Of a DNA stretch of 64,000 nt, positions 1-64,000 are shown piece by piece; the first letter of the stretch is position 1; every line of letters starts with the position of its first letter. The stretch comes from an uncultured Verrucomicrobiota bacterium (GTDB lineage Bacteria > Verrucomicrobiota > Verrucomicrobiia > Limisphaerales > MWDV01). The DNA is taken from assembly GCA_964548925.1 (NCBI GenBank), contig CAZJTM010000005.1, positions 1,689 to 65,688 on the forward strand. Reading direction: 5' to 3'. Under the pieces are notes generated by a model. The model made no database searches. It saw only the letters and a list, made by a program, of their open reading frames with translations, and was not told where the DNA came from. The position numbers were made by a program, and so were the translations under genes.

Positions 1-402
1 CTCCGGGTGATCGCGCAAGACCAAACCGCCCGCGTTCCCGGAGGGATAGCCGCGCTCGTCGTAGAGCCAGAGGGCCATCCCCGCCTTGCGCGCCTCGCGC
101 ACCGCGCGCTCGAACGCCTGCCAGTGCGCTTCGCTTTCCAGGTATTGATCAAACGACACATTGCAGACCACGCCGCCGAAACCCTGTGCGGTGAGTCGTC
201 GAATCAAATCGTCCTGCGCCTCGGGTTGATCCGGCCAGCCGTGGATTATCTTGAGGATGCGGCCCTGGGCGGGTGGTCGGGCGAATCGGCTGACGAAATC
301 ACCAGACTGGCTGTCTGACGCTGCTGGTATTGCGGCGCCCAGCGGATGAATTCCCAGGGCCAGACCGAGGAGCGACACCCAATAGACGCGGAACAAACGC
401 AT
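1..402 (-). CDS. Secreted glycoside-hydrolase-like protein, N-terminal part (runs off window edge)
   Basis: The reverse frame is open from position 1 to the ATG (CAT at 400-402). It translates as MRLFRVYWVSLLGLALGIHPLGAAIPAAS (signal peptide), then ...GFGGVVCNVSFDQYLESEAHWQAFERAVREARKAGMALWLYDERGYPSGNAGG. It is absent from the ORF track because there is no stop inside the window. The family assignment is only a resemblance. Confidence 0.45.
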   Translation of the reverse strand, partial: MRLFRVYWVSLLGLALGIHPLGAAIPAASDSQSGDFVSRFARPPAQGRILKIIHGWPDQPEAQDDLIRRLTAQGFGGVVCNVSFDQYLESEAHWQAFERAVREARKAGMALWLYDERGYPSGNAGGLVLRDHPE

Positions 403-600
403 GGCAGCAGTCAAGCGGACCCAGGCCTGCGTGGCAACCGTGACTTTCGCCACCAGATTGGAAGCTTGACCGTGCCGGCCCAGTGTTCGACACAGCCATC
501 CAACAATGTCGGTTCACGCCACAGACCACAACGCAACCAGCTTCGCCGGCGCGCCGGCGGGAAACGTGGCCGTTTCCGCGGCCAGCCCCAATGATCTCGA

Positions 601-1062
601 GTGCCGCCGGTGGTCCGGAACTCACGTGGGACATACCTTCTCGCGGCCAACGCGGACCAGCATTACTGCTTCGGCCACGCCGAGGGCGGTTTGATGGACC
701 ATCACTGCTTCATCCGCCGTGCGGTGGAATTGGCGCGGCCCGACGGCGGGCGCGTCTGTCTGCTGGTGCCCGAGGGCCTGCTCTCACGGGACAATCGCGG
801 GATGCCGGCGTTGCGCGAAGCGTTGTTGGCGGACTGCGAATTGCGCGCCGTGATCTCACTGCCGCGGGTCTTCAAGAACAACCACGCGCGCATGGCCATC
901 GTGTATCTGGTGCGGTGCGCGCGGAAACGGGCCGCGGGCAGAGTCCTGCTGTCCGAAATCGTCGAGCACTGGACCGATGCAAACGGTGAGGAGCAGACCG
1001 CGGACGTCTTTGGTGAGTTGGAGAAGATCGTCAGCGGTTATCTCTCAGCGCACGGAAACTGA
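601..1062 (+). pseudogene. C-terminal remnant of an N6-adenine DNA methyltransferase (HsdM/type II-like)
   Basis: FIRRAVELARPDGGRVCLLVPEGLLSRD...LRAVISLPRVF matches the post-NPPF region of N6 DNA methylases. An in-frame stop sits just upstream at 592-594. No AdoMet-binding or NPPF motif is present in any frame, and there is no partner R or S gene. Confidence 0.4.
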
Positions 1063-1188
1063 AAGTGCGCCGGGGGCGGGTCAGCGGGGCTGACCCGAGC
1101 AGCCGCTCCAAAAGCTGGCGCTCTTCCTCGGTGAGAGATGTCCCCCAAATTGCGTTTCGCGCGGTGATCTCTGAACCCACGCCCCTGA

Positions 1189-1251
1189 TCCCAAGGATTC
1201 AGAGCGTTCAGGGATTGGTGGAAACTCCACGGATGCATGGGTTCGTGGGGA
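1189..1251. repeat. Family-1 repeat doublet (inverted pair of ~27-nt units)
   Basis: 1189-1216 reads tcccaaggattcagagcgttcagggatt. A degenerate inverted partner lies at 1225-1251 (16/27 match to consensus ATCCTTGAACGCTTCGAATCCTTGGGA). The same unit recurs at 30.6, 38.6 and 39.5 kb. Confidence 0.65.
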
Positions 1252-1524
1252 GATTTCCCCGAACCAACATTCGCGGTTTGATTTCCTGAGCCATACGGGG
1301 CCGGCATGGTCGCGCCAGGCGGTTCATGGGTGGGCTCAAGAGGGTGGCCAAGACCATGCGATCAAAAGTCATCCAGCGGTGAACCTCCTTCGGCGGTTGC
1401 CAGAATCCTGCCCTCTTCCGGAGAAAAGGGTCGAGGCGAGGGCGAATGTTGGGACCGTCTGAATGGATGCGGCCAAATGCCGGCCAATGACTGTCGAGCG
1501 GTAAATTCGGCAACCTTGATGCGC

Positions 1525-2439
<915 letters not shown>

Positions 2440-2469
<30 letters not shown>

Positions 2470-2574
2470 ATTCTGCCTGAGCGATCACAGTCTGGCGACG
2501 CGGACGGCCTTTCGCATGCGAGCCAAGGAGTGGTTCCGCTGAAGTTGGAGACAGGCTGGAAGCCTGTCCTACGG
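2440..2574. repeat. Family-2 inverted repeat (two 28-nt arms, 79-nt spacer)
   Basis: 2440-2467 (ccgtaggacaggcttccagtctgtctcc) is the reverse complement of 2547-2574 (ggagacaggctggaagcctgtcctacgg) with 1 mismatch. Each arm contains its own 8-bp mini-hairpin (gacaggct/agcctgtc). Confidence 0.75.
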
Positions 2575-2586
2575 CTTGGAAACGAC

Positions 2587-3876
2587 TCAGTCCCGCTGCG
2601 GCGGCAGGAAGACCGCGATGATTGCCGCCGGCAGAAACAGGCATCCCGCGTATAGCAACGCTGCCCGGTGATCACCGACTTTCGAGAACAGCCCGAAGAA
2701 CACCGTCCCGAACGCTGCCACGACGCGCCCGATGTTGTAGCAGAAGCCCGCGCCGGTGGTGCGAAGCAGCGTTGGGAAAAGAGGCGGCAAATACATCGTG
2801 TAAAGGGCGAAGAGGCCCTGGAAGAAGCCAATGACCGGCAGCCAGGCCAGCAGGCTCGTGTGTTCGCGGGGCGCGTGATAGGCCGCCATCATGGCCAGGA
2901 AGTAGGCCAGCGACATCCAGATGATCGTCCGGCGATAGCCGATGAACCGTGCGATCCAGCCGGCGAAGAAATTGCCGAGGATCGAGCTGGTGATGACCAA
3001 ATACATCGCGGTCGTCGCCAGCTTGTTCTTCGCCTCAGCCGACATCGTCAGCACGTCCGGCAGGTTGCGCAAGTGTTGTTGATGCCAGAACATGAACGCC
3101 CAATGGGCCGTCAACGACACGCCGCACACCAGCACCACCGGAATCGTAGTCCACAGGACTTCCCCGCGGAAGAGATCGCGCACGCCGGGCTCATGATGGT
3201 GCGCTCGTTCCTTCGCCGCGCGCCATTCCTCCGTCTCGGGCACGGCGCGGCGAATCCAGAACACCAGCAGCGCCGGCAGCACGCCGACGAGGAACAAATA
3301 CCGCGGCGGCGCCGACGCCATGAGGAAGTTCGCCAACCCCGCGCCGAGGATGCCGACATTGACACCAGTTTGCAGGACGGCGGCAATCCAGGGCCGCCAC
3401 TTGCGCGGCCACGTTTCCGAGAGCAGCGACGCGCCCACCGCCCATTCGCCGCCGATGCCCAGCGCGGCGAGAAAGCGGAAGATCATCAAGTGCCACCACG
3501 CCTGAGCAAAAAAGGAAAGCCCCGTAAAGCAAGCGTAGGTCAGCACGGTCAGGCTCAGCGCCCGCGCGCGGCCCATGCGATCGCCGATGCGGCCGAAAAA
3601 CCCTCCACCCAGCGCCCAGCCGAGCAGGAAGGCGCCTTGGATGATCGAGCCGTAATGCCCGACGCGCGGATCGGTGGTGGCCGCCGCGTTCAGCAGTTCC
3701 GCCACGAATGGCGCGGCGACGAGCGTGTAGAGATGCATGTCCAAGCCATCGAAGGCCCAGCCAAGCCACGCGGCGATGCCGGAGCGCCACTGCTGCGGGG
3801 AAAGCGAACTCAGGGTTGCGATTTCCGCGCTGACAGGCGCGGAGGTGGGCTGAGGTTTGGCGGCAGCCGAATCCAT
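2587..3876 (-). CDS. MFS transporter
   Basis: About 12 predicted hydrophobic helices. MFS loop motif GRIGDRMGRARAL between TM2 and TM3. The start is placed at the internal Met (MDSAAAKPQ, CAT 3874-3876). The longer ORF to 4005 is possible. Confidence 0.8.
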   Translation of the reverse strand: MDSAAAKPQPTSAPVSAEIATLSSLSPQQWRSGIAAWLGWAFDGLDMHLYTLVAAPFVAELLNAAATTDPRVGHYGSIIQGAFLLGWALGGGFFGRIGDRMGRARALSLTVLTYACFTGLSFFAQAWWHLMIFRFLAALGIGGEWAVGASLLSETWPRKWRPWIAAVLQTGVNVGILGAGLANFLMASAPPRYLFLVGVLPALLVFWIRRAVPETEEWRAAKERAHHHEPGVRDLFRGEVLWTTIPVVLVCGVSLTAHWAFMFWHQQHLRNLPDVLTMSAEAKNKLATTAMYLVITSSILGNFFAGWIARFIGYRRTIIWMSLAYFLAMMAAYHAPREHTSLLAWLPVIGFFQGLFALYTMYLPPLFPTLLRTTGAGFCYNIGRVVAAFGTVFFGLFSKVGDHRAALLYAGCLFLPAAIIAVFLPPQRD

Positions 3877-4155
3877 GTCTTGAACGGCGTGGAAGGTGGC
3901 GGATGGACGCGAGCCAAGGCGAGTGAAATCTGGAGGCGAGGGCGGTGATGGCCAGCGCAGGCGCGTCTCAGTTTTTGCAAACCGGCCCGCGTTTCGCGCC
4001 GACATTCTTGTCGGCCTGTGGACGGCTCACCCGCTCGCGGGCGGACCAGAATGTCCCCGCTCCTTGCAAGAAACTGAGATGCGCCCGACCGACGCAGGGT
4101 CGCCGCATTTGCATGGACGCGGGCCGAGCTTCAGGTGCAGTATCGCGACCTGTAA

Positions 4156-6141
4156 ATGAAACCCGAGATCATCGGTCCACACCCGTTCGATCGGGACGAG
4201 CAGGGACGGCAGCGAGCCCGGATCGGAACGCTCTTTCTTGATCCGCCCGCAATTTACACGCGCCTGCCGGGGGTCCACGCGCTGCAACGGATGCAGTTCG
4301 CCGATTGGCTCAACACGCGACGGGGAGAAGCCGGCCAGCCGCCGCTCACAACCGAGGAGGAGCAACACCTGCTCGATCGCTCGGTGGATTTGTTCTTCGA
4401 GCCGGATCAGATCGTGATCCGGCCCAATCCAGACCGCATGGACCTGGCGTTTGCCGCGGACGAATTGTTGCAGACGCTGACGTCCAAGCGGCAGATCGCG
4501 TTTCTTTCGGTGGCGGACGCGCGCGTGCGCGAGGCGATCAAGCGGCGGGGTGAATGTTGGCGGCTCAGCGCCATTCCCAAGGAGCGCGAGGCCAAGCGGG
4601 CGCTGGTCTTCGGCTCACGCGTGGCCATTCACGGGCTGCCGATCTATTTCTACAACCGCCTCACTGGCACACGCTGGCTGACCTGTCAGGATTTCGAGGA
4701 ACTCGGCGGACTCGAACCGCCGGCACTGGCGCAACACCTGCAAGAGATCGCCGACCACAGCATCCAACGCAACCGCTTGAGCCGGCCGGAAGTGGATTTC
4801 TTCGGCGCGGACGTGCGGCGCATTGGCCCGCGGTCGTTTGCGGGGATCGCTTTCGCCCAACTCCCGCCAGCGGAGTTGCGGGCCAAGCACGAGGAGTTGA
4901 AGGCGCTGTTCGCCTCGTCCGTCCACGAGGCGTTCCGCAAGAATGACTGTCACAACCAGGCTTGGTGCGATCGCATGCTGGCCACGCTCTTTCTTGAAGG
5001 CAACGAGACGCAGAGCGAGCACGTCCTGGCCGGCCTCAGCCCGGAGTTCTTCCTGCGGATCGAGTGGCTGCCCGGCGGGCGGTTTGAGGAAGGCGAATTC
5101 CTGTTGGACTCCATCTTCGACGAGGCGGAACAACGTCCGAACGACGCGTCCCTGCAACGGCTCTGCGACCCGCGCGCCAAGGGCATCATCTTCAATCTCA
5201 TTCGCGAGTATGGCGATGTGGAATACGTGAACGTCGGCTGCGTGCCCGAGTCCCTGTCGCTGGAGCGTCCGCAAACGCGAGGCCGGCGCGGGGTCTATCT
5301 GGCCGAGTTGAAGGTGCGCAGCCAGCGCGAGCCGGTCAGACGCTTCATCCGCTTGCAGAAATGGGGCGTGTGGGAACACCTCGACGAGAACAAGGACCTG
5401 CTGCAGTCCATCGAAGAAAGCGAGGAGTACACCGATTATTGGCTGGACCGGCGACTGGGTTGCCGCCAACTCGGCATGAACTTGCCCAGCCGCGTCGTCA
5501 TGCGCCGGCTCAGTGAAGTGTACCAAGGGACCTCGGCGCGTTACCGCGGACACCGGATTCGCTCGATCTATTTCGAGCGGGACTACCTGGACGGCATCGC
5601 CACGGACAAACTGCCGGTTGAAAAATACAGCCAGCCGGACTATGCGAGGGCGTTGGCGCCCTTGCTCGGGCGGGCGGCCGCTTCCAGCTTGATCGTCGGC
5701 CGGGCCCTCGAGTTGGGCGCGCAACCGGCGTTCGACGACGGCGACGAGGTGGTACGCGAAGGGCCGGATGGGTTGCCCTGCGAAATCCTCGTGGGAGACC
5801 ACAGCGGCGCGTTCGGTGAATACCTGGCCCCGCTCGAGAGTTTCGCCGAACACTATGCGAAACCGGTGAATCAGCGGGCCAAGTTCGTTCCCGACGCGCG
5901 GGAATTCGCCGAGATTTACCTCCAGGCCTTCCGCGAGCAGTTCGTTCACATCCAGGAGGACTACCGCAAGCGCCGTCGGGCGTTTGACACCTTGTTCAAA
6001 CACTGCAAGTACGATCCCGCCGGCAGCTTCGCCTATCGCTGGGAGTGCGCCTTGCGGCGGTTGGACCAAACCAACGCGGACACTCTGCTGGAGGCGATTC
6101 GCCGGCACATCTTTGTGCTGGCGGACCCGAAGGAGGCATGA
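4156..6141 (+). CDS. Large conserved-looking hypothetical protein (661 aa), possible atypical kinase-like core
   Basis: A long ORF with balanced, non-repetitive composition. The opposite-strand ORF (4615-6108) is Arg/Gly/Ala/Pro-rich junk. I recognised no secure family motif. Confidence 0.6.
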   Translation: MKPEIIGPHPFDRDEQGRQRARIGTLFLDPPAIYTRLPGVHALQRMQFADWLNTRRGEAGQPPLTTEEEQHLLDRSVDLFFEPDQIVIRPNPDRMDLAFAADELLQTLTSKRQIAFLSVADARVREAIKRRGECWRLSAIPKEREAKRALVFGSRVAIHGLPIYFYNRLTGTRWLTCQDFEELGGLEPPALAQHLQEIADHSIQRNRLSRPEVDFFGADVRRIGPRSFAGIAFAQLPPAELRAKHEELKALFASSVHEAFRKNDCHNQAWCDRMLATLFLEGNETQSEHVLAGLSPEFFLRIEWLPGGRFEEGEFLLDSIFDEAEQRPNDASLQRLCDPRAKGIIFNLIREYGDVEYVNVGCVPESLSLERPQTRGRRGVYLAELKVRSQREPVRRFIRLQKWGVWEHLDENKDLLQSIEESEEYTDYWLDRRLGCRQLGMNLPSRVVMRRLSEVYQGTSARYRGHRIRSIYFERDYLDGIATDKLPVEKYSQPDYARALAPLLGRAAASSLIVGRALELGAQPAFDDGDEVVREGPDGLPCEILVGDHSGAFGEYLAPLESFAEHYAKPVNQRAKFVPDAREFAEIYLQAFREQFVHIQEDYRKRRRAFDTLFKHCKYDPAGSFAYRWECALRRLDQTNADTLLEAIRRHIFVLADPKEA

Positions 6142-6252
6142 GTCTCGCGTTCCATCGGCTTCATTGGGAAATCACCTGCCGGCACAGGGTCGAAGACTCA
6201 CCGTACTCGACCGGCAACGCATTCCCGTTCCCCAAGGCCAGCCGCAAGCGCC

Positions 6253-6714
6253 TCAGATAACGTAGTCCAAGCCGAAGGAAGCATCGCTCCGCAGCTTGCG
6301 AGCACGCTCGCACAAATCCGCCAACGTGAGCTTTTCCAACACCGCCCGCATGGCTGCACGCACCTCGCTGACGACACTTGCAATGGCCGCAGCCATCGCG
6401 TCGGGACGTTGTCCACGAGCACCGGTGCGATCCCCAAGCGTCGGCGTCTGCGGCAGCGCGTCCTCGACGTAGTGAATCAGGTCCGCCAGCGTGATCTCTT
6501 GGGGCGGGCGGGCGAGACGATAGCCCCCGGCAACACCACGACGGCTTTCCACGAAACCACCCGAGCGCAGGTCGTTCAGAATCTGCTCCAAGAAGCGCTT
6601 CGGAATGTTTTGCCGTTCCGAGATCGTCTGGATGCGGACAACGCCCTGCTCGTAAGTCTCGCCCAGCACAATGAGTGCGCGGAGGGCATACTCGCTACGG
6701 ACTGAGAGCTTCAT
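6253..6714 (-). CDS. Rrf2 family transcriptional regulator (CymR/IscR-like)
   Basis: MKLSVRSEYALRALIVLG...ISERQNIPKRFLEQILNDLRSGGFVESRRGVAGGYRLA is a canonical Rrf2 wHTH. It is divergent from the cysK operon. The start is taken at MKLS (6714). Confidence 0.85.
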   Translation of the reverse strand: MKLSVRSEYALRALIVLGETYEQGVVRIQTISERQNIPKRFLEQILNDLRSGGFVESRRGVAGGYRLARPPQEITLADLIHYVEDALPQTPTLGDRTGARGQRPDAMAAAIASVVSEVRAAMRAVLEKLTLADLCERARKLRSDASFGLDYVI

Positions 6715-6824
6715 GTGATAAATTAATACCAATCTCCATCGTGTAAGTCAAGATTTCGGGATACTCACATAGACGCTCTGTTTCGTTTTGAAAACAGGCT
6801 TTGAAATAATCTTCGTATTCTCTA

Positions 6825-6852
6825 TTGACATCATGTAGATTTGACGTAATCT
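6825..6852 (+). promoter_or_regulatory. Candidate sigma70-type promoter for the M14-cysK transcription unit
   Basis: TTGACA (6825-6830), a 16-nt spacer, then TAATCT (6847-6852). It lies inside a strikingly AT-rich divergent intergenic region (6715-6875). Confidence 0.3.
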
Positions 6853-6875
6853 CTCCGCCATCGAACGCGAAAAAG

Positions 6876-7703
6876 ATGAACGCTCTGCTGAACAATAAGA
6901 CTGCGCCAAGCCGAACTGTGGGCTTCAGACGCTCCGTGGCTGAGGTGCTGTCCCCGTTGGACACCATCGCCGCAGGCTCACCAAACCTGTTGACGAACCG
7001 AGCGGGCCGATTCGACTGCGCCGGGAGTGCGGCGCAATTGCCCCGTTACACGTTTATCGGACCGCGTGGTGGCGATGAGCCGATTCGGGTTGGGTTGTTC
7101 GCGGGAATTCATGGCGACGAACCGGAGGGCGTGTTTGCTCTCATACAGTTCCTCCGGCTGCTGGAAACGAAACCTGAACTTGCCACGGGCTACTGTCTGT
7201 TCATCTACCCTGTGTGCAATCCGACCGGCTTTGAGGCGAACACCCGCCATGCGCCACGCACCGGCAAGGATTTGAACCGTGAGTTCTGGAATCACTCGCG
7301 CGAGCCCGAAGTGCGGTATCTGGAAGCTGAGTTGGTCACGAACGCCTTCCACGGCATCATCTCGCTGCACACGGACGACACGAGCGCCGGCTTCTACGGT
7401 TTCGCCCACGGCGCAACGCTCACTGAGCATCTCATCGAGCCTGCGCTGCGGGCTGCCGAGGAATTCCTCCCGCGCAATCGCGAGGCGGTAATTGACGGCT
7501 TCAACGCCAGCGATGGAGTCATCCGCGAGGGCTACAACGGGGTGCTGTCCGCACCGCCGAACGCGCGCCCACGCCCGTTCGAGATCATTCTTGAAACACC
7601 GCAGGCCGCTCCGCAGGCTCTCAAAGAAGCCGCTTTCGTGGCCGCCCTGCAATCCATCCTAACGAACTACCGCGAGTTCATTGCCTACGCCCCGAACCTG
7701 TGA
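6876..7703 (+). CDS. M14-type zinc carboxypeptidase / succinylglutamate desuccinylase-aspartoacylase family protein
   Basis: VGLFAGIHGDEPEG (HxxE zinc motif), ...NPTGFE...DLNREF...SLHTD. The start is taken at MNALLNNK (ATG 6876). The ORF-track start at 6825 is a TTG inside the putative promoter. Confidence 0.7.
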   Translation: MNALLNNKTAPSRTVGFRRSVAEVLSPLDTIAAGSPNLLTNRAGRFDCAGSAAQLPRYTFIGPRGGDEPIRVGLFAGIHGDEPEGVFALIQFLRLLETKPELATGYCLFIYPVCNPTGFEANTRHAPRTGKDLNREFWNHSREPEVRYLEAELVTNAFHGIISLHTDDTSAGFYGFAHGATLTEHLIEPALRAAEEFLPRNREAVIDGFNASDGVIREGYNGVLSAPPNARPRPFEIILETPQAAPQALKEAAFVAALQSILTNYREFIAYAPNL

Positions 7704-7757
7704 CAGCCTCGCGCCGACGTTTTACGAACAACCAACAACCTAAAGAGGACCAACACC

Positions 7758-8720
7758 ATGCCAGTTCATCCCGACATCATCAGCACCGTGGGGCGCACGC
7801 CCCTCGTCAAACTCAACCGCATCACCGCCGGCCTCGACGCCACCATCGCGCTCAAGGCCGAGTTCTTCAATCCGCTCGGCAGCGTGAAAGACCGCATCGG
7901 CTTCGCCATGATCGCTGCCGCCGAGCGCGACGGCATCTTGACGCCGAAGACCACCATCATCGAGCCGACCTCGGGCAATACCGGCATCGCGCTGGCATTC
8001 GTGGCAGCGGCCAAGGGTTACTCGCTCATTCTCACGATGCCTGAGACGATGAGCTTGGAGCGGCGCACATTACTGGCGTTGCTCGGCGCGAGACTTGTGC
8101 TCACGCCCGGCCCGGAGGGCATGAAGGGCGCCATTCGTCGCGCGGAAGAGTTGCACAAGGAAATCACCGACTCGTGGATTCCGCAGCAGTTCGAGAACGC
8201 CGCCAACCCGGAGATTCATCGCAAGACCACCGCGGAGGAGATTTGGGCCGACACGGACGGCAAGGCGGACATTCTCGTTTCCGCCGTCGGCACAGGCGGC
8301 ACGATTACGGGCATCAGCGAGGTCATCAAGTCGCGCAAGAAGGATTTCAAGTCTATCGCCGTCGAACCGAAGGATTCGCCGGTCATCACGCAAACCCGCA
8401 ACGGTGAACCCTTGAAACCCGGCCCGCACAAGATTCAAGGCACGGGCGCCGGCTTTGTGCCCAAAAACCTCAACCTGCAAATCGTGGACGACGTGGTCAC
8501 GGTGGCAAACGAAGATGCGTTCGCCACCGCGCGCCGGTTGGCGACCGAGGAAGGCATCCTGGCTGGCATCTCTACCGGTGCGAATGTCTGGGCCGCGATG
8601 CAAGTGGCCAAGCGACCGGAGAACAAGGGCAAGCTGATCGTCACCATCGGTTGCAGCACGGGCGAGCGTTACCTCAGCACGCCGCTGGCGGACGAGGCGC
8701 GCCGGCAGGTGCAGAACTAG
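7758..8720 (+). CDS. cysK: Cysteine synthase A (O-acetylserine sulfhydrylase)
   Basis: [24 protein letters not shown] (PLP lysine), [22 protein letters not shown] lies at 7742-7749. Confidence 0.95.
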
Positions 8721-8809
8721 TTCTCGCCTCCGCCATTCACGATATCACACCAACGGGGCAGGCAGGCCTTACCCCGCACTCAACCGTTTTGTCTCGATTC
8801 CAAACGCAG

Positions 8810-8998
8810 ATGGCCACCGCAAAGCACACAGACTCCGCGCCCGAAGCCGACGCACGTTGGTTGGAGATTGTCCGCCAGCACGTGCGGTCGCTCCAATATG
8901 GCGTGGTGCAGATCGTCGTGCATGACGGCCGCGTGACGCAGATAGAGCGAACCGAGCGCGTGCGCTTGGAGAAACAACCCCTCACTTACGAGATTTGA
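8810..8998 (+). CDS. YezD/DUF2292 family small protein
   Basis: MATAKHTD...LQYGVVQIVVHDGRVTQIERTERVRL matches the DUF2292 core (..G.V.lvvqdGrvvqie.tek.rl). This family is typically linked to sulfur assimilation genes. Confidence 0.7.
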   Translation: MATAKHTDSAPEADARWLEIVRQHVRSLQYGVVQIVVHDGRVTQIERTERVRLEKQPLTYEI

Positions 8999-9086
8999 AG
9001 CCCACCAGACTTCTGGCGGCGAGAAACCAAACCCAGTGACCTGACCGAACCATTGGAAGCCATCCTGACTATGAAAACTGAACTCA

Positions 9087-10592
9087 ATGAAAGTCAACAA
9101 ACTGGTGCTCGCCGTCGTGCTGTGCATCCAGGCGGCCAGCCAAACCTTGCTGGCCGACGCCACTACTGAACAAATCGAAGCGCTCAAACAGCAGATCGAA
9201 CAACTCACCACCAAGGTGCTCGCCCTCGAACAACAAGCCACCGCTGCAAAGGCTCAGGCCACGCCGCCAGCGTCCGCCGATTCGAGGCTCGATCAACTCG
9301 ATCAACAGGTCCGTGTGCTGGAATGCAAGCGCGAACTCGACCAGGAAACTGCAACCGAGAAAGCAAAGCAGACGCCCCGGGTTTCATTCGGCGCGAACGG
9401 CTTCGCGGTCAGTTCGGCAGATTCCAACTACACGTTCCGGGTCCGCGGTTATGTGCAGGCGGACGCGCGGTTTTATCCATCGGATCGGGTGGACACCACA
9501 GCCACCGATACCTTTCTGATCCGACGCGCGCGTCCCATTTTCGAGGGGACCGCTGCGGGGAAGCTGGACTACCGCGTGATGCTGGACTTCGGAGCACAGT
9601 CTTCGCTGTCCTCCGCCAACAACGCACTCCTGCAAGACGCTTATGCCACGTTGCGCTTGTGGCCGGGCCTTCAGATTCAGGGTGGCAAATTCAAAGAACC
9701 CGTTGGCTTGGAACGCCTGCAATCCGGCGCGAACCTGCTGTTCATCGAACGAGCTTACCCCACGCAACTCGTTCCCAACCGCGATGTCGGCTTCCAATTG
9801 CAGGGTGACCTGTTCGCGGACACCCTCCGCTACGAGATCGGGGCCTTTAATGGCGTCGCCGATGGCGGCAGCGGCGATTTTGAAACTGCGGACAACGACA
9901 AGGATGTCGCCGGGCGACTGTTCGCACAGCCCTTCAAGAACGCCCATCTGGACGCCCTGCGCGGCCTGGGCTTCGGTGTCGCCGGCACGACCGGCAATCA
10001 GGAGGGCGCGCTGCGGCCGTTTGTTTCCAGCGGCCTTCAGCGGTTCTTCACCTATCGCACGTCCACTGCGACGACCCAACCAAATGTCCTCGCGGCGGGC
10101 GGCCATTGGCGGGTCGTGCCCCAAGCCTACTATTATTGGGGTCCGTTTGGTCTGTTGGCGGAGTACGCCGTCTCGTCCTCGGAGGTGCGCCAGTCGGGCG
10201 GCGGCACCGGCGCGGGGCAACAGCAGCGTCTGACTCACACTGCATGGCAGGTGGCTGCCTCCTATTTCGTGACCGGGGAGCAGAACTCATTCAGAGCCGT
10301 CGCCCCAAAACGAGCCGCGACCTTCAGCGAGGGGAGTGGTTGGGGCGCATTGGAACTGGCGGCCCGCGTTGGCCAGCTAAACGTGGATAAGGATGCCTTC
10401 CCTGTTTACTCCGATCCCGCGAAGTCCGCCTCCGGCGCGTTCTCCTACGCGCTGGGCGCCAACTGGCATTTGAACCGCAACCTGAAACTCAGCCTGAACT
10501 GGGAACACACCACTTTCGATGCTCCGTCCGGGAATCCTTACCACGACAACCACGAGGATGTCATCCTGACGCGCGCTCAATTCTCCTTCTGA
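9087..10592 (+). CDS. Outer-membrane anion porin, phosphate-selective porin O/P family, with N-terminal coiled coil
   Basis: Signal peptide, then a heptad-like [23 protein letters not shown]. Then [16 protein letters not shown]...[13 protein letters not shown]...[10 protein letters not shown] and a C-terminal ...TRAQFSF beta-barrel signature. Confidence 0.75.
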
Positions 10593-10618
10593 GGCCGATA
10601 TTGAACCTGACAAACGCC

Positions 10619-11650
10619 ATGAGAAACAACATGAAGACGATTCTCCCGATTCGCCTGACCGCTTTCGCACTGACTCTCACCAGCCTGATGTTGGCGGCCT
10701 CGTCACTGGCCAAAGACATCGCATTGCTGAACGTCTCCTACGACCCGACCCGCGAGCTTTACACTGAGTTCAACGCCGCGTTCGCCAAGCACTGGAAGGA
10801 AAAGACCGGCGACACGGTCACGATCCAGCAATCCCACGGCGGCGCCGGCAAACAGGCGCGCGCGGTGATTGATGGGCTGCAAGCCGACGTCGTCACGCTC
10901 GCGCTGGCCTACGACATTGACACCATCGCCGAGAAGGCGAAGCTCTTCCCCGCCGATTGGCAGAAGCGCCTTGCGAACAAGAGCTCCCCCTACACCTCAA
11001 CGATCCTCTTCCTCGTCCGGAAGGGAAACCCGAAAGGCATTAAGGATTGGGACGATCTCGTGAAGCCCGGCGTCTCGGTAATCACCCCGAACCCGAAGAC
11101 CTCCGGCGGCGCCCGGTGGAATTACCTCGCCGCTTGGGGCTACGCGCTCCGAAAGAACAGCAATGACGAGGCCAAGGCCCGAGAGTTCGTGGCGAAGTTG
11201 TTCAAGAACGTGCCCGTCCTCGACTCCGGTGCGCGCGGCGCGACAACCACGTTTGTCCAGCGTGGCATTGGCGACGTCTTCATCTCATGGGAAAATGAGG
11301 CGTTCCTTGCCGTGAAGGAATTCGGCGCGGACAAGGTGGAAATCGTCGTGCCCTCGGTTAGCATTCTGGCTGAGCCGCCCGTGACCGTGGTGGACCGGGT
11401 TGCCCGGCGCAAAGGCACGGAGCCCGTGGCCAAGGCGTACCTGGAGTACCTTTACAGTGACGAGGGCCAAGACCTCGCCGGCAAACATTTCTACCGCCCG
11501 CGCTCCGAAAAGGCCGCCGCCAGATACGCCAGGACCTTCGCAAAGGTCGAACTGTTCACGATTGATGAAGTCTTCGGCGGCTGGCAGAAGGCCCAGAAGA
11601 CCCACTTCAACGACGGCGGCGTCTTCGACCAAATCTACAAGCCGCAATGA
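10619..11650 (+). CDS. sbp: Sulfate/thiosulfate ABC transporter substrate-binding protein
   Basis: [13 protein letters not shown]...[31 protein letters not shown]...WENEA. The start is taken at the first ATG (MRNNMKTIL). Confidence 0.9.
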
Positions 11651-12483
11651 CCGGAGTCCTTTCCAAAGAACGCAGCGCGCTGCCAGGCTTCCGGCTGACG
11701 CTGGGCTACACGGTGGTGTATCTGGGCCTCATCGTGCTGATCCCACTGACAGCGACGTTCCTCAAAACGACGTCGCTGTCGTGGGGCGCGTTTTGGGAAG
11801 CGGTGGCCTCGCCGCGCGTGCTGGCGTCCTACCGTCTCACGTTCGGCGCCTCGCTGATCGCCGCGACGATCAACGCGGGCTTCGGTCTGCTCGTGGCGTG
11901 GGTGCTGGTGCGCTACTCGTTCCCGGGCAAGCGCGTCGTGGACGCGTTTGCGGACCTGCCCTTCGCACTGCCCACCGCGGTGGCGGGCATCGCGTTGGCA
12001 GCGATCTATGCCAAGAACGGCTGGATTGGTCAATTCATGTGGCCGCTGGGCATCCAGATGGCTTTCAGCCGGCTCGGCGTCCTCATCGCGCTCACATTCA
12101 TCGGTCTGCCGTTCGTCGTGCGCACCGTGCAACCGGTGCTGGAGGACCTGGAGGTTGAATTGGAAGAAGCCGCCGCGAGCCTCGGCGCAAACCGCTGGCA
12201 AACCTTCCGCCGCGTGTTGCTGCCGCCGCTCTCCCCATCGTTGCTGACCGGCTTTGCGCTGGCCTTCGCGCGAGCGCTCGGTGAATACGGCTCGGTGGTT
12301 TTCATTTCGGGCAACATGCCCATGCGGACCGAAATCACACCGCTGCTGATCATCACGAAGCTGGAGCAATACGACTACGCCGGCGCCACGGCCATCGCGG
12401 TCGTGATGCTCGTGGCGTCGTTCGCACTGCTTCTGGTTATCAACCTGCTCCAGAGGTGGAGCCGCTGCCGTATCGGGCACTGA
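11647..12483 (+). CDS. cysT: Sulfate ABC transporter permease CysT
   Basis: ATGA overlap with sbp. [20 protein letters not shown] (EAA loop). Six TM segments. Confidence 0.9.
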
Positions 12484-12490
12484 GTACTCC

Positions 12491-13363
12491 ATGGCTGGCA
12501 TCATCACCAGACTGAATCGCCCGGCAATCAGCCGTCGCGCAACCCACGACCCGGCGTGGGTGCGCTGGACGCTGATCGCCGCCGCGCTGGTCTTCCTTGG
12601 CTTGTTCCTGTTCGTGCCGCTGGCGGCCGTGTTCACGGAGGCGTTCCGCCGCGGAATCGGCCCCTACTTCGCGGCCTTGAGCGATCCCGATGCGCTCGCG
12701 GCGATTCGCCTCACCGTCACTGTGGCGGCGATCGCCGTGCCCCTGAACCTGGTCTTTGGCGTGGCGGCATCCTGGGCCATCGCCAAGTTCGAGTTTCGTG
12801 GCAAAAGCCTGCTCACCACGCTGATTGACCTCCCGTTCGCCGTCTCGCCGGTGATCTCCGGGCTGATCTACGTCCTGCTCTTCGGCGCGCAAGGCTGGCT
12901 CGGGCCGTGGTTGATGGATCACGACCTTCGCATCATCTTCGCCGTGCCCGGCATCGTGCTCGCCACGATCTTCGTCACATTCCCGTTTGTGGCCCGCGAA
13001 CTCATCCCGCTGATGCAGTCGCAGGGCAACGACGAGGAATACGCCGCGCTCACGCTCGGCGCGAGCGGTTGGCAGACGTTCCGGCGCGTGACCCTGCCGA
13101 ACATCAAGTGGGGTTTGTTCTACGGCGTGATCCTCTGCAACGCCCGCGCGATGGGCGAGTTCGGCGCCGTGTCTGTGGTGTCGGGCCACATCCGCGGGCA
13201 AACGAACACAATGCCTCTGCATGTGGAAATCCTCTACAACGAATACAACTTCGTGGCTGCGTTCGCCGTGGCGTCGCTCCTGAGCCTGCTGGCGCTGGTC
13301 ACGCTGGCGCTGAAGAGCTACGTGGAGTCGCACAGCCACACCAAACTCACAATCGCTCCATGA
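12491..13363 (+). CDS. cysW: Sulfate ABC transporter permease CysW
   Basis: [25 protein letters not shown] loop. A paralogue of CysT immediately downstream. Confidence 0.9.
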
Positions 13364-14436
13364 GCATTGAAGTCCGCAACATCACCAAGCGCTTTGGCAG
13401 TTTCACCGCGCTGAACGACGTGAGCCTCGAAGTGCGCCCGGGCGAACTGGTGGCGCTCCTCGGGCCGTCCGGCTCGGGGAAGACCACGCTCCTGCGCATC
13501 ATCGCTGGACTGGAATTCGCTGATCCGGGTTCGGCACAAATTCTCTTCGACGGTCAGGACGTCACCCACAGTTCGGCTGCCGCGCGCCAAGTGGGTTTCG
13601 CCTTCCAGCACTACGCGCTGTTCCGGCACATGAGCGTGTTCGAAAATGTGGCGTTCGGTTTGCGAGTGCGCCCCCGAGCCACCCGGCCGGCCGAACCGGA
13701 AATCCGCCAACGCGTCAAGGAACTCCTTGAACTGGTCCAGTTGGAGAACTTCGGGCAACGCCTGCCCTCACAACTCTCCGGCGGCCAGCGACAACGCGTG
13801 GCTCTCGCCCGCGCCCTGGCGGTGGAGCCGAAGGTCTTGCTCCTTGACGAGCCGTTCGGCGCGTTGGATGCGCGCGTTCGCAAGGAACTACGCCGCTGGT
13901 TGCGCGAACTGCACCAGAAAGTTCACGTCACCACGCTGTTCGTCACGCACGACCAGGACGAGGCGCTGGAAGTCGCCAGCCGCATCGTGGTCATGAACGA
14001 GGGCCGGATCGAACAGATCGGCACGCCGGACGAAGTCTATGACCGCCCTGTGAATCCGTTCGTCTATAACTTCCTCGGCAGCGTAAACCTCTTTCACGGT
14101 CGCATCCGCGATGGGATGGTTCATCTCGGCAGCAGCGCGTATCATTTGCCAGAGGCCAGTGGCGGACAGGATGCGCCGGCCGTGGCCTACGTTCGCCCGC
14201 ATGAAGTCAAGGTGCTCAACCAGCCGCGCGGCCCCGCGAGTCTGGCGGCGCGGATTCACCACGTGAACTCGGCCGGCCCGGTCGTTCGCCTGGAACTGGA
14301 GCGCGCCGACGATGGCAGCCGATTCGCCGCCGAACTGACCCGCGAGGAAAGCCGGGGCCTCGAACTCACACCCGGCGCACAAGTCTATGTGGAATTGAAG
14401 AAAGTCCGCGTCTTCGCCGAGGACTACTCGATCTGA
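13360..14436 (+). CDS. cysA: Sulfate ABC transporter ATP-binding protein CysA
   Basis: [13 protein letters not shown]...GPSGSGKTT (Walker A), [26 protein letters not shown] overlap with the cysW stop. The track ORF from 12907 is an out-of-context extension. Confidence 0.92.
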
Positions 14437-14524
14437 GATGAGAACGGTTTGCGAACCATCACTCCAAGCAGGCTGTGCATTGTCGTTTGCTGATGCTAGC
14501 CTCTCCCTGAAACGAATCTGACCT

Positions 14525-16210
14525 ATGACGACAACGACAACAACCGCGACACCGACGCGCAACGAGGGACTCAAGTCCGGCAGCCCGACGCTCGCCGGCA
14601 CGATTGCGCAGACCCTGCGTGACCCTGCGCTCGACCGCTTTTCCGACGACGACTACGAGTTCCTGAAATTCCACGGCGTCTATCAACAGGACGACCGCGA
14701 CCTGCGCAAGACCGGCAAGAAATACATCTTCATGGTGCGCCTGCGGCTACCAGGCGGCGTGCTAACTCCGGCCCAGTATTTGGCGTGCGACGCGCTGGCA
14801 TCCCGCCACGCAAACAACACCTTGCGCGTGACCTCGCGCCAGGGTTTGCAGTTCCACGGCGTCGTGAAGTCAGGACTTGGCGCACTGATCAAGGGCATCA
14901 ACGACGCGCTGCTCAGCACGCTGGCGGCCTGCGGTGACGTTAACCGCAACATCATGGCCCCGCCCACGCCGGCGCAGAATGGTCTGGGCACGCTGGTGCT
15001 TCGGCACGCGCGCGAAGTCGCTGCCGCCGTGGCACCGCGCACGCCCGCTTACCACTCAATCTGGCTCGAGGGTGTTGAATTGAATCTGCAAGACCCGGCG
15101 AACAAGGACTTCACCGACCCGCTTTACGGCAAAACGTACCTGCCGCGGAAGTTCAAGATCGGTTTCGCCATTCCGCCGCTCAACGACGTGGATGTCTTCA
15201 CGAATTGCTGCGGCTTTATTGCCATCAACGACGACACCGGAAAACTGCTGGGCTACAATCTGACCGCCGGCGGCGGCATGGGACGCAGCCACGGCAACGA
15301 GGAGACCTTCCCACGCGTGGCGGATGTCATCGGTTTTCTCGCGCCGGAAGCAGTGGTGGATGTCGCCCGGGCCGTCCTCACCATTCACCGCGATTTTGGC
15401 GACCGCTCAAATCGCAAACACGCCCGCCTGAAATACGTGCTGGCCGACCGCGGCCCGCAGTGGTTTCGCGCGGAACTGGAACGCCGGCTGGGCTTCGCGC
15501 TCGCGGAACCCAAGCCCTTTGCCTTCCAACGGCAGGGCGACGCCTTTGGCTGGCACGCGCAAACGGACGGGCGGTTGTTTCTCGGCGTCTTCGTCGAAAC
15601 GGGCCGGATCAAAGACCACGGGCCGGTTCGCTTGAAGACGGCGCTGCGGGCGGTGGTGGAGCAGTTCCAACCAGAGATCCGCCTCACACCATCCAACAAC
15701 GTGCTGCTGGCAAACCTCGCACCGGCGGATCGGGAGGCCATCAACCGCCTGTTCGACGCGCACGGTGTGGACCTGAGCCGGCAGGGCAGCGCACTGCGTC
15801 GCGCCTCGATGGCGTGCGTATCGCTGCCCACTTGTGGATTGGGTTTGGCTGAGAGTGAACGCTATTTGCCGGGGCTGATCACGCGTCTCGAAGCGTTGCT
15901 CGGCGAGGTGGGACTAGGCGGGCAGGAAATCATCATCCGCATGACCGGTTGCCCGAACGGCTGCGCCCGGCCTTACATGGCTGAGATCGGGTTTGTGGGC
16001 AAAGCGCCGGGGCGTTACCAAATTTGGTTGGGCGGCAATGAACCCAGCACCCGCCTGAACCGCCTTTGGAAGGACGGGGTCAAAGACGCCGACATCGAGA
16101 CGGAATTGCGTCCCGTGCTGGCCCGCTACGCGGCGGAGCGCCAGACCAATGAACGGTTCGGCGATTGGGTGGAGCGCGTGTTGTGGAAGGAACGGCCCGC
16201 AGGGGTTTGA
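14525..16210 (+). CDS. cysI: Assimilatory sulfite reductase hemoprotein (ferredoxin- or NADPH-dependent type)
   Basis: FLKFHGVYQQDDRD...LRVTSRQGLQFHGV...ACVSLPTCGLGLAE...TGCPNGCARP (siroheme/4Fe-4S Cys cluster). No cysJ is adjacent. Confidence 0.9.
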   Translation: MTTTTTTATPTRNEGLKSGSPTLAGTIAQTLRDPALDRFSDDDYEFLKFHGVYQQDDRDLRKTGKKYIFMVRLRLPGGVLTPAQYLACDALASRHANNTLRVTSRQGLQFHGVVKSGLGALIKGINDALLSTLAACGDVNRNIMAPPTPAQNGLGTLVLRHAREVAAAVAPRTPAYHSIWLEGVELNLQDPANKDFTDPLYGKTYLPRKFKIGFAIPPLNDVDVFTNCCGFIAINDDTGKLLGYNLTAGGGMGRSHGNEETFPRVADVIGFLAPEAVVDVARAVLTIHRDFGDRSNRKHARLKYVLADRGPQWFRAELERRLGFALAEPKPFAFQRQGDAFGWHAQTDGRLFLGVFVETGRIKDHGPVRLKTALRAVVEQFQPEIRLTPSNNVLLANLAPADREAINRLFDAHGVDLSRQGSALRRASMACVSLPTCGLGLAESERYLPGLITRLEALLGEVGLGGQEIIIRMTGCPNGCARPYMAEIGFVGKAPGRYQIWLGGNEPSTRLNRLWKDGVKDADIETELRPVLARYAAERQTNERFGDWVERVLWKERPAGV

Positions 16211-16297
16211 TCCATGTCTGCCTTCCTCACAATGCTCCAAAGAAGAAACGGACGCCCGTTCATCAACGAGCGTCCGCGCGTAAAACCCTCCGGCGTT

Positions 16298-16936
16298 TCA
16301 GCCGTTCAACGCTTCATAAACCTTGCCCACCATTTTCTCGCTGGGCTTGAGCGTCTTGCCCCCTTGCTTCCATTTCGCCGGGCAGGCTTCATCCGGATGC
16401 GCCATCAAATACACGTTGGCTTCCATCTTCCGCAGCAGTTCATCGGCGTTGCGCCCGACGTTGTAGAAGTTGACCTCGGAGGAAACGAGCTTGCCTTGCG
16501 GGCTGATGAGAAACGTACCGCGCAACGCCAGGCCCGAAGCCGGGTCCAGCACGCCGAACAGCCGGCTCACCGTGCCGGTCGGGTCCGCGCCCATCAGGTA
16601 GCCCACCTTGGAAAGCAGCTTCTCGGAGTCGCGCCACGCCAGGTGGGCGAACTTGGTGTCCGTCGAAACCGACACGACCACCGCGCCAAGCTTGCGCAGC
16701 GCCTCGTGCTTTTCGGCGAGGTCCGCCAGTTCCGTGGGGCAAACAAACGTGAAGTCCGCCGGGTAGAACACCAGCAACATCCAGCGCTCCTGCTTGCGCA
16801 CCGAGTCGAGCGAGATCTTCCCAAACGCCCGATCCACCGGATCATAGACTTCCATTTCAAAGTTCGGCACCTGCATGCCGACCGACACCACCTGCTTGCC
16901 ACATTCGCAAAGACCACCACTAGCCGTGTCACTCAT
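16298..16936 (-). CDS. Typical 2-Cys peroxiredoxin (AhpC/Tsa family)
   Basis: FYPADFTFVCPTELADLAEKH...VSTDTKFAHLAWR, with a resolving Cys near the C-terminus (EACPAKW). Confidence 0.9.
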   Translation of the reverse strand: MSDTASGGLCECGKQVVSVGMQVPNFEMEVYDPVDRAFGKISLDSVRKQERWMLLVFYPADFTFVCPTELADLAEKHEALRKLGAVVVSVSTDTKFAHLAWRDSEKLLSKVGYLMGADPTGTVSRLFGVLDPASGLALRGTFLISPQGKLVSSEVNFYNVGRNADELLRKMEANVYLMAHPDEACPAKWKQGGKTLKPSEKMVGKVYEALNG

Positions 16937-17085
16937 GATTTTGTTCCTGAATCAGATTCCCAGTTGCCTGCCGGACACTCCAGCCGCGCCAACCCGTGGG
17001 CGGCCTCCCGGCAGAATCGCGCCATAAGAAGCCCAAGAGCGGCGCTTTGTCAAATGCCCTTCCGGGGTGCGCACTGATTTACTCC

Positions 17086-17745
17086 ATGACCTCGCAACAA
17101 ATCAGCGCGGTGAACGATCGCCTGCGATTCCAGTCGCCGCTGGAAATCGTGCGCTGGGCCATTGCCCAAAGCGGCGGGCGAGCCGTGATCTCGACCAACT
17201 TCCGTCCCTACGAGGCCGTGTTGCTCCATCTCTGTGTGCAGGTGCAACCGGACATCCCCGTGCTTTGGGTGGACCACGGCTACAACCGGCCCGCAACATA
17301 TCGTCACGCAGAGGAATTGCGGCATCGCCTGAAATTGAATCTCAAGACCTACCTGCCGAAACTTTCCGCCGCGCACCGCGATGCGGTTTACGGACCAATC
17401 CCAACACCGGAGGATGAGGCCGGGCTGAAGCAGTTCAGCGCGCTGATGAAGCTCGAACCCTTCCAGCGCGGCATGCGTGAGCTTGCACCCGCCGTTTGGC
17501 TTACCGCGCTCCGCAAAGTTCAAAACCCGCACCGCGCCGGACTCGATATCGTCTCCCACGACGCAAACTTCGGCACGCTCAAGGTCAACCCGGTGTTTTA
17601 CTGGAGCGACGCGGAGATGGAGGCTTATCTCAAACAACATGACCTACCCAACGAGTGGGACTATTTCGACCCCGCCAAGGCGGATGAAAAGCGCGAGTGC
17701 GGTTTGCACGCGGCGTGGGGACGCGAAGTCGTCGCGAAGGCGTGA
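17086..17745 (+). CDS. cysH: Phosphoadenosine phosphosulfate (PAPS/APS) reductase, cluster-less type
   Basis: VISTNFRPYEAVLLHL..., C-terminal ECGLH motif. No CC...CxxC iron-sulfur motif. The start is taken at MTSQQ (ATG 17086). Confidence 0.85.
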   Translation: MTSQQISAVNDRLRFQSPLEIVRWAIAQSGGRAVISTNFRPYEAVLLHLCVQVQPDIPVLWVDHGYNRPATYRHAEELRHRLKLNLKTYLPKLSAAHRDAVYGPIPTPEDEAGLKQFSALMKLEPFQRGMRELAPAVWLTALRKVQNPHRAGLDIVSHDANFGTLKVNPVFYWSDAEMEAYLKQHDLPNEWDYFDPAKADEKRECGLHAAWGREVVAKA

Positions 17746-17773
17746 CACGAATTGCCCGAATGCCCACGAATCC
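17746..17773. repeat. Degenerate direct 9-mers (cacgaattg / cccgaatgc / cacgaatcc) abutting the cysH stop
   Basis: cacgaattg (17746-17754) is the exact reverse complement of the tandem caattcgtg units at 18163-18180, on the other side of the GxxExxY gene. Confidence 0.6.
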
Positions 17774-17776
17774 CGC

Positions 17777-18151
17777 ATGAGCGAACTGATCTTCAAACAG
17801 GAGTGTTTCCAACTGGTCGGCTTCTGCATGGAAATCCACCGCGAATTGGGCAAGGGCCATGATGAAGTCATCTACAAGGATGCCCTCGTCGTTGAACTCG
17901 GCCGCGCGGGCATTCCCTTCTCCCGCGAAACGAAGTACGAGATCCGTTACAAGGGCGCACTTCTGCCACACCATTACTACGCTGACTTCGTCATCTGGGA
18001 CAGAATTCTCTTCGAGGCCAAAGCTGTCGAAAAACTGACCGATGCCCACGTTAAGCAAGTCCTCAATTATCTGGCCGCCTCCAGGTTGCGGCTGGGACTG
18101 CTGGTCAACTTCGGCGGCGATTCTCTGGAATGGAAACGCGTCATCCTCTGA
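17777..18151 (+). CDS. GxxExxY family protein (PD-(D/E)XK nuclease-like fold)
   Basis: MSELIFKQECFQLVGFCMEIHRELGKGHDEVIYKDAL (G-HD-E-VI-Y), ...DFVIWDRILFEAKA...QVLNYL...GLLVNFG. Confidence 0.8.
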   Translation: MSELIFKQECFQLVGFCMEIHRELGKGHDEVIYKDALVVELGRAGIPFSRETKYEIRYKGALLPHHYYADFVIWDRILFEAKAVEKLTDAHVKQVLNYLAASRLRLGLLVNFGGDSLEWKRVIL

Positions 18152-18162
18152 TCCATTGGTGT

Positions 18163-18180
18163 CAATTCGTGCAATTCGTG
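18163..18180. repeat. Tandem caattcgtg x2, inverted relative to 17746-17754
   Basis: Two exact adjacent 9-mers lie between the GxxExxY stop (18151) and the cysD ATG (18185). Confidence 0.6.
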
Positions 18181-18184
18181 TCAC

Positions 18185-19087
18185 ATGACCAGCTATCACC
18201 TCGATCATCTTCAGTATCTCGAAACCGAGGCCATTCACGTGCTGCGCGAGGTCGCCGCCGAATTCGAGCGCCCCGCGCTCCTGTTCTCCGGCGGCAAGGA
18301 CTCGATCTGCCTGCTGCGCTTGGCGGAAAAGGCCTTTCGCCCTTCCGATATCCCGATGCCCTTCCTGAACGTGGACACGGGCCATCACTTCCCCGAGTTG
18401 AACGAGTTCCGCGACCGCCGCGCGGCCGAACTCGGCGGGAAGTTGATCGTCCGCAAGGTGGAAGACGCCATCGCCTCCGGCGTCGCCGTTCCCTCGCCCG
18501 GAGAGATCAGCCGCAATCGGCTGCAAATCCCCACCCTGCTCGCCGCCATTGAGGAGTTCCACTTCGACTGCTTGATCGGCGGCGCGCGGCGCGACGAGGA
18601 GAAGGCCCGCGCCAAGGAACGCTTCTTCAGCTTTCGCGATGCCTTTGGCCAGTGGGATCCCAAAAACCAGCGCCCGGAGATTTGGAATCTCTACAACGCG
18701 CGCGTGAACCCCGGCGAGCACATGCGCGTCTTTCCGCTCTCCAACTGGACCGAGATGGACGTTTGGGAATACATCAAACGCGAGCGGCTCGAAGTGCCGA
18801 GCATCTATTTCAGCCACCGCCGTCAATGTGTCCGGCGCAACGGCCAGTGGCTGCCGGTCAGCGACCTGCTCCCGCTCAAACCGAACGAAACCGTGAAGGA
18901 CTTGGTGGTCCGCGTCCGCACCATCGGCGACATCATCAGCACCGGCATGGTGGAAAGCCCGGCCAACACCGTGGACGATATCATCGCCGAGATTGCCGCC
19001 GCCCGCGTGACCGAGCGCGGCAGCCGCGCCGACGACAAATCGAGCGAAGCGGCGATGGAGGACCGGAAGAAAGCGGGGTATTTTTGA
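18185..19087 (+). CDS. cysD: Sulfate adenylyltransferase subunit 2
   Basis: LDHLQYLETEAIHVLREV...LLFSGGKDSICLL (PP-loop), ...RERFFSFRD... Confidence 0.95.
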   Translation: MTSYHLDHLQYLETEAIHVLREVAAEFERPALLFSGGKDSICLLRLAEKAFRPSDIPMPFLNVDTGHHFPELNEFRDRRAAELGGKLIVRKVEDAIASGVAVPSPGEISRNRLQIPTLLAAIEEFHFDCLIGGARRDEEKARAKERFFSFRDAFGQWDPKNQRPEIWNLYNARVNPGEHMRVFPLSNWTEMDVWEYIKRERLEVPSIYFSHRRQCVRRNGQWLPVSDLLPLKPNETVKDLVVRVRTIGDIISTGMVESPANTVDDIIAEIAAARVTERGSRADDKSSEAAMEDRKKAGYF

Positions 19088-19095
19088 AACACTAT

Positions 19096-19213
19096 GAGGC
19101 TCTTTCAAAAGGTTGCGGAAGCGTCGCGTGAGGGCACGCGGCCTACAGGCACCGGGCAAGGGCTCACCGATTGTAGGCCGGCTGCCCTCAGCCAGCAGAA
19201 GTTTTGAAAGAGC
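19096..19213. repeat. Nested long inverted repeat (hairpin element) in the cysD-cysN spacer
   Basis: Outer arms: gaggctctttcaaaagg (19096-19112) and agttttgaaagagcg (19199-19213). Inner arms: tgagggca..ggcctaca (19129-19147) and tgtaggcc..tgccctca (19172-19190). Confidence 0.65.
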
Positions 19214-19354
19214 GTCCCATGACTCGAAGGCCAACGCAGAAGCAAAGCAAGAAAGTAGCGCCAAGTCGTCCCTGGATGCGCCTAGCCGGCGTCCCGAAGG
19301 GCGCGCCATGCGATCTTTCGAAGCGGAAAGCATACTCCCATTCATAACTCTCTC

Positions 19355-20674
19355 ATGCCCCACACCCAACACCCCATCGAGATTCTCCGCTTTAACACCT
19401 GCGGCAGCGTGGACGACGGCAAGTCCACGCTCATCGGCCGGCTGCTCTATGATTCCAAGAACCTCATGGAGGACCAGATCGAGGCGCTGGAGCGCTCCGC
19501 CGACATCACGGGCGGCGGCCAGATCAACCTGGCCAATCTCACCGACGGCCTCCGGGCGGAGCGCGAGCAGGGCATCACCATTGACGTCGCCTACCGTTAC
19601 TTCGCCACGCCGCGCCGCAAGTTCATCGTCGCCGACACGCCGGGCCACGTGCAGTACACGCGCAACATGGTCACCGGCGCTTCCACCGCGAACCTCTCGA
19701 TCGTGCTGGTGGACGCGCGGCAGGGCGTCATCGAGCAGACCCGCCGGCACAGCTACATCTCGGCGTTGCTCGGCATTCCGCACATCGTTTTCGCGGTGAA
19801 CAAAATGGACCTCGTGGATTGGAACGAAGATCGTTTCCTCGGGATTCGCGACGACATTGAAGCGTTCCTGCCCAAGCTCGACGCATTCAAAGACGTGAAA
19901 TTCGTGCCCATCAGCGCGTTGAACGGCGACAACGTCGTCGAACCGTCGCCGCACGCGCCCTGGTATGAAGGGCCGACCCTGCTCCGGCATCTCGAAACCG
20001 TTCACATCGCCAGTGACTGGAACTTGCAGGTGTTTCGTTTCCCGGTGCAATGGGTCAATCGCCCGAACAACCCGCGCGATCCGGCGCTCCACGACTTCCG
20101 CGGGCTCAGCGGGCAGATCGCCGGAGGCATCGTGCGGGTCGGCGACAAGTTGCTGGCCCTGCCCAGCGGCGCACGCGGCACGGTGAAACAGATTTGGACG
20201 CATGACGGCTTGCTTGAAGAAGCCTTCTGCCCGCAAAGCGTCACGCTGGTGCTGGAGGAAGACATTGACATCAGCCGCGGCGACATGCTGGTGAGCGCGA
20301 GTTCGCTGCCTGGCTTGAGCACGGATTTGCGCGCGAAGATAAGCTGGATGCACCCGCGCCCGTTGCAGCGTGGGCGCAAGCTCTTCCTCAAGCACACCAC
20401 GCAAACCGCGCAAGCCATCGTCAGCACACTGGAGAGCCGGGTGGACATCCAGACCTTCGAGTCGCAACCCGAACCGGCCGAATTGAGATTGAACGACATC
20501 GGCGAAGTCCGGCTGCGCACGTCCAAGCCGCTGGCCTACGATGGCTACGCCACGAACCGGCTGACTGGCGCATTCATCCTGATCGAGCAAGGCACGAACG
20601 CCACCGTTGCCGCCGGCATGCTGCTCCCGCCGCTCGAAGCCGCCAAACTGGAATATACGGATTTCGCGATTTGA
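19355..20674 (+). CDS. cysN: Sulfate adenylyltransferase subunit 1 (GTPase), no fused APS kinase domain
   Basis: GSVDDGKSTLIGRLL (G1), DTPGH, NKMD. At 439 aa it lacks a CysC domain. Confidence 0.95.
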   Translation: MPHTQHPIEILRFNTCGSVDDGKSTLIGRLLYDSKNLMEDQIEALERSADITGGGQINLANLTDGLRAEREQGITIDVAYRYFATPRRKFIVADTPGHVQYTRNMVTGASTANLSIVLVDARQGVIEQTRRHSYISALLGIPHIVFAVNKMDLVDWNEDRFLGIRDDIEAFLPKLDAFKDVKFVPISALNGDNVVEPSPHAPWYEGPTLLRHLETVHIASDWNLQVFRFPVQWVNRPNNPRDPALHDFRGLSGQIAGGIVRVGDKLLALPSGARGTVKQIWTHDGLLEEAFCPQSVTLVLEEDIDISRGDMLVSASSLPGLSTDLRAKISWMHPRPLQRGRKLFLKHTTQTAQAIVSTLESRVDIQTFESQPEPAELRLNDIGEVRLRTSKPLAYDGYATNRLTGAFILIEQGTNATVAAGMLLPPLEAAKLEYTDFAI

Positions 20675-20740
20675 CGCCCAGCCGGTGTACGTCGCCGAAT
20701 CGGGTTGCCGGCAATGCCACCAGGTTGTGCTTCAAGGAGG

Positions 20741-21199
20741 CTACTGAGCGGACGGACGGACTAACGCGCGTGGGTCAACCAACGAAAGCGACGGAAAAGC
20801 GCTGAAGTCGGAAGTGTTAAACGTGATCAAGTGTTCGACCGAATGGACCTGCAACACCGCCACCAATCGTGCGTCGTAGACGCGTTTGCCATGCACGGGC
20901 AGTTGCTTCACGAGGTCAAGCCAGCGCGTGAAAATACCCGGCGAATCCGGCAGTAGCGGAAATCGCTCCTGTAACTCGGCAACTTCTCTGGCCGTGAGCT
21001 CGCTGCTCCACCCGAAACCATTAACCTCCACGGGGCGAGTGGCGACCGCCCAAAATTCGATGAAATTCTGCGGCGTAAGGTAAACCTCATCGCCCTGACT
21101 GAGTAATTGGGCCAGAGCCTGGGTTGTGATGGGGTGCTGTGGCGAGGCCGGGTCCGCCAATCGCAGGACAAGATTCGTGTCGGCGAGGTAAGCGGCCAT
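20741..21199 (-). CDS. vapC: PIN-domain toxin (VapC-like)
   Basis: MAAYLADTNLVLRL (N-terminal Asp), ...NFIEFWAVATRP..., ...ITFNTSDF. ATGA overlap with the upstream small gene. Confidence 0.75.
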   Translation of the reverse strand: MAAYLADTNLVLRLADPASPQHPITTQALAQLLSQGDEVYLTPQNFIEFWAVATRPVEVNGFGWSSELTAREVAELQERFPLLPDSPGIFTRWLDLVKQLPVHGKRVYDARLVAVLQVHSVEHLITFNTSDFSAFPSLSLVDPRALVRPSAQ

Positions 21200-21429
21200 C
21201 AGTCGTAGATCGCGTCCCGTCCCACGGCCGAGTCCGGCAGACCAGGCCCACGTTCATGGTGGGCTGCCCAGCGCTTCAAGTCCGCAGCACGCTCGGCAGG
21301 TGAAAGATTGCGAGGAAACATGGCGTGGGCTTCAGCCTGCAACCGAGCGCCAAGAAACATCATCAGCTTCCGCTTCTGTTGCGGCGGTAGTTTCTCCGCC
21401 GCCTGCTCAATCTCCGCGAGCGTGCTCAT
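21199..21429 (-). CDS. Putative antitoxin partner of VapC (76 aa)
   Basis: MSTLAEIEQAAEKLPPQQKRKLMMFLGARL... Its stop overlaps the vapC start by 4 nt. The track ORF to 21624 is a probable over-extension. Confidence 0.55.
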   Translation of the reverse strand: MSTLAEIEQAAEKLPPQQKRKLMMFLGARLQAEAHAMFPRNLSPAERAADLKRWAAHHERGPGLPDSAVGRDAIYD

Positions 21430-21636
21430 GGAGCAATAGTGCTCCAGACCCACGGATGCGTCAACGCCGCTGGCTGCCCGGCAGTCGGTTGGGGCGAATC
21501 TCAGTTTATTGCAGCCCTCCACTCTCCCTTGGAATTCAGCTGTTGAGAGCCATGCTCTTGCGGGCAATTCCACCTTGTTTGCAGCGGAATCTGGAAGCCG
21601 CGCAACAAAGTGAGATGCGCCCACTCGGTTATAACC

Positions 21637-22176
21637 TCATCCGGCCGCGCGGTGCGTCTCCACCCACCGTGCGAAGAGCCACAACAGGTCGGACAGCCGG
21701 TTCAGATAGACGATGATCTCCGGGTTGGCGAGTTCGCCGGCTTCCTGGATGCCACACACGCGCCGTTCCGCGCGGCGGCAAATCGTGCGGGCGAGGTCCA
21801 GTGCCGCGGCCGCCTGCGTGGCGCCGGGCGTCGCCCAACCTTGAAACGAGACGCCTTGCGCCTCTGTTTCCGTCACCAACTTGTCCAGTTTGGCGGTCAT
21901 CTCCGGCGTGACGACGCGGAAGCCGTCCTTGCCGAAGCGGGGAAGGTCTTCCGGCGCGGTGGCCAATTCGCCCATGAGTTGCACGAGGTCCTTCTGGATG
22001 GGTTCGAGGCTGTCGCGTACGAAGGATTGCTCCGCTGCCGCGCGGGCCAGGCCGAGCGCGGCATTCAATTCATCCACGCAGCCATACGCCTCCACCCGGG
22101 GGTGGCACTTCGAGACGCGCCGGCCATACATCAAACTCGTAGAACCGGCGTCGCCGCCTTTGGTCACAATGCTCAT
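21637..22176 (-). CDS. PduO-type ATP:cob(I)alamin adenosyltransferase
   Basis: MSIVTKGGDAGSTSLMYGRRVSKCHPRVEAYGCVDELNAALG...YLNRLSDLL. Confidence 0.9.
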   Translation of the reverse strand: MSIVTKGGDAGSTSLMYGRRVSKCHPRVEAYGCVDELNAALGLARAAAEQSFVRDSLEPIQKDLVQLMGELATAPEDLPRFGKDGFRVVTPEMTAKLDKLVTETEAQGVSFQGWATPGATQAAAALDLARTICRRAERRVCGIQEAGELANPEIIVYLNRLSDLLWLFARWVETHRAAG

Positions 22177-22505
22177 AACCGGCGCAGAGAGTCGGGCGGA
22201 ACGGGCGGAAAGTCAAAGCGGACTCTCCGCCGGTGTGGACCAAGCCTGCCAGCGCAACGAAGCCACAACCACAGGGAGGCAGACGAAACGCAGAGAACGC
22301 GGAGAAGCCTCTGCCCTACGATGCTCAGCGTCCTCGACGCCTCTGCGATTCTTTGTCCGGCCAACAATTATCTGCGTGGTTGTGGCACAGGATCAAAAGG
22401 AGGACGAAGCGCTTCTTTCGAGACGGCGGTAACGAACGGAAGTCCGCTCCATGCTCCACGAAAACCAGGCAGACTCACACCCAATGCCACGAGCGTCGCC
22501 AACCG

Positions 22506-23495
22506 TCATTTCTTGGATTCAACGACGCGTTGGTAGGCGCGCACGCCTTGCACAATCGCCTTGGCGATGTCCCGCCGGTAGGCGGATTCCTGGATCTTCT
22601 TCCCTTCCACCGGATGCGACAGGAAGCCCGCCTCGATCAGGATCGCCGGCATGGTGGCGTCACGCAGCACAGCGAACCGTGCCCGGCGGACCCCCCGGTC
22701 TTCCGTGCCCGGCGTGCGCATCAGGGCTTTTTGCACCTGATAGGCGAGCAGCAGATTCTTGGCGTCGTTGCGATTGCCCAGCAACGAGCCGGTGCTGGGC
22801 CCGTCGCTGCCATCGGCGGTGGAACTGGCCCCCGCAGGGGTGAGGCAATAGACTTCCGCGCCGCGCGCCTCGTTGCGGTCGCCCTCCGTGGCGTTGAAGT
22901 GGAGGCTCAGAAAGAGGTCCGCGCCCTCCTTGCGCGCTTGGATCGGTCGCTCGGGCAAGTCCACAAAGGTGTCGTTGGTGCGGGTGAGTGTGACCTTGTA
23001 GCCGGCGCGGGAGAGCTGATCCTTGAGTTCGTAGGCGAGGGCGAGCGAGAAGCGTTTTTCCTCCTGCGACCCGATCCGGTAGCCGGGGTCCTTGCCGCCG
23101 TGCCCGGGGTCGAGGCAAATGTGGCGGATCTTCTTGGCGTGACGCGGCGGACGGAGCACCGGGGCGATGGTGGCGTCGAGATCGAGTTGTGCGAGGTAGC
23201 CCGCCCCCTCGCGATACTCGAAAGGCTTGAGCAGCCAGACCCTGACGCCGTTGATGCGCGCTTCGCGAGAATTGGCGGTGAGCACGAGTCTGGTGTCACC
23301 CTTGGCAAGTTGGAGGATTTCGTCGCGCTTGAGCCACTGGACCTGAAAACTATTGGCCTTGGCCCAGTCGCGCACGCGCACCACGGCCGGCGGGCTGGGC
23401 CGGGGCGGCGGCGTCTGCACAGCCGCCGAGCCTGGCGGCACCACTGCCGCCAGCGCCAAAGCGGCGAACCAACGCCTGCATCCAGTGCCACCCAT
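22506..23495 (-). CDS. N-acetylmuramoyl-L-alanine amidase (AmiC-like, AMIN domain + amidase_3)
   Basis: Signal peptide. ICLDPGHGGKDPGY...FLSLHFNA...RFAVLRDATMPAILIEAGFLSHP. Confidence 0.85.
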   Translation of the reverse strand: MGGTGCRRWFAALALAAVVPPGSAAVQTPPPRPSPPAVVRVRDWAKANSFQVQWLKRDEILQLAKGDTRLVLTANSREARINGVRVWLLKPFEYREGAGYLAQLDLDATIAPVLRPPRHAKKIRHICLDPGHGGKDPGYRIGSQEEKRFSLALAYELKDQLSRAGYKVTLTRTNDTFVDLPERPIQARKEGADLFLSLHFNATEGDRNEARGAEVYCLTPAGASSTADGSDGPSTGSLLGNRNDAKNLLLAYQVQKALMRTPGTEDRGVRRARFAVLRDATMPAILIEAGFLSHPVEGKKIQESAYRRDIAKAIVQGVRAYQRVVESKK

Positions 23496-23654
23496 GCGCG
23501 CGCACTGTGCCCGCCCGCCGAGTGGCGTTCAAGGCAAATGGGCGGCGCCATGAAAAAATGGTACGGCACAGCATGAAAAACCGGAAATAGAGTTGCCCGG
23601 CTGAGGGGCGTCGCCTATTTTCGCCACAGCGATTTCCACGACGAGCGAGCAAAT

Positions 23655-24944
23655 ATGAGCAACATGGCGGAACTGAACCTAGAGGGCAAAACCTACCATT
23701 TGCCGGTGATTGAAGGCAGCGAACACGAGAAAGCGGTGGACATCTCGGCGCTGCGCAGCCAGTCGGGCTACATCACGCTGGACGACGGCTACGGCAACAC
23801 GGGTTCGTGCCAGAGCAGCATCACGTTCATTGACGGCGAGAAGGGCATTCTCCGTTACCGCGGCGTGCCGATCGAGGAACTCGCCGAGCAGTCCACCTTC
23901 GTCGAAGTGGCGCATTTGCTCATCATGGGCCACCTGCCGAGCAGCGCGGAATTGCGCCGGTTCTCGGATTTGCTGACGCAAAACGAGATGTTGCACGAGG
24001 ACATGAAGTTCCACTTCGAGGGCTTCCCCACCCAAGCCCACCCGATGGCCATCCTCTCCTCGATGATCAACGCCAGCAGTTGCTACTACCCCGAACTGCT
24101 CTCCACCGGCGTCAAGGACCACTTCGACATGCTCGCGGCGCGCTTGCTCTCGCAAGTGCGGACCATCGCGGCGTTTTCCTACCGCAAGTCGCGCGGCCTG
24201 CCAATCATTTATCCCAAGCCGGAATACAAATACGCCGCGAACTTCCTTCACATGATGTTCTCGCACCCGTACCGGGACGTGGAATTGAACCCCGAGGCGG
24301 TCCGGGCGCTGGACTTGATTTTTCTGCTGCACGCAGACCACGAGCAGAACTGTTCCACGGCGACGGTGCGCATGGTGGCCTCCAGCGGCGCGAACCTGTT
24401 CGCCAGCGCGGCGGCAGGCGTGTGCGCGCTCTGGGGACCATTGCACGGCGGGGCGAACCAGGCCGTGTTGGAGATGCTGGAGGCCATCCACAAGACAGGC
24501 GATGACGGCTCAAAGTTCATTGCCGCCGCGAAGGATAAAGCCAGCGGGAAGAAACTCATGGGCTTCGGCCACCGGATTTACAAGAACTACGATCCGCGCG
24601 CCCGGATCATCAAGAGGCGTTGCGACGAGCTGCTGGCGAAGCTCAAGAAGAGCGATCCGCTGCTGGATATTGCCAAGCACCTGGAGGAAGCGGCCCTGCG
24701 GGATTCCTATTTCGTCGAGCGCAAGCTGTATCCGAACGTAGATTTCTACAGCGGCATCATCATGCGCGCCTTGGGCATCCCGGTGGAGATGTTCACGGTG
24801 ATGTTTGCCATTGGCCGGATGCCGGGCTGGATCGCGAATTATCGTGAGGTGCTCGAAGACCCGAACTCGCGCATCTACCGCCCACGCCAAATCTACACCG
24901 GGCCGACGCAGACGGCCTACGTGCCGCTCCGGCAGCGCGGGTGA
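23655..24944 (+). CDS. gltA: Citrate synthase (type II)
   Basis: [18 protein letters not shown]...[11 protein letters not shown]...[14 protein letters not shown]. Confidence 0.95.
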
Positions 24945-24996
24945 ATCCCGCCCCGCCGAAGGGTCGGGAGCGTCGCCGCCGCGAAGGACGGCGGCC

Positions 24997-25263
24997 TCAA
25001 CGCGCCGCAGCAGCGGCGCCGAAGACGCCGAGGGCCAGCAGCAGGACGCCCACAACGATGCTAATTCCGAAAAGGACCACGGCGACGATACCGCAAATCT
25101 TGCCGGCCGTGGTCAGCCCCCGACCGGTAGGATCCATCTGGCCGGCATCCATCTGCTTGAGATCCCCCGAGCCCATGATCCAGGGCGCGATGCCAATCGG
25201 TTGACAGATAACCAGGCTCAAGATGCCGAGGACGAGAATGAGAATGCCACGATGAGGTTTCAT
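24997..25263 (-). CDS. Small two-TM membrane protein (DUF4190-like), 88 aa
   Basis: MKPHRGILILVLGILSLVICQPIGIAPWIMG...GKICGIVAVVLFGISIVVGVLLLALGVF. The rest of track ORF 24997-26058 is antisense to sucC. Confidence 0.55.
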   Translation of the reverse strand: MKPHRGILILVLGILSLVICQPIGIAPWIMGSGDLKQMDAGQMDPTGRGLTTAGKICGIVAVVLFGISIVVGVLLLALGVFGAAAAAR

Positions 25264-25326
25264 AGATGTTCGCAGTTGCTTTCTTGTAGGGACCACCTTT
25301 GAATTCCGCAAGCGAAATCGCCCAAC

Positions 25327-26535
25327 ATGAACATTCACGAATACCAGGCCCGCCAACTTCTCAGCCAACGTGGGGTGCCCCTCCCGCCGGAGGGCCTCTG
25401 TGAGACGGCCGAGCAGGCCCGCGCCGTGGCCACCCGCCTGCTGGCCGAAGGTGCGACCAAACTGGCGGTCAAAGCCCAGATTCACGCCGGCGGGCGCGGC
25501 AAGGGCACGTTCACCAACGGCTACCGCGGCGGCGTGAAGCTCGGGACCACGGCAGACGAGGCGTTCGAGTTTGCCAAGGCGATGCTCGGCAATGTGCTCG
25601 TGACGAAGCAGACCGGGCCAGCCGGTCGGCCGGTAAACAAGGTGTTGGTCACGCTCGCGCCAAACATCCGCAAAGAACTCTACGTGGCCGTGCTGCTCGA
25701 CCGCGCGCTGGGTTGCCCTGTCATCATGGCCAGCACCGAGGGCGGCATGGACATTGAAGAAGTGGCCGCCAAGACACCGGAAAAGATCATCAAGGAAGCC
25801 ATTGACCCCACGCTGGGATTCCAGGCGTATCAGGGACGGAAACTGGCCGTGGCGCTGGGCTTGACCGGTGATCTGCTGAACCAAGCGGTGAAGACTTTCG
25901 CCGGACTGTATCGAACTTGGTGGGAATGCGACGCGTCGCTCATCGAGATCAACCCGCTCTGTATCGTCGCCGCCCCCGACGGCAAGCTGTCTCTTATGGC
26001 TGTGGACGCCAAGATGGTGCTCGATGACAACGCGCTCTTTCGCCACCCCGACATCCAAGCGATGCGGGACCTGGCTGAGGAATCACCGCTGGAGGTCGAG
26101 GCCAGCAAGTTTTCGCTCAACTACATCAAGCTCGACGGCAACATCGCCTGCCTGGTCAACGGCGCCGGTCTTGCGATGGCCACCATGGACATCATCAAGC
26201 ATTATGGCGGCGAGCCCGCGAACTTCCTTGATGTGGGCGGCGGCGCAACCGTCGAACAGGTCACGGCAGCCTTCAAGATCATCATGCAGGACCCGAACGT
26301 GAAGGCGATCCTCGTGAACATCTTCGGCGGCATCATGGACTGCAACGTCATCGCGCAAGGCATCGTGGCCGCCGTGAAGGAGACGGGACTCAAGTTGCCG
26401 CTGGTGGTGCGCCTGGAAGGCAACAACGTCCACGCCGGCAAGCAAACGCTCGCCAACTCCGGTCTGACCATCATCAGCGGCACCACGATGGCGGATGCGG
26501 CGCAGAAGGTGGTGCAGGCCGTCACCAAGAACTAA
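25327..26535 (+). CDS. sucC: Succinyl-CoA synthetase beta subunit
   Basis: [12 protein letters not shown]...[12 protein letters not shown]...[17 protein letters not shown]...NIFGGI. Confidence 0.95.
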
Positions 26536-26543
26536 GCTGACCC

Positions 26544-26762
26544 ATGCTGGACGAGGTGACCTTGGCACAGATCAACGGCGCGTATGCCATGCCCGCAGAC
26601 GCCGGCCCCGCGTGGCGCGCGGCGCATGCGGCGGGCATTGACATGTCCCTGCTTGAGGCGTCGCTGAAACTGACGCCTGAAGAGCGGCTGGCGGAGCATC
26701 AACAGGTGCTTGATTTTCTTGTGGAGGTCAGGGCGGCGGGTCCAACGCATGGCACAGAATGA
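26544..26762 (+). CDS. Small hypothetical protein (72 aa), possible antitoxin-like partner
   Basis: An ORF immediately after sucC. It overlaps the next gene by 14 nt. No recognised motif. Confidence 0.4.
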   Translation: MLDEVTLAQINGAYAMPADAGPAWRAAHAAGIDMSLLEASLKLTPEERLAEHQQVLDFLVEVRAAGPTHGTE

Positions 26763-27246
26763 CCAAGCTCTACTAGTCCGACTGAAAGACAGCGGCCTGG
26801 AATTCGTGGTCGTTGGGGGAGTCTGTGTCGTTTACCATGGCGCGCCCATTGCCACGTTTGATCTCGACATCTGCTGTCCCTTTGGCGAGGAAAACGTCCG
26901 CAAGATTGAAGCTGCCGTTCAAGACCTGCATCCGTTGCACCGCTTAACCACCACCAAGCTCCCGCTGGAGGAAACCAGAAGCAGTTTTGCCACGCTGAAG
27001 AACCTGTATCTTCAAACGGATTGGGGAAAGCTGGATTGTCTGAGTGAGGTCAAGGGGATCGGGGACTATGCGGCAGTGAAGCGACAAAGCGTGGAGGCGA
27101 ACTTTGCCTTTGGCCGATTTCGATTCTTGAATTTGGACGCCTTGATCACGGCGAAGAAAGCCGTTGGTCGTGAGCACGACCTGATTGCCCTACGACACCT
27201 CCTCGCCATCAAAGAGAGAACCGGCAATCAGCAAAACCTGCTTTAG
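26749..27246 (+). CDS. Nucleotidyltransferase-fold protein (DUF6036/AbiEii-like minimal NTase)
   Basis: [33 protein letters not shown] resembles the GG...HG...T.D.D core of minimal nucleotidyltransferases. The local sequence is visibly less GC-rich than the flanks. Confidence 0.5.
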
Positions 27247-27287
27247 TCTCATTCGCTTGCCAGAAACCTGAAACTGCAAACTCTCCA

Positions 27288-28187
27288 ATGGCCATCCTCG
27301 TCACTCCCCACACCCGCGTCCTCGTCCAAGGCATCACCGGCAGCTTTGGTGCGCGGCACGCACAGCTTTCGCTCGACTACGGAACGCAGATCGTCGCCGG
27401 TGTCACCCCCGGCAAGGGCGGTCAGACCTTCTCCCACTGCAGCCACAAAGTGCCCATCTTCGACACCGTGGCCGAGGCCATGAAGCAAACGGGCGCCGTT
27501 GCCTCCGCCGTCTTTGTTCCGCCCGCGTTCGCCGCCGACGCCATTCTCGAAGGTGTGGACGCGGGCTTGGAACTCGTCGTCGCCATCACCGAAGGCATCC
27601 CGGTCAACGACATGCTCAAGGTGCGGCGCGCCATGACCGGCAAAGCGACCCGGCTCATCGGCCCGAATTGTCCCGGCATTGTGACGCCGGGCGAAGGCAA
27701 GAATTCTTACGGCGGCTGCCGCATTGGCATTGCGCCCGGCTACATCCACAGAAAAGGCAACATTGGCGTCGTCTCGCGCAGCGGCACGTTGACTTACGAG
27801 GCGGTCTGGCAACTGACCTGTCGCGGTGTGGGGCAGAGCACCTGCGTCGGCATCGGCGGCGATCCCGTGCCCGGCATGTCGCACCTCGATATCATCAAGC
27901 TGTTCGCGCACGACCCGGAGACGAAGGGCATCATCATGATCGGCGAGATCGGCGGCAGCGCGGAGGAAGAAGCCGCCGCGTGGATCAAGTTGCACTGCAA
28001 AAAACCGGTGGCGGGCTTCATCGCCGGCGCGACGGCGCCGCCCGGTCGCCGGATGGGCCACGCGGGCGCCATCGTCAGCGGCGGCAAGGGTACGGCGGCG
28101 GCCAAGGTCGCCGCCTTCAAGGAAGCGGGTATCGGTATCGCCGCGACGCCGAGCGAGATGGCGGAGACGTTGTTGAAGATGATGTAG
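27288..28187 (+). CDS. sucD: Succinyl-CoA synthetase alpha subunit
   Basis: [11 protein letters not shown]...GPNCPGI...SRSGTLTYE...GHAGAI (phosphohistidine loop). Confidence 0.95.
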
Positions 28188-28262
28188 GGGAAACCTTGAG
28201 TCGTGGCTCGTCAACGCGGCGAACCGGTCCAACAATTCGCGGGTTAACCGTTCAGCGCTCTT

Positions 28263-29120
28263 GTGGGAAGCATTGACTTCATCCTGAATCTCGCCGGTCT
28301 GCTGCTCTGGCTGAACTGGCTTTCCATCCGGTTCGACCCGCTGGCCCGCCCGCCGGCGGCGACGCTGGTGGGCACGTTGCGCAAGGCGGGGGGCGCGCGC
28401 ACGCAACGGTGGGGGTTTATCGCCGGACTTGCGACGCTGCTCCTGGTGCGTGCGTTCTTCTATTGGGCGATTGGCCCGTCCGTCGCCTGGTCCCCCAACT
28501 TGGGCCTGGTGGGCGACATCAAGCTCTACTTCCCGGTGTCCGCGGCGGCCTTCTATCTGGGGCTGATGGCGCTCTACTCTGTGCTGAGTTTCGGAAAGGT
28601 GCTGGTGCAGTTTTACGGCTGGCTGGTGCTGCTTTCATTCCTTGGCGAGCGCGGTAGCGAAGACGATCCCTTCCTGCGCCTTGCCCGCGCGCACTTGGGG
28701 CCGGTGGCGCGCTGGCCTTGGCCCGTGCGTTTGATGCTGCCGTTGCTCGGCGTTGCGAGCGCCTGGCTGGCCCTCGGGCCGCTGCTCACTTGGCTGGAAC
28801 TCATTCCCGCAACCGCCTCCTGGCCCCATCGCCTCGAACAGGCGGCGTTGATCGGCGTCGGCGCGTATTTGCCTTGGAAGTATCTGATCGGAGGTCTGCT
28901 GGCGTTTCACATCCTCAACAGCTACGTCTATCTGGGCCGCCATCCTTTCCTGGCCTTCATCACAACCACCTCGCGCAGCCTGCTGAAGCCGCTGCGACCC
29001 ATCCCGCTGCAGTCCCGTAAAGTGGATTTCGCTCCCTTGGTGGCCGTGGCCATCGTGTTCCTGATCGCCGAATTCGCCGGGGCGGCTTTGACGCGGCTTT
29101 ACGGAGTGCTGCCGCTGTGA
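28263..29120 (+). CDS. Polytopic integral membrane protein of unknown function
   Basis: GTG start. At least 6 hydrophobic segments (LNLAGLLLWLNWL, FIAGLATLLLVRAFFYW, AAFYLGLMALYSVL...). Confidence 0.55.
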   Translation: MGSIDFILNLAGLLLWLNWLSIRFDPLARPPAATLVGTLRKAGGARTQRWGFIAGLATLLLVRAFFYWAIGPSVAWSPNLGLVGDIKLYFPVSAAAFYLGLMALYSVLSFGKVLVQFYGWLVLLSFLGERGSEDDPFLRLARAHLGPVARWPWPVRLMLPLLGVASAWLALGPLLTWLELIPATASWPHRLEQAALIGVGAYLPWKYLIGGLLAFHILNSYVYLGRHPFLAFITTTSRSLLKPLRPIPLQSRKVDFAPLVAVAIVFLIAEFAGAALTRLYGVLPL

Positions 29121-29126
29121 TGACGT

Positions 29127-30224
29127 TCAATCCGCCTCTTCCGGCAGCCGCACGGTCACGGTGGTGCCCGCGCTCGGTTGGCTCTGAATCGTGAGCGTGC
29201 CCCCGTGCATGTCCGCCAGTCGCCGGCAGATGGTCAGCCCCAAGCCCAATCCTTGCTGTTCCTGCATCTTGCGGTCGAACTGCATGTAAGCGCCGATTTT
29301 CGCGATCTGCTCCGGTGACAATCCGCGCCCCTGGTCGGTGACGGACAAGACATGAGCCCCGCCCGTTGTTTCCAAGACCACGCGCACCGGGGTGTTCGGC
29401 TTGGAGAATTTGAACGCGTTTTGCAGCAGTTCGTCCACGATCTTGGACAAGTATTCCTCCGCCATCGGAACGCGGCGGTCCTGGAGAACCAGCGTGAGAT
29501 CCGCCGCGCGGCGCATGGTTTCGGCAATCGTGTGGGCCTTGTCCTCAATCACCCGCACGGGGAATTGCGTCGCCTTCTTCCGCAGCGTGGCGGCCTTCGC
29601 CGGGTCGCTGCCGAGCAACTCCAACTGCGCGTAGATGAGGAAATTCTCGATGAGCCGCATCAGCCGCCGGCCGGACTCGCTGATGACTTGTCCCATCTCG
29701 GCGACCTCGGCGGGCTGGAGCGCCTCGGCGTCGGTGCTGAGGATTTCGCCGTAAGCGAGAATCCCGTTCAGCGGCGTGCGCAGTTCGTGGGGCAACGCCA
29801 GGCTGATGCTGTCGCGCAGGTCCGCCAGCTTGCGCTCCGCGACCCGTCGCAACTCCTGCGCCTTGCGCAACCGCGCCTCCACGGCGCCGCAAAGCTGCTC
29901 CGCCGTGAACGGCTTGGGCAGATAATCATCCGCGCCCAGTTCCATCCCGTGCCGCATGCCGGCGGGGTCGGCGTAGCCGGTCATCAGGATGAACGGAATG
30001 GCCGCCGTGGCGGGCGTCTCCCGCAACGCGGCCAGCGTCAGGTAGCCGTTCGTCTGCTGCATGTTGACGTCGCACAACACAAGGTCCGGCAGATGTTGGC
30101 GGGCCAGTTCGATGCCGCGAGTACCGTTCTCCGCTTCAATGACGCTATAGCCGCGGTTATCCAGGACGACGCTGACCATCTCCCGGAGCGCTTCTTCATC
30201 ATCAATCACGAGTATTCTTTTCAT
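29127..30224 (-). CDS. Hybrid response regulator-histidine kinase (REC-HisKA-HATPase)
   Basis: MKRILVIDDEEALREM...LPDLVLCDVNM (REC), SLALPHELRTPLNGI (H-box), DQGRGL...GLGLGLTI (G-boxes). The start is taken at MKRIL (30224). Confidence 0.85.
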   Translation of the reverse strand: MKRILVIDDEEALREMVSVVLDNRGYSVIEAENGTRGIELARQHLPDLVLCDVNMQQTNGYLTLAALRETPATAAIPFILMTGYADPAGMRHGMELGADDYLPKPFTAEQLCGAVEARLRKAQELRRVAERKLADLRDSISLALPHELRTPLNGILAYGEILSTDAEALQPAEVAEMGQVISESGRRLMRLIENFLIYAQLELLGSDPAKAATLRKKATQFPVRVIEDKAHTIAETMRRAADLTLVLQDRRVPMAEEYLSKIVDELLQNAFKFSKPNTPVRVVLETTGGAHVLSVTDQGRGLSPEQIAKIGAYMQFDRKMQEQQGLGLGLTICRRLADMHGGTLTIQSQPSAGTTVTVRLPEEAD

Positions 30225-30578
30225 CGCGCGCGAACCCACCAATCCCGGAGCAGAGCCCGAACCGGAAGCTGGGCGAACCGCGGGTTCGCGGCCCAACACC
30301 ATCTCGGTGACCGGACTCAAACAAACCTCCGTTCGCGTGGCCGGCGCGCAAACGTCGGGGCAGGCAAGTGTCGTCATTGCTCGGATCGTTTTCCGTCTCA
30401 AAGCAGGATGCTGGCCAGCAGGGGGAGTGGCGTCGCACATCAAGGGGGCGCGTGAAACCGTGTGATTTTGAGGCGGCGTCAGACGAAAGCGGACGCTCAG
30501 TGGTAACAACCCGGTGCCCAGATGGCCCACACCGCGTCCTGAATTCACCCATTGCCCTGGTCAGTTGCCTGGGCTGAC

Positions 30579-30644
30579 TCCACAGGATCCGAAGCGACCG
30601 AGGGTGACTTCGATCTCATCCCTGAACGCGTTGAATCCCTGGGA
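30579..30644. repeat. Family-1 repeat doublet
   Basis: 30579-30605 (minus-orientation unit, ~20/27 to consensus) and 30618-30644 (atccctgaacgcgttgaatccctggga), 12-nt spacer. Confidence 0.65.
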
Positions 30645-30663
30645 AATTCGGGTGGTCCTGGAA

Positions 30664-30903
30664 ATCAACGCGTCGAATCCGAATTGGAGCGGCCTCCCCA
30701 TGAACCGCGGCGTAGCGGCGTCTCGGTAGAGCGCCGCAAACGCTTGGAAGCGAGAATGGCGGCGCTCTGCCGAGAAGCAGCTACGGTTTCAAATTGCAAG
30801 GCGCGAATCCTTGGGGGAATTCTCTCTGTGAACCGCCCTGACGATGCAGTGCGATCCACCGACCGGCAGGAGCTCTGCGTGAACGATGTAAATCCTTGGA
30901 AAG
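30664..30903. repeat. Three further plus-orientation family-1 half or partial units
   Basis: 30664-30688 (aacgcgtcgaatcc...), 30794-30818 (gcgcgaatccttggggga) and 30879-30903 (tgaacgatgtaaatccttggaaa). Confidence 0.5.
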
Positions 30904-31426
30904 CCAAGTTGGGTCCAGGCAACCCGCCGCCTCCCTGCCCAAACCGTTTACGAACATGAAATTGTTGAGGGCTGTGGGGCAGAGGTTGCCTGCCGCGATG
31001 CGGGTTCAGTACGAAGCGGCGATGACATTCGCCGTGCCCATCGAGCGCTACGATCATTGGGTATTGAACGTGTAAGGATTTGACCGCCCGGCGTCCGGCT
31101 GTCAGATTCCTACTGCACGCCTAGGGAGCATGGAACTCGCCGAAAGGCCTGGCGCAGCCTACGCTCGGCCCACAGTCGAGTCACTCGCCCGGGACTTGTT
31201 TGCAGATGGGCACGTTTTTGGATTCAGTGCAGCAGGCGATGGAAAAGGTAACCGGCGCATTCGCGGGTCGCAGTCTGCGATCGAGTGCGCGGGTGAACGT
31301 GCGGCCTGACAGCGCTCCCGACCAATCCCATCACATACTACCCTGTGACGGCAGCACACTGCGGCTGACTTTGCCTTGGGCCGCAGCCCATCCACAGCCG
31401 GATCGGGCCAACGATTCCTGTCATCC

Positions 31427-34400
31427 ATGAACCCCACTCCACCCCTGCTCAAGTTCCTTTCCCGCTTTGCCGTCGCCTGCGCGGCGGGTGCGGGCGCGTT
31501 GGCGCTGACGGGGCTGATTCCTTGGTGGCTGAAGCTTTGGCAGCCGTTCACCTTTGGCCCCGGTTTCATTCCCATGGCGCCCACGACCGCGCTCTTCTTG
31601 TTGTTGCTCGTCATCGCTTGCTTTCTGCGGGCGAAGACGGCGGTTTCGCGAACCGGTCGCGCCCTGGAAACCACTTGCCTGCTTGTGGTGCTGGCCGGTG
31701 CCACGCCGCTGGGTCTGCAATCGCTGCTCAGTTTCTCCTGGCCCATTGAGCAGTGGTTGTCACGCACCAGCGAGACGGTGGGCCAGATACCCGTCGGGCG
31801 GATGTCCCCCCTGACGGCTGGCTGTCTCGTCGCTACCGCGCTGGCGCTCTTGTGCGGTCGGGTTCGTGCGGCTCGGTGGCAACCCCTGCGATCGTTGGGC
31901 GGGTGGCTGGCGCTGGCGGTGTTCGCGGTCAGCGGCATTGTCACGATCGGTTATCTGGCCGGAAAGCCCTTCCTCTACGGCGGCTCCACGATTCCCATGG
32001 CGCTGCTGACCGCGATCGTGTTTCTCTTGCTAAGCACCGCCACGATGCTCGGCGCCGGGAGCGACGCCTGGCCGTTGCGCATGTTTCTGCGTCCACACGT
32101 CGTCGAGGACGGTTCTGGTCCCCGGCACACGGTTGAATGGTCGTTGCTGTGGCTTTTTGTGGTCCTGATCGTGGGGATCGCGGTCCTGGGCCTGCAATAC
32201 CTGAACCGCGAGCAGGCGAAAGCCCGGCTGGCGGCGCACGCGCAACTGGAAACCATCGCCGACTTGAAGGTGGGGCAAATCGTGCAATGGCGGAAAGAGC
32301 GCTTGGCGGACGCGAATTTGGTGCGCTACACCCCCTACGCGACCCGACGCGCGCTGGATGTGCTGGCCCAGCCCAATTCCGCCAACACGCGACTCACGTT
32401 CACGAGGTGGCTCGAGCCGTTACTCGCGGGCGGCGCGTATGCACGGGTGCTCTTGCTGGATGCGGACTTGAACGTCCGGCTGGCCCATCCCCCCGGAAGT
32501 TCCGACGCGCTGGCGGACGCCGTGCGCGCCCCAGCGAAACAGGCGCTGCAAACCAAGACCGTAATCATGACGGACCTCCATGGTGCGCCGGCCGACGGCC
32601 ACGCCCACTTGGATCTCCTAATCCCGCTGGTCGTTCGCCGGGAAGCCAGCACGGAAGAAGTGCCCCCGGCAGGCACAACCCCGTCACCCGCTGATCGCAG
32701 CGCGGGCCTGCTCGTCCTGCAAGTCAATGCCCATGACTTTCTGTTCCCGCTGATCCAAGCCTGGCCAGCGTCCACTCGCACCGCCGAAACGTTGCTGGTT
32801 CGCCGCGAGGGGAATGAGGTGCTGTACCTCAACGAACTACGCCACCTCCCGGGCACGGCCCTGAAGTTGCGCCGCCCGATAGACGATCCCCGATTGCCGG
32901 CGGCGATGGGTTTGCGCGGTGAGAAAAGCGTCCAGCAAGGCGTGGATTACCGCGGCGTGCCGGTGGTGGCGACGGCGCGACCCATTCCGGACACGCCCTG
33001 GGTGCTGGTGGCCAAGGTGGACGAGGCGGAGTTGTACGCCCCGTTGCGGCAACAGGCGCTCTTCGTGGTCGCGATCGCGCTGGCGCTCCTGTTGGCGGCG
33101 GCGCTGGGTATCACGGTCCTTTGGCGGCGGCGCAATGAACATTTCCTCCAAGCTCAATTGGCGGCGGAGCGCGAACTGGCGCGAGCGGGCCGCGACTGGC
33201 AGACGACCTTCGATGCCGCCAACGACGCCATCTGGACGCTCGACAGCCAGCACCGGGTCTTACGCTCCAACCGCACTGCGGAACGATTCTTCCACCGCCC
33301 CTGTGGCGAGATGATCGGGCAACCGTGCTGGGCGATTGTTCACGGGACCACGCAGCCGTTGCCGGAGTGTCCGGTGTTGCGCGCCCGGAAAAGTCTTCAG
33401 CGGGAGACGATGGAGTTGCGGCTGGCGGATCGCGTCTTCGAGGTGTGCGTGGATCCGATTCTCGACGACCAGGGCCAGTATGCTGGCGCAGTGCATATCG
33501 TCAGCGACATCACCCAGCGGAAGGCGCACGAGGCGGAAATCGAGCGGCTGAACCGCTTGTATGCCACGCTCAGCCAGGTCAACCAAGCCGTGGTGCGCGT
33601 GAAGTCGCGGGAGGAACTGGCCGCGGAAGTCTCGCGCGTCGCCGTCGCATTCGGCGGCTTCAAGTTGGCCTGGGTCGGGCAGCATCACGCGGAAACGGGC
33701 GCGGTGACGCCGGTGGGCTCTGCGGGTGAGCCACATGCCTTTGTTCACGACCTCCGCCACAGCACGGCGGACGACGCGGGCCACCGCTGCTTCTGCGTTC
33801 CGGTTATTCGGGAAAACCGCCCTTGCGTAGCCAACAATCTGGCGGCGCTCCGGGAGATGCACGATCAAGCGTCGGCGATCATACCGGCAGGCATCCAAGC
33901 CGCCGCCGTGATCCCTATCCGGGTGCGGGGCGCGGTGTGGGGCGTGTTCGGTGTATATTCAGGCGAGCCGGACGTGTTCTTGGAAAAAGAAATCGCGCTG
34001 CTGGAGGAAGCGGCGATGGATGTGGGCTACGCCATTGAACACCTCGATACCGAAGCGCGGCGACAGGCGGCGGAAACGGCGCTCCGGGAAAGCGAGGCGC
34101 AGTTCAAGTGCTTCTTTGAACATTCCAACGTCGGCAAATCCATTACCCGACCTTCCGGGGAAGTGCAGGTCAACCAAGCCTTCGCCGACCTGTTGGGTTA
34201 CTCGCCAGCGGAACTCGAAAACCGAACCTGGCAAGAGGTCACCCACCCGGAGGACGTGGCCTCCACCCAGCAAGTCGTGGACGCGCTCCTGGCCGGGGAG
34301 CGAGATTCGGCCCGGTTCACCAAAAGGTATCTGCACAAGAACGGCTCCGTGGTGTGGGCGGATGTCAGCACCACCCTGCGCCGCGACGCGGCCGAGCAGC

Positions 34401-35569
34401 CGCTTTATTTCATGACCACAGTGATGGACATCACCGCGCGCCAGAAGGCGGAGGCGGCTCAGGCGCGGCTGTTGCACATCCTGGAATCCAGCCTGAACGA
34501 AATCTACGTCTTCAAGGCCGACAACCTGCGCTTCGAGTACGTCAACCTCGGGGCGCTGCGCAATTTGGGCTACACCCTTGAAGCCCTGCGGCAGATGACC
34601 CCGCTGGATTTGAAGCCAGAATTCGACCGCGCGAAGTTCGATCAGATCATCGAGCCCCTGCTACGGCGCGAGAAGCCACTCCAGCTTTTTGAAACCGTGC
34701 ATCGGCGCGCCGATGGCTCGCTCTACCCGGTGGAGGTGCGGCTGCAACTTTTCGAGCACGAAGGCGACCGTGTCTTTCTGGCGGTGATTCAGGACCTCAC
34801 CGAGCGCAAACGACTGGAGCAGGAGCGGCAGGCGATGGAGGCCCAGTTGCGCCAGCAACAGAAACTGGAGTCCATCGGCACGCTGGCCAGCGGCGTGGCC
34901 CACGAGATCAACAATCCCATCACCGGCATCATGAACTACGCCCAGCTCATTCAGGACCGGCTGCCGGCTGACAGCCCCCTAACCGAGTTCACCGGCGAGA
35001 TCATGCACGAGACGCAGCGGGTGGCCGGCATCGTGCGCAACCTGCTGACCTTTGCCCGGAACGAAAAGCAAAGCCACAGCCCGGCGCAAATCGCGGACAT
35101 CGTCGAAGGGACGTTGTCCCTGATCCGCACGGTGATCCGGCACGATCAAATCACCTTGACGGTGAACGTGCCGGAGGACCTGCCGCAGTTGAAGTGCCGC
35201 AGCCAGCAAATCCAGCAGGTGTTGATGAACCTGATGACCAACGCCCGCGACGCGTTGAACGAGCGCTACCCCGGCCACGATCCGGACAAGGTGCTGAAGC
35301 TCGAGGTGAATCTGTTCGAGAAGGAAGGCCGCCGCTGGATTCGCGTGACGGTCGAAGATCACGGCACGGGCATCCCGCCGGAAGTGCGCGAGCGAATGTT
35401 CGATCCCTTTTTCACCACGAAGCCGCGGGACAAGGGCACGGGCTTGGGCCTGGCCATCAGCCACGGTATTGTCAAAGAGCATCATGGCCGGTTGACGGTG
35501 GAAAGCGAGCCGGGCAGATTCACGCGCATGCACTTGGAGCTCCCGGTGGATAATGGGTGGAGTCTATGA
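31427..35569 (+). CDS. Large multi-domain sensor histidine kinase (polytopic N-term, extracytoplasmic sensor region, PAS-GAF-PAS-PAS, HisKA-HATPase)
   Basis: N-terminal TM bundle. A second TM (ALFVVAIALALLLAAALGITVLW) follows a ~260-aa loop. PAS S-box-like segments are present. H-box GVAHEINNPI, N-box LMNLMTNARDA, G-boxes DHGTGI...GTGLGLAI. Confidence 0.85.
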   Translation: MNPTPPLLKFLSRFAVACAAGAGALALTGLIPWWLKLWQPFTFGPGFIPMAPTTALFLLLLVIACFLRAKTAVSRTGRALETTCLLVVLAGATPLGLQSLLSFSWPIEQWLSRTSETVGQIPVGRMSPLTAGCLVATALALLCGRVRAARWQPLRSLGGWLALAVFAVSGIVTIGYLAGKPFLYGGSTIPMALLTAIVFLLLSTATMLGAGSDAWPLRMFLRPHVVEDGSGPRHTVEWSLLWLFVVLIVGIAVLGLQYLNREQAKARLAAHAQLETIADLKVGQIVQWRKERLADANLVRYTPYATRRALDVLAQPNSANTRLTFTRWLEPLLAGGAYARVLLLDADLNVRLAHPPGSSDALADAVRAPAKQALQTKTVIMTDLHGAPADGHAHLDLLIPLVVRREASTEEVPPAGTTPSPADRSAGLLVLQVNAHDFLFPLIQAWPASTRTAETLLVRREGNEVLYLNELRHLPGTALKLRRPIDDPRLPAAMGLRGEKSVQQGVDYRGVPVVATARPIPDTPWVLVAKVDEAELYAPLRQQALFVVAIALALLLAAALGITVLWRRRNEHFLQAQLAAERELARAGRDWQTTFDAANDAIWTLDSQHRVLRSNRTAERFFHRPCGEMIGQPCWAIVHGTTQPLPECPVLRARKSLQRETMELRLADRVFEVCVDPILDDQGQYAGAVHIVSDITQRKAHEAEIERLNRLYATLSQVNQAVVRVKSREELAAEVSRVAVAFGGFKLAWVGQHHAETGAVTPVGSAGEPHAFVHDLRHSTADDAGHRCFCVPVIRENRPCVANNLAALREMHDQASAIIPAGIQAAAVIPIRVRGAVWGVFGVYSGEPDVFLEKEIALLEEAAMDVGYAIEHLDTEARRQAAETALRESEAQFKCFFEHSNVGKSITRPSGEVQVNQAFADLLGYSPAELENRTWQEVTHPEDVASTQQVVDALLAGERDSARFTKRYLHKNGSVVWADVSTTLRRDAAEQPLYFMTTVMDITARQKAEAAQARLLHILESSLNEIYVFKADNLRFEYVNLGALRNLGYTLEALRQMTPLDLKPEFDRAKFDQIIEPLLRREKPLQLFETVHRRADGSLYPVEVRLQLFEHEGDRVFLAVIQDLTERKRLEQERQAMEAQLRQQQKLESIGTLASGVAHEINNPITGIMNYAQLIQDRLPADSPLTEFTGEIMHETQRVAGIVRNLLTFARNEKQSHSPAQIADIVEGTLSLIRTVIRHDQITLTVNVPEDLPQLKCRSQQIQQVLMNLMTNARDALNERYPGHDPDKVLKLEVNLFEKEGRRWIRVTVEDHGTGIPPEVRERMFDPFFTTKPRDKGTGLGLAISHGIVKEHHGRLTVESEPGRFTRMHLELPVDNGWSL

Positions 35570-38500
35570 ACGCCGCCGGAAAGCCTGCCGGCTGCTTGCC
35601 GTCGCTGGGTCTCGTTCTGGCGGTTGCGGGGGCGTATGCGATCACGGCCAAGGTGAGTTTCCTCCTGACGATTTCTCCCGGGAACATCTCGCCGGTTTTT
35701 CCGGCGGCGGGTCTGGCGCTCGCGGCGGCGATCTTGCTGGGGCGCAAGGCTCTGGTCGGCGTCTGGCTGGGCTCGTTCGTCGCCAACACTCTCTCCTTTG
35801 TGGATGGCACGGTTTCGTCCGGGCTGGCACGCCCGCTGGACGTGTTGGTGGGCGCGGTCATCGGCCTTGGCGCCACCGCGGGTGCCGCTTTGGGATGCGA
35901 CTTGGTGCGGCGCTTTTGCCGCAACGAACCTCCGTTGCAGAGTGGCCGGAATGTGTTGATCCTCGTGCTGGTCGGCGCCCTGGGCTGCGCCCTGATCAGT
36001 CCCACCGTGGGCGTGAGCAGTCTGGCGTTGAACGGGAAGGTGCCGTGGGAGCAATTCGGACAAGCCTGGGTCACCTGGTGGGTTGGGGATGCCTCCGGGG
36101 CGCTCGTGGCAGCACCGCTGATCCTTGCGTGGGAACGGCAGCAACCAGTCCCAAAGCGCGCCTGGTGGGGCGCAGAAGCGGTCGCGCTGAGTGCGGTGAC
36201 CCTGGGGATTTGCCTTTTCGTCTTTTTCCGCCGCACTCCTTTCCAGTTCGTGCTGCTGCCGCTGGTCTTGTGGGCGGCGTTTCGCTTTGGCATGCGCGGG
36301 GCCGCCACCAGTGCCGCCGCCATCACGCTCTTCGCGGTGGTTGGCACCAGCCTGGGTACCAGCCCGTTCGTGAGAGCGACCGTTAATGAATCGCTCCTCC
36401 TGCTGAACTCGTTCCTCGCTGTCACCATTTCCTGCGCGCTCTTCCTCGCCGGTTTGTTGGAAGAGCAGGGGCGGGCCGCAACCGTCTTGCGCGAAAGCGA
36501 GGAGCGGTTCCGTCTGATCACGGAGAACCTCACCGACTTGGTGGCCGTGCTGGATGTGGAGGGACGCCGGCTCTACAACAGTCCCTCCTACCGCAATCTT
36601 CTGGGCGACCCCGATCAGTTGCGTGGGTCATCCTCTTTCGAACAAGTTCACCCCGAGGATCGGGAACGGGTGCGAAGTTCTTTTCACAAGACGGTGCGAA
36701 CGGGCGTTGGCGAGCGGTTGGAATACCGCTTGATGGACTTGTCCGGCCGGGTGCGCCACATCGAGTCGCAAGGCAGCGTGATCCGGGACGCGCAGGGACG
36801 AGTGGAGAAGGTGCTCGTCGTCTCCCGCGACATCACCGAACGCCGACAGGCCGAAGAGGCGCGGCGGGAGAGCGAGCAGAAGTATCGCGAACTCGTCGAA
36901 CATGCCAACAGTATCATCCTGCGCTGGAACGCCGAGGGTCACATCACCTTCCTCAACGAATTCGGTCTGCGCTTCTTCGGGTACGCCGCCGAAGAGATTT
37001 TTGGCCGGCATGTTATGGGAACGATCGTGCCGCCGTCGGAGAATGGTGGGCGCGATCTGCGGCAGCTCATGGAGCAGATTTGCGCTAACCCCGCGGCCTT
37101 CGAGCAGAACACCAACGAGAACATGCGTCGCAACGGCGAACGAGTGTGGATTGCCTGGACCAACAAGGTGGTACGCGACGCTCAGGGACAGGTGCTCGAA
37201 ATCCTGAGCGTGGGCACGGATGTCACAGCCCAGCGCCGGGCCGATGAGCAAATCCATCGGCTCAACGAGGAGCTTCAGCGCGACGCGGTGGAATTGGAGC
37301 AGCGGGTCGCCGAGCGCACAGAGGCGCTCCGCGCCCTGTCGCTTCGCCAGCACGCGTTGGCGGAAATCGAACTGGCCATCAACCAGCCCCACGAACTGCG
37401 CGCCGTACTCGACCAGATTGTCGAATGCGTCACGCGCCTCGTGTCTGCCAGCGGCGGCGCCAGCGTGATTCTATGGGATGAAGCGCAGCAACGCTTCGAC
37501 TTGTGCGCCACCACCGTACCGCAACAGTCCGCCCAGGAGGCGGCCCGGCGGGTCCGTCCACGCGGCGGCGCCACCCGTTGGATTCTTGAGCACCGGCAAC
37601 CGTTGCTCGTGCCGGACATCCGCGAGTCCCCGCTGGCCGCCAACCCGATGTTGGAGGACTTCGGGTTGCGGGCGTTTGCCGGCTTCCCGTTGCTCACCGA
37701 CGGCCGGGCGCTCGGGGTGTTGTTCGTGCAGAGCAAAGAACCCCGCGTCTTCACCGCGGAAGAACGCGACTTTTTGGAAGCGATGGCCACACGGGCGGCG
37801 GCGGCCATTTCCAAGGTGCGCACCTACGAGGAACTGGCCGCGGCCAAAGAACGCGCGGAAGCGGCGGATCGGATCAAGTCTGCCTTCCTGGCCACGATGT
37901 CGCACGAATTGCGCACGCCGCTTAATTCGATCATCGGCTTCACGGGCATCCTTTTGCAGAAGCTCGCCGGGCCGCTGAACCCGGAGCAGACGAAGCAGCT
38001 CGAAATGGTGCGCAGCAGCGCCCGCCACTTGCTGGCGCTCATCAACGACGTGCTCGACATTTCCAAAATCGAAGCCGGCCAGCTCACGGTTGCGTGCGAA
38101 CCCTTTGATCTGCCCGCCTCGATCCGCAAGGTCGTCGGACTGGTGAGGCCGTTGGCCGAAAAGAAAGGGCTGGCGCTCCACGTGCAACTCGCGCCGGAGT
38201 TGGGCCGGATCGTCAGCGATTCGCGCCGCGTTGAGCAGATTCTCCTCAACCTGGTCAACAACGCCATCAAGTTCACCGAGCAAGGCGAGGTGAAGCTCAC
38301 GGCTGAAGGCATCCCGGGAACAGAGGCCGATGGTCGCCCCGCATTCCGCATTTCCATCGCCGACACCGGCATCGGCATCAAGCCCGAGGACTTGGCGACG
38401 TTGTTCCAGCCGTTCCGGCAGGTGGATACCGGGCTGACACGACAACACGAAGGCACGGGCTTGGGGCTGGCCATTTGCCGGCGGCTGGCGGACTTGCTGG

Positions 38501-38628
38501 GCGGCGAGATTACCGCCCGCAGCGACTGGGGCAGAGGCAGCGTGTTCACCGTCACCCTGCCCATAGAACCAAAAGGCAAAAAGGAATCTCCCCCAGGGAT
38601 TCAAAGCGTTCAAGGATTGCAGGCATGA
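35557..38628 (+). CDS. MASE1-PAS-PAS-GAF sensor histidine kinase
   Basis: The N-terminal ~300 aa have 8 TM with ISPVFPAAGLALAA...WWVGDASGALVAAPLIL (MASE1-like). H-box MSHELRTPLNSIIGF. NLVNNAIKFT, DTGIGI, GTGLGLAI. It overlaps the upstream kinase by 13 nt. Confidence 0.85.
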   Translation: MESMNAAGKPAGCLPSLGLVLAVAGAYAITAKVSFLLTISPGNISPVFPAAGLALAAAILLGRKALVGVWLGSFVANTLSFVDGTVSSGLARPLDVLVGAVIGLGATAGAALGCDLVRRFCRNEPPLQSGRNVLILVLVGALGCALISPTVGVSSLALNGKVPWEQFGQAWVTWWVGDASGALVAAPLILAWERQQPVPKRAWWGAEAVALSAVTLGICLFVFFRRTPFQFVLLPLVLWAAFRFGMRGAATSAAAITLFAVVGTSLGTSPFVRATVNESLLLLNSFLAVTISCALFLAGLLEEQGRAATVLRESEERFRLITENLTDLVAVLDVEGRRLYNSPSYRNLLGDPDQLRGSSSFEQVHPEDRERVRSSFHKTVRTGVGERLEYRLMDLSGRVRHIESQGSVIRDAQGRVEKVLVVSRDITERRQAEEARRESEQKYRELVEHANSIILRWNAEGHITFLNEFGLRFFGYAAEEIFGRHVMGTIVPPSENGGRDLRQLMEQICANPAAFEQNTNENMRRNGERVWIAWTNKVVRDAQGQVLEILSVGTDVTAQRRADEQIHRLNEELQRDAVELEQRVAERTEALRALSLRQHALAEIELAINQPHELRAVLDQIVECVTRLVSASGGASVILWDEAQQRFDLCATTVPQQSAQEAARRVRPRGGATRWILEHRQPLLVPDIRESPLAANPMLEDFGLRAFAGFPLLTDGRALGVLFVQSKEPRVFTAEERDFLEAMATRAAAAISKVRTYEELAAAKERAEAADRIKSAFLATMSHELRTPLNSIIGFTGILLQKLAGPLNPEQTKQLEMVRSSARHLLALINDVLDISKIEAGQLTVACEPFDLPASIRKVVGLVRPLAEKKGLALHVQLAPELGRIVSDSRRVEQILLNLVNNAIKFTEQGEVKLTAEGIPGTEADGRPAFRISIADTGIGIKPEDLATLFQPFRQVDTGLTRQHEGTGLGLAICRRLADLLGGEITARSDWGRGSVFTVTLPIEPKGKKESPPGIQSVQGLQA

Positions 38629-38666
38629 GTTCTTCATCATCCATGAACGCTCTGCATCCTTGGAGA
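38589..38666. repeat. Family-1 repeat doublet
   Basis: 38589-38618 (tccccagggattcaaagcgttcaaggatt) and 38639-38666 (atccatgaacgctctgcatccttggaga), 20-nt spacer. It overlaps the last codons of the kinase. Confidence 0.7.
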
Positions 38667-38683
38667 GCTATTCTTGGAATTGT

Positions 38684-39496
38684 ATGGCTGAGATAGATGA
38701 TCCGCTGAGTTATGCCGTCATCGGGATGGCGATGGCCGCGCACCGGGAGCTTGGCCCGGGGCTGGACGAGGCATTCTATCACGAACTGCTCGCGCGGAAG
38801 CTGACCGCCGCCGGCATCCCGCATGAAACGAAGCCGCGTGGCAAGCTTCTACACCGAGGAAGAGTCGCGGATGAATTCGAGGCGGACCTCATCGTGGAGG
38901 GAAGGCTGGCAGCAGAGTTGAAGGTGCTTTGGGGCGACTTCGCGCCGGAACATCTGCTGCAACTCATCTGTTACTTGAAGTTCTGGCGGCTTGATGCGGG
39001 TCTGCTGTTCGACTTCGGCAAAGAGAGTCTCGCGCAAAAACGCGTCCCCCGGCTTGACCGCGCGACGGCCTTTGACCCGGCGTCAATGCAGCCGGAGTCC
39101 CCGGTCAGCGGTCCGGAGCGTTCTCTCGTGCGGGAGATCCTGGATTCACTGCACGCGGTCTTGACCGAGTTTGGCTTGGGCTATCGGGATAGCACCTATC
39201 GCGGCCTGCTGTTGGCAGAGTTGCTGCACCGGAAGATTCCGTGTGCGGAGCACCCCACGGTGGCCATTCGATCGGGCGATGTGCTGCTTGGTGAAGCCAA
39301 ACTGCCATGTCTGATTTTGCCCGGGCAGGCGGCACTGCTCATCACTGCCCTCCGCGAAACCCGTCAGGCCGCCGACCGCGCGGTGCTGCAAACCTGTCTT
39401 CGCCACCTCGATCTTACCTGGGGTTTGCTTCTCAACTTCGGCAAAACCCGGCTGGATTGCCAACTTGTAAAACCCCCGATGCGCCGCAGCGGATGA
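38684..39496 (+). CDS. Tandem-duplicated GxxExxY protein (two PD-(D/E)XK-like modules in one ORF)
   Basis: Module 1: YAVIGMAMAAHRELGPGLDEAFYHELL...DLIVEGRLAAELK...GLLFDFG. Module 2: ILDSLHAVLTEFGLGYRDSTYRGLL...LPCLILPGQAALLITAL...GLLLNFG. The start is taken at ATG 38684. Confidence 0.75.
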   Translation: MAEIDDPLSYAVIGMAMAAHRELGPGLDEAFYHELLARKLTAAGIPHETKPRGKLLHRGRVADEFEADLIVEGRLAAELKVLWGDFAPEHLLQLICYLKFWRLDAGLLFDFGKESLAQKRVPRLDRATAFDPASMQPESPVSGPERSLVREILDSLHAVLTEFGLGYRDSTYRGLLLAELLHRKIPCAEHPTVAIRSGDVLLGEAKLPCLILPGQAALLITALRETRQAADRAVLQTCLRHLDLTWGLLLNFGKTRLDCQLVKPPMRRSG

Positions 39497-39503
39497 AATT
39501 GCT

Positions 39504-39596
39504 TCCCATGAATTCAAAGCGTCCACGGATTGAAGGCGAGGAACAGTCCCCGTTACTCCACTTTGCCAGATCCTTGAACGCTTCGAATCCTTGGGA
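39504..39596. repeat. Family-1 repeat doublet
   Basis: 39504-39531 (tcccatgaattcaaagcgtccacggatt) and 39570-39596 (atccttgaacgcttcgaatccttggga). The arms are complementary at 22/27 positions, with a 38-nt spacer. Confidence 0.7.
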
Positions 39597-39614
39597 CCAC
39601 CCTCACCACCTTCC

Positions 39615-39986
39615 ATGAGTGCGAAAATCCTCCTGATCGAAGACAACGAACAGAATTGCTACCTCGCCACGTTTCTGCTGGAGAAGCACGGCCACACGGT
39701 GATTCACACCCCGGATGGCCGGTCGGGCATTGAACTTGCCACCGCCCAGCCCTTCGATCTCATCCTGCTGGACATCCAGTTGCCCGGCATGGATGGCCAC
39801 GCCGTGGCGCGGGCGCTGCGGTCAAACCCCGCCCTCAACCACATCCCGATTGTCGCGGTCACATCCTACGCCATGGCCGGCGACCGCGAGAAGGCGCTTG
39901 CCGCCGGCTGCAATGGCTATCTCGAGAAACCCATTGATCCGGACACCTTCGTCGCCCAAGTTACCTCCTTCTTGTCATCTTTATGA
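39615..39986 (+). CDS. Stand-alone response regulator receiver (CheY-like)
   Basis: MSAKILLIEDNEQN...FDLILLDIQLPGMDG...VAVTSYAMAGDREKALAAGCNGYLEKP. Confidence 0.9.
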   Translation: MSAKILLIEDNEQNCYLATFLLEKHGHTVIHTPDGRSGIELATAQPFDLILLDIQLPGMDGHAVARALRSNPALNHIPIVAVTSYAMAGDREKALAAGCNGYLEKPIDPDTFVAQVTSFLSSL

Positions 39987-41731
39987 AAGTGCTCATTGTT
40001 GACGACCACCCCCAGAACCTCTATCTGCTGCGCGCCTTGCTGGAAGGTCATGGCTGTGCCGTGGACGAAGCCCGGCATGGCGCCGAGGCGCTGACCAAGG
40101 CCCGGCAATCGCCACCCGACCTAGTCGTCTCCGACCTCCTCATGCCGGTGATGGACGGCTACACCTTGTTGCGGCACTGGAAGGCCGATGACCGCCTCAA
40201 GTCCATCCCCTTCGTGGTCTATACCGCCACCTACACGGAGCCGAAAGACGAGCGCCTCGCGTTGGACCTCGGCGCCGATGCCTTCATCCTCAAGCCCGCC
40301 GAACCGGAAACCTTCATGGAACGCATCCAGGCGGTCCTTGCGCAAACCAGGGCGGGCAGCGGCCCGACCCGCGCGCCGCAGGGCGAAGAAACCGCCCTGC
40401 TGCGGAATTACGGCGAGGTGGTGGTGCGCAAACTGGAGCAAAAGGCGCTACAGTTGGCGGAAGTCAACCGCGCCTTGCAGGAAGACATCAAACGGCGCGA
40501 GGCGGCGGAAGCGGAGGCCCAACGGCTGCGGGCCGAAGCCGAACGGGCGAATGCCTCGCTGCTGACCGCGCTGGAGGAGCAGCGGAAGGCCGAGGCCGCC
40601 CTGCGCGAGAACGAAGAACGCCTGCGCCTGGCCCTGTCCGCCGCCAACCAGGGCCTCTACGATCTGAATGTCCAGACGGGCGAAGCCATCGTCAGCCCGG
40701 AGTATGCGCGCATGCTTGGCTACGAGCCGGAAGAGTTTCACGAAACCAACGCCGCCTGGCGCGAGCGCCTCCATCCGGACGACCGCGAGGCAGTGTACCG
40801 CGTTTATCAGGAATACATCGCGGGTCAGCGGGACGTGTATCGCGTCGAGTTCCGGCAGCGCACGAAATCGGGCGGCTGGAAATGGATTCTGTCCTTGGGG
40901 CGGGTGGTGTCGCGCGACGCCGAGGGCAAGCCCTTGCGCATGCTCGGCACGCACACCGACCTTACCGACCGGAAGCGGCTCGAAGCCGAGCGCTGGGCGT
41001 TGGAAGCCCAATTGCGCCAGCAGCAAAAGTTGGAAGCCATCGGCACGCTCGCTGGCGGCGTGGCCCACGAAATCAACAATCCCATCAACGGGGTCATGAA
41101 CTACGCGCAACTTATTCAGGACCGCCTCCCAGCGGGGAGTTCGTTGCTCGAATTCACGGGCGAGATCCTGCACGAAACCCGGCGCATCGCCACCATCGTC
41201 CAATGCCTGCTGACGTTTGCACGCAACGAGCATCAGAGCCAAAGCCCCGCTCGCATCGCGGACATCGTGGAAGGTACGCTCTCGCTCATCCGCACCGTCA
41301 TGCGGCGCGACCAGATCACGCTCCAGGTCCACGTACCCGACGACCTCCCCGCGTTGCGCTGTCGCAGCCAGCAACTCCAGCAGGTGATGATGAACCTGAT
41401 GACCAACGCCCGCGACGCGCTCAACGAGCGTTACCCCGGCCACGATCCCGACAAGGTGCTGAACGTCACGACGAACCTCCTTGAGAAAGAAGGCCGCCCT
41501 TGGATTCGCGTGACGGTCGAAGACCACGGCACGGGCATTACACCCGAGGTGCGGGAGCGGATGTTCGATCCGTTTTTCACCACGAAGCCGCGGGACAAGG
41601 GCACGGGCTTGGGCCTGGCCATCAGCCACGGCATCGTGAAGGAACATCACGGCGAGATCATCGTCGAAAGCGAACCTGGCCGGTTCACGCGCATCCACGT
41701 GGACTTGCCGGTGGTGGCTGAAACAGCTTGA
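39983..41731 (+). CDS. Hybrid REC-coiled coil-PAS-HisKA-HATPase histidine kinase
   Basis: ATGA overlap with the upstream RR. MKVLIVDDHPQN...VVSDLLMPVMDG. The PAS segment reads EYARMLGYEPEEF. The kinase core is near-identical to that of 31427-35569. Confidence 0.9.
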   Translation: MKVLIVDDHPQNLYLLRALLEGHGCAVDEARHGAEALTKARQSPPDLVVSDLLMPVMDGYTLLRHWKADDRLKSIPFVVYTATYTEPKDERLALDLGADAFILKPAEPETFMERIQAVLAQTRAGSGPTRAPQGEETALLRNYGEVVVRKLEQKALQLAEVNRALQEDIKRREAAEAEAQRLRAEAERANASLLTALEEQRKAEAALRENEERLRLALSAANQGLYDLNVQTGEAIVSPEYARMLGYEPEEFHETNAAWRERLHPDDREAVYRVYQEYIAGQRDVYRVEFRQRTKSGGWKWILSLGRVVSRDAEGKPLRMLGTHTDLTDRKRLEAERWALEAQLRQQQKLEAIGTLAGGVAHEINNPINGVMNYAQLIQDRLPAGSSLLEFTGEILHETRRIATIVQCLLTFARNEHQSQSPARIADIVEGTLSLIRTVMRRDQITLQVHVPDDLPALRCRSQQLQQVMMNLMTNARDALNERYPGHDPDKVLNVTTNLLEKEGRPWIRVTVEDHGTGITPEVRERMFDPFFTTKPRDKGTGLGLAISHGIVKEHHGEIIVESEPGRFTRIHVDLPVVAETA

Positions 41732-41788
41732 GGAGCGCGCTCCCCATGACTTGGCACTATTCACAATGCGATTCAGGGGCTACGGTTC

Positions 41789-43591
41789 ATGGCGTATGAC
41801 CATTGTGCCCCGAATTGCCCGCAGCGACCTGTGACCGACATTCTCCAATCGTCCGATCTGCGCCACTTGCAGCGGCTGGCCTGGCTGCTCGCGACGCTCT
41901 GGACGTCGGCCATCCTGGCATCGGTGGTTTGGAGCGTGAGCCTGCTGCGCAACGCCCTGTTCCAAGCCGCCGCCACAAACGCCCGCAGCCATTTTGAGAA
42001 GGACTTGGTCTATCGTCGCTGGGCCGCTCTGCATGGCGGAGTCTATGTGCCCGCGTCCACCCACACTCCGCCAAACCCCTATCTAACCAATGTGGTCGAG
42101 CGCGATCTCGTCACGCCGTCGGGCCGGCGGCTGACCTTGGTGAATCCGGCCTACATGACCCGGCAGGTGCATGAGTTGGAGACGGCGGACCTGGGCGCGC
42201 GGGGGCACATCACCAGCCTCAAACCGCTGCGGCCGGAAAACGCGCCCGACGCTTGGGAAGCCGCGGCGCTGACGGCGTTTGAACGGGGGGAAACCGAACG
42301 GGTCGTCCGCGAATCGCTCCATGGCGAGCCCTACTTGCGTTTCATGAAGCCTCTGATCACGGAGGCCTCCTGCCTCAAATGCCATGCCGCCCAGGGATAT
42401 AAGGAGGGTGAGATTCGCGGCGGCATTAGCATCGCCGTGGCGTTGGCTCCGTACGAAGCCTTGGAACAGGCGCGGACCCGCCGCATCGTGGCTGCCCATG
42501 CCGGGTTGTGGGGACTGGGCCTGGTGGGGATTCTCGTGGGCGCGCGGCAGATGCGCGGTCGCATCTTGGAACGGTGGCAGGTGAGCCGGCAGCTTGAGCA
42601 AAGTGAGGCCCGCTTGCGGGGTATTGCTGACTCGGCGCAGGATGCCATTGTGATGATGAACCCGGAGGGGCACATCTCGTTTTGGAATCCGGCCGCGGAG
42701 CGCATCCTCGGCTATTCCAGCGGCGAGGCTCTCGGGCGGAATCTGCATGAATTGATCGCGCCGGCTCGATTTCACGAGCCGCACCAGGCGGCCTTCCCGA
42801 AGTTCCTGCAAACGGGTCGGGGAGACGTGGTTGGCAAAACGCTTGATCTGGCCGCCCGCCGAAAGGACGGGCGGGAGATTCTGGTGCAATTGTCCCTGTC
42901 CGCAGTCCAGATGGACGGTGGCTGGCACGCCGTGGGCATTCTCCGTGACGTGACGGAACAGAAGCGGACGCAAGACCAACTCCGCCAGTTGTCCCGCGCG
43001 GTGGAGCAGAATCCGGCTTCGATTGTGATCACCGATGCCGCCGGAAAGATCGAGTATGTGAATCCCAAATTCGTCGAGGTCACGGGCTACACGCTGGCCG
43101 AGGCGTTGGGCCAGAACCCGCGCATCTTGAAATCCGGCGAGAAGAGCCCCGAAGCCTACCGCGAGTTGTGGCAGACCCTTGCGGAGGGAAAGGAATGGCG
43201 CGGCGAGTTCCACAACAAGCGGAAGAACGGGGAACTCTATTGGGAGAGTGCCTCCATCTCGCCCATCCGTGACGCCGCGGGCCACATCACCCACTTCGTC
43301 GCCGTCAAGGAAGACATCACCGCGCGGAAACAGACGGAAGCCGAACGCGACCAACTGATCCAGGATCTGCGGCAAGCCCTGGCCAAGGTCAAATCCCTGA
43401 GCGGCCTCCTGCCGATCTGCGCCGGCTGCAAGAAGATTCGCGATGACAAAGGGTATTGGAGCCAGGTGGAGAGCTACGTGCAGGCGCACTCAGAAGCAAC
43501 CTTCACGCACGGCCTCTGCCCGGACTGTATCCAGCGGCTTTATCCTGAGCTGAATGAACGCGCCCCGTCCGGGAATCCACCTGCTGCTTAA
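41789..43591 (+). CDS. Kinase-less membrane sensor: DUF3365-like CxxCH domain, TM, two PAS, C-terminal CxxC...CxxC tail
   Basis: N-terminal TM. ...EASCLKCHAAQGYKEGEIRGGISI (heme-c type CxxCH as in DUF3365). A second TM. Two PAS modules. The tail is LLPICAGCKKIRDDKGYWSQVESYVQAHSEATFTHGLCPDCIQRLYPEL. No H-box or ATPase is present. Confidence 0.8.
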   Translation: MAYDHCAPNCPQRPVTDILQSSDLRHLQRLAWLLATLWTSAILASVVWSVSLLRNALFQAAATNARSHFEKDLVYRRWAALHGGVYVPASTHTPPNPYLTNVVERDLVTPSGRRLTLVNPAYMTRQVHELETADLGARGHITSLKPLRPENAPDAWEAAALTAFERGETERVVRESLHGEPYLRFMKPLITEASCLKCHAAQGYKEGEIRGGISIAVALAPYEALEQARTRRIVAAHAGLWGLGLVGILVGARQMRGRILERWQVSRQLEQSEARLRGIADSAQDAIVMMNPEGHISFWNPAAERILGYSSGEALGRNLHELIAPARFHEPHQAAFPKFLQTGRGDVVGKTLDLAARRKDGREILVQLSLSAVQMDGGWHAVGILRDVTEQKRTQDQLRQLSRAVEQNPASIVITDAAGKIEYVNPKFVEVTGYTLAEALGQNPRILKSGEKSPEAYRELWQTLAEGKEWRGEFHNKRKNGELYWESASISPIRDAAGHITHFVAVKEDITARKQTEAERDQLIQDLRQALAKVKSLSGLLPICAGCKKIRDDKGYWSQVESYVQAHSEATFTHGLCPDCIQRLYPELNERAPSGNPPAA

Positions 43592-43604
43592 CCGCAACTG
43601 AACT

Positions 43605-45974
43605 ATGGCCAGAATCCTAATCGTAGATGACGAGAAAAGCATCCGCCGCACGCTCGGAGAATTCCTCCGCGCCGAAGGCTACGAGGTCTTCGAAGCCGAG
43701 GACGCGGACGCGGCCCAACAGCGGTTGCGCGAGGCGGAGTTCGATGTGGTGGTCAGCGACATCATCCTGCCGCGGGTCACGGGGGTGGAATTGCTCCGCC
43801 GCATTCACGCCTCGTCACCTCATGTGCAGGTGGTAATGATGACCGGCGAGCCGACGGTGGAAACCGCCACCGAGGCGCTCCGGGCCGGCGCCGCCGACTA
43901 CCTGTTCAAACCCATCACCAAGGCCGCCATCCTGCGCGCGGTCGCAAACGCGGTCCGCATCAAATCGCTGGAAGACACCCGGCGGCGCTTGGAGGTCGAG
44001 AATCAGGCGCACCGCGAAAACCTCGAGCGGCTGGTGACAGAGCGCACAGCGCAGTTGCAGGAGAGCGAACGCCGTTTTCGCAGCTTGTACGAGAACGCCC
44101 TGATGGGGCTTTACCGCACCACGCCAGATGGCCGGATACTGCTCGCCAATCCGGCGCTGGTGAGCATGTTGGGCTACGAATCTTTTGATGCCCTTGCGCG
44201 CCAGAATCTCGAAACGCGGGGGTTTCACCCCGATTACCCGCGGCAGCAGTTCAAGGAACGGCTGGAGGGCGAGGGCAGCGTGCAGGGCTTGGAGAGCGCC
44301 TGGACCCGCGCAGACGGCTCTACGGTTTTCGTCCGGGAAAGCGCCTGCACGGTTCGGGACGATGCCGGCGGGGTTTTGTATTACGACGGCGTGGTGGAAG
44401 ACATTACCGAACGCAAACGCGCGGAAGACCAGTTGCGCAAACTCGCCCGCGCTGTGGAACAGTCGCCTGCCTCCATTGTCATCACTGACCGCGCCGGCAA
44501 CATCGAGTTCGTGAATCCCAAGTTTTCCCAGGTCACGGGCTACACGGCGGAGGAAGTCGTGGGCCGGAATCCGCGTATCCTCAAGTCCGGCGAAACGACG
44601 GCGGAGGAATACCGGCAACTCTGGGAAACCATCACCGCAGGCCGGGAGTGGCACGGGGAGTTCCACAACAAGCGCAAGGACGGCACGCTGTTTTGGGAAA
44701 CGGCGTCTATTTCCCCCATCCGGGATGCCGCGGGGGAAATCAAGCATTTCATCGCGGTCAAGGAGGACGTGACCGAACAAAAGCTCACGCAGGCCAAGTT
44801 GCTGCGGGCGCAGCGTGTGGAGAGCATCGGCAGCCTGGCCAGCGGCATCGCGCATGACTTGAACAATATTCTCACACCCATCCTCATGTGCGCGCCGATG
44901 CTGCAATTGGATGACTCGCCCGAAACCCGGCGCGAGTTGGCGCAAACCATCGAGACGAGCGCGCAGCGGGCGGTGGGCATCGTGAAGCAACTCCTCAGTT
45001 TCGCGCGCGGCAAGGAAGGGCAGAAACAGCCGTTGCAAATGCGGCACCTGGTGCGCGACATGGCCAAAATCATTCGCGAAACCTTTCCCCGGAGCATTCA
45101 GGTCGAGGAGGACTGCGACCCGAATCTCTGGCCGGTGCTGGCGGACGCCACCCAGTTGCACCAAGTGCTCCTGAACCTCTGCGTCAACGCCCGGGACGCC
45201 ATGCCCGGCGGCGGCAAACTCACGCTCGAAGCGGCGAATGTCACCCTCGACGAGCATTTTGTGGCCATGCACAAGGAGGCCGAAGCCGGGCCGTTCGTGC
45301 GGCTGCGGGTCACGGACACCGGCACCGGGATTCCCGAGACGGTCCAGGCCCATATCTTTGAATCCTTCTTCACCACCAAGGGTGAAGGCGCGGGCACCGG
45401 CCTGGGGCTCTCCACCGTGAAGGGCATCGTCAAGAATCACAAGGGATTCATCACGTTCACGACCGCGCCCGGGCGGGGCACCACCTTCGAAGTCCATTTA
45501 CCCGCCGCGACGGAAGCCCGATCCACGGCGGAGCAAACCGTCCAGACAAGGGCGATGCCGCGGGGCGAGGGGGAACTCATTCTCGTGGTGGACGACGAGC
45601 CGGCCATCTGCGATACCACGCGGCGCACCTTGGAACGGCAGGGATACCGCGTGCTTCAGGCGCATAATGGGATCGAAGCGCTTGCTCAATACTCCGCGCA
45701 CCAACAAGAAGTTCGCGCGGTGGTGACGGATTTCATGATGCCGCTGATGGATGGCGTCACGTTGTGCCGCGCGTTGCGGGCGCTGTCCCCGCAAACGCCG
45801 TTGGTCGTGTCCAGTGGCGGCTTGTTTGGCAAGGTGGGCGCGGAGGCAAGCCGCGCTCTTGAGGAACTCGGTGTGCGCCATGTCTTGCAAAAACCGCACA
45901 ACGCCGACTTGCTCCTCCAGACTCTGTGCGAAGTGCTGGGGAGGCCGGTCAGCACCCCGCGGATTCAACCATGA
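43605..45974 (+). CDS. Hybrid REC-PAS-PAS-HisKA-HATPase-REC histidine kinase
   Basis: MARILIVDDEKSIR...VVSDIILPRVTG. H-box GIAHDLNNILTPI. NLCVNARDAM, DTGTGI, GTGLGLS. The C-terminal REC reads LILVVDDEPAI...VVTDFMMPLMDG. Confidence 0.9.
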   Translation: MARILIVDDEKSIRRTLGEFLRAEGYEVFEAEDADAAQQRLREAEFDVVVSDIILPRVTGVELLRRIHASSPHVQVVMMTGEPTVETATEALRAGAADYLFKPITKAAILRAVANAVRIKSLEDTRRRLEVENQAHRENLERLVTERTAQLQESERRFRSLYENALMGLYRTTPDGRILLANPALVSMLGYESFDALARQNLETRGFHPDYPRQQFKERLEGEGSVQGLESAWTRADGSTVFVRESACTVRDDAGGVLYYDGVVEDITERKRAEDQLRKLARAVEQSPASIVITDRAGNIEFVNPKFSQVTGYTAEEVVGRNPRILKSGETTAEEYRQLWETITAGREWHGEFHNKRKDGTLFWETASISPIRDAAGEIKHFIAVKEDVTEQKLTQAKLLRAQRVESIGSLASGIAHDLNNILTPILMCAPMLQLDDSPETRRELAQTIETSAQRAVGIVKQLLSFARGKEGQKQPLQMRHLVRDMAKIIRETFPRSIQVEEDCDPNLWPVLADATQLHQVLLNLCVNARDAMPGGGKLTLEAANVTLDEHFVAMHKEAEAGPFVRLRVTDTGTGIPETVQAHIFESFFTTKGEGAGTGLGLSTVKGIVKNHKGFITFTTAPGRGTTFEVHLPAATEARSTAEQTVQTRAMPRGEGELILVVDDEPAICDTTRRTLERQGYRVLQAHNGIEALAQYSAHQQEVRAVVTDFMMPLMDGVTLCRALRALSPQTPLVVSSGGLFGKVGAEASRALEELGVRHVLQKPHNADLLLQTLCEVLGRPVSTPRIQP

Positions 45975-46633
45975 CCACGCCGCGCCAGGCGTTGCATGTG
46001 TTGCTGGTGGACGATCATCCCATCGTCCGCACCGGCCTGCGGACGGCGCTTCGCCTGCATTTCCCCGCCGTCTTGATTGAGGAGGCCGGGTGTGCTACCG
46101 AGGCGAAGGTGATTTTAGCCGCGCGGCGGCCGGACCTCGTGTTGCTGGATGTGAACCTGCCCGGCACCAATGGCCTGGACCTGGCCCGGCAAATCCTCGA
46201 ACGCGACCGGAAGGCGCGAATCCTGATGGTGGCGGCCGAAGCCGATCCCTGGACCGTGAACGAAGCCCTGCAACGCGGCGCCTTGGGCTTTCTCGCCAAG
46301 ACGAACTCCGGGGACGCGCTGCCGGAAGCCGTGCGTCGCGTGCTGGCAGGTAGCGTCTTTCTCTGTCCCGATGCCCAACGCGCGCTTCAACGGGCCGAAC
46401 GCGTCGGGTGCGGGGCCGCCGAACCACCCGGCCCCGCCGTGCTGACCCAACGCGAACGCGAGGTCTTGCGTCATCTGGTGCATGGCGAGAACACCAAGAC
46501 GATCGCCTCGTTGATGGAAGTGAGCCCCAAGACGATTGAAACCCACCGCAGCCACATCATGCGGAAGCTCGGGACCAACAGCATCGCCGCGCTCACCCGC
46601 TACGCCATCCGCCACAATCTCGCGCACCTTTAG
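45971..46633 (+). CDS. NarL/FixJ (LuxR-type HTH) response regulator
   Basis: ATGA overlap with the upstream kinase. HVLLVDDHPIVRTGL...LVLLDVNLPGTNG. LTQREREVLRHLVHGENTKTIASLMEVSPKTIETHRSHIMRKLG. Confidence 0.9.
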   Translation: MTTPRQALHVLLVDDHPIVRTGLRTALRLHFPAVLIEEAGCATEAKVILAARRPDLVLLDVNLPGTNGLDLARQILERDRKARILMVAAEADPWTVNEALQRGALGFLAKTNSGDALPEAVRRVLAGSVFLCPDAQRALQRAERVGCGAAEPPGPAVLTQREREVLRHLVHGENTKTIASLMEVSPKTIETHRSHIMRKLGTNSIAALTRYAIRHNLAHL

Positions 46634-46765
46634 AGGCGACTCCTCGACTCCGGCCCGGCGGAGACTCCGCGGAGTTGCACTGAACCGCATGAAGCGCAAG
46701 GCGGCGGGCGAGTCCGGCATCCCAGCCGGCGCAGCGGCCAAGAACCTCGCCTGGCCAATCCAGAC

Positions 46766-47338
46766 TTGGCACGCGCCGGCTTTCACCCTACCGTCGCATC
46801 CGTGATCGGTTTCCTGCGATTCGTCGGGCTGCTGAACGCCGCCGTCTGGTTGGGCGCGGCGGTCTTTTTCACCTTCGGCGCCGGGCCAGCGGCCTTTTCG
46901 GACGAGATGAAGACCCTGCTCGGTCCGAAAAACCACCCTTACTTCTCCGGCGCGATCGCCCAAGTTTTGATCGCCCGTTATTTCACGTTTCAGCTCATCT
47001 GCGGTGTGATTGCGGCGCTGCATCTGTTCACCGAGTGGCTTTACCTGGGCCGGCCGATGCGGCGGTTCACCGGTTATCTGCTCGTCGGGTTGCTGCTGCT
47101 GGGGCTGGCCGGAGACTTTGGGATGCAGCCGAAGATCAAGCGGCTGCACGCCGCGAAGTACGCCGTCAACGCCACTCCGCAAAGCCGCGAAGCCGCCGCG
47201 CGGTCCCTGGCGGCCTGGCACGGCGTGGCGCAGAGCGTGAATCTCCTCATGCTGGCGGGCCTGGTGGTCTATGTCTGGCGCGTGGCCAATCCCTCGGAAG
47301 CGACCCGCTTTGTTCCCGCGGTGAAATTACGGGGTTGA
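46766..47338 (+). CDS. DUF4149-like four-TM membrane protein
   Basis: FLRFVGLLNAAVWLGAAVFFTF...ARYFTFQLICGVIAALHL...GYLLVGLLLLGLAGDF...NLLMLAGLVVYVW. The likely start is GTG 46802. Confidence 0.5.
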   Translation: MARAGFHPTVASVIGFLRFVGLLNAAVWLGAAVFFTFGAGPAAFSDEMKTLLGPKNHPYFSGAIAQVLIARYFTFQLICGVIAALHLFTEWLYLGRPMRRFTGYLLVGLLLLGLAGDFGMQPKIKRLHAAKYAVNATPQSREAAARSLAAWHGVAQSVNLLMLAGLVVYVWRVANPSEATRFVPAVKLRG

Positions 47339-47408
47339 CAAAACCGGGAAGTCGTCAAACTTTACCCGGAACTAATCCCATGATGTAGGGTTCCTTTGGG
47401 AACGACTT

Positions 47409-47705
47409 ATGATTTCAAACGAACGACCATCACCGTTTCGCACGCGGCCGCACCACTTCGGCAGCATGCCTCCCAAGCCGCCCGTCAATGAAGAGACGCT
47501 CCGCACCGAGCGGATTCAGGTGGAACGCAAGACGTTCGTGTTCACCCTGAAGGAAAACCCACGCGGCCGGTTTCTCCGGATCACCGAGGACGTCGGGGGA
47601 CGGCGGGACGCCATCATCATTCCGGCGCCGGGACTGGAGGAGTTTTCCAAAATGGTGGAAAGCCTGGCCAAGGCCGCCGCGGAAACACCACCGAAAATCA
47701 TGTAA
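47409..47705 (+). CDS. Bacterial Pur-alpha-like nucleic-acid-binding protein (DUF3276)
   Basis: LRTERIQVERKTFVFTLKENPRGRFLRITEDVGGRRDAIIIPAPGLEEF matches the PUR repeat pattern. Confidence 0.65.
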   Translation: MISNERPSPFRTRPHHFGSMPPKPPVNEETLRTERIQVERKTFVFTLKENPRGRFLRITEDVGGRRDAIIIPAPGLEEFSKMVESLAKAAAETPPKIM

Positions 47706-47782
47706 CCCGCCGGCAGGCGGGTCGCCAAGACCGAGGTCCGCGGGTTCCTGCCGGCGGCAGGTTCGAATGTTGCGAGGTGGAA

Positions 47783-48148
47783 TCAGCGGGTTTTTGCCGC
47801 TTGCCTTCGAGCGCGCACTTGCGGTGCGTCTCCCCACAAACCTTCCAAGTCGTAGCGTTCCCGCACGTCCGTGCGCATGACGTGAACGATGACATCGAAG
47901 TAGTCCAGCACCATCCATTGCGTCGGCATCTTGCCGTCCACCGCCCTCGGGCGCAGACCATGTTCGTCCCGCAACTTGTCGGTAATCTCCTCCACCACCG
48001 CGCGCAGGTGCGGTTCGCTGGTGGCGGAGGCGATGACGAAATAATCCGTGATGGACGAAAGCTTGCGCACGTCGAGAACTACGAGGTCCTCCGCCTTCCG
48101 GTTATCGGCCAGTTCGCGGCAGAGCAGGGCGAGTTTTCGTGAATCCAT
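47783..48148 (-). CDS. rsfS: Ribosome silencing factor RsfS (iojap)
   Basis: KAEDLVVLDVRKLSSITDYFVIASATSEPHLRAV...WMVLDYFDVIVHVM. Confidence 0.9.
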   Translation of the reverse strand: MDSRKLALLCRELADNRKAEDLVVLDVRKLSSITDYFVIASATSEPHLRAVVEEITDKLRDEHGLRPRAVDGKMPTQWMVLDYFDVIVHVMRTDVRERYDLEGLWGDAPQVRARRQAAKTR

Positions 48149-48174
48149 CGGCGGGGAGATTGTCAGAGAACGGT

Positions 48175-48789
48175 TCAGAGATAAAGCCGGGAATTACGGA
48201 GTGCTTCCGCCACCGCCGACGGGACCAAGTGGTCAATGGACAACCCGGCCCGCACTCGCGCGCGGATTTGGGACGAGGACACGCCAAACGCAAAGCCGAT
48301 CAGCGTCCGCCCTCGGAAGGGAGGTGGGAAACCCAAAGTGGCGCCGACGGACAGGTCGGCAGGCCGGTCGAGACTGGTGCTGCCAACGGGCCGGGGGATG
48401 GCGACAAACTCGGCCAATTGGGCAACCTCGCCAGCCTCGCGCCACCTGGGAAGGTTCGGCACGTTGTCCGCACCGATCAGGCAAAACCGTTCCGTGTCGG
48501 GGAATCGCCGGGCGTAATCCCGCAGCGTATCCACGGTGTAGGAAACACCCCCGCGCTGAAGTTCCTGTTCGTCCACCTCGCAGTGCGGCCAACCCGCCAG
48601 CGCCAACCGGAGCATCCGGGTGCGCTCGTCCGCCGGCGCATGGGGTTGGTCCTGCTTGAACGGCGATTGCGCCGCCGGGACGAAGAACAGCCGGTCGAGC
48701 GACAATTCCTCGATAGCCGCCTGTGCCACCAGCAGATGGCCCAAGTGAACCGGGTCAAACGAACCGCCGTAAACACCAATCCGCTTCAC
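48175..48789 (-). CDS. nadD: Nicotinate-nucleotide adenylyltransferase
   Basis: KRIGVYGGSFDPVHLGHL (HxGH motif), ...SSSQIR. The start is taken at GTG 48789. The track ORF extends to 48858. Confidence 0.85.
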   Translation of the reverse strand: MKRIGVYGGSFDPVHLGHLLVAQAAIEELSLDRLFFVPAAQSPFKQDQPHAPADERTRMLRLALAGWPHCEVDEQELQRGGVSYTVDTLRDYARRFPDTERFCLIGADNVPNLPRWREAGEVAQLAEFVAIPRPVGSTSLDRPADLSVGATLGFPPPFRGRTLIGFAFGVSSSQIRARVRAGLSIDHLVPSAVAEALRNSRLYL

Positions 48790-48812
48790 GTCGCAAGGAA
48801 GAACCGAGCTGC

Positions 48813-50093
48813 TCACCGTTTGAAATACCGGTCCGCGAACACCAGGTACTGCTCCCAATCGTAATCGGTCACGTCGTGTTTGCCGGTGCGGACATGGTAA
48901 CCGATCGTCGCGCCGACCGGCGTCTTCACGGGCGGTTGTTCAGTCCCGCCCAAGCCGGCTTTCCGGTAGAGCTGGTACACCGGCTCGGCCGCCCGCGCCG
49001 CCAGGAATTCGCCGCGCGGATCCGCCCAGCGATCCTCCTCCGCGCTGGCCACGTAGAGCGGGCGCGGGGCAATGAGCGCCAGCAACTCGTGTTGGTCCAC
49101 CGGCAGCGCGTCCTCACGTTCGGAATACTGCTTGAAGTTGCCGCAGAACCAGTGCGGGAAGCGCCGGTTCAAATCCCCGGTCCGTTCGCCAAAGCGCCGC
49201 CGCGCCAGAGCCGCGCCTCCTTCGCCAGACTCGTTTGAGATGACGATGGCAAACCGCTGGTCCTGCGCGCCCGCCCACAGAGCGGTCTTGCCGAGCCGCG
49301 AGTGGCCCAGCAAAGCCACGCGCTTCGCGTCAATCGTTCGGTCGGTTTCCAGGTAATCCAACGCGCGGCTCAGTCCCCACGCCCAAGCGCCAATCGCGCC
49401 CCATTCGCCGGGCTGGAATGCCGTGTTCGTGCCCGCCGGACTCAGGGCCGCGCGCAGACCCAGCTTCCAACCCTCGGCAAAGTCCGGCTCGATGTCCCCG
49501 TAGTAGGCCGTGACGAGCGCGTAGCCGTGCGTGAGAATCTTCTCGACCGGCCAGCGCGAGGCCTCGCGTCCCCTGCCCGCTTCCGTGGCGCGGTTGTTCG
49601 TCACCCCGCTGCCTTGCGGCAGCCAACTGCCCGCGAGTTGGACGGCGGGATCGCTGGTCACGGCGTGATTGCCGCCAAAGTTCAGGCCCAGAAATGCCGG
49701 CACCCGCCCTTTGACCCCGTTGGGTCGGAAGATCAGCAGGTTCAGACTCGGTCCACCCTCTCGACCGGTGAGCCAAACGGTGACTTCCTTCCGCGTGGCC
49801 TTGCCGCCGAACGCGTCGGTCGCTTGCGAGATGATCTCGCACGGCAGCCGACGCTGAGGCCTTTGAGGCGCGCGGCCATACACCTGTTCCTCGAACAACC
49901 GTAGCAGTTCCGGCCGGCGCTTCTTCTCCCAAGTCCTGACAGTGCTGATCCGCGTGCCGTCCGCACAAACCAACGGATCGGGCAACGTGTACGCCGGAAC
50001 TTGAGCTTCGTCGTAGTTTGGCGCGGCGGGTTGGGCCGGCGCCGCAGCGATCCATGCGGTGAAACCGATGGCCAGGACGGAATGCAATTTCAT
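48813..50093 (-). CDS. Secreted alpha/beta hydrolase, CE15 glucuronoyl-esterase-like
   Basis: MKLHSVLAIGFTAWIAAAPAQP signal peptide. GHSRLGKTALWAGAQDQRF (GxSRxGK nucleophile motif of CE15), ...SNESGEGGAAL...HVRTGKHDVT. Confidence 0.6.
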   Translation of the reverse strand: MKLHSVLAIGFTAWIAAAPAQPAAPNYDEAQVPAYTLPDPLVCADGTRISTVRTWEKKRRPELLRLFEEQVYGRAPQRPQRRLPCEIISQATDAFGGKATRKEVTVWLTGREGGPSLNLLIFRPNGVKGRVPAFLGLNFGGNHAVTSDPAVQLAGSWLPQGSGVTNNRATEAGRGREASRWPVEKILTHGYALVTAYYGDIEPDFAEGWKLGLRAALSPAGTNTAFQPGEWGAIGAWAWGLSRALDYLETDRTIDAKRVALLGHSRLGKTALWAGAQDQRFAIVISNESGEGGAALARRRFGERTGDLNRRFPHWFCGNFKQYSEREDALPVDQHELLALIAPRPLYVASAEEDRWADPRGEFLAARAAEPVYQLYRKAGLGGTEQPPVKTPVGATIGYHVRTGKHDVTDYDWEQYLVFADRYFKR

Positions 50094-50347
50094 AACGCGG
50101 TGATCCCATCGCGCGGCGGTTGGTCGGGACTTCCGGAGGCCGGCCGCCGGGCGACGCGTCCATAATCGGCGCGGAAACCAAAACTGCAAGACTTCAAAAA
50201 TGGAGGTGAGGCCAAGTCGGCAATGCCAGCCAGGCGGAGGACGGTTGTAACACACTTCCAAATGTGTGTACACGCGCGTTGCGACTTTTCACTCGCGCCA
50301 AACATGGCTAGAAAGCCGAGAGTGCGCGGCCTGTTCCCGGAGCCACG

Positions 50348-51625
50348 ATGCTCGGATATCTTCCCGTCATGCAAGTCTATGATCATCCCAGCTTTCGGAT
50401 GGCCTGCCAGCAATTTGACGCCGTGGCGGATTACCTCCAGATGCCTGCGGACAAACGCGACCGCGTCAAATATCCCAAGCGCTCTCTCACCGTCGCAATT
50501 CCCGTTCACCTCGACGATGGCCGCGTGGAGGTCTTCAGCGGCTATCGCGTGCAGCATCATCTGGCGCTCGGCCCCACCAAGGGCGGGTTGCGGTTTCACC
50601 CCGAGGTGACGTTGGGAGAAGTGGCGGCGCTCGCCATGTGGATGAGTTGGAAATGCGCCTTGACCGGCCTGCCCTACGGCGGAGCCAAAGGCGGGGTGGC
50701 CTGCGATCCGACGCGTCTCTCCGCCGGCGAACTGGAGCGGATCACCCGGCGCTACACCCAAGAAATGATCGGGTTCATCGGCCCGCAGACGGACATCATG
50801 GCGCCAGATGTGGGCACGAACGAACAGACGATGGCATGGATGATGGACACCTATTCCGTGCATTGCGGCCACGCGGTCACCAGCATCGTGACCGGCAAAC
50901 CGGTGGGATTGGGCGGGTCGCTGGGCCGGCGCGAGGCCACCGGACGCGGCGTGGCTTATCTCGTGAACCGGGCAAGCGATGCCACCGGACTGGACATCAC
51001 GAACGCAACGGCGGTGATTCAGGGGTTCGGCAATGTTGGTTCAGTGGCGGCGCTCTGCCTCGCCCGTTACGGAGCCAAGATCGTAGCGGTGAGCGATGTG
51101 CGCGGGGGCATTTACAATCCGCGCGGTTTGGATATTTGGGCGGTCGAGAAACACGTGGCCCGGCACCAGACCGTGGTGGGCTTTCCCGAGGCCGAACCGG
51201 TCACAAACGAGCAACTGCTGCTGCTCCCTTGCGACATCCTCGTACCGGCCGCCTTGGAGCGCCAGATCACGGAAGCCAACGCGGGCAAGCTGCAATGCCG
51301 CATTCTCGCCGAGGCCGCCAACGGCCCAACCACGCCGGAAGCGGACGCCGTGCTCCGCGAGCGCTCGGAAATCTTCGTGATTCCGGATATTCTTTGCAAC
51401 GCCGGCGGCGTTGTGGTGTCTTACTTTGAGTGGGTGCAGGACTTGCAGAGCTTTTTTTGGGGCGAGACCGAGATTGTGGACCGGTTGTTCCGCATTCTCG
51501 AGAGCGCCTATGTGCAGGTCCTCAACCAAAGCCGCAAAGAGAAGATCCCGATGCGGCTGGCGGCCTTGAGCCAGGGCATCAAACGGGTCACCGAAGCCCG
51601 GCGGGTGCGGGGACTCTTCCCCTGA
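50348..51625 (+). CDS. gdhA: Glutamate dehydrogenase (Glu/Leu/Phe/Val dehydrogenase family)
   Basis: GPTKGGLRFHP...LPYGGAKGGV...VIQGFGNVGS (Rossmann)...NAGGVVVSYFEWVQ. Confidence 0.92.
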   Translation: MLGYLPVMQVYDHPSFRMACQQFDAVADYLQMPADKRDRVKYPKRSLTVAIPVHLDDGRVEVFSGYRVQHHLALGPTKGGLRFHPEVTLGEVAALAMWMSWKCALTGLPYGGAKGGVACDPTRLSAGELERITRRYTQEMIGFIGPQTDIMAPDVGTNEQTMAWMMDTYSVHCGHAVTSIVTGKPVGLGGSLGRREATGRGVAYLVNRASDATGLDITNATAVIQGFGNVGSVAALCLARYGAKIVAVSDVRGGIYNPRGLDIWAVEKHVARHQTVVGFPEAEPVTNEQLLLLPCDILVPAALERQITEANAGKLQCRILAEAANGPTTPEADAVLRERSEIFVIPDILCNAGGVVVSYFEWVQDLQSFFWGETEIVDRLFRILESAYVQVLNQSRKEKIPMRLAALSQGIKRVTEARRVRGLFP

Positions 51626-51675
51626 CACGGGCTTTGACGCACCCTGAGCCTTCGGGATACAATGCGGCGCTGAAC

Positions 51676-52737
51676 ATGAATCTCGGTTTCCACAGGATCG
51701 CTTGGGGCGCGGCTTTGGCGGCACTGGCCGTCGGAGCGGGCCTCACCGTCCAGGCGCAACCCATCCGGCGTGGGCCGCCCATCCAGTTTTCCGAGCCGCG
51801 GCGCGAAACCGCCACCACAAACCTCAACGCCCTGGCCGAAGAGAAGAAGAACAATCTGCGGCGGCTGGAGGAAGAATTGAACAACTCGTTTCGCGTGCTT
51901 AACCGGGACGATGCCAGCGGCGCGCAGCGCATGCTCCCTCGGCCGCCCCCCGGACCGCTGATTCAAAGCCGAAAAGTCCGCGAACTCCTGGACCGAAGAG
52001 AAAAGCAGGAGAATTGGGTGTTCGACTCGCCCGAGAGCCGGATGAACGGCCTGACCCCCGAGGAAATCATGGGCATTTCACAGTTGGACGATCAGGGGCG
52101 CGAACTGTCGTCCATCCCGGCCTTTGAACGCTATTACAACAGCTTGGGCCGCGAAGGCCTGGGCACCACGAACCGGGATTCGGGCAGTTACAGCGATTCG
52201 CGCGAGAACCGGGACACGTTCGATGGGCGGAAAGCCGACGAACCGCCGGCAGACCCCCTGAAAGCCAAGATTCAGGAGGCCGAACAAGGCTTGCGGCAAG
52301 CCCTGAGAGAAGACTCCGGTCTTAAGTCGCTGCCCACCTTCAGTGACGGCTCTGTCATGCCAAAGCTGACCGAAGACCCGAACTCCAAGACGGCGCAGAC
52401 GAAACTGCAAGAGTCGCGCCTTGACCAGTTCAAGCGGATGTCTCAGACCGATCTGGCGAAGCCCGTCACCCCGTCGGCTTTCAGCAGCCTCCCATCCCTC
52501 AGCGGCAGCCTCCCTGGCGACCGCTTTCGCAGCTTGAATGGCGTGACCGTCAAACCCGCGCCTGCTCTGAGTCCACCGCCTGCGACAACGTCACCTGCGG
52601 TCAGCGGACTGTCGGGGGCCGGCTTGGCGGCATCGCCGGGCTTGGCAGGAGTGAGCCAATCCACGCCTGATCCAGTCGTCACGCGGCGCGCGCCTCCTCC
52701 CTCCCAGCTTCCAGAGATCCCGAGACGCAAATTCTGA
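51676..52737 (+). CDS. Secreted low-complexity protein of unknown function
   Basis: MNLGFHRIAWGAALAALAVGAGLTVQAQP signal peptide. A charged central region and a Pro/Ser/Ala-rich C-terminus. Confidence 0.45.
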   Translation: MNLGFHRIAWGAALAALAVGAGLTVQAQPIRRGPPIQFSEPRRETATTNLNALAEEKKNNLRRLEEELNNSFRVLNRDDASGAQRMLPRPPPGPLIQSRKVRELLDRREKQENWVFDSPESRMNGLTPEEIMGISQLDDQGRELSSIPAFERYYNSLGREGLGTTNRDSGSYSDSRENRDTFDGRKADEPPADPLKAKIQEAEQGLRQALREDSGLKSLPTFSDGSVMPKLTEDPNSKTAQTKLQESRLDQFKRMSQTDLAKPVTPSAFSSLPSLSGSLPGDRFRSLNGVTVKPAPALSPPPATTSPAVSGLSGAGLAASPGLAGVSQSTPDPVVTRRAPPPSQLPEIPRRKF

Positions 52738-52878
52738 GGTCGTCTCCATCTGGGCAACCGGCAAGACCTGCCTCCCCTGCCCCGTCCGCTCGCTTGCAAC
52801 CGCGTTTCCGCCTGTTCCGCTTCCAAGGCTGCGTTTCTCAAATTGCCTCGCCGGCGCCATCCTTGGTATCGTTCGCCC

Positions 52879-54405
52879 ATGCTCGCAAAGGTGTGCTCCG
52901 CCGCCGTCAACGGCATTGACGCCTATCCGGTCGAAGTGGAGGTGAACGCCGGCTGGGGCGATACCCTCGTGGTCATCGTCGGTCTCCCCGACACTGCCGT
53001 GAAAGAATCGCGGGATCGCGTCTCGACCGCGCTGACCAACTCCGGCTTCAAGTTCCCCATGGGCCGCACCACCGTCAATCTCGCGCCGGCCGATGTGAAG
53101 AAGGAGGGGCCGAGCTTTGATCTCCCCATCGCGCTCGGCATGCTGGCCGCCAGCGAGCAGATCGAAACGGATCAACTCGACCACTTCGCCGTTGTCGGGG
53201 AACTCGCGTTGACCGGCGGCGTGCGGCCCTGCAAAGGCGTGCTGCCCATTGCGCTCTGCGCAAAGGCCCAAGGCAAAGTCGGAGTCCTCGTGCCCGCGGA
53301 GAACGCCGCGGAAGCCGCCGTCGTCGAGGGCCTGCAAGTGATCCCCGTCCAGAATCTGCGCGAGGCGGCGGCCTTCCTCGAAGGTGAAATCCGCCTGGCG
53401 CCGGTGAAGGTGGACGTCGCCGGCATCTTCGATCAACCGCTCGACAATGATGTGGATTTCTCCGAGGTGAAGGGGCAGGAGTCCGTCAAGCGCGCCCTGG
53501 AAATCGCCGCCGCCGGGGGACACAACGTCCTGCTTATCGGGCCGCCCGGCACCGGCAAATCCATGCTGGCGAAGCGCCTCCCCACCATCCTGCCGCCGCT
53601 CACGCTGGAAGAAGCGCTGGAGACAACGAAGATTCACAGCATCGTGGGCCAACTTGCGCCCGGGCAGGCGCTGATCACGCGCCGCCCCTTTCGCGCGCCG
53701 CACCACACCGCCAGCGATGCCGGCCTCTTGGGCGGCAACATCAATCCGACCCCCGGCGAGATTTCTCTGGCGCATCACGGCGTGTTGTTTCTCGACGAAT
53801 TGCCCGAGTTCAAACGCAGCGTCTTGGAAACCATGCGCCAGCCGTTGGAGGAGGGCCGCGTGACGATCTCGCGCGCCGCCGGCACAATGACGTTCCCCGC
53901 GCAGTTCATGCTCGTGGCCGCGATGAACCCGACCCCCGACGGCAAGATGCCGGGCGAATCCCGCTGTTCCCCGCGCGAAATCCACAACTACCTCAACCGC
54001 ATTTCCGGCCCGTTGCTCGACCGCATTGACCTGCACGTGGAAGTGCCGGCGGTGAAGTTCCGTGAGATCACCACCGATCACGTGGGCGAGACTTCGGCCC
54101 AAGTCCGCGAACGCGTCGTGGCCGCGCGCCGTCGCCAGCAAGAACGGTTCAAGGGAAAACCGAAGGTCACGTGCAACGCCCGCATGGGTCCGCGCGAGCT
54201 CAAATCGTGGTGCAAGCTGGACGAGGCGACGACGGAACTCCTCAAGTTCGCGATGGCCGACATGAACCTGAGCGCCCGCGCCTACGACCGCATCCTGAAG
54301 GTCGCCCGCACGATTGCCGACCTGGCCGGCACGGAGGCCATCTTGGCGGATCACGTAAGCGAGGCGATCCAGCTCCGCTCGCTCGATCGGCAGATTTGGG
54401 GTTGA
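52879..54405 (+). CDS. comM: YifB/ComM family Mg-chelatase-like AAA+ ATPase
   Basis: MLAKVCSAAVNGIDAYPVEVEV...FDLPIALGML...LLIGPPGTGKSMLA...GVLFLDELPEF. Confidence 0.9.
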   Translation: MLAKVCSAAVNGIDAYPVEVEVNAGWGDTLVVIVGLPDTAVKESRDRVSTALTNSGFKFPMGRTTVNLAPADVKKEGPSFDLPIALGMLAASEQIETDQLDHFAVVGELALTGGVRPCKGVLPIALCAKAQGKVGVLVPAENAAEAAVVEGLQVIPVQNLREAAAFLEGEIRLAPVKVDVAGIFDQPLDNDVDFSEVKGQESVKRALEIAAAGGHNVLLIGPPGTGKSMLAKRLPTILPPLTLEEALETTKIHSIVGQLAPGQALITRRPFRAPHHTASDAGLLGGNINPTPGEISLAHHGVLFLDELPEFKRSVLETMRQPLEEGRVTISRAAGTMTFPAQFMLVAAMNPTPDGKMPGESRCSPREIHNYLNRISGPLLDRIDLHVEVPAVKFREITTDHVGETSAQVRERVVAARRRQQERFKGKPKVTCNARMGPRELKSWCKLDEATTELLKFAMADMNLSARAYDRILKVARTIADLAGTEAILADHVSEAIQLRSLDRQIWG

Positions 54406-54413
54406 GACTGGTC

Positions 54414-54869
54414 ATGCGCTTCTTCCTGATTGACAAGATCACCCGCTGGGAAGTCGGCGTGCTCGCGGAAGGCGTGAAGAATGTTGCGCTGAGCGAGGAC
54501 TTCTTTGACGACCATTTTCCGCGGCGGCCCGTCATGCCGGGGGTACTGATCCTCGAAGGCATGGCCCAGCTCTCGGGTTTGCTGCTCGAAGCCAGCCTGC
54601 AACAGAAGCACGGGACGAATGCCAAGGCGGTCCTCACGGTTCTGGAGAAAACGAAGTTCCGCACGCTCGTGAAGCCGGGCGACACGCTGAGCTACCGGAC
54701 GGAGGTGGTGTCGGTGAACGAGGCCGGAGGCAAGGTCAAGACCACGGCCTTTCGCGGGGAAACCGTGGTGACTTCCACGGAAATGGTGTTCGCCTTCAAG
54801 CACGTTGACGACCCGCTGCTGGACGAGAAGCGGCGGCGGTTGATGAATTTGTGGATGAAAGGCGGTTGA
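54414..54869 (+). CDS. FabZ-type 3-hydroxyacyl-ACP dehydratase (canonical His/Glu)
   Basis: FFDDHFPRRPVMPGVLILEGMAQL. First gene of the coupled operon, 8 nt after comM. Confidence 0.8.
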   Translation: MRFFLIDKITRWEVGVLAEGVKNVALSEDFFDDHFPRRPVMPGVLILEGMAQLSGLLLEASLQQKHGTNAKAVLTVLEKTKFRTLVKPGDTLSYRTEVVSVNEAGGKVKTTAFRGETVVTSTEMVFAFKHVDDPLLDEKRRRLMNLWMKGG

Positions 54870-54883
54870 CGGCGGAGGGAACC

Positions 54884-56011
54884 ATGGGCGGCGCCATTGT
54901 CATCACGGGAATCGGCTTGGTCACGCCGCTCGGTGACAATCCACGCGAGGTTCTGCGCCGGATCGAGGCGGGAGAATCAGCCGCGTCGCCGCCGATGGGT
55001 TTCGATGCCACGCCTTTCGCGTGCCCCGTGTGTGCAGAGGTGAAGGATTTCCGACCGCAAGCGCACGTCGCGGAGGTCAAACGCCTCCGCCTGATGAATC
55101 GCGACGCCCAACTAGCCGTCGCTGCCGCGCGATTGGCGCTCCAGGATGCACGGCTCGAAGTCGGCGTGGACTATCGGCCGGACGAGATCGGTCTGTTCGC
55201 GGCCACCGGTCTGGCTGGGCTTCCGCTGGCGGATGTCACGCCGCTGATTCGGACCTCAACGTCGTCCGACGGGCAGTTCGATCTCGCGCAATTCGGTCAA
55301 GCCGGTTTGCGGTCAGTCAGCCCGATTCTCTCGTTCAAGATTCTCAGCAACATGCCGCTCTGCTTCGTTTCAATCTGCGAGAACATCCGGGGCGCGAACG
55401 CCGTATACACACCGTGGGAAGGACACGGCGCCCAAGCCATTGAGGCTGGCGTGCGCGCGATTCAATGCCGCGATGCACGATGCGCTGTTGTCGGCGGGTG
55501 CGACGTCAAAACGCACGAACTGGCTTTCATGAATCTGGAGCAGCACAGGCTGTTCGATTCGTGGAAAACAGAGCGGGTCGGCGTGATTCCAGGAGAGGGA
55601 GCGGTGTTCCTGGTGCTGGAGGAAGAGCAGGCAGCAGTAGCGCGAGGCGCGCGAACCTATGCCCACCTGGGGCGATCCAGCTTTTCCACTATGCACCCGA
55701 GGGGGCGAAGACAGGAAGCGCTGGTCCAAATGCTGCGGAGGCTTGGCTGCGCCGGTCCTGCGTCAATTGTCGCGGCCGGCGAGGATGACCCGGCAAGCCG
55801 CCAGGACGAGGAGGCGGCATTGCAGGCTGCTGGCATCAAAGCTGACACGACGCTGCATCCCAAGCGGCATGTGGGCAATCTGTTCGCAGCCGCCGCACTG
55901 CTGCAAATCGCGCTAGCCGCCTTGCTGGTCGAGCGATTTGGGCGACCGGTTCTGGCGAACTGCTTGGGCCACGGCAGCGAACAGGCGGCATTTGTCCTGG
56001 AATCCACATGA
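54884..56011 (+). CDS. Ketosynthase-like protein lacking the active-site Cys (chain-length-factor-like partner)
   Basis: Thiolase/KS fold (IVITGIGLVTPLG...). The position of the catalytic Cys reads NAVYTPWEGHGAQAIE instead of ..STACA(T/S)G... The KS His motifs are also absent. SD GGAGGG lies at 54875-54880. Confidence 0.75.
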   Translation: MGGAIVITGIGLVTPLGDNPREVLRRIEAGESAASPPMGFDATPFACPVCAEVKDFRPQAHVAEVKRLRLMNRDAQLAVAAARLALQDARLEVGVDYRPDEIGLFAATGLAGLPLADVTPLIRTSTSSDGQFDLAQFGQAGLRSVSPILSFKILSNMPLCFVSICENIRGANAVYTPWEGHGAQAIEAGVRAIQCRDARCAVVGGCDVKTHELAFMNLEQHRLFDSWKTERVGVIPGEGAVFLVLEEEQAAVARGARTYAHLGRSSFSTMHPRGRRQEALVQMLRRLGCAGPASIVAAGEDDPASRQDEEAALQAAGIKADTTLHPKRHVGNLFAAAALLQIALAALLVERFGRPVLANCLGHGSEQAAFVLEST

Positions 56012-57270
56012 GCCGGCGCGTGGTCATCACGGGATTGGGACTCTGCACTCCAGTGGGGCGCAGCGTGGATGAGTGCTGGCAGAATCTGCGAGCCGGACGC
56101 TCGGGCATTGGCCCGATCACGCTGTTTGACGCTGGCGCGTTGCCGGTGCGCATAGGTGGCGTAGTCAAGAAACTGGAGATCGCCCGGCTCGCGGAGAAGT
56201 TTCCCGTCGTTGCCAGCGAAAAGGATCGCAAGCTTTGGCTCGGATTGGACGCAGCTTCGCAGGCTTTCGCGGATTCCGGAATTCCAGCAGTCGCCTTCGA
56301 GCGGGCGTTGTTGCTGGTGGGCGTGAGTCTGGAAGCCTTCTTCTTGGAGCAGGTCACGCCAGTAGTTCAGGCGGAGAACTTGGCTCGGGCGCTCGCGGAA
56401 CGGCTGTTGCGGCAACGATGCGTGGAGAGACTACAGACACCACTGGATCGCCTGACCCAGATCCTCGGCGACTATTACGGAGTGCAAGGCCGTCGTTTCA
56501 CGAATGGCTCGGCTTGCGCCGCGGGAGCGCAGGTGATTGGCGAGGCGTTTCGCAGACTCCGCGACGGCTCGGCGGACGTGGCCATCGCGGGCGCGACGGA
56601 CAGTTCGCTGAATCCCCTGGGGCTCGGCGGTTTCAGCCTGCTCCAAATCCTTTCCACCGAAAACGAACAACCGCAGACGGCCTGCCGCCCGTTCGATGCC
56701 ACGCGCCAGGGGACGGTTCTCGCTGAAGGTGCGGCTTTCGTGGTGATGGAGGCGCTGGAGCATGCGCAACATCGCGGCGCACGCATCTACGCAGAAGTGC
56801 TTGGCTACGGCTCGTCGCTGGACGCCTACCGCGTCACCGATCCAGAACCGACCGGTCGGGGCGCGGCGTTGAGCATAGCCAAGGCGATCCAGGATGCGGG
56901 GTTGACACCCGGCGAGATTGATTGCGTCAACGCGCACGGCACCGGCACGCCCAAGAATGACGTGGCCGAAACGCTCGCCATCAAGCAGACTCTCGGCAAG
57001 CGCGCGTATGAGGTGCCCGTGACGGCGAACAAATCCATGACCGGCCACATGATTGCCACGAGCGGCGCAGCGGAAGTCATCGTCTCGGCTATGACACTGT
57101 TCCGCCGGGAAGTCCCGCCGACGATCAACCTCACCCATCGCGATCCTCAGTGTGACTTGGACTACGTGGCCGATGGCTGCCGGGCGTTTGGCGGGCGCAC
57201 GGTTCTGTCAAACTCATTCGGCTTCGGAGGGCAGAACGCCAGTTTGGTGTTCGGAAGATACGAACCATGA
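56008..57270 (+). CDS. fabF: Beta-ketoacyl-ACP synthase II-like (catalytically complete)
   Basis: [30 protein letters not shown] (Cys), [11 protein letters not shown] (His), [14 protein letters not shown] (His). ATGA overlap upstream. Confidence 0.9.
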
Positions 57271-58007
57271 AACGTGTTGCCTTGATCACGGGCGCGTCGC
57301 GCGGCATCGGCCAAGCCATCGCCGAAGAACTGGCGCGGCGGGGGCATCGGGTGGCGGTTGGCTTCCGCGAGCGTGCAGACGCGGCGCAAGCAGTGGTGGA
57401 GGGCATCCAGCACGCCGGCGGCGAGGGTTTCAGCATTCAACTCGACGTGACCAACGCCGCGGACTGCAACGCCGTCGCCGCCAGCATCCGCGAGCGTTGC
57501 GGGCGCCTCGACATCCTGGTGAACAACGCCGGCGTCACGGACGAATCGCCTGCGCTCGCGATGGAGGACTCCGCGTGGGAGCGTGTGCTCGCCGTCTGTC
57601 TCACCGGCGCGTTTCAACTGTCCCGGGCCTGCGCCAAATCCATGGTGCTGGGACCCTGGGGGCGGATCGTGAACATTTCGTCCGTCGTTGCCAGCCAAGG
57701 CGGACGCGGCCAGGCGAATTACGCGGCGGCGAAGGCCGGGCTGGAAGGGTTGACGCGAGCGCTCGCGATTGAGTTGGCGCCCCGCGGCATCCTCGTCAAC
57801 GCGGTGGCGCCGGGCGTGGTCGAGACTGAAATGTCGCAGCCAGTCCTACAGCGGCACGGCGGACGCATTTTGAGCCACATCCTGTTGGGCCGCGCAGGTC
57901 GGCCCACCGAGATCGCCAGTCTGGTTGCCTACCTCGTATCGGACGAAGCCTCCTACATCACCGGCCAGGTCTTCCGCGTGGATGGCGGTTTTGGGTTGAA
58001 CCTATGA
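57267..58007 (+). CDS. fabG: 3-oxoacyl-ACP reductase (classical SDR)
   Basis: [30 protein letters not shown] overlap. Confidence 0.9.
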
Positions 58008-58663
58008 TGGGCTACGACGATCTGCTTGAGTTGCTGCAGTCACGCCGTTCGCATCGGCGCTTCGAGGAGCGGGCGGTTGATCGGGAAGACATACGGCGCT
58101 TGCTTGAAGCGGCAGGCTGGGCGCCGTCCAACCACAACCGCCAGCCGTGGCGATTCCTTGTCCTGGAAGACCGGCAGGAGATTCAAGCACTGGCTGAAGG
58201 AGTCGGACGAAGTCTTGCGACGAGGCTGGAGTCGCTGCCGGCGGTGGCATCGGCTTACACCGCAGAGCTGGCGGAACACGCAGTGCTTTTCGGGCGGGCG
58301 CCACTGCTCATCGTGGCGTTGCACAAACATCCCGTTAGCGTGTCTGCCGCGCTGTTGGAAGGCGTAAGCCAGCCAGAACTGGTTTCCGGAGAGCCGCTCA
58401 GCGTGGCGATGGCGGTGGAGAATCTCCTGCTCGCGGCCCACGCGCTGCGGCTGGGCGCTTGCGTCATGACCGCGCCATTGTTGGCGCAGAATGTCGTGCG
58501 GAATTACTTGGCCGTACCGCCCAGTTTCGAGATCACGTGCTTCGTAGCAGTGGGGCATCCGGCGGAATTGCCCGTGCCGCCGCGCAGGAAAAAACTCGAA
58601 CAGATTGCCGAGTTCAGAAATGATCGCCGGCGTTCCGGGAATACCAAAGATGACGGACCTTGA
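58004..58663 (+). CDS. Nitroreductase-family flavoprotein
   Basis: [49 protein letters not shown] overlap. Confidence 0.85.
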
Positions 58664-59063
58664 AATCTTAGGAGAGTTGAAGCCCTTACTCGTGGAGGTG
58701 TTGGGCGTCGCGCCAGAGCAGATCCGGATGGAGAGCGTGCTGGTGGCGGACTTAGGTGCAGAATCCATTGACCTGCTGGACTTGAGCTTCCGCATCGAGG
58801 AGCAGTTCAAGGTGAGGATTGAAGCCAACGAGATCGAGCGCGAGGCGAGGAAACGCCTTCCCGGTGGCGTGTTTGAGAAAGACGGTTGCCTGACGGACGA
58901 GGCGCTGGCCGAAATCCGCAAGTCCATCCCTGAACTCGATCCAGCCAAACTCGTGAAGGGCCTGCGCAAGATGGATCTGCCGTCGCTGCTCACGGTCGCG
59001 TTCTTCGTGCATCTGATCGCGCGTAAGCTGGCAGCCAAGACAGAAGGAGTCGCCCATGCTTAA
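58650..59063 (+). CDS. Acyl carrier protein with ~60-aa C-terminal extension
   Basis: LKPLLVEVLGVAPEQIRMESVLVADLGAESIDLLDLSFRIEEQF (phosphopantetheine Ser in the AESID context). 137 aa in total. It overlaps the neighbours by 14 and 8 nt. Confidence 0.7.
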   Translation: MTDLEILGELKPLLVEVLGVAPEQIRMESVLVADLGAESIDLLDLSFRIEEQFKVRIEANEIEREARKRLPGGVFEKDGCLTDEALAEIRKSIPELDPAKLVKGLRKMDLPSLLTVAFFVHLIARKLAAKTEGVAHA

Positions 59064-59784
59064 TGGGCGCACAGCCTTCGTGACAGGCGGCACGGGTGCG
59101 GTCGGCGTCGCGATCGTGCGATGTCTCGCCCGGCATGGCGCGCGAGTGGCGTTCTCGTTCCATGACAACGAAGACAAGGCCCACGAGCTCGAGCGCGAGT
59201 TCGCCGGAAAGCCGGTCAAGGCGTGGAAGCTCGATGTGTTGGAGGCGGCGGCGACCGTGCGGCTGGCGGAGATGGTGGAGCAGGAGTTGGGCGCAGTGGA
59301 CATTCTGGTGAACAACGCAGGCATCACCCAAGTGATGCCATTTGCGCTGATCGAGGAGGAAGACTGGGATCGGATCATGGACGTGAACGTGAAGGGGATG
59401 TTCCTTGTCACGAAAGCGTTTGTGCGGCCGATGATCCGCCGGAAGGCCGGGAGCATCGTCAACCTCGGCTCGCTAGCCGGCATGCGAGTGTTGGAAGTCC
59501 CGGTGCATTACGCCACAGCCAAGAGCGCCGTGGTGGGTTTTACCCTCGCACTCGCCCGCGAACTCGCGCGCTACGGCATCCGGGTCAACGCCGTCGTGCC
59601 CGGCCTGCTCACCGACGGCGTGAGCGGGAATGTGCCGGACAAGCAGCGGGAGGATTACGTGCAGCATTGCAGCGCAGGCCGAGCGGGCAAACCGGAAGAG
59701 GTCGCGGAACTCGTGGCGTTCCTCGCCAGCGAGCGCGCCAGCTACATTAACGCCCAAGCCATCCACGTTGACGGAGGCATCTGA
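59056..59784 (+). CDS. Second SDR ketoreductase (FabG-like)
   Basis: AFVTGGTGAVGVAIV, NNAG, YATAKSAV. SD GAAGGAG lies at 59043-59049. Confidence 0.85.
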   Translation: MLNGRTAFVTGGTGAVGVAIVRCLARHGARVAFSFHDNEDKAHELEREFAGKPVKAWKLDVLEAAATVRLAEMVEQELGAVDILVNNAGITQVMPFALIEEEDWDRIMDVNVKGMFLVTKAFVRPMIRRKAGSIVNLGSLAGMRVLEVPVHYATAKSAVVGFTLALARELARYGIRVNAVVPGLLTDGVSGNVPDKQREDYVQHCSAGRAGKPEEVAELVAFLASERASYINAQAIHVDGGI

Positions 59785-60227
59785 TGAAGTTCCGGTTCGT
59801 GGACAAGATCCTCGCGTGGACGCCGCACCAGCGGATCGTCGGTGTTAAGGCGGTGTCGTTCGAGGAGTATTGCCTGAAGGAACCGTTTGGCGACGAGGCG
59901 AAGCTGCCGGAGACGCTGCTGTTGGAGAGTTTCCTGCAACTGGGAAATTGGCTGCTGCTCCTTTCTTCGGATTTCAACCAAATGGGAATGGTCATCCGAA
60001 TTTCGGAGGCGCGCTTCCATGATGCACTCCGACCAGGCCAGCAAGTGCGCATGGAAGTGACTCTGTCCCGACGGCACGAGGATGGTTTTGAGCTGTCAGG
60101 CGAAGGCACGGTGGACGGGCGCACCATCATCACGGGTCTGGGTTGCCTTGCGGCGACAATCCCGGCCACTGAGTATGTGAAGCCGGACGACCTGCGCGTG
60201 CTGTTCTCGGAAATCTACCAGCCCTGA
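59784..60227 (+). CDS. Hotdog-fold FabZ/FabA-like protein lacking the catalytic His
   Basis: MKFRFVDKILAW...KEPFGDEAKLPETLLLESFLQLG aligns to the FabZ HFP..P.MPGVL..EA.AQ region, with KEPF instead of DHFP. TGATG junction. Confidence 0.6.
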   Translation: MKFRFVDKILAWTPHQRIVGVKAVSFEEYCLKEPFGDEAKLPETLLLESFLQLGNWLLLLSSDFNQMGMVIRISEARFHDALRPGQQVRMEVTLSRRHEDGFELSGEGTVDGRTIITGLGCLAATIPATEYVKPDDLRVLFSEIYQP

Positions 60228-60241
60228 GAGATTCTACCGGC

Positions 60242-61672
60242 GTGAGATCGTCCCGTCCATACACCTACCTGGGCACGGTGACCGGCATGTGCCGGCAATG
60301 CCGTGCGCTGGTTCCGGCGCGAGTGCTGGAGACGGACGGCGCGGTGTTTCAAGAGCGGCTCTGCCCGACGTGTGGCCCATCCCGAGCGCGCATCGCGGAT
60401 GACGTGGACTGGTATCTGGAGCGAACTGCGACCACCGTCCGCTGCAAGCCGGCCCGCCAGCCATGTTCATCGGTGATGGCGGGTTGCCCGCACGATTGCG
60501 GTCCCTGCCAGTTCCATGCGAACGCCTGCCACCTGCCGGTGTTCTCCGTCACGAACGCCTGCAACATGAACTGCCCGATCTGCTTCACCTACAACCGGGC
60601 GGATCGGAAGTATTTCATGGGCCGCAATGAGCTGCACGCGCTGCTGGACCGACTCATCGCGCGGGCCGGGCCGTTCGATTTGATCAACATCACCGGCGGC
60701 GAGCCGACACTGCATCCGGATATTCTGGAGTTGCTGCGGGAGTGCCAGCGACCCGAAATCGGGCGCGTAACGATGAACTCGAACGGGCTTCGCCTAGCTG
60801 CGGACGAGGACTTGTGCCGGGCATTGGCAGACCTGGGTGTTTACGTTGTGCTTTCCTTTGACACGTTCCGCAGCGAAAGGTCGGCGAAGATTCATGGGCG
60901 GGATGTGGTGGAGGTCAAGCGGCGGGCACTGGCGAACCTCCAGCGCTTCGGCGTCGGCACCACGCTGCTTAACGTCATGATCCGGGGGCTGAACGATGAT
61001 GAGATCGGCGATGTCATCGCGCTGGCCCGGAACCACCCGGTGGTGCGCAGCGTGACGGTCCAGACGATGACGTTCACCGGCCACGGCGGAAGGAACTTCC
61101 AGCCGCGCGAGACGATGCCGCTGGACGGGGCGGCCAAGGCCATCGAAACGGCGACAAACGGGGCGCTGCGCGCATGCGACTTCTTCCCGCATGCCGGGGC
61201 GCATCCCCTTTGCTACAGCGTGGCCTACTACCTCAAGGACCAAGACCACTACCGGTCCTTGACGGACTTGTTCACGGTCGAGCAACTGCGGCAGATGCTT
61301 GACCATGGCTATCTCCTGCAACCGGGCGAGGACAGTCAGGATGTGTTTCGCAGTGCTATTGACCGCCTGTGGGCAGCCGGAGACACCGCGGAGGTTCTGC
61401 CGTCCCTCCGGCGACTTGTGGAACAGATGTATCCACCGGGCTGGGTTCTGTCGCCAGCAGAGCGCCAAGCCGTGGCTGAAAAGAACCTGCTCGCCGTTTA
61501 CCTTCACTCGCACATGGACGAGGACACGCTCGACCTTGGTCGTCTGTCGACGTGCCCCGACCAGGTACCTGACCCGGACGGTCGCCTCATTCCAGCGTGC
61601 GCCTACAATCTTTTTTACCGCGAGAAAGATCCGCGGTTTTGGCGCCCATCTGAAATCGGAGGCCGGCAATGA
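60242..61672 (+). CDS. Radical SAM enzyme, Tes/MJ0619-like architecture (paralogue 1)
   Basis: CRQC...CPTC knuckles, GCPHDCGPCQFH...C auxiliary cluster motif, CNMNCPIC (Cx3Cx2C), GGEPTL. C-terminal ...YLHSHMDEDTLDLGRLSTC...DGRLIPACAYN. GTG start. Confidence 0.85.
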   Translation: MRSSRPYTYLGTVTGMCRQCRALVPARVLETDGAVFQERLCPTCGPSRARIADDVDWYLERTATTVRCKPARQPCSSVMAGCPHDCGPCQFHANACHLPVFSVTNACNMNCPICFTYNRADRKYFMGRNELHALLDRLIARAGPFDLINITGGEPTLHPDILELLRECQRPEIGRVTMNSNGLRLAADEDLCRALADLGVYVVLSFDTFRSERSAKIHGRDVVEVKRRALANLQRFGVGTTLLNVMIRGLNDDEIGDVIALARNHPVVRSVTVQTMTFTGHGGRNFQPRETMPLDGAAKAIETATNGALRACDFFPHAGAHPLCYSVAYYLKDQDHYRSLTDLFTVEQLRQMLDHGYLLQPGEDSQDVFRSAIDRLWAAGDTAEVLPSLRRLVEQMYPPGWVLSPAERQAVAEKNLLAVYLHSHMDEDTLDLGRLSTCPDQVPDPDGRLIPACAYNLFYREKDPRFWRPSEIGGRQ

Positions 61673-62271
61673 ACTCTACCGGCAGCCCAGCGCCCCAGGA
61701 CGGACGCGAACGATTCGCTCGATTTCTCGCCGGCGAAACAGCCGATCGCGTCTTCAGTCATCCCACGTGTCATCCATCACAACCGACAGGCTTCTGTCCG
61801 TGCGACCGTCCCTTGCTAGCCCGGCTGAGGTTTTATGTGCGAGCATGGCTGCTGCTGGCGGTGCTGAAGCAGGCCTTCAACCGACCCAAGATTGCGCTGT
61901 TGCGGCGGTTCGGCGCCCGAGTGGGCCGCAACGTGTATCTCTCGGCCGACCTTTGGATTGACCCCACGTTTCCCGAACTGCTTACCATCGAAGACGACGT
62001 GCTGGTCGGCGTGGGCGTCAAAATCGCGCTCCACGAATTCGGGCCGAACCAGTTTCGTGCCGGGCGGGTCATCATCCGGAAGGGCGCGGTGATCGGGGGC
62101 TTTGCGCTAATCGGGCACGGCGTGGAGATCGGCGAGGGCGCGGTCGTGGCCGGCGGCACTGCAGTGGGCCGCGACGTGCCGGCGGGCAAACTGGCGGTGG
62201 GCAACCCGGCCAGAATCTTCGCGCTGCCCGACGCTGGCGGCGGGACTCTGGACAGCTCAATCCATGAGTGA
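61669..62271 (+). CDS. Membrane-anchored hexapeptide-repeat (LbH) acyl/acetyltransferase
   Basis: A hydrophobic helix (YVRAWLLLAVL), then IEDDVLVGVGVKI...IRKGAVIGGFALIGHGVEIGEGAVVAGGTAVGRDVPAGKLAVGNPARI. ATGA overlap. Confidence 0.75.
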   Translation: MNSTGSPAPQDGRERFARFLAGETADRVFSHPTCHPSQPTGFCPCDRPLLARLRFYVRAWLLLAVLKQAFNRPKIALLRRFGARVGRNVYLSADLWIDPTFPELLTIEDDVLVGVGVKIALHEFGPNQFRAGRVIIRKGAVIGGFALIGHGVEIGEGAVVAGGTAVGRDVPAGKLAVGNPARIFALPDAGGGTLDSSIHE

Positions 62272-63646
62272 ATACCTCACCAGCACACGATCCACCTGCA
62301 AGACTTGCCTGCGGCTGGTTGCCGCACAGGTTTTCGTCGAATCGGACGGCATCTGGCTGCGCAAGATTTGCCCCGATCACGGGCCGCAGAGGACGCGTGT
62401 TTACGGAGACGCGGAGAGCTACTTGAGGTTGGGGCATTTCCATCGGCGGGCCTCGTTGCCGCTGGCCTTCGCCACGGAGAACAAGGGTTGTCCGGATTCC
62501 TGCGGGCTTTGCCCCGATCACGAACAGCACATCTGCCTCCCGATTATCGAAATCACCGATCACTGCAACCTGGAATGTCCAATTTGCCTGGTGACCAATC
62601 CCGGCACCTACCACCGCACGCGGGAAGAGGTGGCACGTGTGCTGGACGCACTCATCCGATCCGAAGGTCAGATTGACGTGCTGAACCTTTCCGGCGGCGA
62701 GCCGACATTGAACCCGCACTTCCGCGTAATCATCGAGGAATGCGTTGGACGAAAAGAAATCCTCCGGGTCAGCGTCTCCACGAACGGTTGCGTGCTCGCG
62801 CGCGACGCCGACCTGCTGCGCTTCCTCGCCGAACGCCGGGTGATCGTCTCGCTCCAGTTCGACGGCCAGCACGACGACATCCATCGAACGCTGCGCGGGC
62901 GGCCGATGCTCGAAGAGAAACGGCGGTTGATCGAACAGTGTGCGGCGCTGGACGCGGCCATGTCGCTCACGGCCACGGTGGTTGCGGGGGTCAACGACAC
63001 GCGGCTGGTGGAGATTGCCGACCTGCTGTTCGAGCACGACCACATTCTGAGCGTGATGTTTCAGCCGGCGGCGTACGCGGGCCACGCCACCGCGCTGGGT
63101 CGCCCAGTGGACGCAGCGACCATTCCCGATGTGATTGCGGCACTGGAAGGAGCCGGAGCCGGAACGGTTTCGAAGGGGGATTTTTCGCCGTTGCCGTGCA
63201 GCCATCCGGCCTGTTTCTCGCTGGCGTTCTACCTTCGAGTCGAGGATCACGCTTACCGGCCCGTCAAGCAGCTAGTCAGCGCGGAACGCTATCTGGACCT
63301 CATCCAAAACCGCGCGATCTTTGGGACGGACGCCGATAGCTTCGCTCAGATCAGCGAGGCCGTTTACGAACTGTGGTCCGGCCCGGCGGCGTTGTCGCCG
63401 GATTCGCAGAAGGCACTTCAGGCGGTCCGACGTCTGCTGGCTGAGAGCACGAGCGGCGGTGGTTACGCACCAAAGAAGGCGCTCACCGTCGCTGAACATT
63501 CCGTGAAGTCTATCTTCATCCACCAATTCATGGACCCGGAGACGTTCGATCTGTCGCGGGCGCGGAAGTGCTGCCAGGTCTATCCGCAGCCGGATGGGCG
63601 AATGATCCCGGTCTGTGTTCGTAACTGCGTGAAGGGCTGCTCATGA
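62264..63646 (+). CDS. Radical SAM enzyme, Tes/MJ0619-like architecture (paralogue 2)
   Basis: CKTC...CPDH, GCPDSCGLCPDHEQHIC, CNLECPIC, GGEPTL, PLPCSHPACFS. C-terminal IFIHQFMDPETFDLSRARKCC...DGRMIPVCVRNC. Confidence 0.85.
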   Translation: MSEYLTSTRSTCKTCLRLVAAQVFVESDGIWLRKICPDHGPQRTRVYGDAESYLRLGHFHRRASLPLAFATENKGCPDSCGLCPDHEQHICLPIIEITDHCNLECPICLVTNPGTYHRTREEVARVLDALIRSEGQIDVLNLSGGEPTLNPHFRVIIEECVGRKEILRVSVSTNGCVLARDADLLRFLAERRVIVSLQFDGQHDDIHRTLRGRPMLEEKRRLIEQCAALDAAMSLTATVVAGVNDTRLVEIADLLFEHDHILSVMFQPAAYAGHATALGRPVDAATIPDVIAALEGAGAGTVSKGDFSPLPCSHPACFSLAFYLRVEDHAYRPVKQLVSAERYLDLIQNRAIFGTDADSFAQISEAVYELWSGPAALSPDSQKALQAVRRLLAESTSGGGYAPKKALTVAEHSVKSIFIHQFMDPETFDLSRARKCCQVYPQPDGRMIPVCVRNCVKGCS

Positions 63647-64000
63647 CACCGATCCCCAAAAGAACGCTGATGGCAGTGAACCTGTTCGCATTCGCACTTT
63701 GTGCCGCGATGATTCTGGGCGGATGGTGGAACTACGCGCCTCCACTGATTCCGACGACCGCGCAAGGTGGAACAGCGCTTGAAAACGGACTGCCCATGAC
63801 GGACAAACCGGATTCGCAACCGACGGCGACCTCCCGGCCCATGTCGGTTCTGAAACAGTGGATTGTCGTGATCACAGCGTTCGGCGTGAAGCCGGTTTAC
63901 CTGCTCGTGTCGCTCGCAGTCATCATTGTGCTGTGGCGGCGGCCGGCGCCGGATTTGACAGCGCTGCGCTGGGGCCTGATCTGGTTTTGGGTCGGCGAAC
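63643..64000 (+). CDS. Polytopic membrane protein, N-terminal part (runs off window)
   Basis: ATGA overlap with the radical SAM stop. The frame stays open to the window end. MTPIPKRTLMAVNLFAFALCAAMILGGWW...WIVVITAFGVKPVYLLVSLAVIIVLW...WGLIWFWVGE. Confidence 0.45.
   Translation, partial: MTPIPKRTLMAVNLFAFALCAAMILGGWWNYAPPLIPTTAQGGTALENGLPMTDKPDSQPTATSRPMSVLKQWIVVITAFGVKPVYLLVSLAVIIVLWRRPAPDLTALRWGLIWFWVGE

Follow-up and report, generated by a model that had tools for sequence, protein, structure and literature searches.

A two-domain GxxExxY gene and the repeat doublets that bracket it in a Verrucomicrobial sensor operon

Genes for proteins with two GxxExxY domains are bracketed by short repeats, in an association that is specific and conserved and in which gene and repeat co-vary. 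The example studied most closely lies in a 64-kb stretch of DNA from an uncultured Verrucomicrobiota bacterium (the window, meaning the whole stretch that was analyzed). In a flank-repeat test, which compares the two 200-nt flanks of a gene and requires their best match, inverted or direct, to score at least 35, 17 of 22 two-domain genes are bracketed, as compared with 0 of 84 other genes from the same loci (Fisher p ~1e-15). By inspection, the number rises to at least 20 of 22. The bracketing repeats in related loci are lineage-specific versions of the 27-nt unit found in the window, and a chance origin of the bracketing is ruled out by shuffles and by the control genes. We see about an even chance that gene and repeats make up one functional module, a cognate nuclease with its recognition repeats, similar in kind to REPIN-RAYT systems and based on the PD-(D/E)XK fold.

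The gene, its flanking units and its host operon

The two-domain gene (38684..39496, plus strand), defined by its open reading frame and by profile matches, encodes a protein of 270 amino acids. The protein is recognized in two stretches both by PF13366 (PDDEXK_3; E 1.6e-32, 112.7 bits, cut-off 22), the only Pfam family it matches, and by TIGR04256 (GxxExxY; E 2.9e-35, 121.2 bits, cut-off 35). Together with the motifs GLDEAFY and GYRDSTY, both of which are found in the protein, these paired matches establish the two fused GxxExxY modules that had been proposed for this reading frame. The N-domain (aa 1-122, nt 38684-39049) keeps E29, D68, E78 and K80, corresponding to the helix E, the D and the ExK of PD-(D/E)XK proteins, and these residues are invariant across 35 sequences. 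A linker (aa 123-143) separates it from the C-domain (aa 144-262, nt 39113-39469), in which the E/D/ExK catalytic residues are lost, with GYRDSTY and C209 found instead. An AlphaFold model of the protein is confident (pLDDT 92.4, pTM 0.88), and Foldseek places PD-(D/E)XK nucleases at the top of its fold matches, Cas4, lambda exonuclease and Hjc among them; model and matches agree with the PD-(D/E)XK-like fold previously ascribed to GxxExxY proteins. A search for solved structures with a sequence match found none, the protein has no match among defense-system and phage families, and no relative turned up when viral contigs were scanned with the two-domain alignment. The two-domain architecture is that of a conserved subfamily with at least 120 proteins. 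GxxExxY members occur in multiple copies in many genomes.

Four copies of the 27-nt unit flank the gene, two on each side, with every doublet consisting of a minus-strand unit followed by a plus-strand unit, an arrangement that the original prediction had described correctly. The left doublet contains unit 1 (38591..38617, minus strand; plus-strand sequence CCCCAGGGATTCAAAGCGTTCAAGGAT) as its outer member and unit 2 (38639..38665, plus strand) as its inner member, and the two pair to form a 25-nt stem with a 21-nt loop. The half-sites of unit 1, CAGGGAT and CAAGGAT, are direct and 17 nt apart. The right doublet contains unit 3 (39504..39530, minus strand), the inner member, and unit 4 (39570..39596, plus strand), the outer member, which is an exact copy of the consensus given in the original prediction. 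The outermost units, 1 and 4, are 92% complementary. That consensus, with up to 3 mismatches allowed, has 3 matches in the window versus 0 in 100 shuffles, and an HMM of the unit finds six strong copies over the window, four of which are those flanking the two-domain gene. The unit is built of two direct heptamer half-sites 16-18 nt apart and is by itself no palindrome. A single unit (1180-1225) folds no better than shuffles (z -0.7); both doublets fold as long hairpins (z -3.9 to -5.3 relative to shuffles), and they fold better on the antisense strand. Around the gene, the order is doublet-gene-doublet, with the doublets in direct order. No intrinsic terminator or promoter was found at the doublets, and neither doublet has a T run 3' of it. 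Rfam 15, at the gathering threshold, has no match in the whole window, and around the cassette it gives chance-level matches only. An integron attC site was rejected as a candidate: the doublet ends, read by eye, are CCCnnGGATTC / GAATCCnnGGG, without the GTTRRRY core, and the cassette is located inside a sensor operon, not in a cassette array.

Upstream of the cassette is a histidine kinase with architecture MASE1-PAS-GAF-HisKA-HATPase_c (35557..38628, plus strand), whose HATPase_c domain ends at residue 1004 of 1023. The last ~12 codons of the kinase gene run through unit 1, which doubles as coding sequence for the last residues of the kinase, and the stop codon (38626-38628) falls within the spacer of the left doublet. 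Downstream, a response regulator consisting of a receiver domain only (39615..39986, plus strand) starts 18 nt past unit 4, and the gene after it, for a hybrid kinase, begins within it. The operon is tightly packed, as its neighbors overlap one another (35557/35569 and 39983/39986), and the gene coordinates bear out the earlier description of a cassette wedged between kinase and regulator.

The cassette is syntenic in a related species (locus L011), with all four units conserved; units 1 through 4 are identical at 24/27, 21/27, 20/27 and 23/27 positions. Taken together, units are identical at 88 of 108 positions, versus 29 of 96 for spacers and gaps (4/21 in the left-doublet spacer, 11/39 in the right-doublet spacer), and this counts for the units being under constraint. 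The original prediction had called for a comparison of orthologous kinase-regulator junctions with respect to presence or absence of the cassette. At the one locus compared, that of L011, no difference is seen, and because the cassette holds the same site there, it gives no sign of recent mobility. A scan with the downstream hybrid kinase for additional orthologous junctions returned only generic kinases from many phyla, and no empty site was recovered either at this junction or at the cysH-cysD junction of the single-domain cassettes described below.

Repeat types among two-domain and single-domain relatives

Units occur at a density of 5.49/kb within 300 nt of two-domain genes and 0.168/kb elsewhere in the same loci, a difference of about 33-fold. 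In loci of the single-domain clade, units have a density of 0.015-0.05/kb. Homologues at 71, 67 and 62% identity are found in three unrelated gene contexts, each with the unit type of the window. One MAG has two two-domain genes (L023, L030) with different unit types, an argument that could be affected by MAG binning errors. Over the set, protein identity and unit similarity are correlated (Mantel r = 0.24, p = 0.01). Arrangements vary, from a local array of up to 27 units (L014) to one unit per side with the two inverted, the gene sitting as if in the loop of a solo doublet (L016, L020, L021, L023). The two-domain genes of L016 and L019 have the CACGAAT heptamer, as in single-domain cassettes. 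Contigs that are otherwise identical differ by the gain or loss of 87 nt, which is one doublet period. A repeat that follows a gene family between genomes suggests that the protein recognizes that DNA, although co-occurrence and co-variation can in part arise from the descent that host, gene and repeat have in common.

A second cassette in the window (17742..18184, plus strand) contains a single-domain GxxExxY gene (17777-18151, plus strand; 124 aa) inside 30-nt inverted repeats (17742-17771 and 18155-18184). Three heptamers of the CACGAAT type lie in each arm at 9/10-nt spacing, and the cassette exactly fills the gap between a cysH-like and a cysD-like gene. A search with the 124-aa protein alone returned 11,277 clusters at 50% identity. 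Most relatives of this gene in 80 Verrucomicrobial loci are likewise bracketed by heptamers, and examples occur also in Bacteroidota and in Sphingomonas. Brackets in the single-domain clade have 3+3 heptamers, with the fixed 9/10-nt spacing kept in 120 of 121 motifs, and a bracketing score of at least 30 is reached by 85% of 79 loci versus 0 of 790 shuffles. The heptamer motif occurs at 8.29/kb near the single-domain gene versus 0.075/kb elsewhere. Because the heptamers are nearly absent elsewhere, bracketing needs no dispersed repeat family. Genomes have several single-domain paralogues, with the heptamer variant tracking the paralogue, and the brackets occur in direct as well as inverted arrangement.

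Single-domain cassettes occupy fixed sites across many species, with the cysH-cysD site represented in at least 29 loci. There, mean conservation is 81% for the GxxExxY protein versus 86% for CysD, and the two are weakly correlated (Mantel r = 0.26, p = 0.0015). The search against defense and phage families gave only a marginal match for the single-domain protein (E 0.009). The GxxExxY family is rare on plasmids, with 8 of 72,556 records, all typed as non-mobilizable.

Solo units and the weighing of explanations

Units of the same family (family 1) occur also by themselves. In the window, a solo unit is found at 1189..1215 (minus strand), with no GxxExxY gene nearby, and a solo doublet at 30579..30644, made up of a degenerate unit (30579-30605, minus strand) and a good unit (30618-30644, plus strand). 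Weaker unit fragments run on from it to ~30900, 5' of the first kinase of the operon. Beyond these two further sites in the window, solo copies occur in four contigs of one MAG and in many metagenome loci, and doublets as such in L003, L005, L006, L007, L010 and 20 metagenome loci. Genomes were searched with a strict 26-nt unit pattern, giving 9 loci, and metagenomes with a looser 21-nt pattern, for which tens of chance matches are expected and about 46 of the 120 loci contain no real unit. Loci L003-L010 have no GxxExxY gene, and in the metagenomes, where 74 loci contain a real unit, not one has such a gene within the retrieved stretch of DNA; most unit copies in metagenomes are away from any GxxExxY gene. 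In locus L313, a RES-Xre toxin-antitoxin pair sits between two 190-nt direct repeats, each with a doublet. Because of the 74 metagenome loci and this toxin-antitoxin pair, the doublets may be independent of the protein.

If gene and repeats are one module, the two-domain protein would be a pseudo-dimeric nuclease of the PD-(D/E)XK type, in which a single active site is intact. It would recognize, in double-stranded form, the heptamer half-sites that are paired in the 27-nt units, and act on them by binding and probably by nicking or cutting. We infer a protein that recognizes the units, acts at the level of DNA, cleaves, and has a role in unit spread. Recognition is suggested by the co-occurrence and co-variation of gene and repeat; action on DNA, not RNA, is suggested by the lack of an excess of G-U-keeping mismatches and by the occurrence of both direct and inverted arrangements. 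The module would be old and its inheritance at a given site mostly vertical, while, on a longer time scale, gene and repeat type would turn up together in other contexts. Both the local arrays and the dispersed solo doublets of the unit population would derive from the module. The two-domain module would itself be a derived form of a family-wide bracketing of GxxExxY genes by heptamer arrays, working as a REPIN-RAYT analogue on a different enzyme fold. Of the selfish repeat-plus-nuclease module first suggested for this locus, the partnership is upheld by the flank-repeat test, by unit types that follow the protein clade and by dispersed solo doublets. Its mobility is not, given the synteny in L011 and the fixed sites of single-domain relatives across many species.

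Three other explanations were weighed against the module. The doublets might be a REP-like family in their own right, maintained or spread by some other machinery, and small selfish cassettes such as GxxExxY genes and toxin-antitoxin pairs might insert into them or be captured between them, much as some insertion sequences use REPs as targets; the units may then be no more to the protein than a target for insertion, if it recognizes them at all. We hold this to be unlikely. The mostly solo occurrence of units away from GxxExxY genes and the RES-Xre pair of L313 fit it well, and the direct-order doublet-gene-doublet arrangement resembles a duplicated target or an attachment-site pair. It does not lead one to expect the ~33-fold concentration of units in arrays around the gene, a unit type that stays with the protein clade in unrelated contexts and is not the same for the two genes of one MAG, or the corresponding bracketing of the single-domain clade by heptamers nearly absent elsewhere. 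Somewhat less probable again is a resident DNA-binding or nuclease protein with a role at the level of the host, for instance in autoregulation or in a site-specific break or recombination, with heptamer arrays as operator or loading sites and with neither mobility nor repeat spreading. Such a protein might well show the very long stay at cysH-cysD with conservation close to that of CysD, the rarity on plasmids and the absence of two-domain relatives from the viral contigs scanned, and rigid heptamer spacing is what cooperative protein binding would lead one to expect. The dispersed solo doublets, the large array in L014 and the changes of context are left unexplained by it, and for a housekeeping function it would be unusual that a genome has several paralogues, all with heptamer variants of their own.

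The least probable of the three, and an improbable one, treats the hairpins as RNA or transcription elements (processing sites, stabilizers, terminators or insulators) that would separate the inserted gene from its host operon, with the protein not acting on them. Both doublets do fold far better than shuffles and lie exactly at the borders of the reading frame within an operon, and pairing of the arms of the single-domain cassette could bring the stop of the upstream gene beside the start of the downstream gene. Arm mismatches, however, are mostly transversions, with no enrichment of changes compatible with G-U pairing in the sense strand (20 vs 20; 21 vs 37). The window doublets favor the antisense strand in folding, direct-orientation variants are unable to pair, a T-run terminator and an Rfam family are both absent, and it is the heptamers and their spacing that are conserved, not the pairing. 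IVS-like looping-out, through an RNA stem across the single-domain cassette, was considered and dropped, since neither the mismatch spectrum nor the direct-repeat variants fit it.

Relation to known systems and significance

The free-standing homing endonuclease genes include some of PD-(D/E)XK type (I-Ssp6803I), and they resemble the cassette as small nuclease genes between the halves of what seems to be their own recognition sequence. The cassette differs in having no intron or intein, in having multi-copy half-site arrays as its sites, and in being fixed across species with no sign of an invasion-decay cycle. The ends of Tn7 elements have several ordered protein-binding repeats; TnsA has TnsB, TnsC and TnsD/E as partners and does not itself bind the end repeats. 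TnsA and the Rpn/YhgA-like nucleases, which are linked to DNA mobility, share with GxxExxY proteins a restriction-endonuclease-like fold, whereas GxxExxY cassettes encode a single small protein. We know of no Rpn genes bracketed by cognate repeats.

RAYT, also called TnpA_REP, is an HUH Y1 transposase related to IS200/IS605 (Nunvar 2010; Bertels and Rainey 2011; 10.1101/2021.07.10.451892, PMC8266576). The resemblance to REP/REPIN elements and RAYT noted in the original prediction extends to a single protein gene flanked by its own short repeat, to inverted doublets that form hairpins and solo doublets that are dispersed, to long-lasting and mostly vertical inheritance, and to a repeat type that is tied to the gene lineage and differs between gene copies in one genome. 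It does not extend to the enzyme, which is PD-(D/E)XK (PF13366) and not an HUH tyrosine transposase (Y1_Tnp), and for that reason the cassette is not a REP/RAYT member. Nor does it extend to the unit, which consists of two direct heptamer half-sites where a REP is palindromic and has a 5' head of the GTAG type. The cassette is further set apart by the local doublet arrays, in tandem, around its gene, and nothing in the cassette indicates a single-stranded-DNA mechanism. Insertion sequences that target REPs (IS1397, ISKpn1, ISPpu9/ISPpu10; for ISPpu9, see PMC8450116) are likewise gene-bearing elements in or between REP-like palindromes. They have their own DDE transposases and terminal repeats, with REPs as mere targets, whereas the cassette has no transposase and a repeat type that co-varies with its gene. 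In the literature searched, GxxExxY, PDDEXK_3 or PF13366 is named in just five papers, and in the title or abstract of none of them; title and abstract searches returned no account of flanking repeats at GxxExxY genes. One passage mentions the domain in passing, and the family (TIGR04256/PF13366; Steczkiewicz et al. 2012, PMC3424549) is only catalogued, as a nuclease fold by prediction and with no function assigned.

A wider reading, to which we give somewhat less than even weight, is that GxxExxY proteins as a whole are sequence-specific nucleases whose genes have their own recognition sites, arrays of cognate heptamers at fixed spacing, at both borders. They would represent an ancient class of self-bracketed cassettes, unrecognized so far, in operons of several bacterial phyla, and in Verrucomicrobia a two-domain fusion would have given rise to REPIN-like dispersed doublets without an HUH transposase. 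For GxxExxY/PDDEXK_3, a large family of no known function, the unit offers a specific candidate sequence. Should every gene be bordered by the recognition sequence of its own product, function would become directly testable, and a candidate site, with its heptamer, spacing and orientation, could be read for any member of the family. Paralogues with distinct heptamer variants would then be a natural set of small nucleases that differ in specificity. With the dispersed doublets, a REPIN-like repeat population would for the first time be tied to an enzyme that is not a RAYT, in a phylum with no earlier description of such repeats, and this would bear on the persistence of short repeats in bacterial genomes.

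Two GxxExxY cassettes in the window

The ORF at window positions 38684-39496 (+) encodes a protein of 270 aa that scores far above the cut-offs for both PF13366 (PDDEXK_3) and TIGR04256 (GxxExxY), with two matched stretches for each model. Similarity between its N- and C-terminal halves is weak (28% over 100 residues). The gene is bracketed by two doublets of a 27-nt unit built from two direct heptamer half-sites. The left doublet consists of unit 1 (38591-38617, minus) and unit 2 (38639-38665, plus), the right doublet of unit 3 (39504-39530, minus) and unit 4 (39570-39596, plus). The unit consensus, allowing up to 3 mismatches, has 3 matches in the window and 0 in 100 shuffles, more than chance provides. 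The 5' neighbor is a MASE1-PAS-GAF histidine kinase and the 3' neighbor a receiver-only response regulator, whose start codon lies 18 nt past unit 4. ORF, profile matches, unit positions and neighbors all bear out the original prediction of a tandem GxxExxY gene, with a doublet on each side, at a kinase/regulator junction. The last ~12 residues of the kinase are translated from unit 1 (window 38589-38628). Several two-domain proteins carry a tail, ...PNLRG or ...SNLCLP, from a unit overlapping the stop codon; unit-encoded tails are seen at L020 2708-2731 and L023 4806-4829 and in proteins P0053, P0083 and P0112.

A second cassette spans window 17742-18184. Its single-domain GxxExxY gene (17777-18151, located by tblastn) sits between cysH-like and cysD-like genes, and 30-nt inverted repeats, with three CACGAAT-type heptamers per arm, occupy both gaps exactly. 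The left arm contains the upstream gene's stop codon, while the right arm abuts the downstream gene's ATG.

Border repeats across GxxExxY subfamilies

At least 120 proteins of ~265-300 aa, mostly from Verrucomicrobial MAGs, align over their full length to the 270-aa protein at 46-74% identity, which indicates that the two-domain architecture is more than a local fusion. In an alignment of 35 two-domain proteins, the PD-(D/E)XK set E29, D68, E78 and K80 is invariant in the N-terminal domain. The C-terminal domain lacks this set, with GYRDTTY for GxxExxY, Cys for Asp, and no ExK, so that the protein looks like a pseudo-dimer with a single active site. No sequence match of the 270-aa protein to any solved structure was found; its AlphaFold model is confident (pLDDT 92.4, pTM 0.88), and the top structural matches of the model are Cas4, lambda-type exonucleases, restriction-endonuclease-like proteins and Hjc.

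Two-domain genes were found at 22 loci when species-representative genomes were scanned. The 200-nt flanks of each gene were compared, and the best inverted or direct match was required to score at least 35. This threshold was passed by 17 of the 22 genes, against a shuffle maximum of 29 and 0 of 84 control genes from those loci that do not adjoin the target. Counting lineage variants read by eye, at least 20 of the 22 are bracketed; bracketing characterizes the gene family. The co-localization of repeats and gene, on which the original prediction turned, holds within the scanned loci, where the density of units is 5.49/kb up to 300 nt from a two-domain gene vs 0.168/kb in the rest of the same loci.

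Reading of the flanks shows that the letters of the unit differ by lineage while its architecture is constant: CCC, a heptamer ending GAT or AAT, TC, about seven purine-rich bases, and a second similar heptamer. Examples are CCCAGGGATTCAAAGCGTTCAAGGAT in the window, CCCGCAGATTCAAAGCGACCGCAGAT in L014, CCACACCGATTCAGGGCGGAACACAGATT in L028 and CCCCACGAATTCAGGACAACCACGAATG in L016. Arrangements include doublet-gene-doublet (window, L015), doublet arrays on either side of the gene (L022, L028 and L014, with 27 units), three units before the gene and three in inverse orientation after it (L026), and one unit per side, the pair being inverted (L016, L020, L021, L023). The L014 array (2778-5277) alternates with a period of ~120 nt and runs from 1.2 kb upstream to 0.5 kb past the gene; its plus units differ in type from its minus units, the two types (CGCAGAT and CGCCGAT) being related, and the gene has an apparent frameshift close to its 3' end.

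Scanning genomes with the single-domain protein gave 80 loci in Verrucomicrobial MAGs of many lineages, with proteins 72-85% identical. When the 120-nt flanks are compared, 85% of 79 loci reach an inverted-match score of 30 or more vs 0 of 790 shuffles. The arm consists of three heptamers, spaced 9 and then 10 nt start to start, in 120 of 121 motifs, and motif density is 8.29/kb up to 120 nt from the gene vs 0.075/kb elsewhere. Two-domain genes have no such motif nearby, and almost no two-half-site units lie near single-domain genes; the specificity is reciprocal between the two subfamilies. Both kinds of cassette coexist in the genome of MAG JAYWBR01 (L017, L095), as in the window, and each kind has a repeat type of its own. 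In six loci (L043, L047, L050, L060, L088, L016) the start codon shares bases with the innermost heptamer (CACGA-ATG).

Outside the Verrucomicrobia the sample is small, nine loci from seven species in a plasmid and chromid collection. Inverted triple heptamers flank the gene in Bacteroides finegoldii (L325, CRCRGAG, between radA and an FAD protein gene), Bernardetia (L329, CACAGAG, between ade and a guanylyltransferase gene) and Sphingomonas (L324, CGCGARG, between fabD and fabG); in these three the gene is co-directional inside a conserved operon, with gaps of just 2-60 nt. Prevotella, among hypothetical genes, has direct triple ACAAATC. One Gemmatirosa locus (L330, a record without annotation) has triple CTCTGCG upstream only, another (L328) a CGCGGAT hairpin downstream only, and repeats are weaker or unclear in the varied contexts of Treponema, Fusobacteria and Persicobacter. 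These loci suggest that heptamer bracketing may be family-wide across GxxExxY, a family of 11,277 clusters at 50% identity (E up to 1e-3).

Residence, co-variation and solo copies

The one related kinase-regulator junction compared, L011, shows the cassette present, which bears on a question raised with the original prediction. Its protein is 74% identical to the window's, the order kinase-cassette-regulator-kinase is the same, and four of four units are kept. Because of this synteny, and because identity is 88/108 in units vs 29/96 in spacers and gaps, the cassette is old at this site, with its units under constraint. Homologs 71, 67 and 62% identical each have a different, unrelated context (CBM48/glycosyltransferase, RhaA/VWA, TPR/DUF7133), and the window's unit type surrounds all three. 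One MAG with two two-domain genes has CAAAGAT units at L023 and CGCAGAT units at L030. Across 19 loci, protein identity correlates with unit similarity (Mantel r = 0.24, p = 0.01), a correlation to which host ancestry contributes. Judged from these comparisons, unit type tracks the protein rather than the host locus. Contigs encoding identical P0005 differ by an 87-nt indel, one doublet period, directly downstream of the gene, and their flanks are otherwise identical (L197 3580-3900 vs L198 2112-2345 and L199 1005-1238). Arrays alter over short time scales, possibly through simple recombination between repeats.

Single-domain loci sort into a few conserved contexts with one heptamer variant each: cysH-cysD with CACGGAT/CACGAAT, a second context, where the ORF is longer, with CGCGAAT/CGCTAAT, and another with CACGAAT/CACTAAT. 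Two of these contexts are present in several MAGs. In the cysH-cysD group the GxxExxY protein and CysD are conserved to a similar degree and correlate weakly (r = 0.26, p = 0.0015), which fits long vertical residence. At four cassette sites that are otherwise conserved (L055, L102, L109, L114), the single-domain ORF is cut to 8-115 codons, probably through decay of the copy or an assembly error.

Units also occur away from GxxExxY genes. The window has a solo unit at 1189-1215 and a solo doublet at 30579-30644, with several degenerate fragments continuing to ~30900 in an 800-nt gap upstream of the sensor operon's first kinase; this cluster may be a decayed array. A strict pattern finds doublets in several further Verrucomicrobial MAGs; at distances up to ~4 kb from them no GxxExxY gene is present. 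A looser pattern gives at least 120 metagenome loci; among those listed, 74 have a real unit and 20 a clear doublet, and the retrieved DNA of the 74 contains no GxxExxY gene. The remainder are probably chance matches, expected with 17 specified bases and a very large collection. Enrichment is very strong viewed from the gene; viewed from the repeat, copies are mostly solo.

The doublets might accordingly be an independent REP-like family into which small cassettes insert, or between which they are captured. L313 (3247-4933) favors this, since two ~190-nt direct repeats, ~93% identical and each with a family-1 doublet, enclose its RES toxin / Xre-MbcA-ParS antitoxin pair, so that doublets can bracket other cargo. 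We nevertheless consider such independence unlikely. Another alternative concerns the level of action. Both window doublets fold as long hairpins (z -3.9 to -5.3), and hairpins could work in the transcript. Arm mismatches, however, are predominantly transversions, changes that keep G-U pairs in sense RNA are not enriched (20 vs 20 in single-domain arms, 21 vs 37 in doublets), the antisense strand of the window's doublets folds better than the sense strand, and direct-repeat arrangements, incapable of pairing, occur. No terminator, promoter or Rfam match was found at the doublets. Conserved heptamers, a spacing of about one helical turn and tolerance of either orientation resemble protein sites on double-stranded DNA.

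A candidate nuclease-target system

The association of two GxxExxY subfamilies with two kinds of heptamer-based border repeat is specific, conserved and co-varying. The nuclease would recognize the border heptamers, the two-domain protein binding one half-site per domain. Since only one domain would be catalytic, it may make asymmetric nicks or cuts at units or extruded doublets. More speculatively, this activity might keep local arrays up and give rise to the solo doublets; the system would then be analogous in function to REPIN-RAYT, with which it shares gene-side enrichment alongside mostly solo repeat copies.

The REPIN-RAYT-like module originally envisaged thus stands as a gene-repeat partnership, by bracketing and co-variation, and falls as to RAYT identity; its mobility is at most a possibility. 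REP/RAYT membership is rejected on both enzyme fold and unit structure, each at odds with the defining features; the cassette proteins belong to the GxxExxY family. The system shares isolated features with homing endonucleases, with REP-targeting insertion sequences and with TnsA. Long residence at single sites, rarity of the GxxExxY family on plasmids, and the finding of no relative of the two-domain protein in the viral contigs scanned argue against a fast-moving element and fit a vertically inherited resident; REPIN-RAYT systems have been described as such residents (bioRxiv 10.1101/2021.07.10.451892). Among the open-access papers searched, a handful use the terms GxxExxY, PDDEXK_3, PF13366 or TIGR04256, in no case in the title or abstract, and one of them has a passing mention of the domain. 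No link of the family to flanking repeats emerges from these searches or from titles and abstracts on REPIN/RAYT; an earlier description is possible. A large family of unknown function, GxxExxY, gains a concrete and testable candidate DNA target.

Follow-up and report, generated by a model that had tools for sequence, protein, structure and literature searches.

The 3′-terminal part of the window (the whole 64,000-nucleotide stretch of uncultured Verrucomicrobiota DNA that was analysed) carries an operon that has about an even chance of being an orphan biosynthetic unit for a specialised, tail-modified lipid. On the evidence of its sequence, it encodes a predicted self-contained acyl-ACP elongation set, comprising an active ketosynthase (KS) and a dead, chain-length-factor (CLF)-like KS, ketoreductases (KRs), FabZ and a further hotdog protein, a flavoprotein and a long acyl carrier protein (ACP), which is translationally coupled with a conserved pair of paralogous radical SAM enzymes of the Tes/GDGT-MAS family, bacterial relatives of the tetraether-lipid synthase of archaea. 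This supports the original prediction of a private FAS-II/type-II-PKS-like module fused with two Tes/MJ0619-family radical SAM enzymes. The best reading of the product is a dedicated acyl-ACP chain whose tail would be cross-linked or cyclised by Tes-like radical chemistry. The cluster matches no characterised pathway, and no paper describing such a cluster was found, in line with the earlier statement that no characterised cluster has this exact gene set; the operon, found in soil, peat and lake Verrucomicrobia, points to a modified lipid without a characterised pathway.

Between 54414 and 64000 there are 12 ORFs, all on the + strand, as read from the window sequence:

54414-54869, +, FabZ-type 3-hydroxyacyl-ACP dehydratase, 151 aa (Pfam FabA, E=1.2e-23)
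54884-56011, +, KS partner, chain-length-factor-like, 375 aa (Pfam, N-terminal ketoacyl-synt domain only)
56008-57270, +, FabF-like ketosynthase KSa, 420 aa (Pfam, both KS domains)
57267-58007, +, SDR ketoreductase 1 (KR1), FabG-like, 246 aa (adh_short_C2, E=3e-66)
58004-58663, +, nitroreductase-fold FMN protein (NTR), 219 aa (Pfam Nitroreductase, E=5.9e-32)
58650-59063, +, ACP, 137 aa (PP-binding at residues 10-62)
59056-59784, +, SDR ketoreductase 2 (KR2), 242 aa (adh_short_C2, E=3.5e-57)
59784-60227, +, His-less hotdog protein (DH2; FabA/FabZ fold), 147 aa (Pfam FabA, E=5.2e-9)
60242-61672, +, radical SAM 1 (rSAM1), Tes/GDGT-MAS family, 476 aa (Zn_ribbon_HMPTM and Radical_SAM)
61669-62271, +, hexapeptide (left-handed beta-helix) acetyl/acyltransferase (Hexa), 200 aa (Pfam Hexapep)
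62264-63646, +, radical SAM 2 (rSAM2), Tes/GDGT-MAS family, 460 aa (TrsS 275 bits, Tes 227 bits)
63643-64000 (window edge), +, polytopic Cys-rich membrane protein, 5′ part (full 342 aa, L002 9947-10975)

Direct reading of the junctions places 4-nt ATGA overlaps at 56008, 57267, 58004, 61669 and 63643, a 14-nt overlap at 58650, 8-nt overlaps at 59056 and 62264, and a TGATG (1-nt overlap) at 59784, with a 14-nt gap ahead of 60242, in agreement with the claim of a same-strand, coupled operon of at least 11 genes. For the KS partner, the start had been placed at GTG 54851 (386 aa, 19-nt overlap); ATG 54884, which leaves a 14-nt gap, is preceded by GGAGG and coincides with the NCBI gene call, is probably the correct one. 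The 5′ end of the transcript is undefined, since the upstream gene yifB, which shows no synteny to the cluster in relatives, ends only 8 nt before fabZ. Consensus scans for promoters and terminators gave matches at chance level. The operon runs past 64000. Contigs carrying identical proteins and further genes (L001, L002) contain the rest of the membrane protein, then a third radical SAM gene (4-nt overlap) and after it a fourth, convergent one. The operon has no fewer than 13 genes here, and its counterparts in relatives have 14-15. The two downstream radical SAM enzymes are smaller than rSAM1 and rSAM2.

The gene list of the original prediction is confirmed by Pfam and NCBIfam families, and by active-site motifs kept in orthologues. 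FabZ has the catalytic His and Glu, with HFP and LILEGMAQ motifs kept in 19 orthologues, and scores 111.6 bits against the NCBIfam fabZ model (cut-off 155). KSa has an intact Cys-His-His triad (SACAAG, AHGTGT, TGH), conserved in orthologues, and scores 400 bits for fabF (equivalog cut-off 493.75). In its partner (24% identity to KSa), alignment to FabF shows the triad to be entirely absent, with Gly at the Cys position; PWEG[Q/H]GA is common to the orthologues, which have lost the His positions. KR1 (FabG equivalog 271.7 bits, cut-off 297.75) and KR2 share 39% identity, and both keep the Ser...YxxxK motif. The ACP has a C-terminal extension of ~60 aa and a conserved Ser (GAES), is below the cut-off in all NCBIfam ACP models, and has equally long orthologues (138 aa in L087, 145 aa in L020). 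DH2 has Lys/Glu where FabZ has His but retains the Glu, and the His position is K/R-E/S in 9/9 orthologues, suggesting that it is probably a non-catalytic or specialised FabZ partner. The nitroreductase-fold protein, syntenic in nearly every cluster variant, has only weak best NCBIfam matches (BluB and the FbiB C-terminal domain) and PDB neighbours that include albonoursin synthase and a BluB-like protein, making it a candidate ene-reductase or dehydrogenase.

All FAS-like proteins of the cluster fall below the NCBIfam housekeeping equivalog cut-offs, which indirectly suggests that the set is not a housekeeping one. It is highly improbable that these are housekeeping fatty-acid genes merely adjoining unrelated radical SAM genes: KSa, KR1 and KR2 do pass the looser NCBIfam 'subfamily' FabF/FabG thresholds, but every equivalog cut-off is missed, the ACP is atypical at 137 aa, fabD, fabH, fabI, plsX and acc genes are missing from the cluster, the FAS and radical SAM genes are joined by overlapping stop and start codons, and their association is kept in at least eight phyla despite rearrangement. 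At least seven other Verrucomicrobiota genomes (L008, L009, L010, L011, L015, L025, L087) share the colinear order FabZ-KSb-KSa-KR1-NTR-ACP-KR2-DH2-rSAM1-(Hexa)-rSAM2, which answers the question of gene-order conservation raised with the original prediction. Outside the phylum, the same families cluster in rearranged order across seven or more phyla, with loci in Muiribacteriota, Riflebacteria, Elusimicrobia, Deltaproteobacteria, Burkholderiales, Acidobacteria, Planctomycetes and Myxococcota. In most non-Verrucomicrobial loci the KR2 orthologue lies directly 3′ of the rSAM2 orthologue; KR2 is the SDR that stays close to the rSAM1/rSAM2 pair across phyla.

The elongation set would also fit a polyene pigment or metabolite, aryl-polyene-like or other, in which KS/CLF, KR and a two-hotdog dehydratase without an enoyl reductase yield a conjugated polyenoyl-ACP, the radical SAM enzymes only tailor it (by cyclisation, reduction or alkylation), and the product is a minor envelope-associated protectant rather than a core lipid. 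The module has the same composition as the aryl-polyene type II PKS, which Grammbitter et al. in 2019 reportedly described as a KS:CLF complex, a KR, a two-hotdog DH complex and an ACP. No canonical enoyl reductase was found with Pfam or NCBIfam, precomputed annotation also gives FabZ an ApeI-like domain, and some alpha,beta-dehydrogenases, albonoursin synthase among them, share the nitroreductase fold. Genomes of Verrucomicrobiota, Myxococcota and Planctomycetota are reported to contain 'ladderane'-type antiSMASH calls whose function is unknown (PMC9902471). This alternative nevertheless appears unlikely, since the KS is FabF-like, the two KRs and the possible flavin ene-reductase would allow full reduction, and the cluster lacks the aryl-starter CoA ligase, thioesterase, glycosyl/lysophospholipid acyltransferase, LolA-like protein and MMPL exporter typical of aryl-polyene clusters.

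The two radical SAM paralogues (32% identity) match GDGT-MAS (7TOL) over their full length (rSAM1, E=7e-46; rSAM2, E=2e-51), and their best NCBIfam families are TrsS and Tes (229 and 223 bits for rSAM1; all scores for both proteins below the cut-offs) rather than any cofactor or peptide-maturase clade. An alternative rSAM1 start at ATG 60287 would give 461 aa. Both keep the GDGT-MAS rubredoxin-type site, N-terminal auxiliary-cluster motif and radical SAM motif (motifs as in PMC9433317), and in rSAM2, which has >1600 homologues, CX2CX20CX2H, CX3CX2C+H, the radical SAM CX3CX2C and the Tyr of CCxxY are conserved, this strictly conserved Tyr being the equivalent of GDGT-MAS Tyr459. By contrast, rSAM1 lacks, on alignment, the Tyr459 equivalent and one Cys of the CC pair, and both enzymes have His in place of the labile Met439 ligand and Ile or Leu at the preceding Cys. 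Because of these changes, and because both score ~225 bits against a Tes cut-off of 450, their chemistry may differ from C-C coupling. In a neighbour-joining tree, the cluster-linked rSAM1 sequences and the rSAM2 sequences group into sister clades that each span several phyla and occur only in clusters of this kind, apart from the remaining bacterial Tes homologues, hardly any of which has FAS genes beside it. Tes homologues have been recorded in bacteria before, with no function assigned (PMC8941075, PMC9433317, PMC11868695).

For the tail-modified lipid, the KS/CLF pair would prime by malonyl-ACP decarboxylation and set chain length, as in the anammox FabF heterodimer and type II PKSs; there is precedent for a FabF/dead-FabF heterodimer filling the KS/CLF role in a FAS-like pathway (bioRxiv 10.64898/2026.05.19.726425). 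FabD and a phosphopantetheinyl transferase would be borrowed from primary metabolism. Each beta-keto group would be processed by KR and FabZ/hotdog, with the flavoprotein either supplying the missing enoyl reduction or introducing or retaining unsaturation. Each Tes-like enzyme may then abstract H from an unactivated alkyl-tail carbon and form C-C bonds via its C-terminal auxiliary cluster, as GDGT-MAS does, so that two chains become cross-linked or one chain closes into a ring; the neighbouring SDR, KR2, could serve in product work-up, a remaining hydroxyl could be O-acetylated, and the Cys-rich protein may handle the lipid at the membrane. As originally predicted, no enoyl reductase, malonyl transferase, thioesterase or glycerol-phosphate acyltransferase is present in the operon; with no thioesterase, glycerol-phosphate or lysophospholipid acyltransferase encoded, the genes do not show how the chain would enter a membrane lipid.

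The originally predicted course, remodelling of the acyl chain by radical C-C/C-H chemistry followed by transfer at the membrane, stays a conditional reading, and its final step is weakened by the hexapeptide protein (144 aa in the NCBI call). The protein had been described as membrane-anchored, which is unsupported, since no segment exceeds the Kyte-Doolittle transmembrane threshold and its best PDB matches are soluble maltose/galactoside O-acetyltransferases; its best NCBIfam models (heptaprenylglyceryl-phosphate O-acetyltransferase, WcaF) are both far below cut-off. It looks like a soluble O-acetyltransferase rather than a membrane-anchored acyl-chain transferase, and its gene, between rSAM1 and rSAM2, is missing in some relatives (L011, L012, L025). 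Several observations run against the lipid reading: GDGT-MAS acts on complete membrane lipids rather than carrier-protein-bound chains, the hexapeptide protein resembles acetyl-CoA-dependent O-acetyltransferases, related clusters in other phyla have a PigE-like aminotransferase, suited to release of an aldehyde or amine, and Verrucomicrobial relatives have rhodanese and cysteine-desulfurase genes, which would suit sulfur chemistry.

A bacterial membrane-spanning lipid (brGDGT-like or diabolic-acid-like), in which the Tes-like pair joins two acyl tails tail-to-tail and methyl groups or rings are then introduced by the extra radical SAM enzymes, among them the B12 type of relatives, is very unlikely. 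We know of no Verrucomicrobium that makes such lipids. The carriers do come from peat (SPRUCE), stratified lakes (Lac Pavin), soil and groundwater, two Tes-like, two small and one B12 radical SAM (L087, L008, L010) are a set expected for coupling plus methylation or cyclisation, and a role in brGDGT synthesis has been proposed for bacterial Tes homologues (PMC8941075, PMC11868695). However, the known coupling enzymes work on membrane lipids that are already complete, without a private KS/CLF-ACP, neither ether-forming (Ger/PlsA, ElbD) nor glycerol acyltransferase genes occur in the cluster, and the Pontiella strains tested have no ether lipids (PMC11868695). For the PigE-like aminotransferase of related clusters in other phyla, a released aldehyde or amine would be a better match than a membrane-spanning lipid.

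To our knowledge, ladderanes come only from anammox bacteria, and a ladderane-type pathway homologous to the anammox candidate cluster, already disfavoured, is barely credible here. The likeness proposed in the original prediction holds for the generic logic of a private ACP, FabZ, FabF with a dead FabF, and radical SAM enzymes (PMC10139942; bioRxiv 10.64898/2026.05.19.726425), but not for the non-FAS complement: the defining members of the anammox cluster are a B12 radical SAM and a phytoene-dehydrogenase-like enzyme (PMC10139942), both missing from the window. The relatives' B12 radical SAMs score 55-71 bits against the 'ladder' model (cut-off 360), and in the PDB, structures other than the anammox FabZ and KS/CLF match best.

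Sulfur insertion, in which the Tes-like enzymes stop at the carbon-sulfur(cluster) stage and leave sulfur in the ACP-bound acyl chain by lipoate/biotin-like logic, a dedicated relay rebuilding the sacrificed cluster, is rather unlikely; it would yield a lipid or cofactor with a thiol, thioether or S-methyl group. It draws on the GDGT-MAS intermediate, in which the substrate carbon is bonded to a sulfide of the C-terminal cluster (PMC9433317), on the altered ligands of that cluster (Met439 to His in both paralogues), and on TrsS being listed beside TsoB, a rhodanese/DsbD-like fusion selenoprotein (PMC13188914). In L008 and L010 the place of the membrane protein is taken by a cysteine desulfurase-rhodanese fusion (NifS-like), a B12 radical SAM and a membrane methyltransferase of ICMT/MddA type, the MddA family including a thiol S-methyltransferase, and a class III aminotransferase in variant clusters recalls the biotin pathway. 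The window's own operon, however, has no rhodanese or desulfurase, so that the system can do without a sulfur relay; no relay genes occur among ~30 neighbours scanned in clusters from other phyla; BioB and LipA work without dedicated ones; and those present could just serve the Fe-S demand of four or five multi-cluster enzymes. Together, the relatives' sulfur-relay genes and PigE-like aminotransferase point to chemistry beyond simple chain dimerisation. The membrane protein beside rSAM2, with at least five strong hydrophobic segments, matches no Pfam or NCBIfam family, and its AF2 model (pLDDT 82) has no fold match in the PDB; its family has ~148 members with 6 invariant Cys, and about one-third of the orthologues carry a rhodanese domain, a further point for sulfur insertion.

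The operon at 54414-64000 combines a private acyl-ACP module with two Tes-family radical SAM enzymes that are conserved as a pair, and the structural reading in the original prediction, which had proposed this fusion, is thereby upheld. The operon consists of 12 consecutive ORFs, all on the + strand, in the order FabZ dehydratase, ketosynthase partner (KSb), complete ketosynthase (KSa), ketoreductase KR1, nitroreductase-fold protein (NTR), acyl carrier protein (ACP), ketoreductase KR2, hotdog protein (DH2), rSAM1 (60242-61672), hexapeptide-repeat protein (Hexa), rSAM2 (62264-63646) and a membrane protein. Direct reading of the sequence matches every same-strand, overlapping junction that had been claimed, including ATGA overlaps at 56008, 57267, 58004, 61669 and 63643, overlaps of 14 nt (58650) and 8 nt (59056 and 62264), and a TGATG junction at 59784; the rSAM1 start at 60242 is preceded by a 14-nt gap. 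KSb has two possible starts, GTG 54851 (19-nt overlap) and ATG 54884 (375 aa), of which the latter is more plausible, since GGAGG precedes it and the public annotation also starts there.

Sequence does not fix where the transcript begins, because the stop codon of the preceding gene lies 8 nt upstream of fabZ:

52843-54405: YifB-family Mg-chelatase-like AAA ATPase

In this genome yifB and the operon may be co-transcribed; in relatives, yifB is not adjacent to the cluster. Sigma-70 promoters and intrinsic terminators were sought in the operon and in its continuation; the scans gave results at or near chance level and do not define the transcript ends. The GC content of the cluster (0.62-0.65) is the same as that of the remainder of the window, and horizontal transfer, as judged by composition, was rejected on this basis.

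Gene identities were assigned by Pfam and NCBIfam profile searches, and active-site motifs were checked on orthologue alignments. The identities agree with the predicted list of FAS/PKS-like enzymes and two radical SAM enzymes, with the exception of the membrane anchor ascribed to the hexapeptide protein. KSb scores in Pfam in the N-terminal ketosynthase domain only, and KSa is complete and FabF-like. The Cys-His-His triad is intact in KSa and all three residues are lost in KSb, and the operon therefore displays a feature of KS/CLF systems, an active KS gene adjoining a triad-less homologue, here with an ATGA overlap. In CLFs, a Gln at the Cys-equivalent position serves decarboxylative priming. 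The residue of KSb aligned with the Cys is Gly, and the one after it is His in the window's protein and Gln in five of seven sequences, a reading that allows for a one-residue alignment shift. FabZ keeps the catalytic His and Glu, and DH2, a second FabA/FabZ-fold protein, lacks the His and keeps the Glu. The ACP (137 aa, PP-binding) keeps its Ser, and the FabG-like SDRs KR1 and KR2, which are 39% identical, both keep the Ser and YxxxK. The gene at 58004 encodes a nitroreductase-fold protein according to Pfam and NCBIfam, and both radical SAM enzymes have the architecture with the HMPTM/MJ0619 zinc ribbon. Hexa is a hexapeptide-repeat transferase whose closest solved relatives are soluble maltose/galactoside O-acetyltransferases, and no segment of it exceeds the transmembrane hydropathy threshold; its description as a membrane-anchored acyltransferase is thus not borne out.

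A housekeeping FAS-II function was considered for these genes and rejected. No further fab genes are present in the annotated parts of the 64-kb window, and loose FabF/FabG 'subfamily' models are passed, but these are the only housekeeping-FAS models that are. Every NCBIfam equivalog cut-off (the whole-protein score limit) is missed: KSa scores 400.2 with the FabF equivalog (cut-off 493.75), FabZ 111.6 with its own (155.15), the FabG equivalog score is 271.7 (297.75), and the best NCBIfam score of the ACP is 43.5 (71). Taken together with the atypical ACP and the absence of fabD, fabH, fabI and plsX from the operon, these scores clearly predict an operon that is non-housekeeping in character.

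Both radical SAM enzymes align with the solved GDGT-MAS (MJ0619) structure 7TOL over their whole length: rSAM2 matches at residues 7-455, split into two segments (E=2e-51), and rSAM1 at residues 15-470 (E=7e-46). They share with Tes/GDGT-MAS an N-terminal rubredoxin-type ribbon, a CX3CX2C+His auxiliary cluster, the radical SAM core and a C-terminal Cys-containing domain. However, identity to the archaeal enzyme is only ~30%, and with the Tes model NF045702 (cut-off 450 bits) rSAM1 and rSAM2 score 223 and 226.6, about half of the cut-off, which is not passed. While Tes is a single enzyme, the window encodes two diverged paralogues (32% identical). Tes/GDGT-MAS joins the termini of two phytanyl chains in archaeal ether lipids, for which the host phylum is not known, whereas the window's Tes-like genes lie in an acyl-ACP operon, in bacteria without isoprenoid ether lipids. 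The best NCBIfam model for both enzymes is that of TrsS (NF045646, cut-off 490 bits; rSAM2 275, rSAM1 228.7), yet both scores lie far below its cut-off. In contrast to TrsS, the window's enzymes contain no selenocysteine and no Tso partner genes were detected; TrsS is itself uncharacterised, is not described in the selenoprotein preprint of Haft and Gwadz, and is merely listed in a 2026 review.

The cofactor ligands and motif definitions of GDGT-MAS, including the labile Met439 and the strictly conserved Tyr459, have been established (PMC9433317), as has the transient bonding of a substrate carbon to a sulfide of the C-terminal cluster (PMC9433317). In rSAM2, the ribbon site CX2CX20CX2H (C12/C15/C36/H39), the [4Fe-4S]N site CX3CX2C+His (C76/C80/C83/H86) and the radical SAM motif (C101/C105/C108) are invariant in 13 orthologues. 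rSAM1 keeps the auxiliary CX3CX2C+His and the radical SAM motif, with the ribbon His replaced by Cys. The C-terminal cluster site is altered: in alignments compared with the published GDGT-MAS ligands (PMC9433317), the Met439 position reads as His in both paralogues and the preceding Cys is lost, and the Tyr459 equivalent is kept in rSAM2 (CCQVY) and is Val in rSAM1, which also lacks one Cys of the CC pair.

Neighbour-joining analysis of 101 extracted bacterial sequences, with 7TOL as root, places the cluster-linked rSAM1 and rSAM2 in a pair of sister clades. Both clades contain Verrucomicrobiota and other phyla and stand apart from more distant homologues. This indicates that the rSAM1/rSAM2 duplication is older than the spread of the cluster, and that the enzymes have been retained as a pair. 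Some clusters contain a third Tes-family paralogue (12422-13783 in locus L009; 6856-8265 in the deltaproteobacterial locus L020), ~32-33% identical to rSAM1 and forming its own branch of the tree.

The operon continues beyond the window. An identical rSAM2 is encoded on contigs of NCBI assembly GCA_036567685.1 and of several sequencing-run assemblies. On these contigs the full-length membrane protein, which begins at window position 63643, has 342 aa (9947-10975 of contig L002), and is followed with a 4-nt overlap by a third radical SAM gene (rSAM3, 343 aa). A fourth (rSAM4, 341 aa) lies on the opposite strand, convergent on the third, and beyond it are an RNase-H-fold gene and then mlaE/ABC genes. 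rSAM3 and rSAM4 are generic superfamily members, with weak best matches to the PTO1314 family, mycofactocin maturase, MoaA and HpnH. The membrane protein is strongly hydrophobic and has no Pfam or NCBIfam family match, and its AF2 model (pLDDT 82) found no fold match in the PDB, only generic helical bundles with TM-score <0.4. Its family (~148 sequences, including P0122-P0240 and the copy at 10001-11290 of Verrucomicrobiota locus L087) comes from Verrucomicrobia-like sources only and has six invariant Cys, including a CX5CX2CX7C loop. A rhodanese domain occurs in about one third of the members; the one fused protein examined, P0202, has it at the N-terminus.

More than 1600 homologues of rSAM2 were found at E<=1e-20, the best 120 of which are 62-87% identical to it, with Verrucomicrobiota MAGs as the named sources. 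A scan with one genome per species gave 80 loci (~21-kb stretches), onto which the window's 16 proteins were mapped by tblastn, high-GC loci being mapped by tblastn anchors and gap ORFs; one annotated locus was added. Gene-order conservation, which had been put forward as a check, is evident: the order FabZ-KSb-KSa-KR1-NTR-ACP-KR2-DH2-rSAM1-(Hexa)-rSAM2 is kept in seven Verrucomicrobiota loci (L008, L009, L010, L011, L015, L025 and L087). Three others (L007, L012 and L013) are cut by contig ends and consistent with colinear order, and L014 is rearranged. In other phyla (38-49% rSAM2 identity), the same families cluster again in changed order.

Loci with rearranged clusters outside Verrucomicrobiota
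Riflebacteria: L016
Elusimicrobia: L017
Muiribacteriota: L019
Deltaproteobacteria: L020
Burkholderiales: L022 (complete genome CP019169 of Betaproteobacteria bacterium GR16-43, a cultivable carrier), L023
Acidobacteria: L026
Planctomycetes: L027, L039
Myxococcota: L024, L028, L030, L031, L033, L034, L036

The minimal shared set, defined by the Muiribacteriota locus, comprises FabZ, KSb, KSa, NTR, ACP, KR2, DH2, rSAM1 and rSAM2, and a KR2-type SDR lies directly 3′ of rSAM2 in most non-Verrucomicrobial loci. Among the mapped loci, those with an rSAM2 homologue <=36% identical lack FAS-like neighbours, with a sole exception in a Tepidisphaeraceae peat MAG (L068 10001-16378), in which FabZ-ACP-FabZ-KS-KS follow a distantly related Tes-like gene (32% identity to rSAM2); here a Tes homologue was apparently joined to FAS-like genes independently. 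Two further observations concern individual loci. In L087 (7692-8473) a small gene and a PIN-domain gene, probably a toxin-antitoxin pair, are inserted between Hexa and rSAM2, the remaining operon being intact. An RNase-H-fold/exonuclease-like gene (198 aa) lies downstream of the cluster in the window's genome (L002 13215-13811, - strand) and directly upstream of fabZ in L008 (1405-1980, + strand), the two copies being 75% identical.

Some lineages contain additions to the cluster. In two Verrucomicrobiota loci (L008 11594-15372; L010 11649-14860), the slot 3′ of rSAM2 has no membrane protein and instead encodes a fusion of NifS-like cysteine desulfurase with rhodanese, together with a B12-binding radical SAM enzyme, and in L008 these are followed by an ICMT/MddA-type membrane methyltransferase. 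In L087, the membrane protein is fused to rhodanese and is accompanied by rSAM3, rSAM4 and a B12 radical SAM enzyme. Sulfur-relay genes are absent from the operon in the window, and none was found among the ~30 neighbours scanned outside Verrucomicrobiota. Instead, clusters in Burkholderiales, Acidobacteria, Planctomycetes and Myxococcota contain a class III aminotransferase, which suggests an aminated product in those lineages.

Class III aminotransferase genes in non-Verrucomicrobial clusters
L022 11436-12806: best family match prodigiosin aminotransferase PigE, score under cut-off (the only copy tested)
L023 17185-18471
L026 7844-9650: N-terminal extension of ~200 aa
L027 6336-8204: N-terminal extension of ~200 aa
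L030 1420-2826

L022 also carries a flippase-like LPG_synthase_TM protein.

Among known systems, the module resembles the type II PKSs of aryl-polyene and ishigamide biosynthesis in its active KS translationally coupled to a dead KS, SDR ketoreductases, dedicated ACP, pairing of an active dehydratase with a His-less hotdog protein, and lack of a canonical enoyl reductase. Aryl-polyene clusters include a starter-activating ligase, a thioesterase, lipid-anchoring acyltransferases and an MMPL exporter. By contrast, no aryl-starter ligase, thioesterase, lipid acyltransferase/glycosyltransferase or MMPL-type exporter is present in the 14 operon genes or flanks, and the window's cluster adds the nitroreductase-fold flavoprotein and four radical SAM enzymes.

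The candidate ladderane cluster of anammox bacteria contains amxACP, amxFabZ, a FabF/dead-FabF heterodimer (amxFabF2/amxFabFmut), a B12 radical SAM enzyme and a phytoene-dehydrogenase-like enzyme (PMC10139942; PMC2649909), and the heterodimer acts as a KS/CLF, with priming by decarboxylation (bioRxiv 10.64898/2026.05.19.726425). The likeness lies in a private ACP, FabZ and FabF/dead-FabF heterodimer beside radical SAM genes; the radical SAM enzyme is, however, B12-type there and Tes-type in the window. The window and its continuation contain neither a TIGR04072-type B12 radical SAM gene nor a phytoene-dehydrogenase-like gene, and the B12 radical SAM enzymes of relatives score 55-71 bits with the TIGR04072-type model (cut-off 360). 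The 'ladderane-like' element of the predicted product is accordingly weak. The anammox proteins were also considered as nearest relatives and rejected: PDB searches with FabZ, ACP and the KS partner match them, but other proteins rank higher.

Two further systems are comparable in chemistry. Mss is a confirmed bacterial membrane-spanning lipid synthase of Thermotoga and Thermoanaerobacter, a radical SAM enzyme joining two fatty-acyl tails (PMC13159169). Since no Tes homologue is detectable by BLAST in its carriers (PMC13159169), Mss is a radical SAM enzyme distinct from Tes, and its likeness to the window's pair is in the proposed reaction type. BioB and LipA act on a FAS-derived acyl chain with an auxiliary Fe-S cluster near the substrate, as the pair is proposed to do, and some relatives have sulfur-relay genes; the parallel is an analogy only, as no specific sequence relationship is seen and the window's operon has no relay gene.

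The cluster is thus of type II FAS/PKS-like character with radical SAM tailoring, the latter by a Tes-family class previously unplaced in such a context, and the substrate of the Tes-like pair is probably an acyl chain made on the cluster's own ACP. In the proposed pathway, the KS/CLF pair would extend an acyl chain to a set length on the long ACP, and the ketoreductases and FabZ/hotdog proteins would process it. The flavoprotein might stand in for the missing enoyl reductase or work as a dehydrogenase. Within the nitroreductase fold, the C-terminal domain of FbiB is a precedent for ene reduction, and albonoursin synthase, a PDB neighbour, for dehydrogenation. The Tes-like pair would then carry out radical chemistry at unactivated tail carbons, and the SDR, the O-acetyltransferase-like enzyme and the membrane protein may complete and position the product.

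By analogy with Tes, C-C bond formation (cross-link or ring) is most likely the chemistry of the pair, being the sole chemistry demonstrated for the family. The sister clusters with an aminotransferase speak against products of the family that are simply membrane-spanning phospholipids. The altered C-terminal-cluster ligands and the recurrent sulfur-relay genes leave sulfur insertion as an alternative, in which the pair would be a new radical SAM branch acting on an ACP-tethered chain and keeping auxiliary-cluster sulfur, without C-C coupling, aided in many Verrucomicrobia by a dedicated relay (rhodanese/cysteine desulfurase) and the Cys-rich membrane protein, and yielding a sulfur-containing lipid or cofactor. 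We regard this alternative as distinctly improbable; if true, it would be another biological means, beside lipoate and biotin synthesis, by which sulfur is inserted into chains derived from fatty acids.

Whether cross-linked, cyclised or sulfur-bearing, the lipid product would give the first function for a bacterial Tes-family enzyme, and would mark a new lipid trait of the abundant, mostly uncultured Verrucomicrobiota of soil, peat and freshwater. Catalogued bacterial homologues of archaeal tetraether synthase number in the hundreds and have been put forward as the origin of the brGDGT palaeoclimate biomarkers, with no demonstrated substrate; they were reported in sequence surveys only, which proposed them as brGDGT synthases without tests (PMC8941075, PMC9433317, PMC11868695). 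The operon places a distinct, widespread Tes-like pair in a defined context of dedicated carrier protein, KS/CLF pair and reductive enzymes, and this context makes its chemistry testable by reconstitution or heterologous expression. antiSMASH 'ladderane' calls of obscure meaning have been made in Verrucomicrobiota, Myxococcota and Planctomycetota (PMC9902471), and in these phyla both 'ladderane-type cluster' mining calls and the equation of a Tes homologue with a brGDGT producer should be reinterpreted by gene context. In a 2026 review on radical SAM enzymes that modify lipids, no Tes-type enzyme is mentioned in connection with FAS (PMC13459092), and no account of this cluster was found in the literature on radical SAM, Tes, KS/CLF, ACP, Verrucomicrobia and ladderane.

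Elsewhere in the window, a sulfate-assimilation neighbourhood (7758-16210) lies ~40 kb upstream of the operon:

7758-8720: CysK-like PLP enzyme
12907-14436: CysA-type sulfate ABC ATPase
14525-16210: sulfite/nitrite reductase

It is followed at 31376-45974 by a number of large sensor histidine kinases that carry multiple PAS and GAF domains:

31376-35569: sensor histidine kinase, 1397 aa
35557-38628: sensor histidine kinase with MASE1, 1023 aa
43605-45974: hybrid receiver/kinase, 789 aa

Between the kinases are ORFs of 131, 582 and 600 aa, the N-termini of the 131- and 582-aa ORFs being response-regulator-like. Closer to the operon is an ORF with a domain for plant-cell-wall degradation, a function typical for soil Verrucomicrobia:

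48813-50273, - strand: ORF with a fungal-type glucuronyl esterase domain (PF22244)

Follow-up and report, generated by a model that had tools for sequence, protein, structure and literature searches.

Two paralogous radical SAM enzymes, rSAM1 and rSAM2, are joined by a translationally coupled operon to a private type II FAS/PKS-like gene set in the 64,000-nucleotide stretch of DNA analysed here (the window). Such paired relatives of the tetraether synthase Tes in a FAS-like operon point to an undescribed radical-modified lipid. To our knowledge, no enzyme type other than Tes/GDGT-MAS has been shown to link two inert sp3 carbons by way of an intermediate bound to an Fe–S cluster, and we know of no bacterial Tes/GDGT-MAS homologue with a confirmed function. 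The literature searched contained no paper describing a Tes-type pair in a KS/ACP operon, in agreement with the first-pass annotation, which had considered a bacterial homologue in such a setting unreported. For fatty-acid-type lipids, modification by radical SAM enzymes is itself almost unknown (2026 review, PMC13459092).

The radical SAM pair and its operon

The operon comprises 12 genes (Table 1), connected throughout by start/stop overlaps of 1–19 nt or a 14-nt gap. The two radical SAM ORFs lie on the plus strand exactly where the first-pass annotation had placed them, with a transferase between them; rSAM1 (476 aa) has a GTG start, rSAM2 is 460 aa long, and the gene for the 200-aa transferase HexAT overlaps the two by 4 and 8 nt. 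Both proteins align at full length with 32% identity across 455 residues (BLASTP, E 2e-79), a paralogy far above chance. The motifs read from the DNA at first pass were recovered in the translations of rSAM1 and rSAM2, respectively: the N-terminal CRQC...CPTC and CKTC...CPDH, GCPxxCGxCxxH...C as GCPHDCGPCQFH and GCPDSCGLCPDHEQHIC, the Cx3Cx2C radical SAM motif as CNMNCPIC and CNLECPIC, GGEPTL in both, and the tails YLHSHMDEDTLDLGRLSTC..DGRLIPACAYN and FIHQFMDPETFDLSRARKCC..DGRMIPVCVRN.

Table 1. Genes of the operon, in window coordinates
Feature	Coordinates	Strand	Basis
FabZa, canonical FabZ-type 3-hydroxyacyl-ACP dehydratase, first gene	54414..54869	+	Pfam FabA-like, E 1e-23
CLF-like catalytically dead ketosynthase partner	54851..56011	+	Pfam: KS N-terminal domain only
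KS, FabF-like ketosynthase, Cys-His-His triad intact	56008..57270	+	Pfam ketoacyl-synt N + C domains
FabG1, 3-oxoacyl-ACP reductase-type SDR	57267..58007	+	Pfam adh_short_C2, E 3e-66
Nitroreductase-family flavoprotein	58004..58663	+	Pfam Nitroreductase, E 6e-32
ACP with conserved ~55-aa C-terminal extension	58650..59063	+	Pfam PP-binding
FabG2, SDR reductase	59056..59784	+	Pfam adh_short_C2, E 4e-57
FabZb, hot-dog-fold protein without FabZ catalytic His	59784..60227	+	Pfam FabA-like, E 5e-9
rSAM1, Tes/GDGT-MAS-type radical SAM enzyme	60242..61672	+	Family, PDB matches, ligand conservation, 149-sequence clade
HexAT, hexapeptide-repeat (LbH) acyl/acetyl-transferase, hydrophobic N-terminal segment	61669..62271	+	Pfam Hexapep
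rSAM2, second Tes/GDGT-MAS-type radical SAM enzyme	62264..63646	+	Family/PDB matches, model and fold search, 110-sequence clade
Membrane-protein gene start, cut at window end, operon continues	63643..64000	+	ATGA overlap with rSAM2 stop

FabZa begins with an ATG 9 nt past the stop of an upstream ComM-like gene, and its catalytic motif dHFPxxPxmPGvLixEgmAQ is kept across 90 orthologues. The KS, whose gene has ATGA overlaps at both ends, retains C170, H310, and H347 and scores 400 bits against NCBIfam fabF, under the equivalog cut-off of 494. When aligned to it, the adjacent CLF-like protein has Trp, Ala, and Asn at the positions of Cys170, His310, and His347; the start codon of the CLF-like gene is uncertain, with an ATG at 54884 possible. 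FabG1 scores 264 bits against the NCBIfam FabG subfamily model (cut-off 222). The DLGxxSxD motif and the extension of the ACP are conserved in 88 orthologues with a median length of 137 aa; the mechanical ORF start of this gene is 58605. FabZb lacks the His of the FabZ HF position, and its own motif KAVSFEEY...LPExLxxES is kept in 66 orthologues. The best NCBIfam matches of HexAT, WcaF and heptaprenylglyceryl phosphate O-acetyltransferase (65 against 300 bits) among them, all fall far under their cut-offs, and a full-length homologue of the membrane protein (L001:1724-2752, 342 aa) belongs to no Pfam or NCBIfam family. Searches of Pfam and NCBIfam found no recognisable enoyl reductase in the cluster, which makes unsaturated intermediates plausible. 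The nitroreductase-family flavoprotein, with PDB relatives that include albonoursin synthase and BluB-like proteins, is a candidate enoyl reductase or dehydrogenase.

Tes-like architecture and metal sites

In Pfam, both proteins combine Zn_ribbon_HMPTM (the HMPTM/MJ0619 N-terminal zinc ribbon, PF23545) with a Radical_SAM core (PF04055), the latter at 94 and 72 bits (cut-off 29.5), which places them in the radical SAM superfamily. Their sole strong sequence match in the PDB is the archaeal tetraether and macrocyclic archaeol synthase GDGT-MAS/Tes (MJ0619; 7TOL), aligned at full length (phmmer, E 2e-51 and 7e-46). An AF2 model of rSAM2 (pLDDT 83, pTM 0.87) matched 7TOL/7TOM with TM 0.79–0.80 and E 1e-36 in Foldseek, and other PDB folds reached TM ≤0.40 through the radical SAM core only. 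TrsS and Tes are the top NCBIfam models for both proteins. TrsS (NF045646), for which the literature searched describes no function, scores best and aligns end to end (228.7 and 275.0 bits, cut-off 490), and the Tes equivalog (NF045702) gives 223.0 and 226.6 bits against a cut-off of 450. In a neighbour-joining tree, the rSAM1 and rSAM2 clades are each monophyletic, both deep and apart from Tes, with identities of ~29% between the clades, ~43% within them, and only ~26% to GDGT-MAS. The tree and the identities indicate that the pair is an ancient duplication within the Tes/GDGT-MAS architecture. The Tes/MJ0619 family named at first pass therefore stands for architecture and homology, by Pfam, the 7TOL match, and the fold; orthology to Tes is rejected, given scores of about half the cut-off, the separate clades, and a His in place of Met439. 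A SPASM- or PqqE-like maturase (PqqE, MftC, sactisynthases), which would have counted against that assignment, is rejected because Pfam found no SPASM family in either protein (E ≤0.01), NCBIfam matches to SPASM-type families are confined to the radical SAM core (30–55 bits), and the fold matches of the rSAM2 model outside GDGT-MAS stay at TM ≤0.40.

The four-domain architecture and the order of sites are those of GDGT-MAS: a rubredoxin-like CX2C-X20-CX2(H/C), an auxiliary CX3CX2CX2H, the radical SAM CX3CX2C, and a three-Cys C-terminal cluster. Using GDGT-MAS ligands as defined in PMC9433317, we counted conservation over 149 distinct rSAM1 and 110 distinct rSAM2 sequences, in which each motif Cys or His is 99–100% conserved, save the fourth rubredoxin ligand. 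The putative rubredoxin-like site, which follows the CX2C-X20-CX2H pattern of that paper, consists of C17, C20, C41, and C44 in rSAM1 and C12, C15, C36, and H39 in rSAM2; the first three are 99–100% conserved, and the fourth alternates, with either Cys or His in rSAM1 and His in most rSAM2 sequences. The N-terminal auxiliary [4Fe-4S] ligands, given for MAS as C73, C77, C80, and a His, correspond to C82, C86, C89, and H92 in rSAM1 and C76, C80, C83, and H86 in rSAM2, all invariant. Equally invariant are the radical SAM cluster ligands C107, C111, and C114 of rSAM1 (n = 149) and C101, C105, and C108 of rSAM2 (n = 110). The C-terminal cluster would be held by C324, C438, and C453 with H422 in rSAM1 and by C317, C436, and C451 with H420 in rSAM2; the columns of MAS C338, C455, and C470, cysteines assigned to this cluster by conservation, are 99–100% Cys in both clades. 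Each enzyme is thus predicted to carry a radical SAM [4Fe-4S] cluster, two auxiliary [4Fe-4S] clusters, and a rubredoxin-like iron site. Since CX3CX2C and GGEPT are kept in rSAM1 and rSAM2, both should be catalytic.

The labile Met439, the fourth C-terminal-cluster ligand, is replaced in both clades: its column is His in 148/149 rSAM1 (H422) and 110/110 rSAM2 (H420) sequences, and Met in 9/9 archaeal-clade sequences and in rSAM3. In addition, H89, C91, C312, and C437 are invariant in rSAM2, three Cys more than in the MAS set. With the Met439 to His exchange, these cysteines suggest that the C-terminal cluster may support a chemistry other than that of Tes. The first-pass annotation had staked its reading on conservation of the extra Cys motifs among orthologues, and this is what we see (99–100%) except for the last rSAM2 tail cysteines after C451 (CVRNCVKGCS); these are <90% conserved among the 110 sequences, so that this stretch of the proposed 'Cys-rich C-terminus' is no family feature.

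Conserved neighbours and known lipid systems

Co-occurrence was scored over the 77 distinct loci whose flanks were long enough, counting neighbours within 9 kb of rSAM1; the loci were retrieved by the radical SAM proteins themselves and the figures depend on the tblastn thresholds. On this basis, rSAM1 is accompanied by rSAM2 in 90%, FabZa in 78%, KS in 77%, the nitroreductase in 70%, and ACP in 68% of loci. FabG2 has the tightest link to the radical SAM pair, occurring in 76/77 loci (99%), mostly directly upstream. HexAT, present in 45% and missing from many otherwise complete clusters, is an accessory member, and the membrane-protein gene comes after rSAM2 in many loci. A cysteine desulfurase–rhodanese fusion (NifS-type) occurs in 39% of clusters, often immediately before rSAM1, and a B12 radical SAM gene lies near rSAM1 in 10% of loci, one example of which (L002) scores 55 bits against TIGR04072 (cut-off 360). 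Minimal versions of the cluster (L024, L216) consist of ACP-FabG2-rSAM1-(HexAT)-rSAM2. Larger versions add up to three more radical SAM enzymes and an aminotransferase, suggesting a pathway more complex than a single coupling step. The cluster core is found under ~20 phylum labels, and all 235 loci come from MAGs. LolA/RseB-like DUF1571 and LptF/G genes adjoin some clusters, and many orthologues carry the JGI label '7,8-dihydro-6-hydroxymethylpterin dimethyltransferase'.

GDGT-MAS/Tes stands alone, whereas rSAM1 and rSAM2 are usually paired in an ACP/KS/KR/DH operon, and their substrate, unlike that of GDGT-MAS, is probably no isoprenoid diether. In both the anammox 'ladderane' Cluster I (KustE3603-3608) and the kuste3335-3352/Desulfotalea cluster, radical SAM enzymes likewise share a FAS-like operon with a private ACP and a FabZ variant, and an active FabF is paired with a catalytically dead one in a KS/CLF-like manner (10.64898/2026.05.19.726425; PMC2649909; PMC4790861). 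However, the radical SAM enzyme of Cluster I is cobalamin-type and is accompanied by a phytoene-desaturase homologue, with no Tes-type enzymes (10.64898/2026.05.19.726425). Cluster I is defined by amxACP, amxFabZ, and FabF2/FabFmut together with the desaturase homologue and a B12 radical SAM enzyme; the window operon shares the KS and dead-KS pair and a private ACP with it and contains neither of the last two genes, and membership is rejected. The rSAM1/rSAM2 cluster family, sampled through 106 in-cluster ORFs, showed no AMP-ligase, phytoene-desaturase, or glycosyltransferase. Mss of Thermotoga and Clostridia is a radical SAM enzyme that couples two fatty acyl tails, the reaction type considered here (PMC13159169; PMC13274423); it is described as only remotely related to Tes (PMC13159169).

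Candidate reactions

The best reading, which we hold with moderate confidence, is Tes-type radical C–C bond formation on an acyl chain made on the ACP. The KS/CLF–ACP module would assemble a defined acyl chain, and rSAM1 and rSAM2, in succession or as a complex, would each cleave SAM and take H from an unactivated carbon of this chain, presumably while it is ACP-bound. The C-terminal cluster would capture the radical and a C–C bond would form as in GDGT-MAS, giving a tail-to-tail dimer or a ring closure, and the modified lipid would be passed to the hexapeptide transferase and the membrane protein. The two successive steps or heteromer suggested at first pass are compatible with the frequent co-occurrence of the two genes. 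Several observations fit this reading less well: the Tes and TrsS scores, which come to about half of their NCBIfam cut-offs, the Met439 to His exchange in both clades and the three extra invariant Cys of rSAM2, the further radical SAM enzymes and aminotransferase of the larger clusters, and the desulfurase–rhodanese fusion, which also fits sulfur chemistry. Moreover, Tes uses finished phospholipids and no ACP thioesters (PMC9433317). The broader claim of a widespread unseen pathway, in which Tes-type enzymes forge C–C bonds between or within ACP-tethered fatty-acid-like chains, is tentative and rather doubtful. If it were true, uncultured anaerobes of many phyla would carry a new class of cross-linked bacterial lipids, membrane-spanning or carbocyclic, which might account for some orphan sedimentary lipids, brGDGT-like compounds for example.

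The architecture and ligands shared with GDGT-MAS could also mean that the pair are true bacterial tetraether or membrane-spanning-lipid synthases, which act Tes-like on finished membrane glycerolipids. Two fatty acyl tails would then be linked at their omega carbons, with iso-diabolic-acid or brGDGT-type lipids as the outcome, and the only role of the adjacent FAS genes would be to supply the special fatty acid. A role for bacterial Tes homologues in making brGDGTs has been proposed (PMC8941075), anoxic brGDGT sources besides Acidobacteria are still sought (PMC13274423), the titles of the MAG records point to sampling of peat, lakes, groundwater, and sediment, and the DUF1571 and LptF/G genes beside some clusters would suit such a role. 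We nevertheless consider it unlikely. The proteins fall below the Tes equivalog cut-off in clades of their own with His for Met439, and no Tes homologue was detected in any tested producer of diabolic or iso-diabolic acid, Mss acting there instead (PMC13159169; PMC13274423). Neither a glycerolipid acyltransferase nor an ether-forming gene was seen in the 106 in-cluster ORFs, the close link is with ACP and SDR and not with phospholipid genes, and two paralogues are retained where archaea need one Tes.

Sulfur insertion at an unactivated acyl C–H in the manner of LipA or BioB, with the C-terminal cluster as sacrificial sulfur donor, is improbable. It would turn the C–S(cluster) adduct, a mere intermediate in Tes, into the product, and a bond between substrate carbon and sulfide at the C-terminal cluster does belong to the Tes mechanism (PMC9433317; PMC13459092). 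The Met to His exchange and the three invariant rSAM2 Cys near that cluster could aid its turnover, and the NifS-type fusion often stands right before rSAM1. Yet most loci lack this desulfurase, as does the window for as far as it extends, and it may just support assembly of the many Fe–S clusters; no gene for sulfur handling recurs in every version of the gene cluster, and NCBIfam and PDB sequence searches revealed no relationship to LipA, BioB, or MiaB beyond the radical SAM core.

Similarly improbable is some other radical reaction on an acyl chain or a non-lipid substrate, for which the Tes-like shell would be a scaffold only. This could be a desaturation, an epimerisation, a rearrangement, or a methylation, the activity implied by JGI's old pterin methylase name ('HMPTM'). 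The JGI label on many orthologues, the HMPTM name of the Pfam zinc-ribbon family, a closest NCBIfam model (TrsS) without known function, and a cluster without a recognisable enoyl reductase leave room for it. Against this, the context is ACP/KS/KR/DH with no pterin or methanopterin genes, Pfam shows no evident cobalamin domain or second SAM site, and the authors who solved the structure of MJ0619 and showed lipid coupling were unable to corroborate its pterin methylase role (PMC9433317).

Metagenome surveys now score any 'Tes homologue' as brGDGT potential, and the sequence signature described here tells rSAM1 and rSAM2 from true Tes in such data. The pair also constitutes a natural Met to His variant of a key labile ligand, and ACP-FabG2-rSAM1-rSAM2 with the KS/CLF module form a defined, conserved set open to cloning and expression as a unit.

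Two paralogues of tetraether synthase architecture

The first-pass annotation had placed two paralogous radical SAM enzymes of the archaeal tetraether synthase type on either side of an acyltransferase. Both ORFs are real, rSAM1 encoding 476 aa and rSAM2 460 aa; they align over the whole length of both with 32% identity (E 2e-79), and every motif string read from them was found in their translations. Long matches that hinted at inteins in rSAM1 were joined matches to an adjacent radical SAM gene. Using Pfam, we found Zn_ribbon_HMPTM, the MJ0619-type N-terminal knuckle, and Radical_SAM in both proteins, and a SPASM domain in neither. Among all PDB sequences, the sole strong match is the archaeal tetraether lipid synthase GDGT-MAS (Tes, MJ0619; PDB 7TOL/7TOM), spanning residues 7–455 and 15–470 (E 2e-51 and 7e-46); the others match only the radical SAM core (E > 1e-6). 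An AlphaFold2 model of rSAM2 (pLDDT 83, pTM 0.87) gives TM 0.79–0.80 on 7TOL/7TOM, the next folds (SuiB, SkfB and viperin) reaching TM ≤ 0.40. Thus the family claim was right at the level of architecture. The top curated NCBIfam model is the radical SAM (seleno)protein TrsS, with 229 and 275 bits against a cut-off of 490, and the Tes model gives 223 and 227 bits against 450. With scores below both cut-offs, rSAM1 and rSAM2 are members of the Tes/TrsS superfamily and of neither equivalog. TrsS appears in the literature searched only as a selenoprotein table entry, with no function.

According to the structure report, GDGT-MAS has its rubredoxin-like site at C9-X2-C12-X20-C33-X2-H36, a [4Fe-4S] cluster near the N-terminus with ligands C73, C77, C80 and a His, the radical SAM cluster motif CX3CX2C, and a labile Met439 at the C-terminal [4Fe-4S] cluster (PMC9433317). 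We aligned 273 distinct Tes-like proteins, gathered from 235 loci, with the 7TOL sequence. The ligand motifs are indeed kept among orthologues, as the Cys/His columns are 99–100% conserved in each of the rSAM1 (n = 149) and rSAM2 (n = 110) clades, apart from the fourth rubredoxin ligand, where either Cys or His occurs. Because these columns are conserved in both clades, both paralogues should bind the full metallocofactor set and cleave SAM, and rSAM1 and rSAM2 are, judged by sequence, two catalytically complete enzymes of Tes architecture. The Met439 column holds Met in 9/9 archaeal-clade sequences, as it does in rSAM3, a third paralogue from Verrucomicrobia, and His in 148/149 rSAM1 (H422) and 110/110 rSAM2 (H420). 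H89, C91, C312 and C437 are invariant in rSAM2 and have no counterparts in GDGT-MAS. The surroundings of the C-terminal cluster are thus systematically unlike those in Tes, where the cluster forms a C–S intermediate.

A rough NJ tree, built without bootstraps, resolves rSAM1 and rSAM2 as two monophyletic groups; mean identity is ~43% inside each clade, 29% from one to the other and 26–27% to the archaeal clade. By these figures the duplication is ancient, with both copies retained, and the pair has stayed together since before many phyla diverged. In some Verrucomicrobia, rSAM3 lies 1–2 kb downstream (L004, L003 and L009) and, unlike rSAM1 and rSAM2, retains the Met.

The operon and its conservation

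Twelve successive genes run from 54414 to the window end, with overlaps of 1–19 nt or a 14-nt gap. The two ketosynthase homologues form a KS/CLF-like pair. The ACP consists of a normal domain and a ~55-residue C-terminal extension conserved in 88 orthologues across phyla. FabZb, directly upstream of rSAM1, carries a conserved motif KAVSFEEY...LPExLxxES. No enoyl reductase of any known type is present in the cluster. The operon extends past rSAM2, as the membrane-protein gene begins at its stop; in L001, the closest relative at 85% identity, this protein has 342 aa and no known family, and a SPASM/twitch-like radical SAM gene is next. A ComM/YifB-type Mg-chelatase-like ATPase gene on the same strand stops 9 nt before FabZa. 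In a promoter and terminator scan of 52–64 kb, the counts equalled those in shuffled sequence.

Genes of the window operon and of related loci. Shares refer to the 77 distinct loci in which rSAM1 is flanked by no less than 7 kb on its upstream and 5 kb on its downstream side, with genes counted within 9 kb by tblastn, so that they are too low for small or divergent genes.
Gene	Feature	Coordinates	Strand	Share of loci	Remarks
	ComM/YifB-type ATPase	52843-54405			
1	FabZa	54414-54869		78%	canonical HFP...PG...E motif
2	CLF-like KS homologue	54851-56011		51%	Trp/Ala/Asn in place of Cys/His/His
3	FabF-like KS	56008-57270		77%	triad intact
4	FabG1	57267-58007		62%	
5	nitroreductase-family flavoprotein	58004-58663		70%	
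6	ACP	58650-59063		68%	~137 aa
7	FabG2	59056-59784		99%	
8	FabZb, hot-dog protein	59784-60227		48%	FabZ catalytic His missing
9	rSAM1	60242-61672	+		
10	hexapeptide transferase	61669-62271	+	45%	200 aa; Pfam Hexapep
11	rSAM2	62264-63646	+	90%	
12	membrane protein, start only	63643-64000, runs past window		30%	ATGA overlap with rSAM2 stop
	membrane protein of L001	L001:1724-2752			
	SPASM-like radical SAM	L001:2635-3780		51%	
	NifS-rhodanese fusion	L002:11594-13483; L044:18124 onward		39%	
	rSAM3	L004:12374-13789			
	extra genes of bigger versions	L044:12185-13192; L154:13929-15284; L023:5070-5726; L209:11374-12093			

Four scans, covering the contigs of one genome per species, gave the 235 loci. 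FabG2-rSAM1-rSAM2 and an ACP make up the invariant core, and the pair is genetically welded to a private ACP, SDR and KS/CLF-type chain-building module. The proposed acyltransferase does sit between rSAM1 and rSAM2 as a hexapeptide-repeat protein, but the locus shares make it an optional member; its NCBIfam matches (small O-acetyltransferases and LpxA-type enzymes) are all far below cut-offs. A NifS-type cysteine desulfurase-rhodanese fusion, with a possible role in supplying Fe-S clusters or in sulfur chemistry, often lies directly before rSAM1 (L002, L044, L220–L229 and other loci). In bigger versions of the cluster, rSAM1 and rSAM2 are separated by two extra radical SAM genes. Such versions also contain PEMT/ICMT-like methyltransferases, B12 radical SAM genes, DUF1571 (LolA/RseB-like) proteins and a class-III aminotransferase whose best model, PigE, scores below its cut-off. 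Among their additional genes is a radical SAM gene of ~335 aa, in some cases with DUF3463.

Candidate chemistry

No paper in the literature searched describes a KS/ACP operon with paired Tes-type enzymes, in keeping with the earlier remark that no bacterial homologue was known in such a setting. We describe a distinct, widespread Tes-related enzyme pair in a fatty-acid-like biosynthetic operon. We infer that the KS/CLF-type module would build an ACP-borne chain as the substrate of rSAM1 and rSAM2, which may perform Tes-like radical C–C bond formation leading to dimerisation or ring closure, the paralogues acting as two steps or one complex; this proposal stands about evenly between right and wrong.

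That the pair are true membrane-spanning-lipid synthases acting on phospholipids seems unlikely, since the HMM scores stay below threshold and Met has given way to His. [quoted passage not shown] Bacterial Tes homologues appear in the literature searched only as unconfirmed brGDGT candidates (PMC8941075, PMC11868695, PMC13459092). Sulfur insertion, to which the NifS-rhodanese association and the C–S intermediate of Tes would point, is somewhat less probable still, the desulfurase not being universal among the loci. Other radical chemistry, the old pterin methylase name included, has a similarly slim chance, and the solvers of the GDGT-MAS structure were unable to corroborate that assignment (PMC9433317). 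Domain content, fold and context are all contrary to the pterin methylase (HMPTM) and PqqE/SPASM readings, and both were dropped.

Related clusters and carriers

Anammox Cluster I shares with the window operon a private ACP, a FabZ variant and a KS/dead-KS pair, FabF2/FabFmut, which the window pair much resembles; it differs in that its radical SAM enzyme is of the B12 type and that it uses a desaturase homologue (10.64898/2026.05.19.726425). In the kuste3335-3352/Desulfotalea cluster, FabZ-ACP-FabG are followed by two 'SAM radical' genes (PMC4790861; PMC2649909), a published order resembling that of the core described here. Its accessories (CoA ligase, phytoene desaturase and GT) are absent from the 106 in-cluster ORFs of the window's cluster family, and these three genes are likewise missing from the cluster in a 'Pelobacter sp.' MAG (L209). 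The four genome scans, examined for a link to this 'ladderane' cluster (kuste3342/3343, DP1853/1855), yielded no locus from a reference Kuenenia, Desulfotalea or Geobacter genome. In genome-mining surveys, 'ladderane-type' BGCs of unknown function are described as common in Verrucomicrobia (PMC7298704, PMC8692599).

All 235 loci are from MAGs and none from a cultured carrier; exact look-ups gave nothing beyond entries that were unnamed or called 'hypothetical protein'. The labels include Verrucomicrobiota, Planctomycetota, Victivallales, Elusimicrobiota, Myxococcota, Desulfobacterota, Nitrospirota, Riflebacteria, Muiribacteriota, Calditrichia, Fibrobacterota, Bacteroidota/Ignavibacteriales, Bacillota, Chloroflexota, Actinomycetota, Acidobacteriota, Spirochaetota and several proteobacterial classes. 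Some look wrong: contigs labelled 'Bifidobacteriaceae' (L005/L116), 'Thermoplasmatota archaeon' (L032) and 'Ca. Kuenenia stuttgartiensis' (L185/L186) carry clusters whose closest relatives are in other phyla, likely through mis-binning or gene transfer. In the last, rSAM1 is closest to Elusimicrobiota/Nitrospirae (63–65%), and the gene order is unlike kuste3335-3352.
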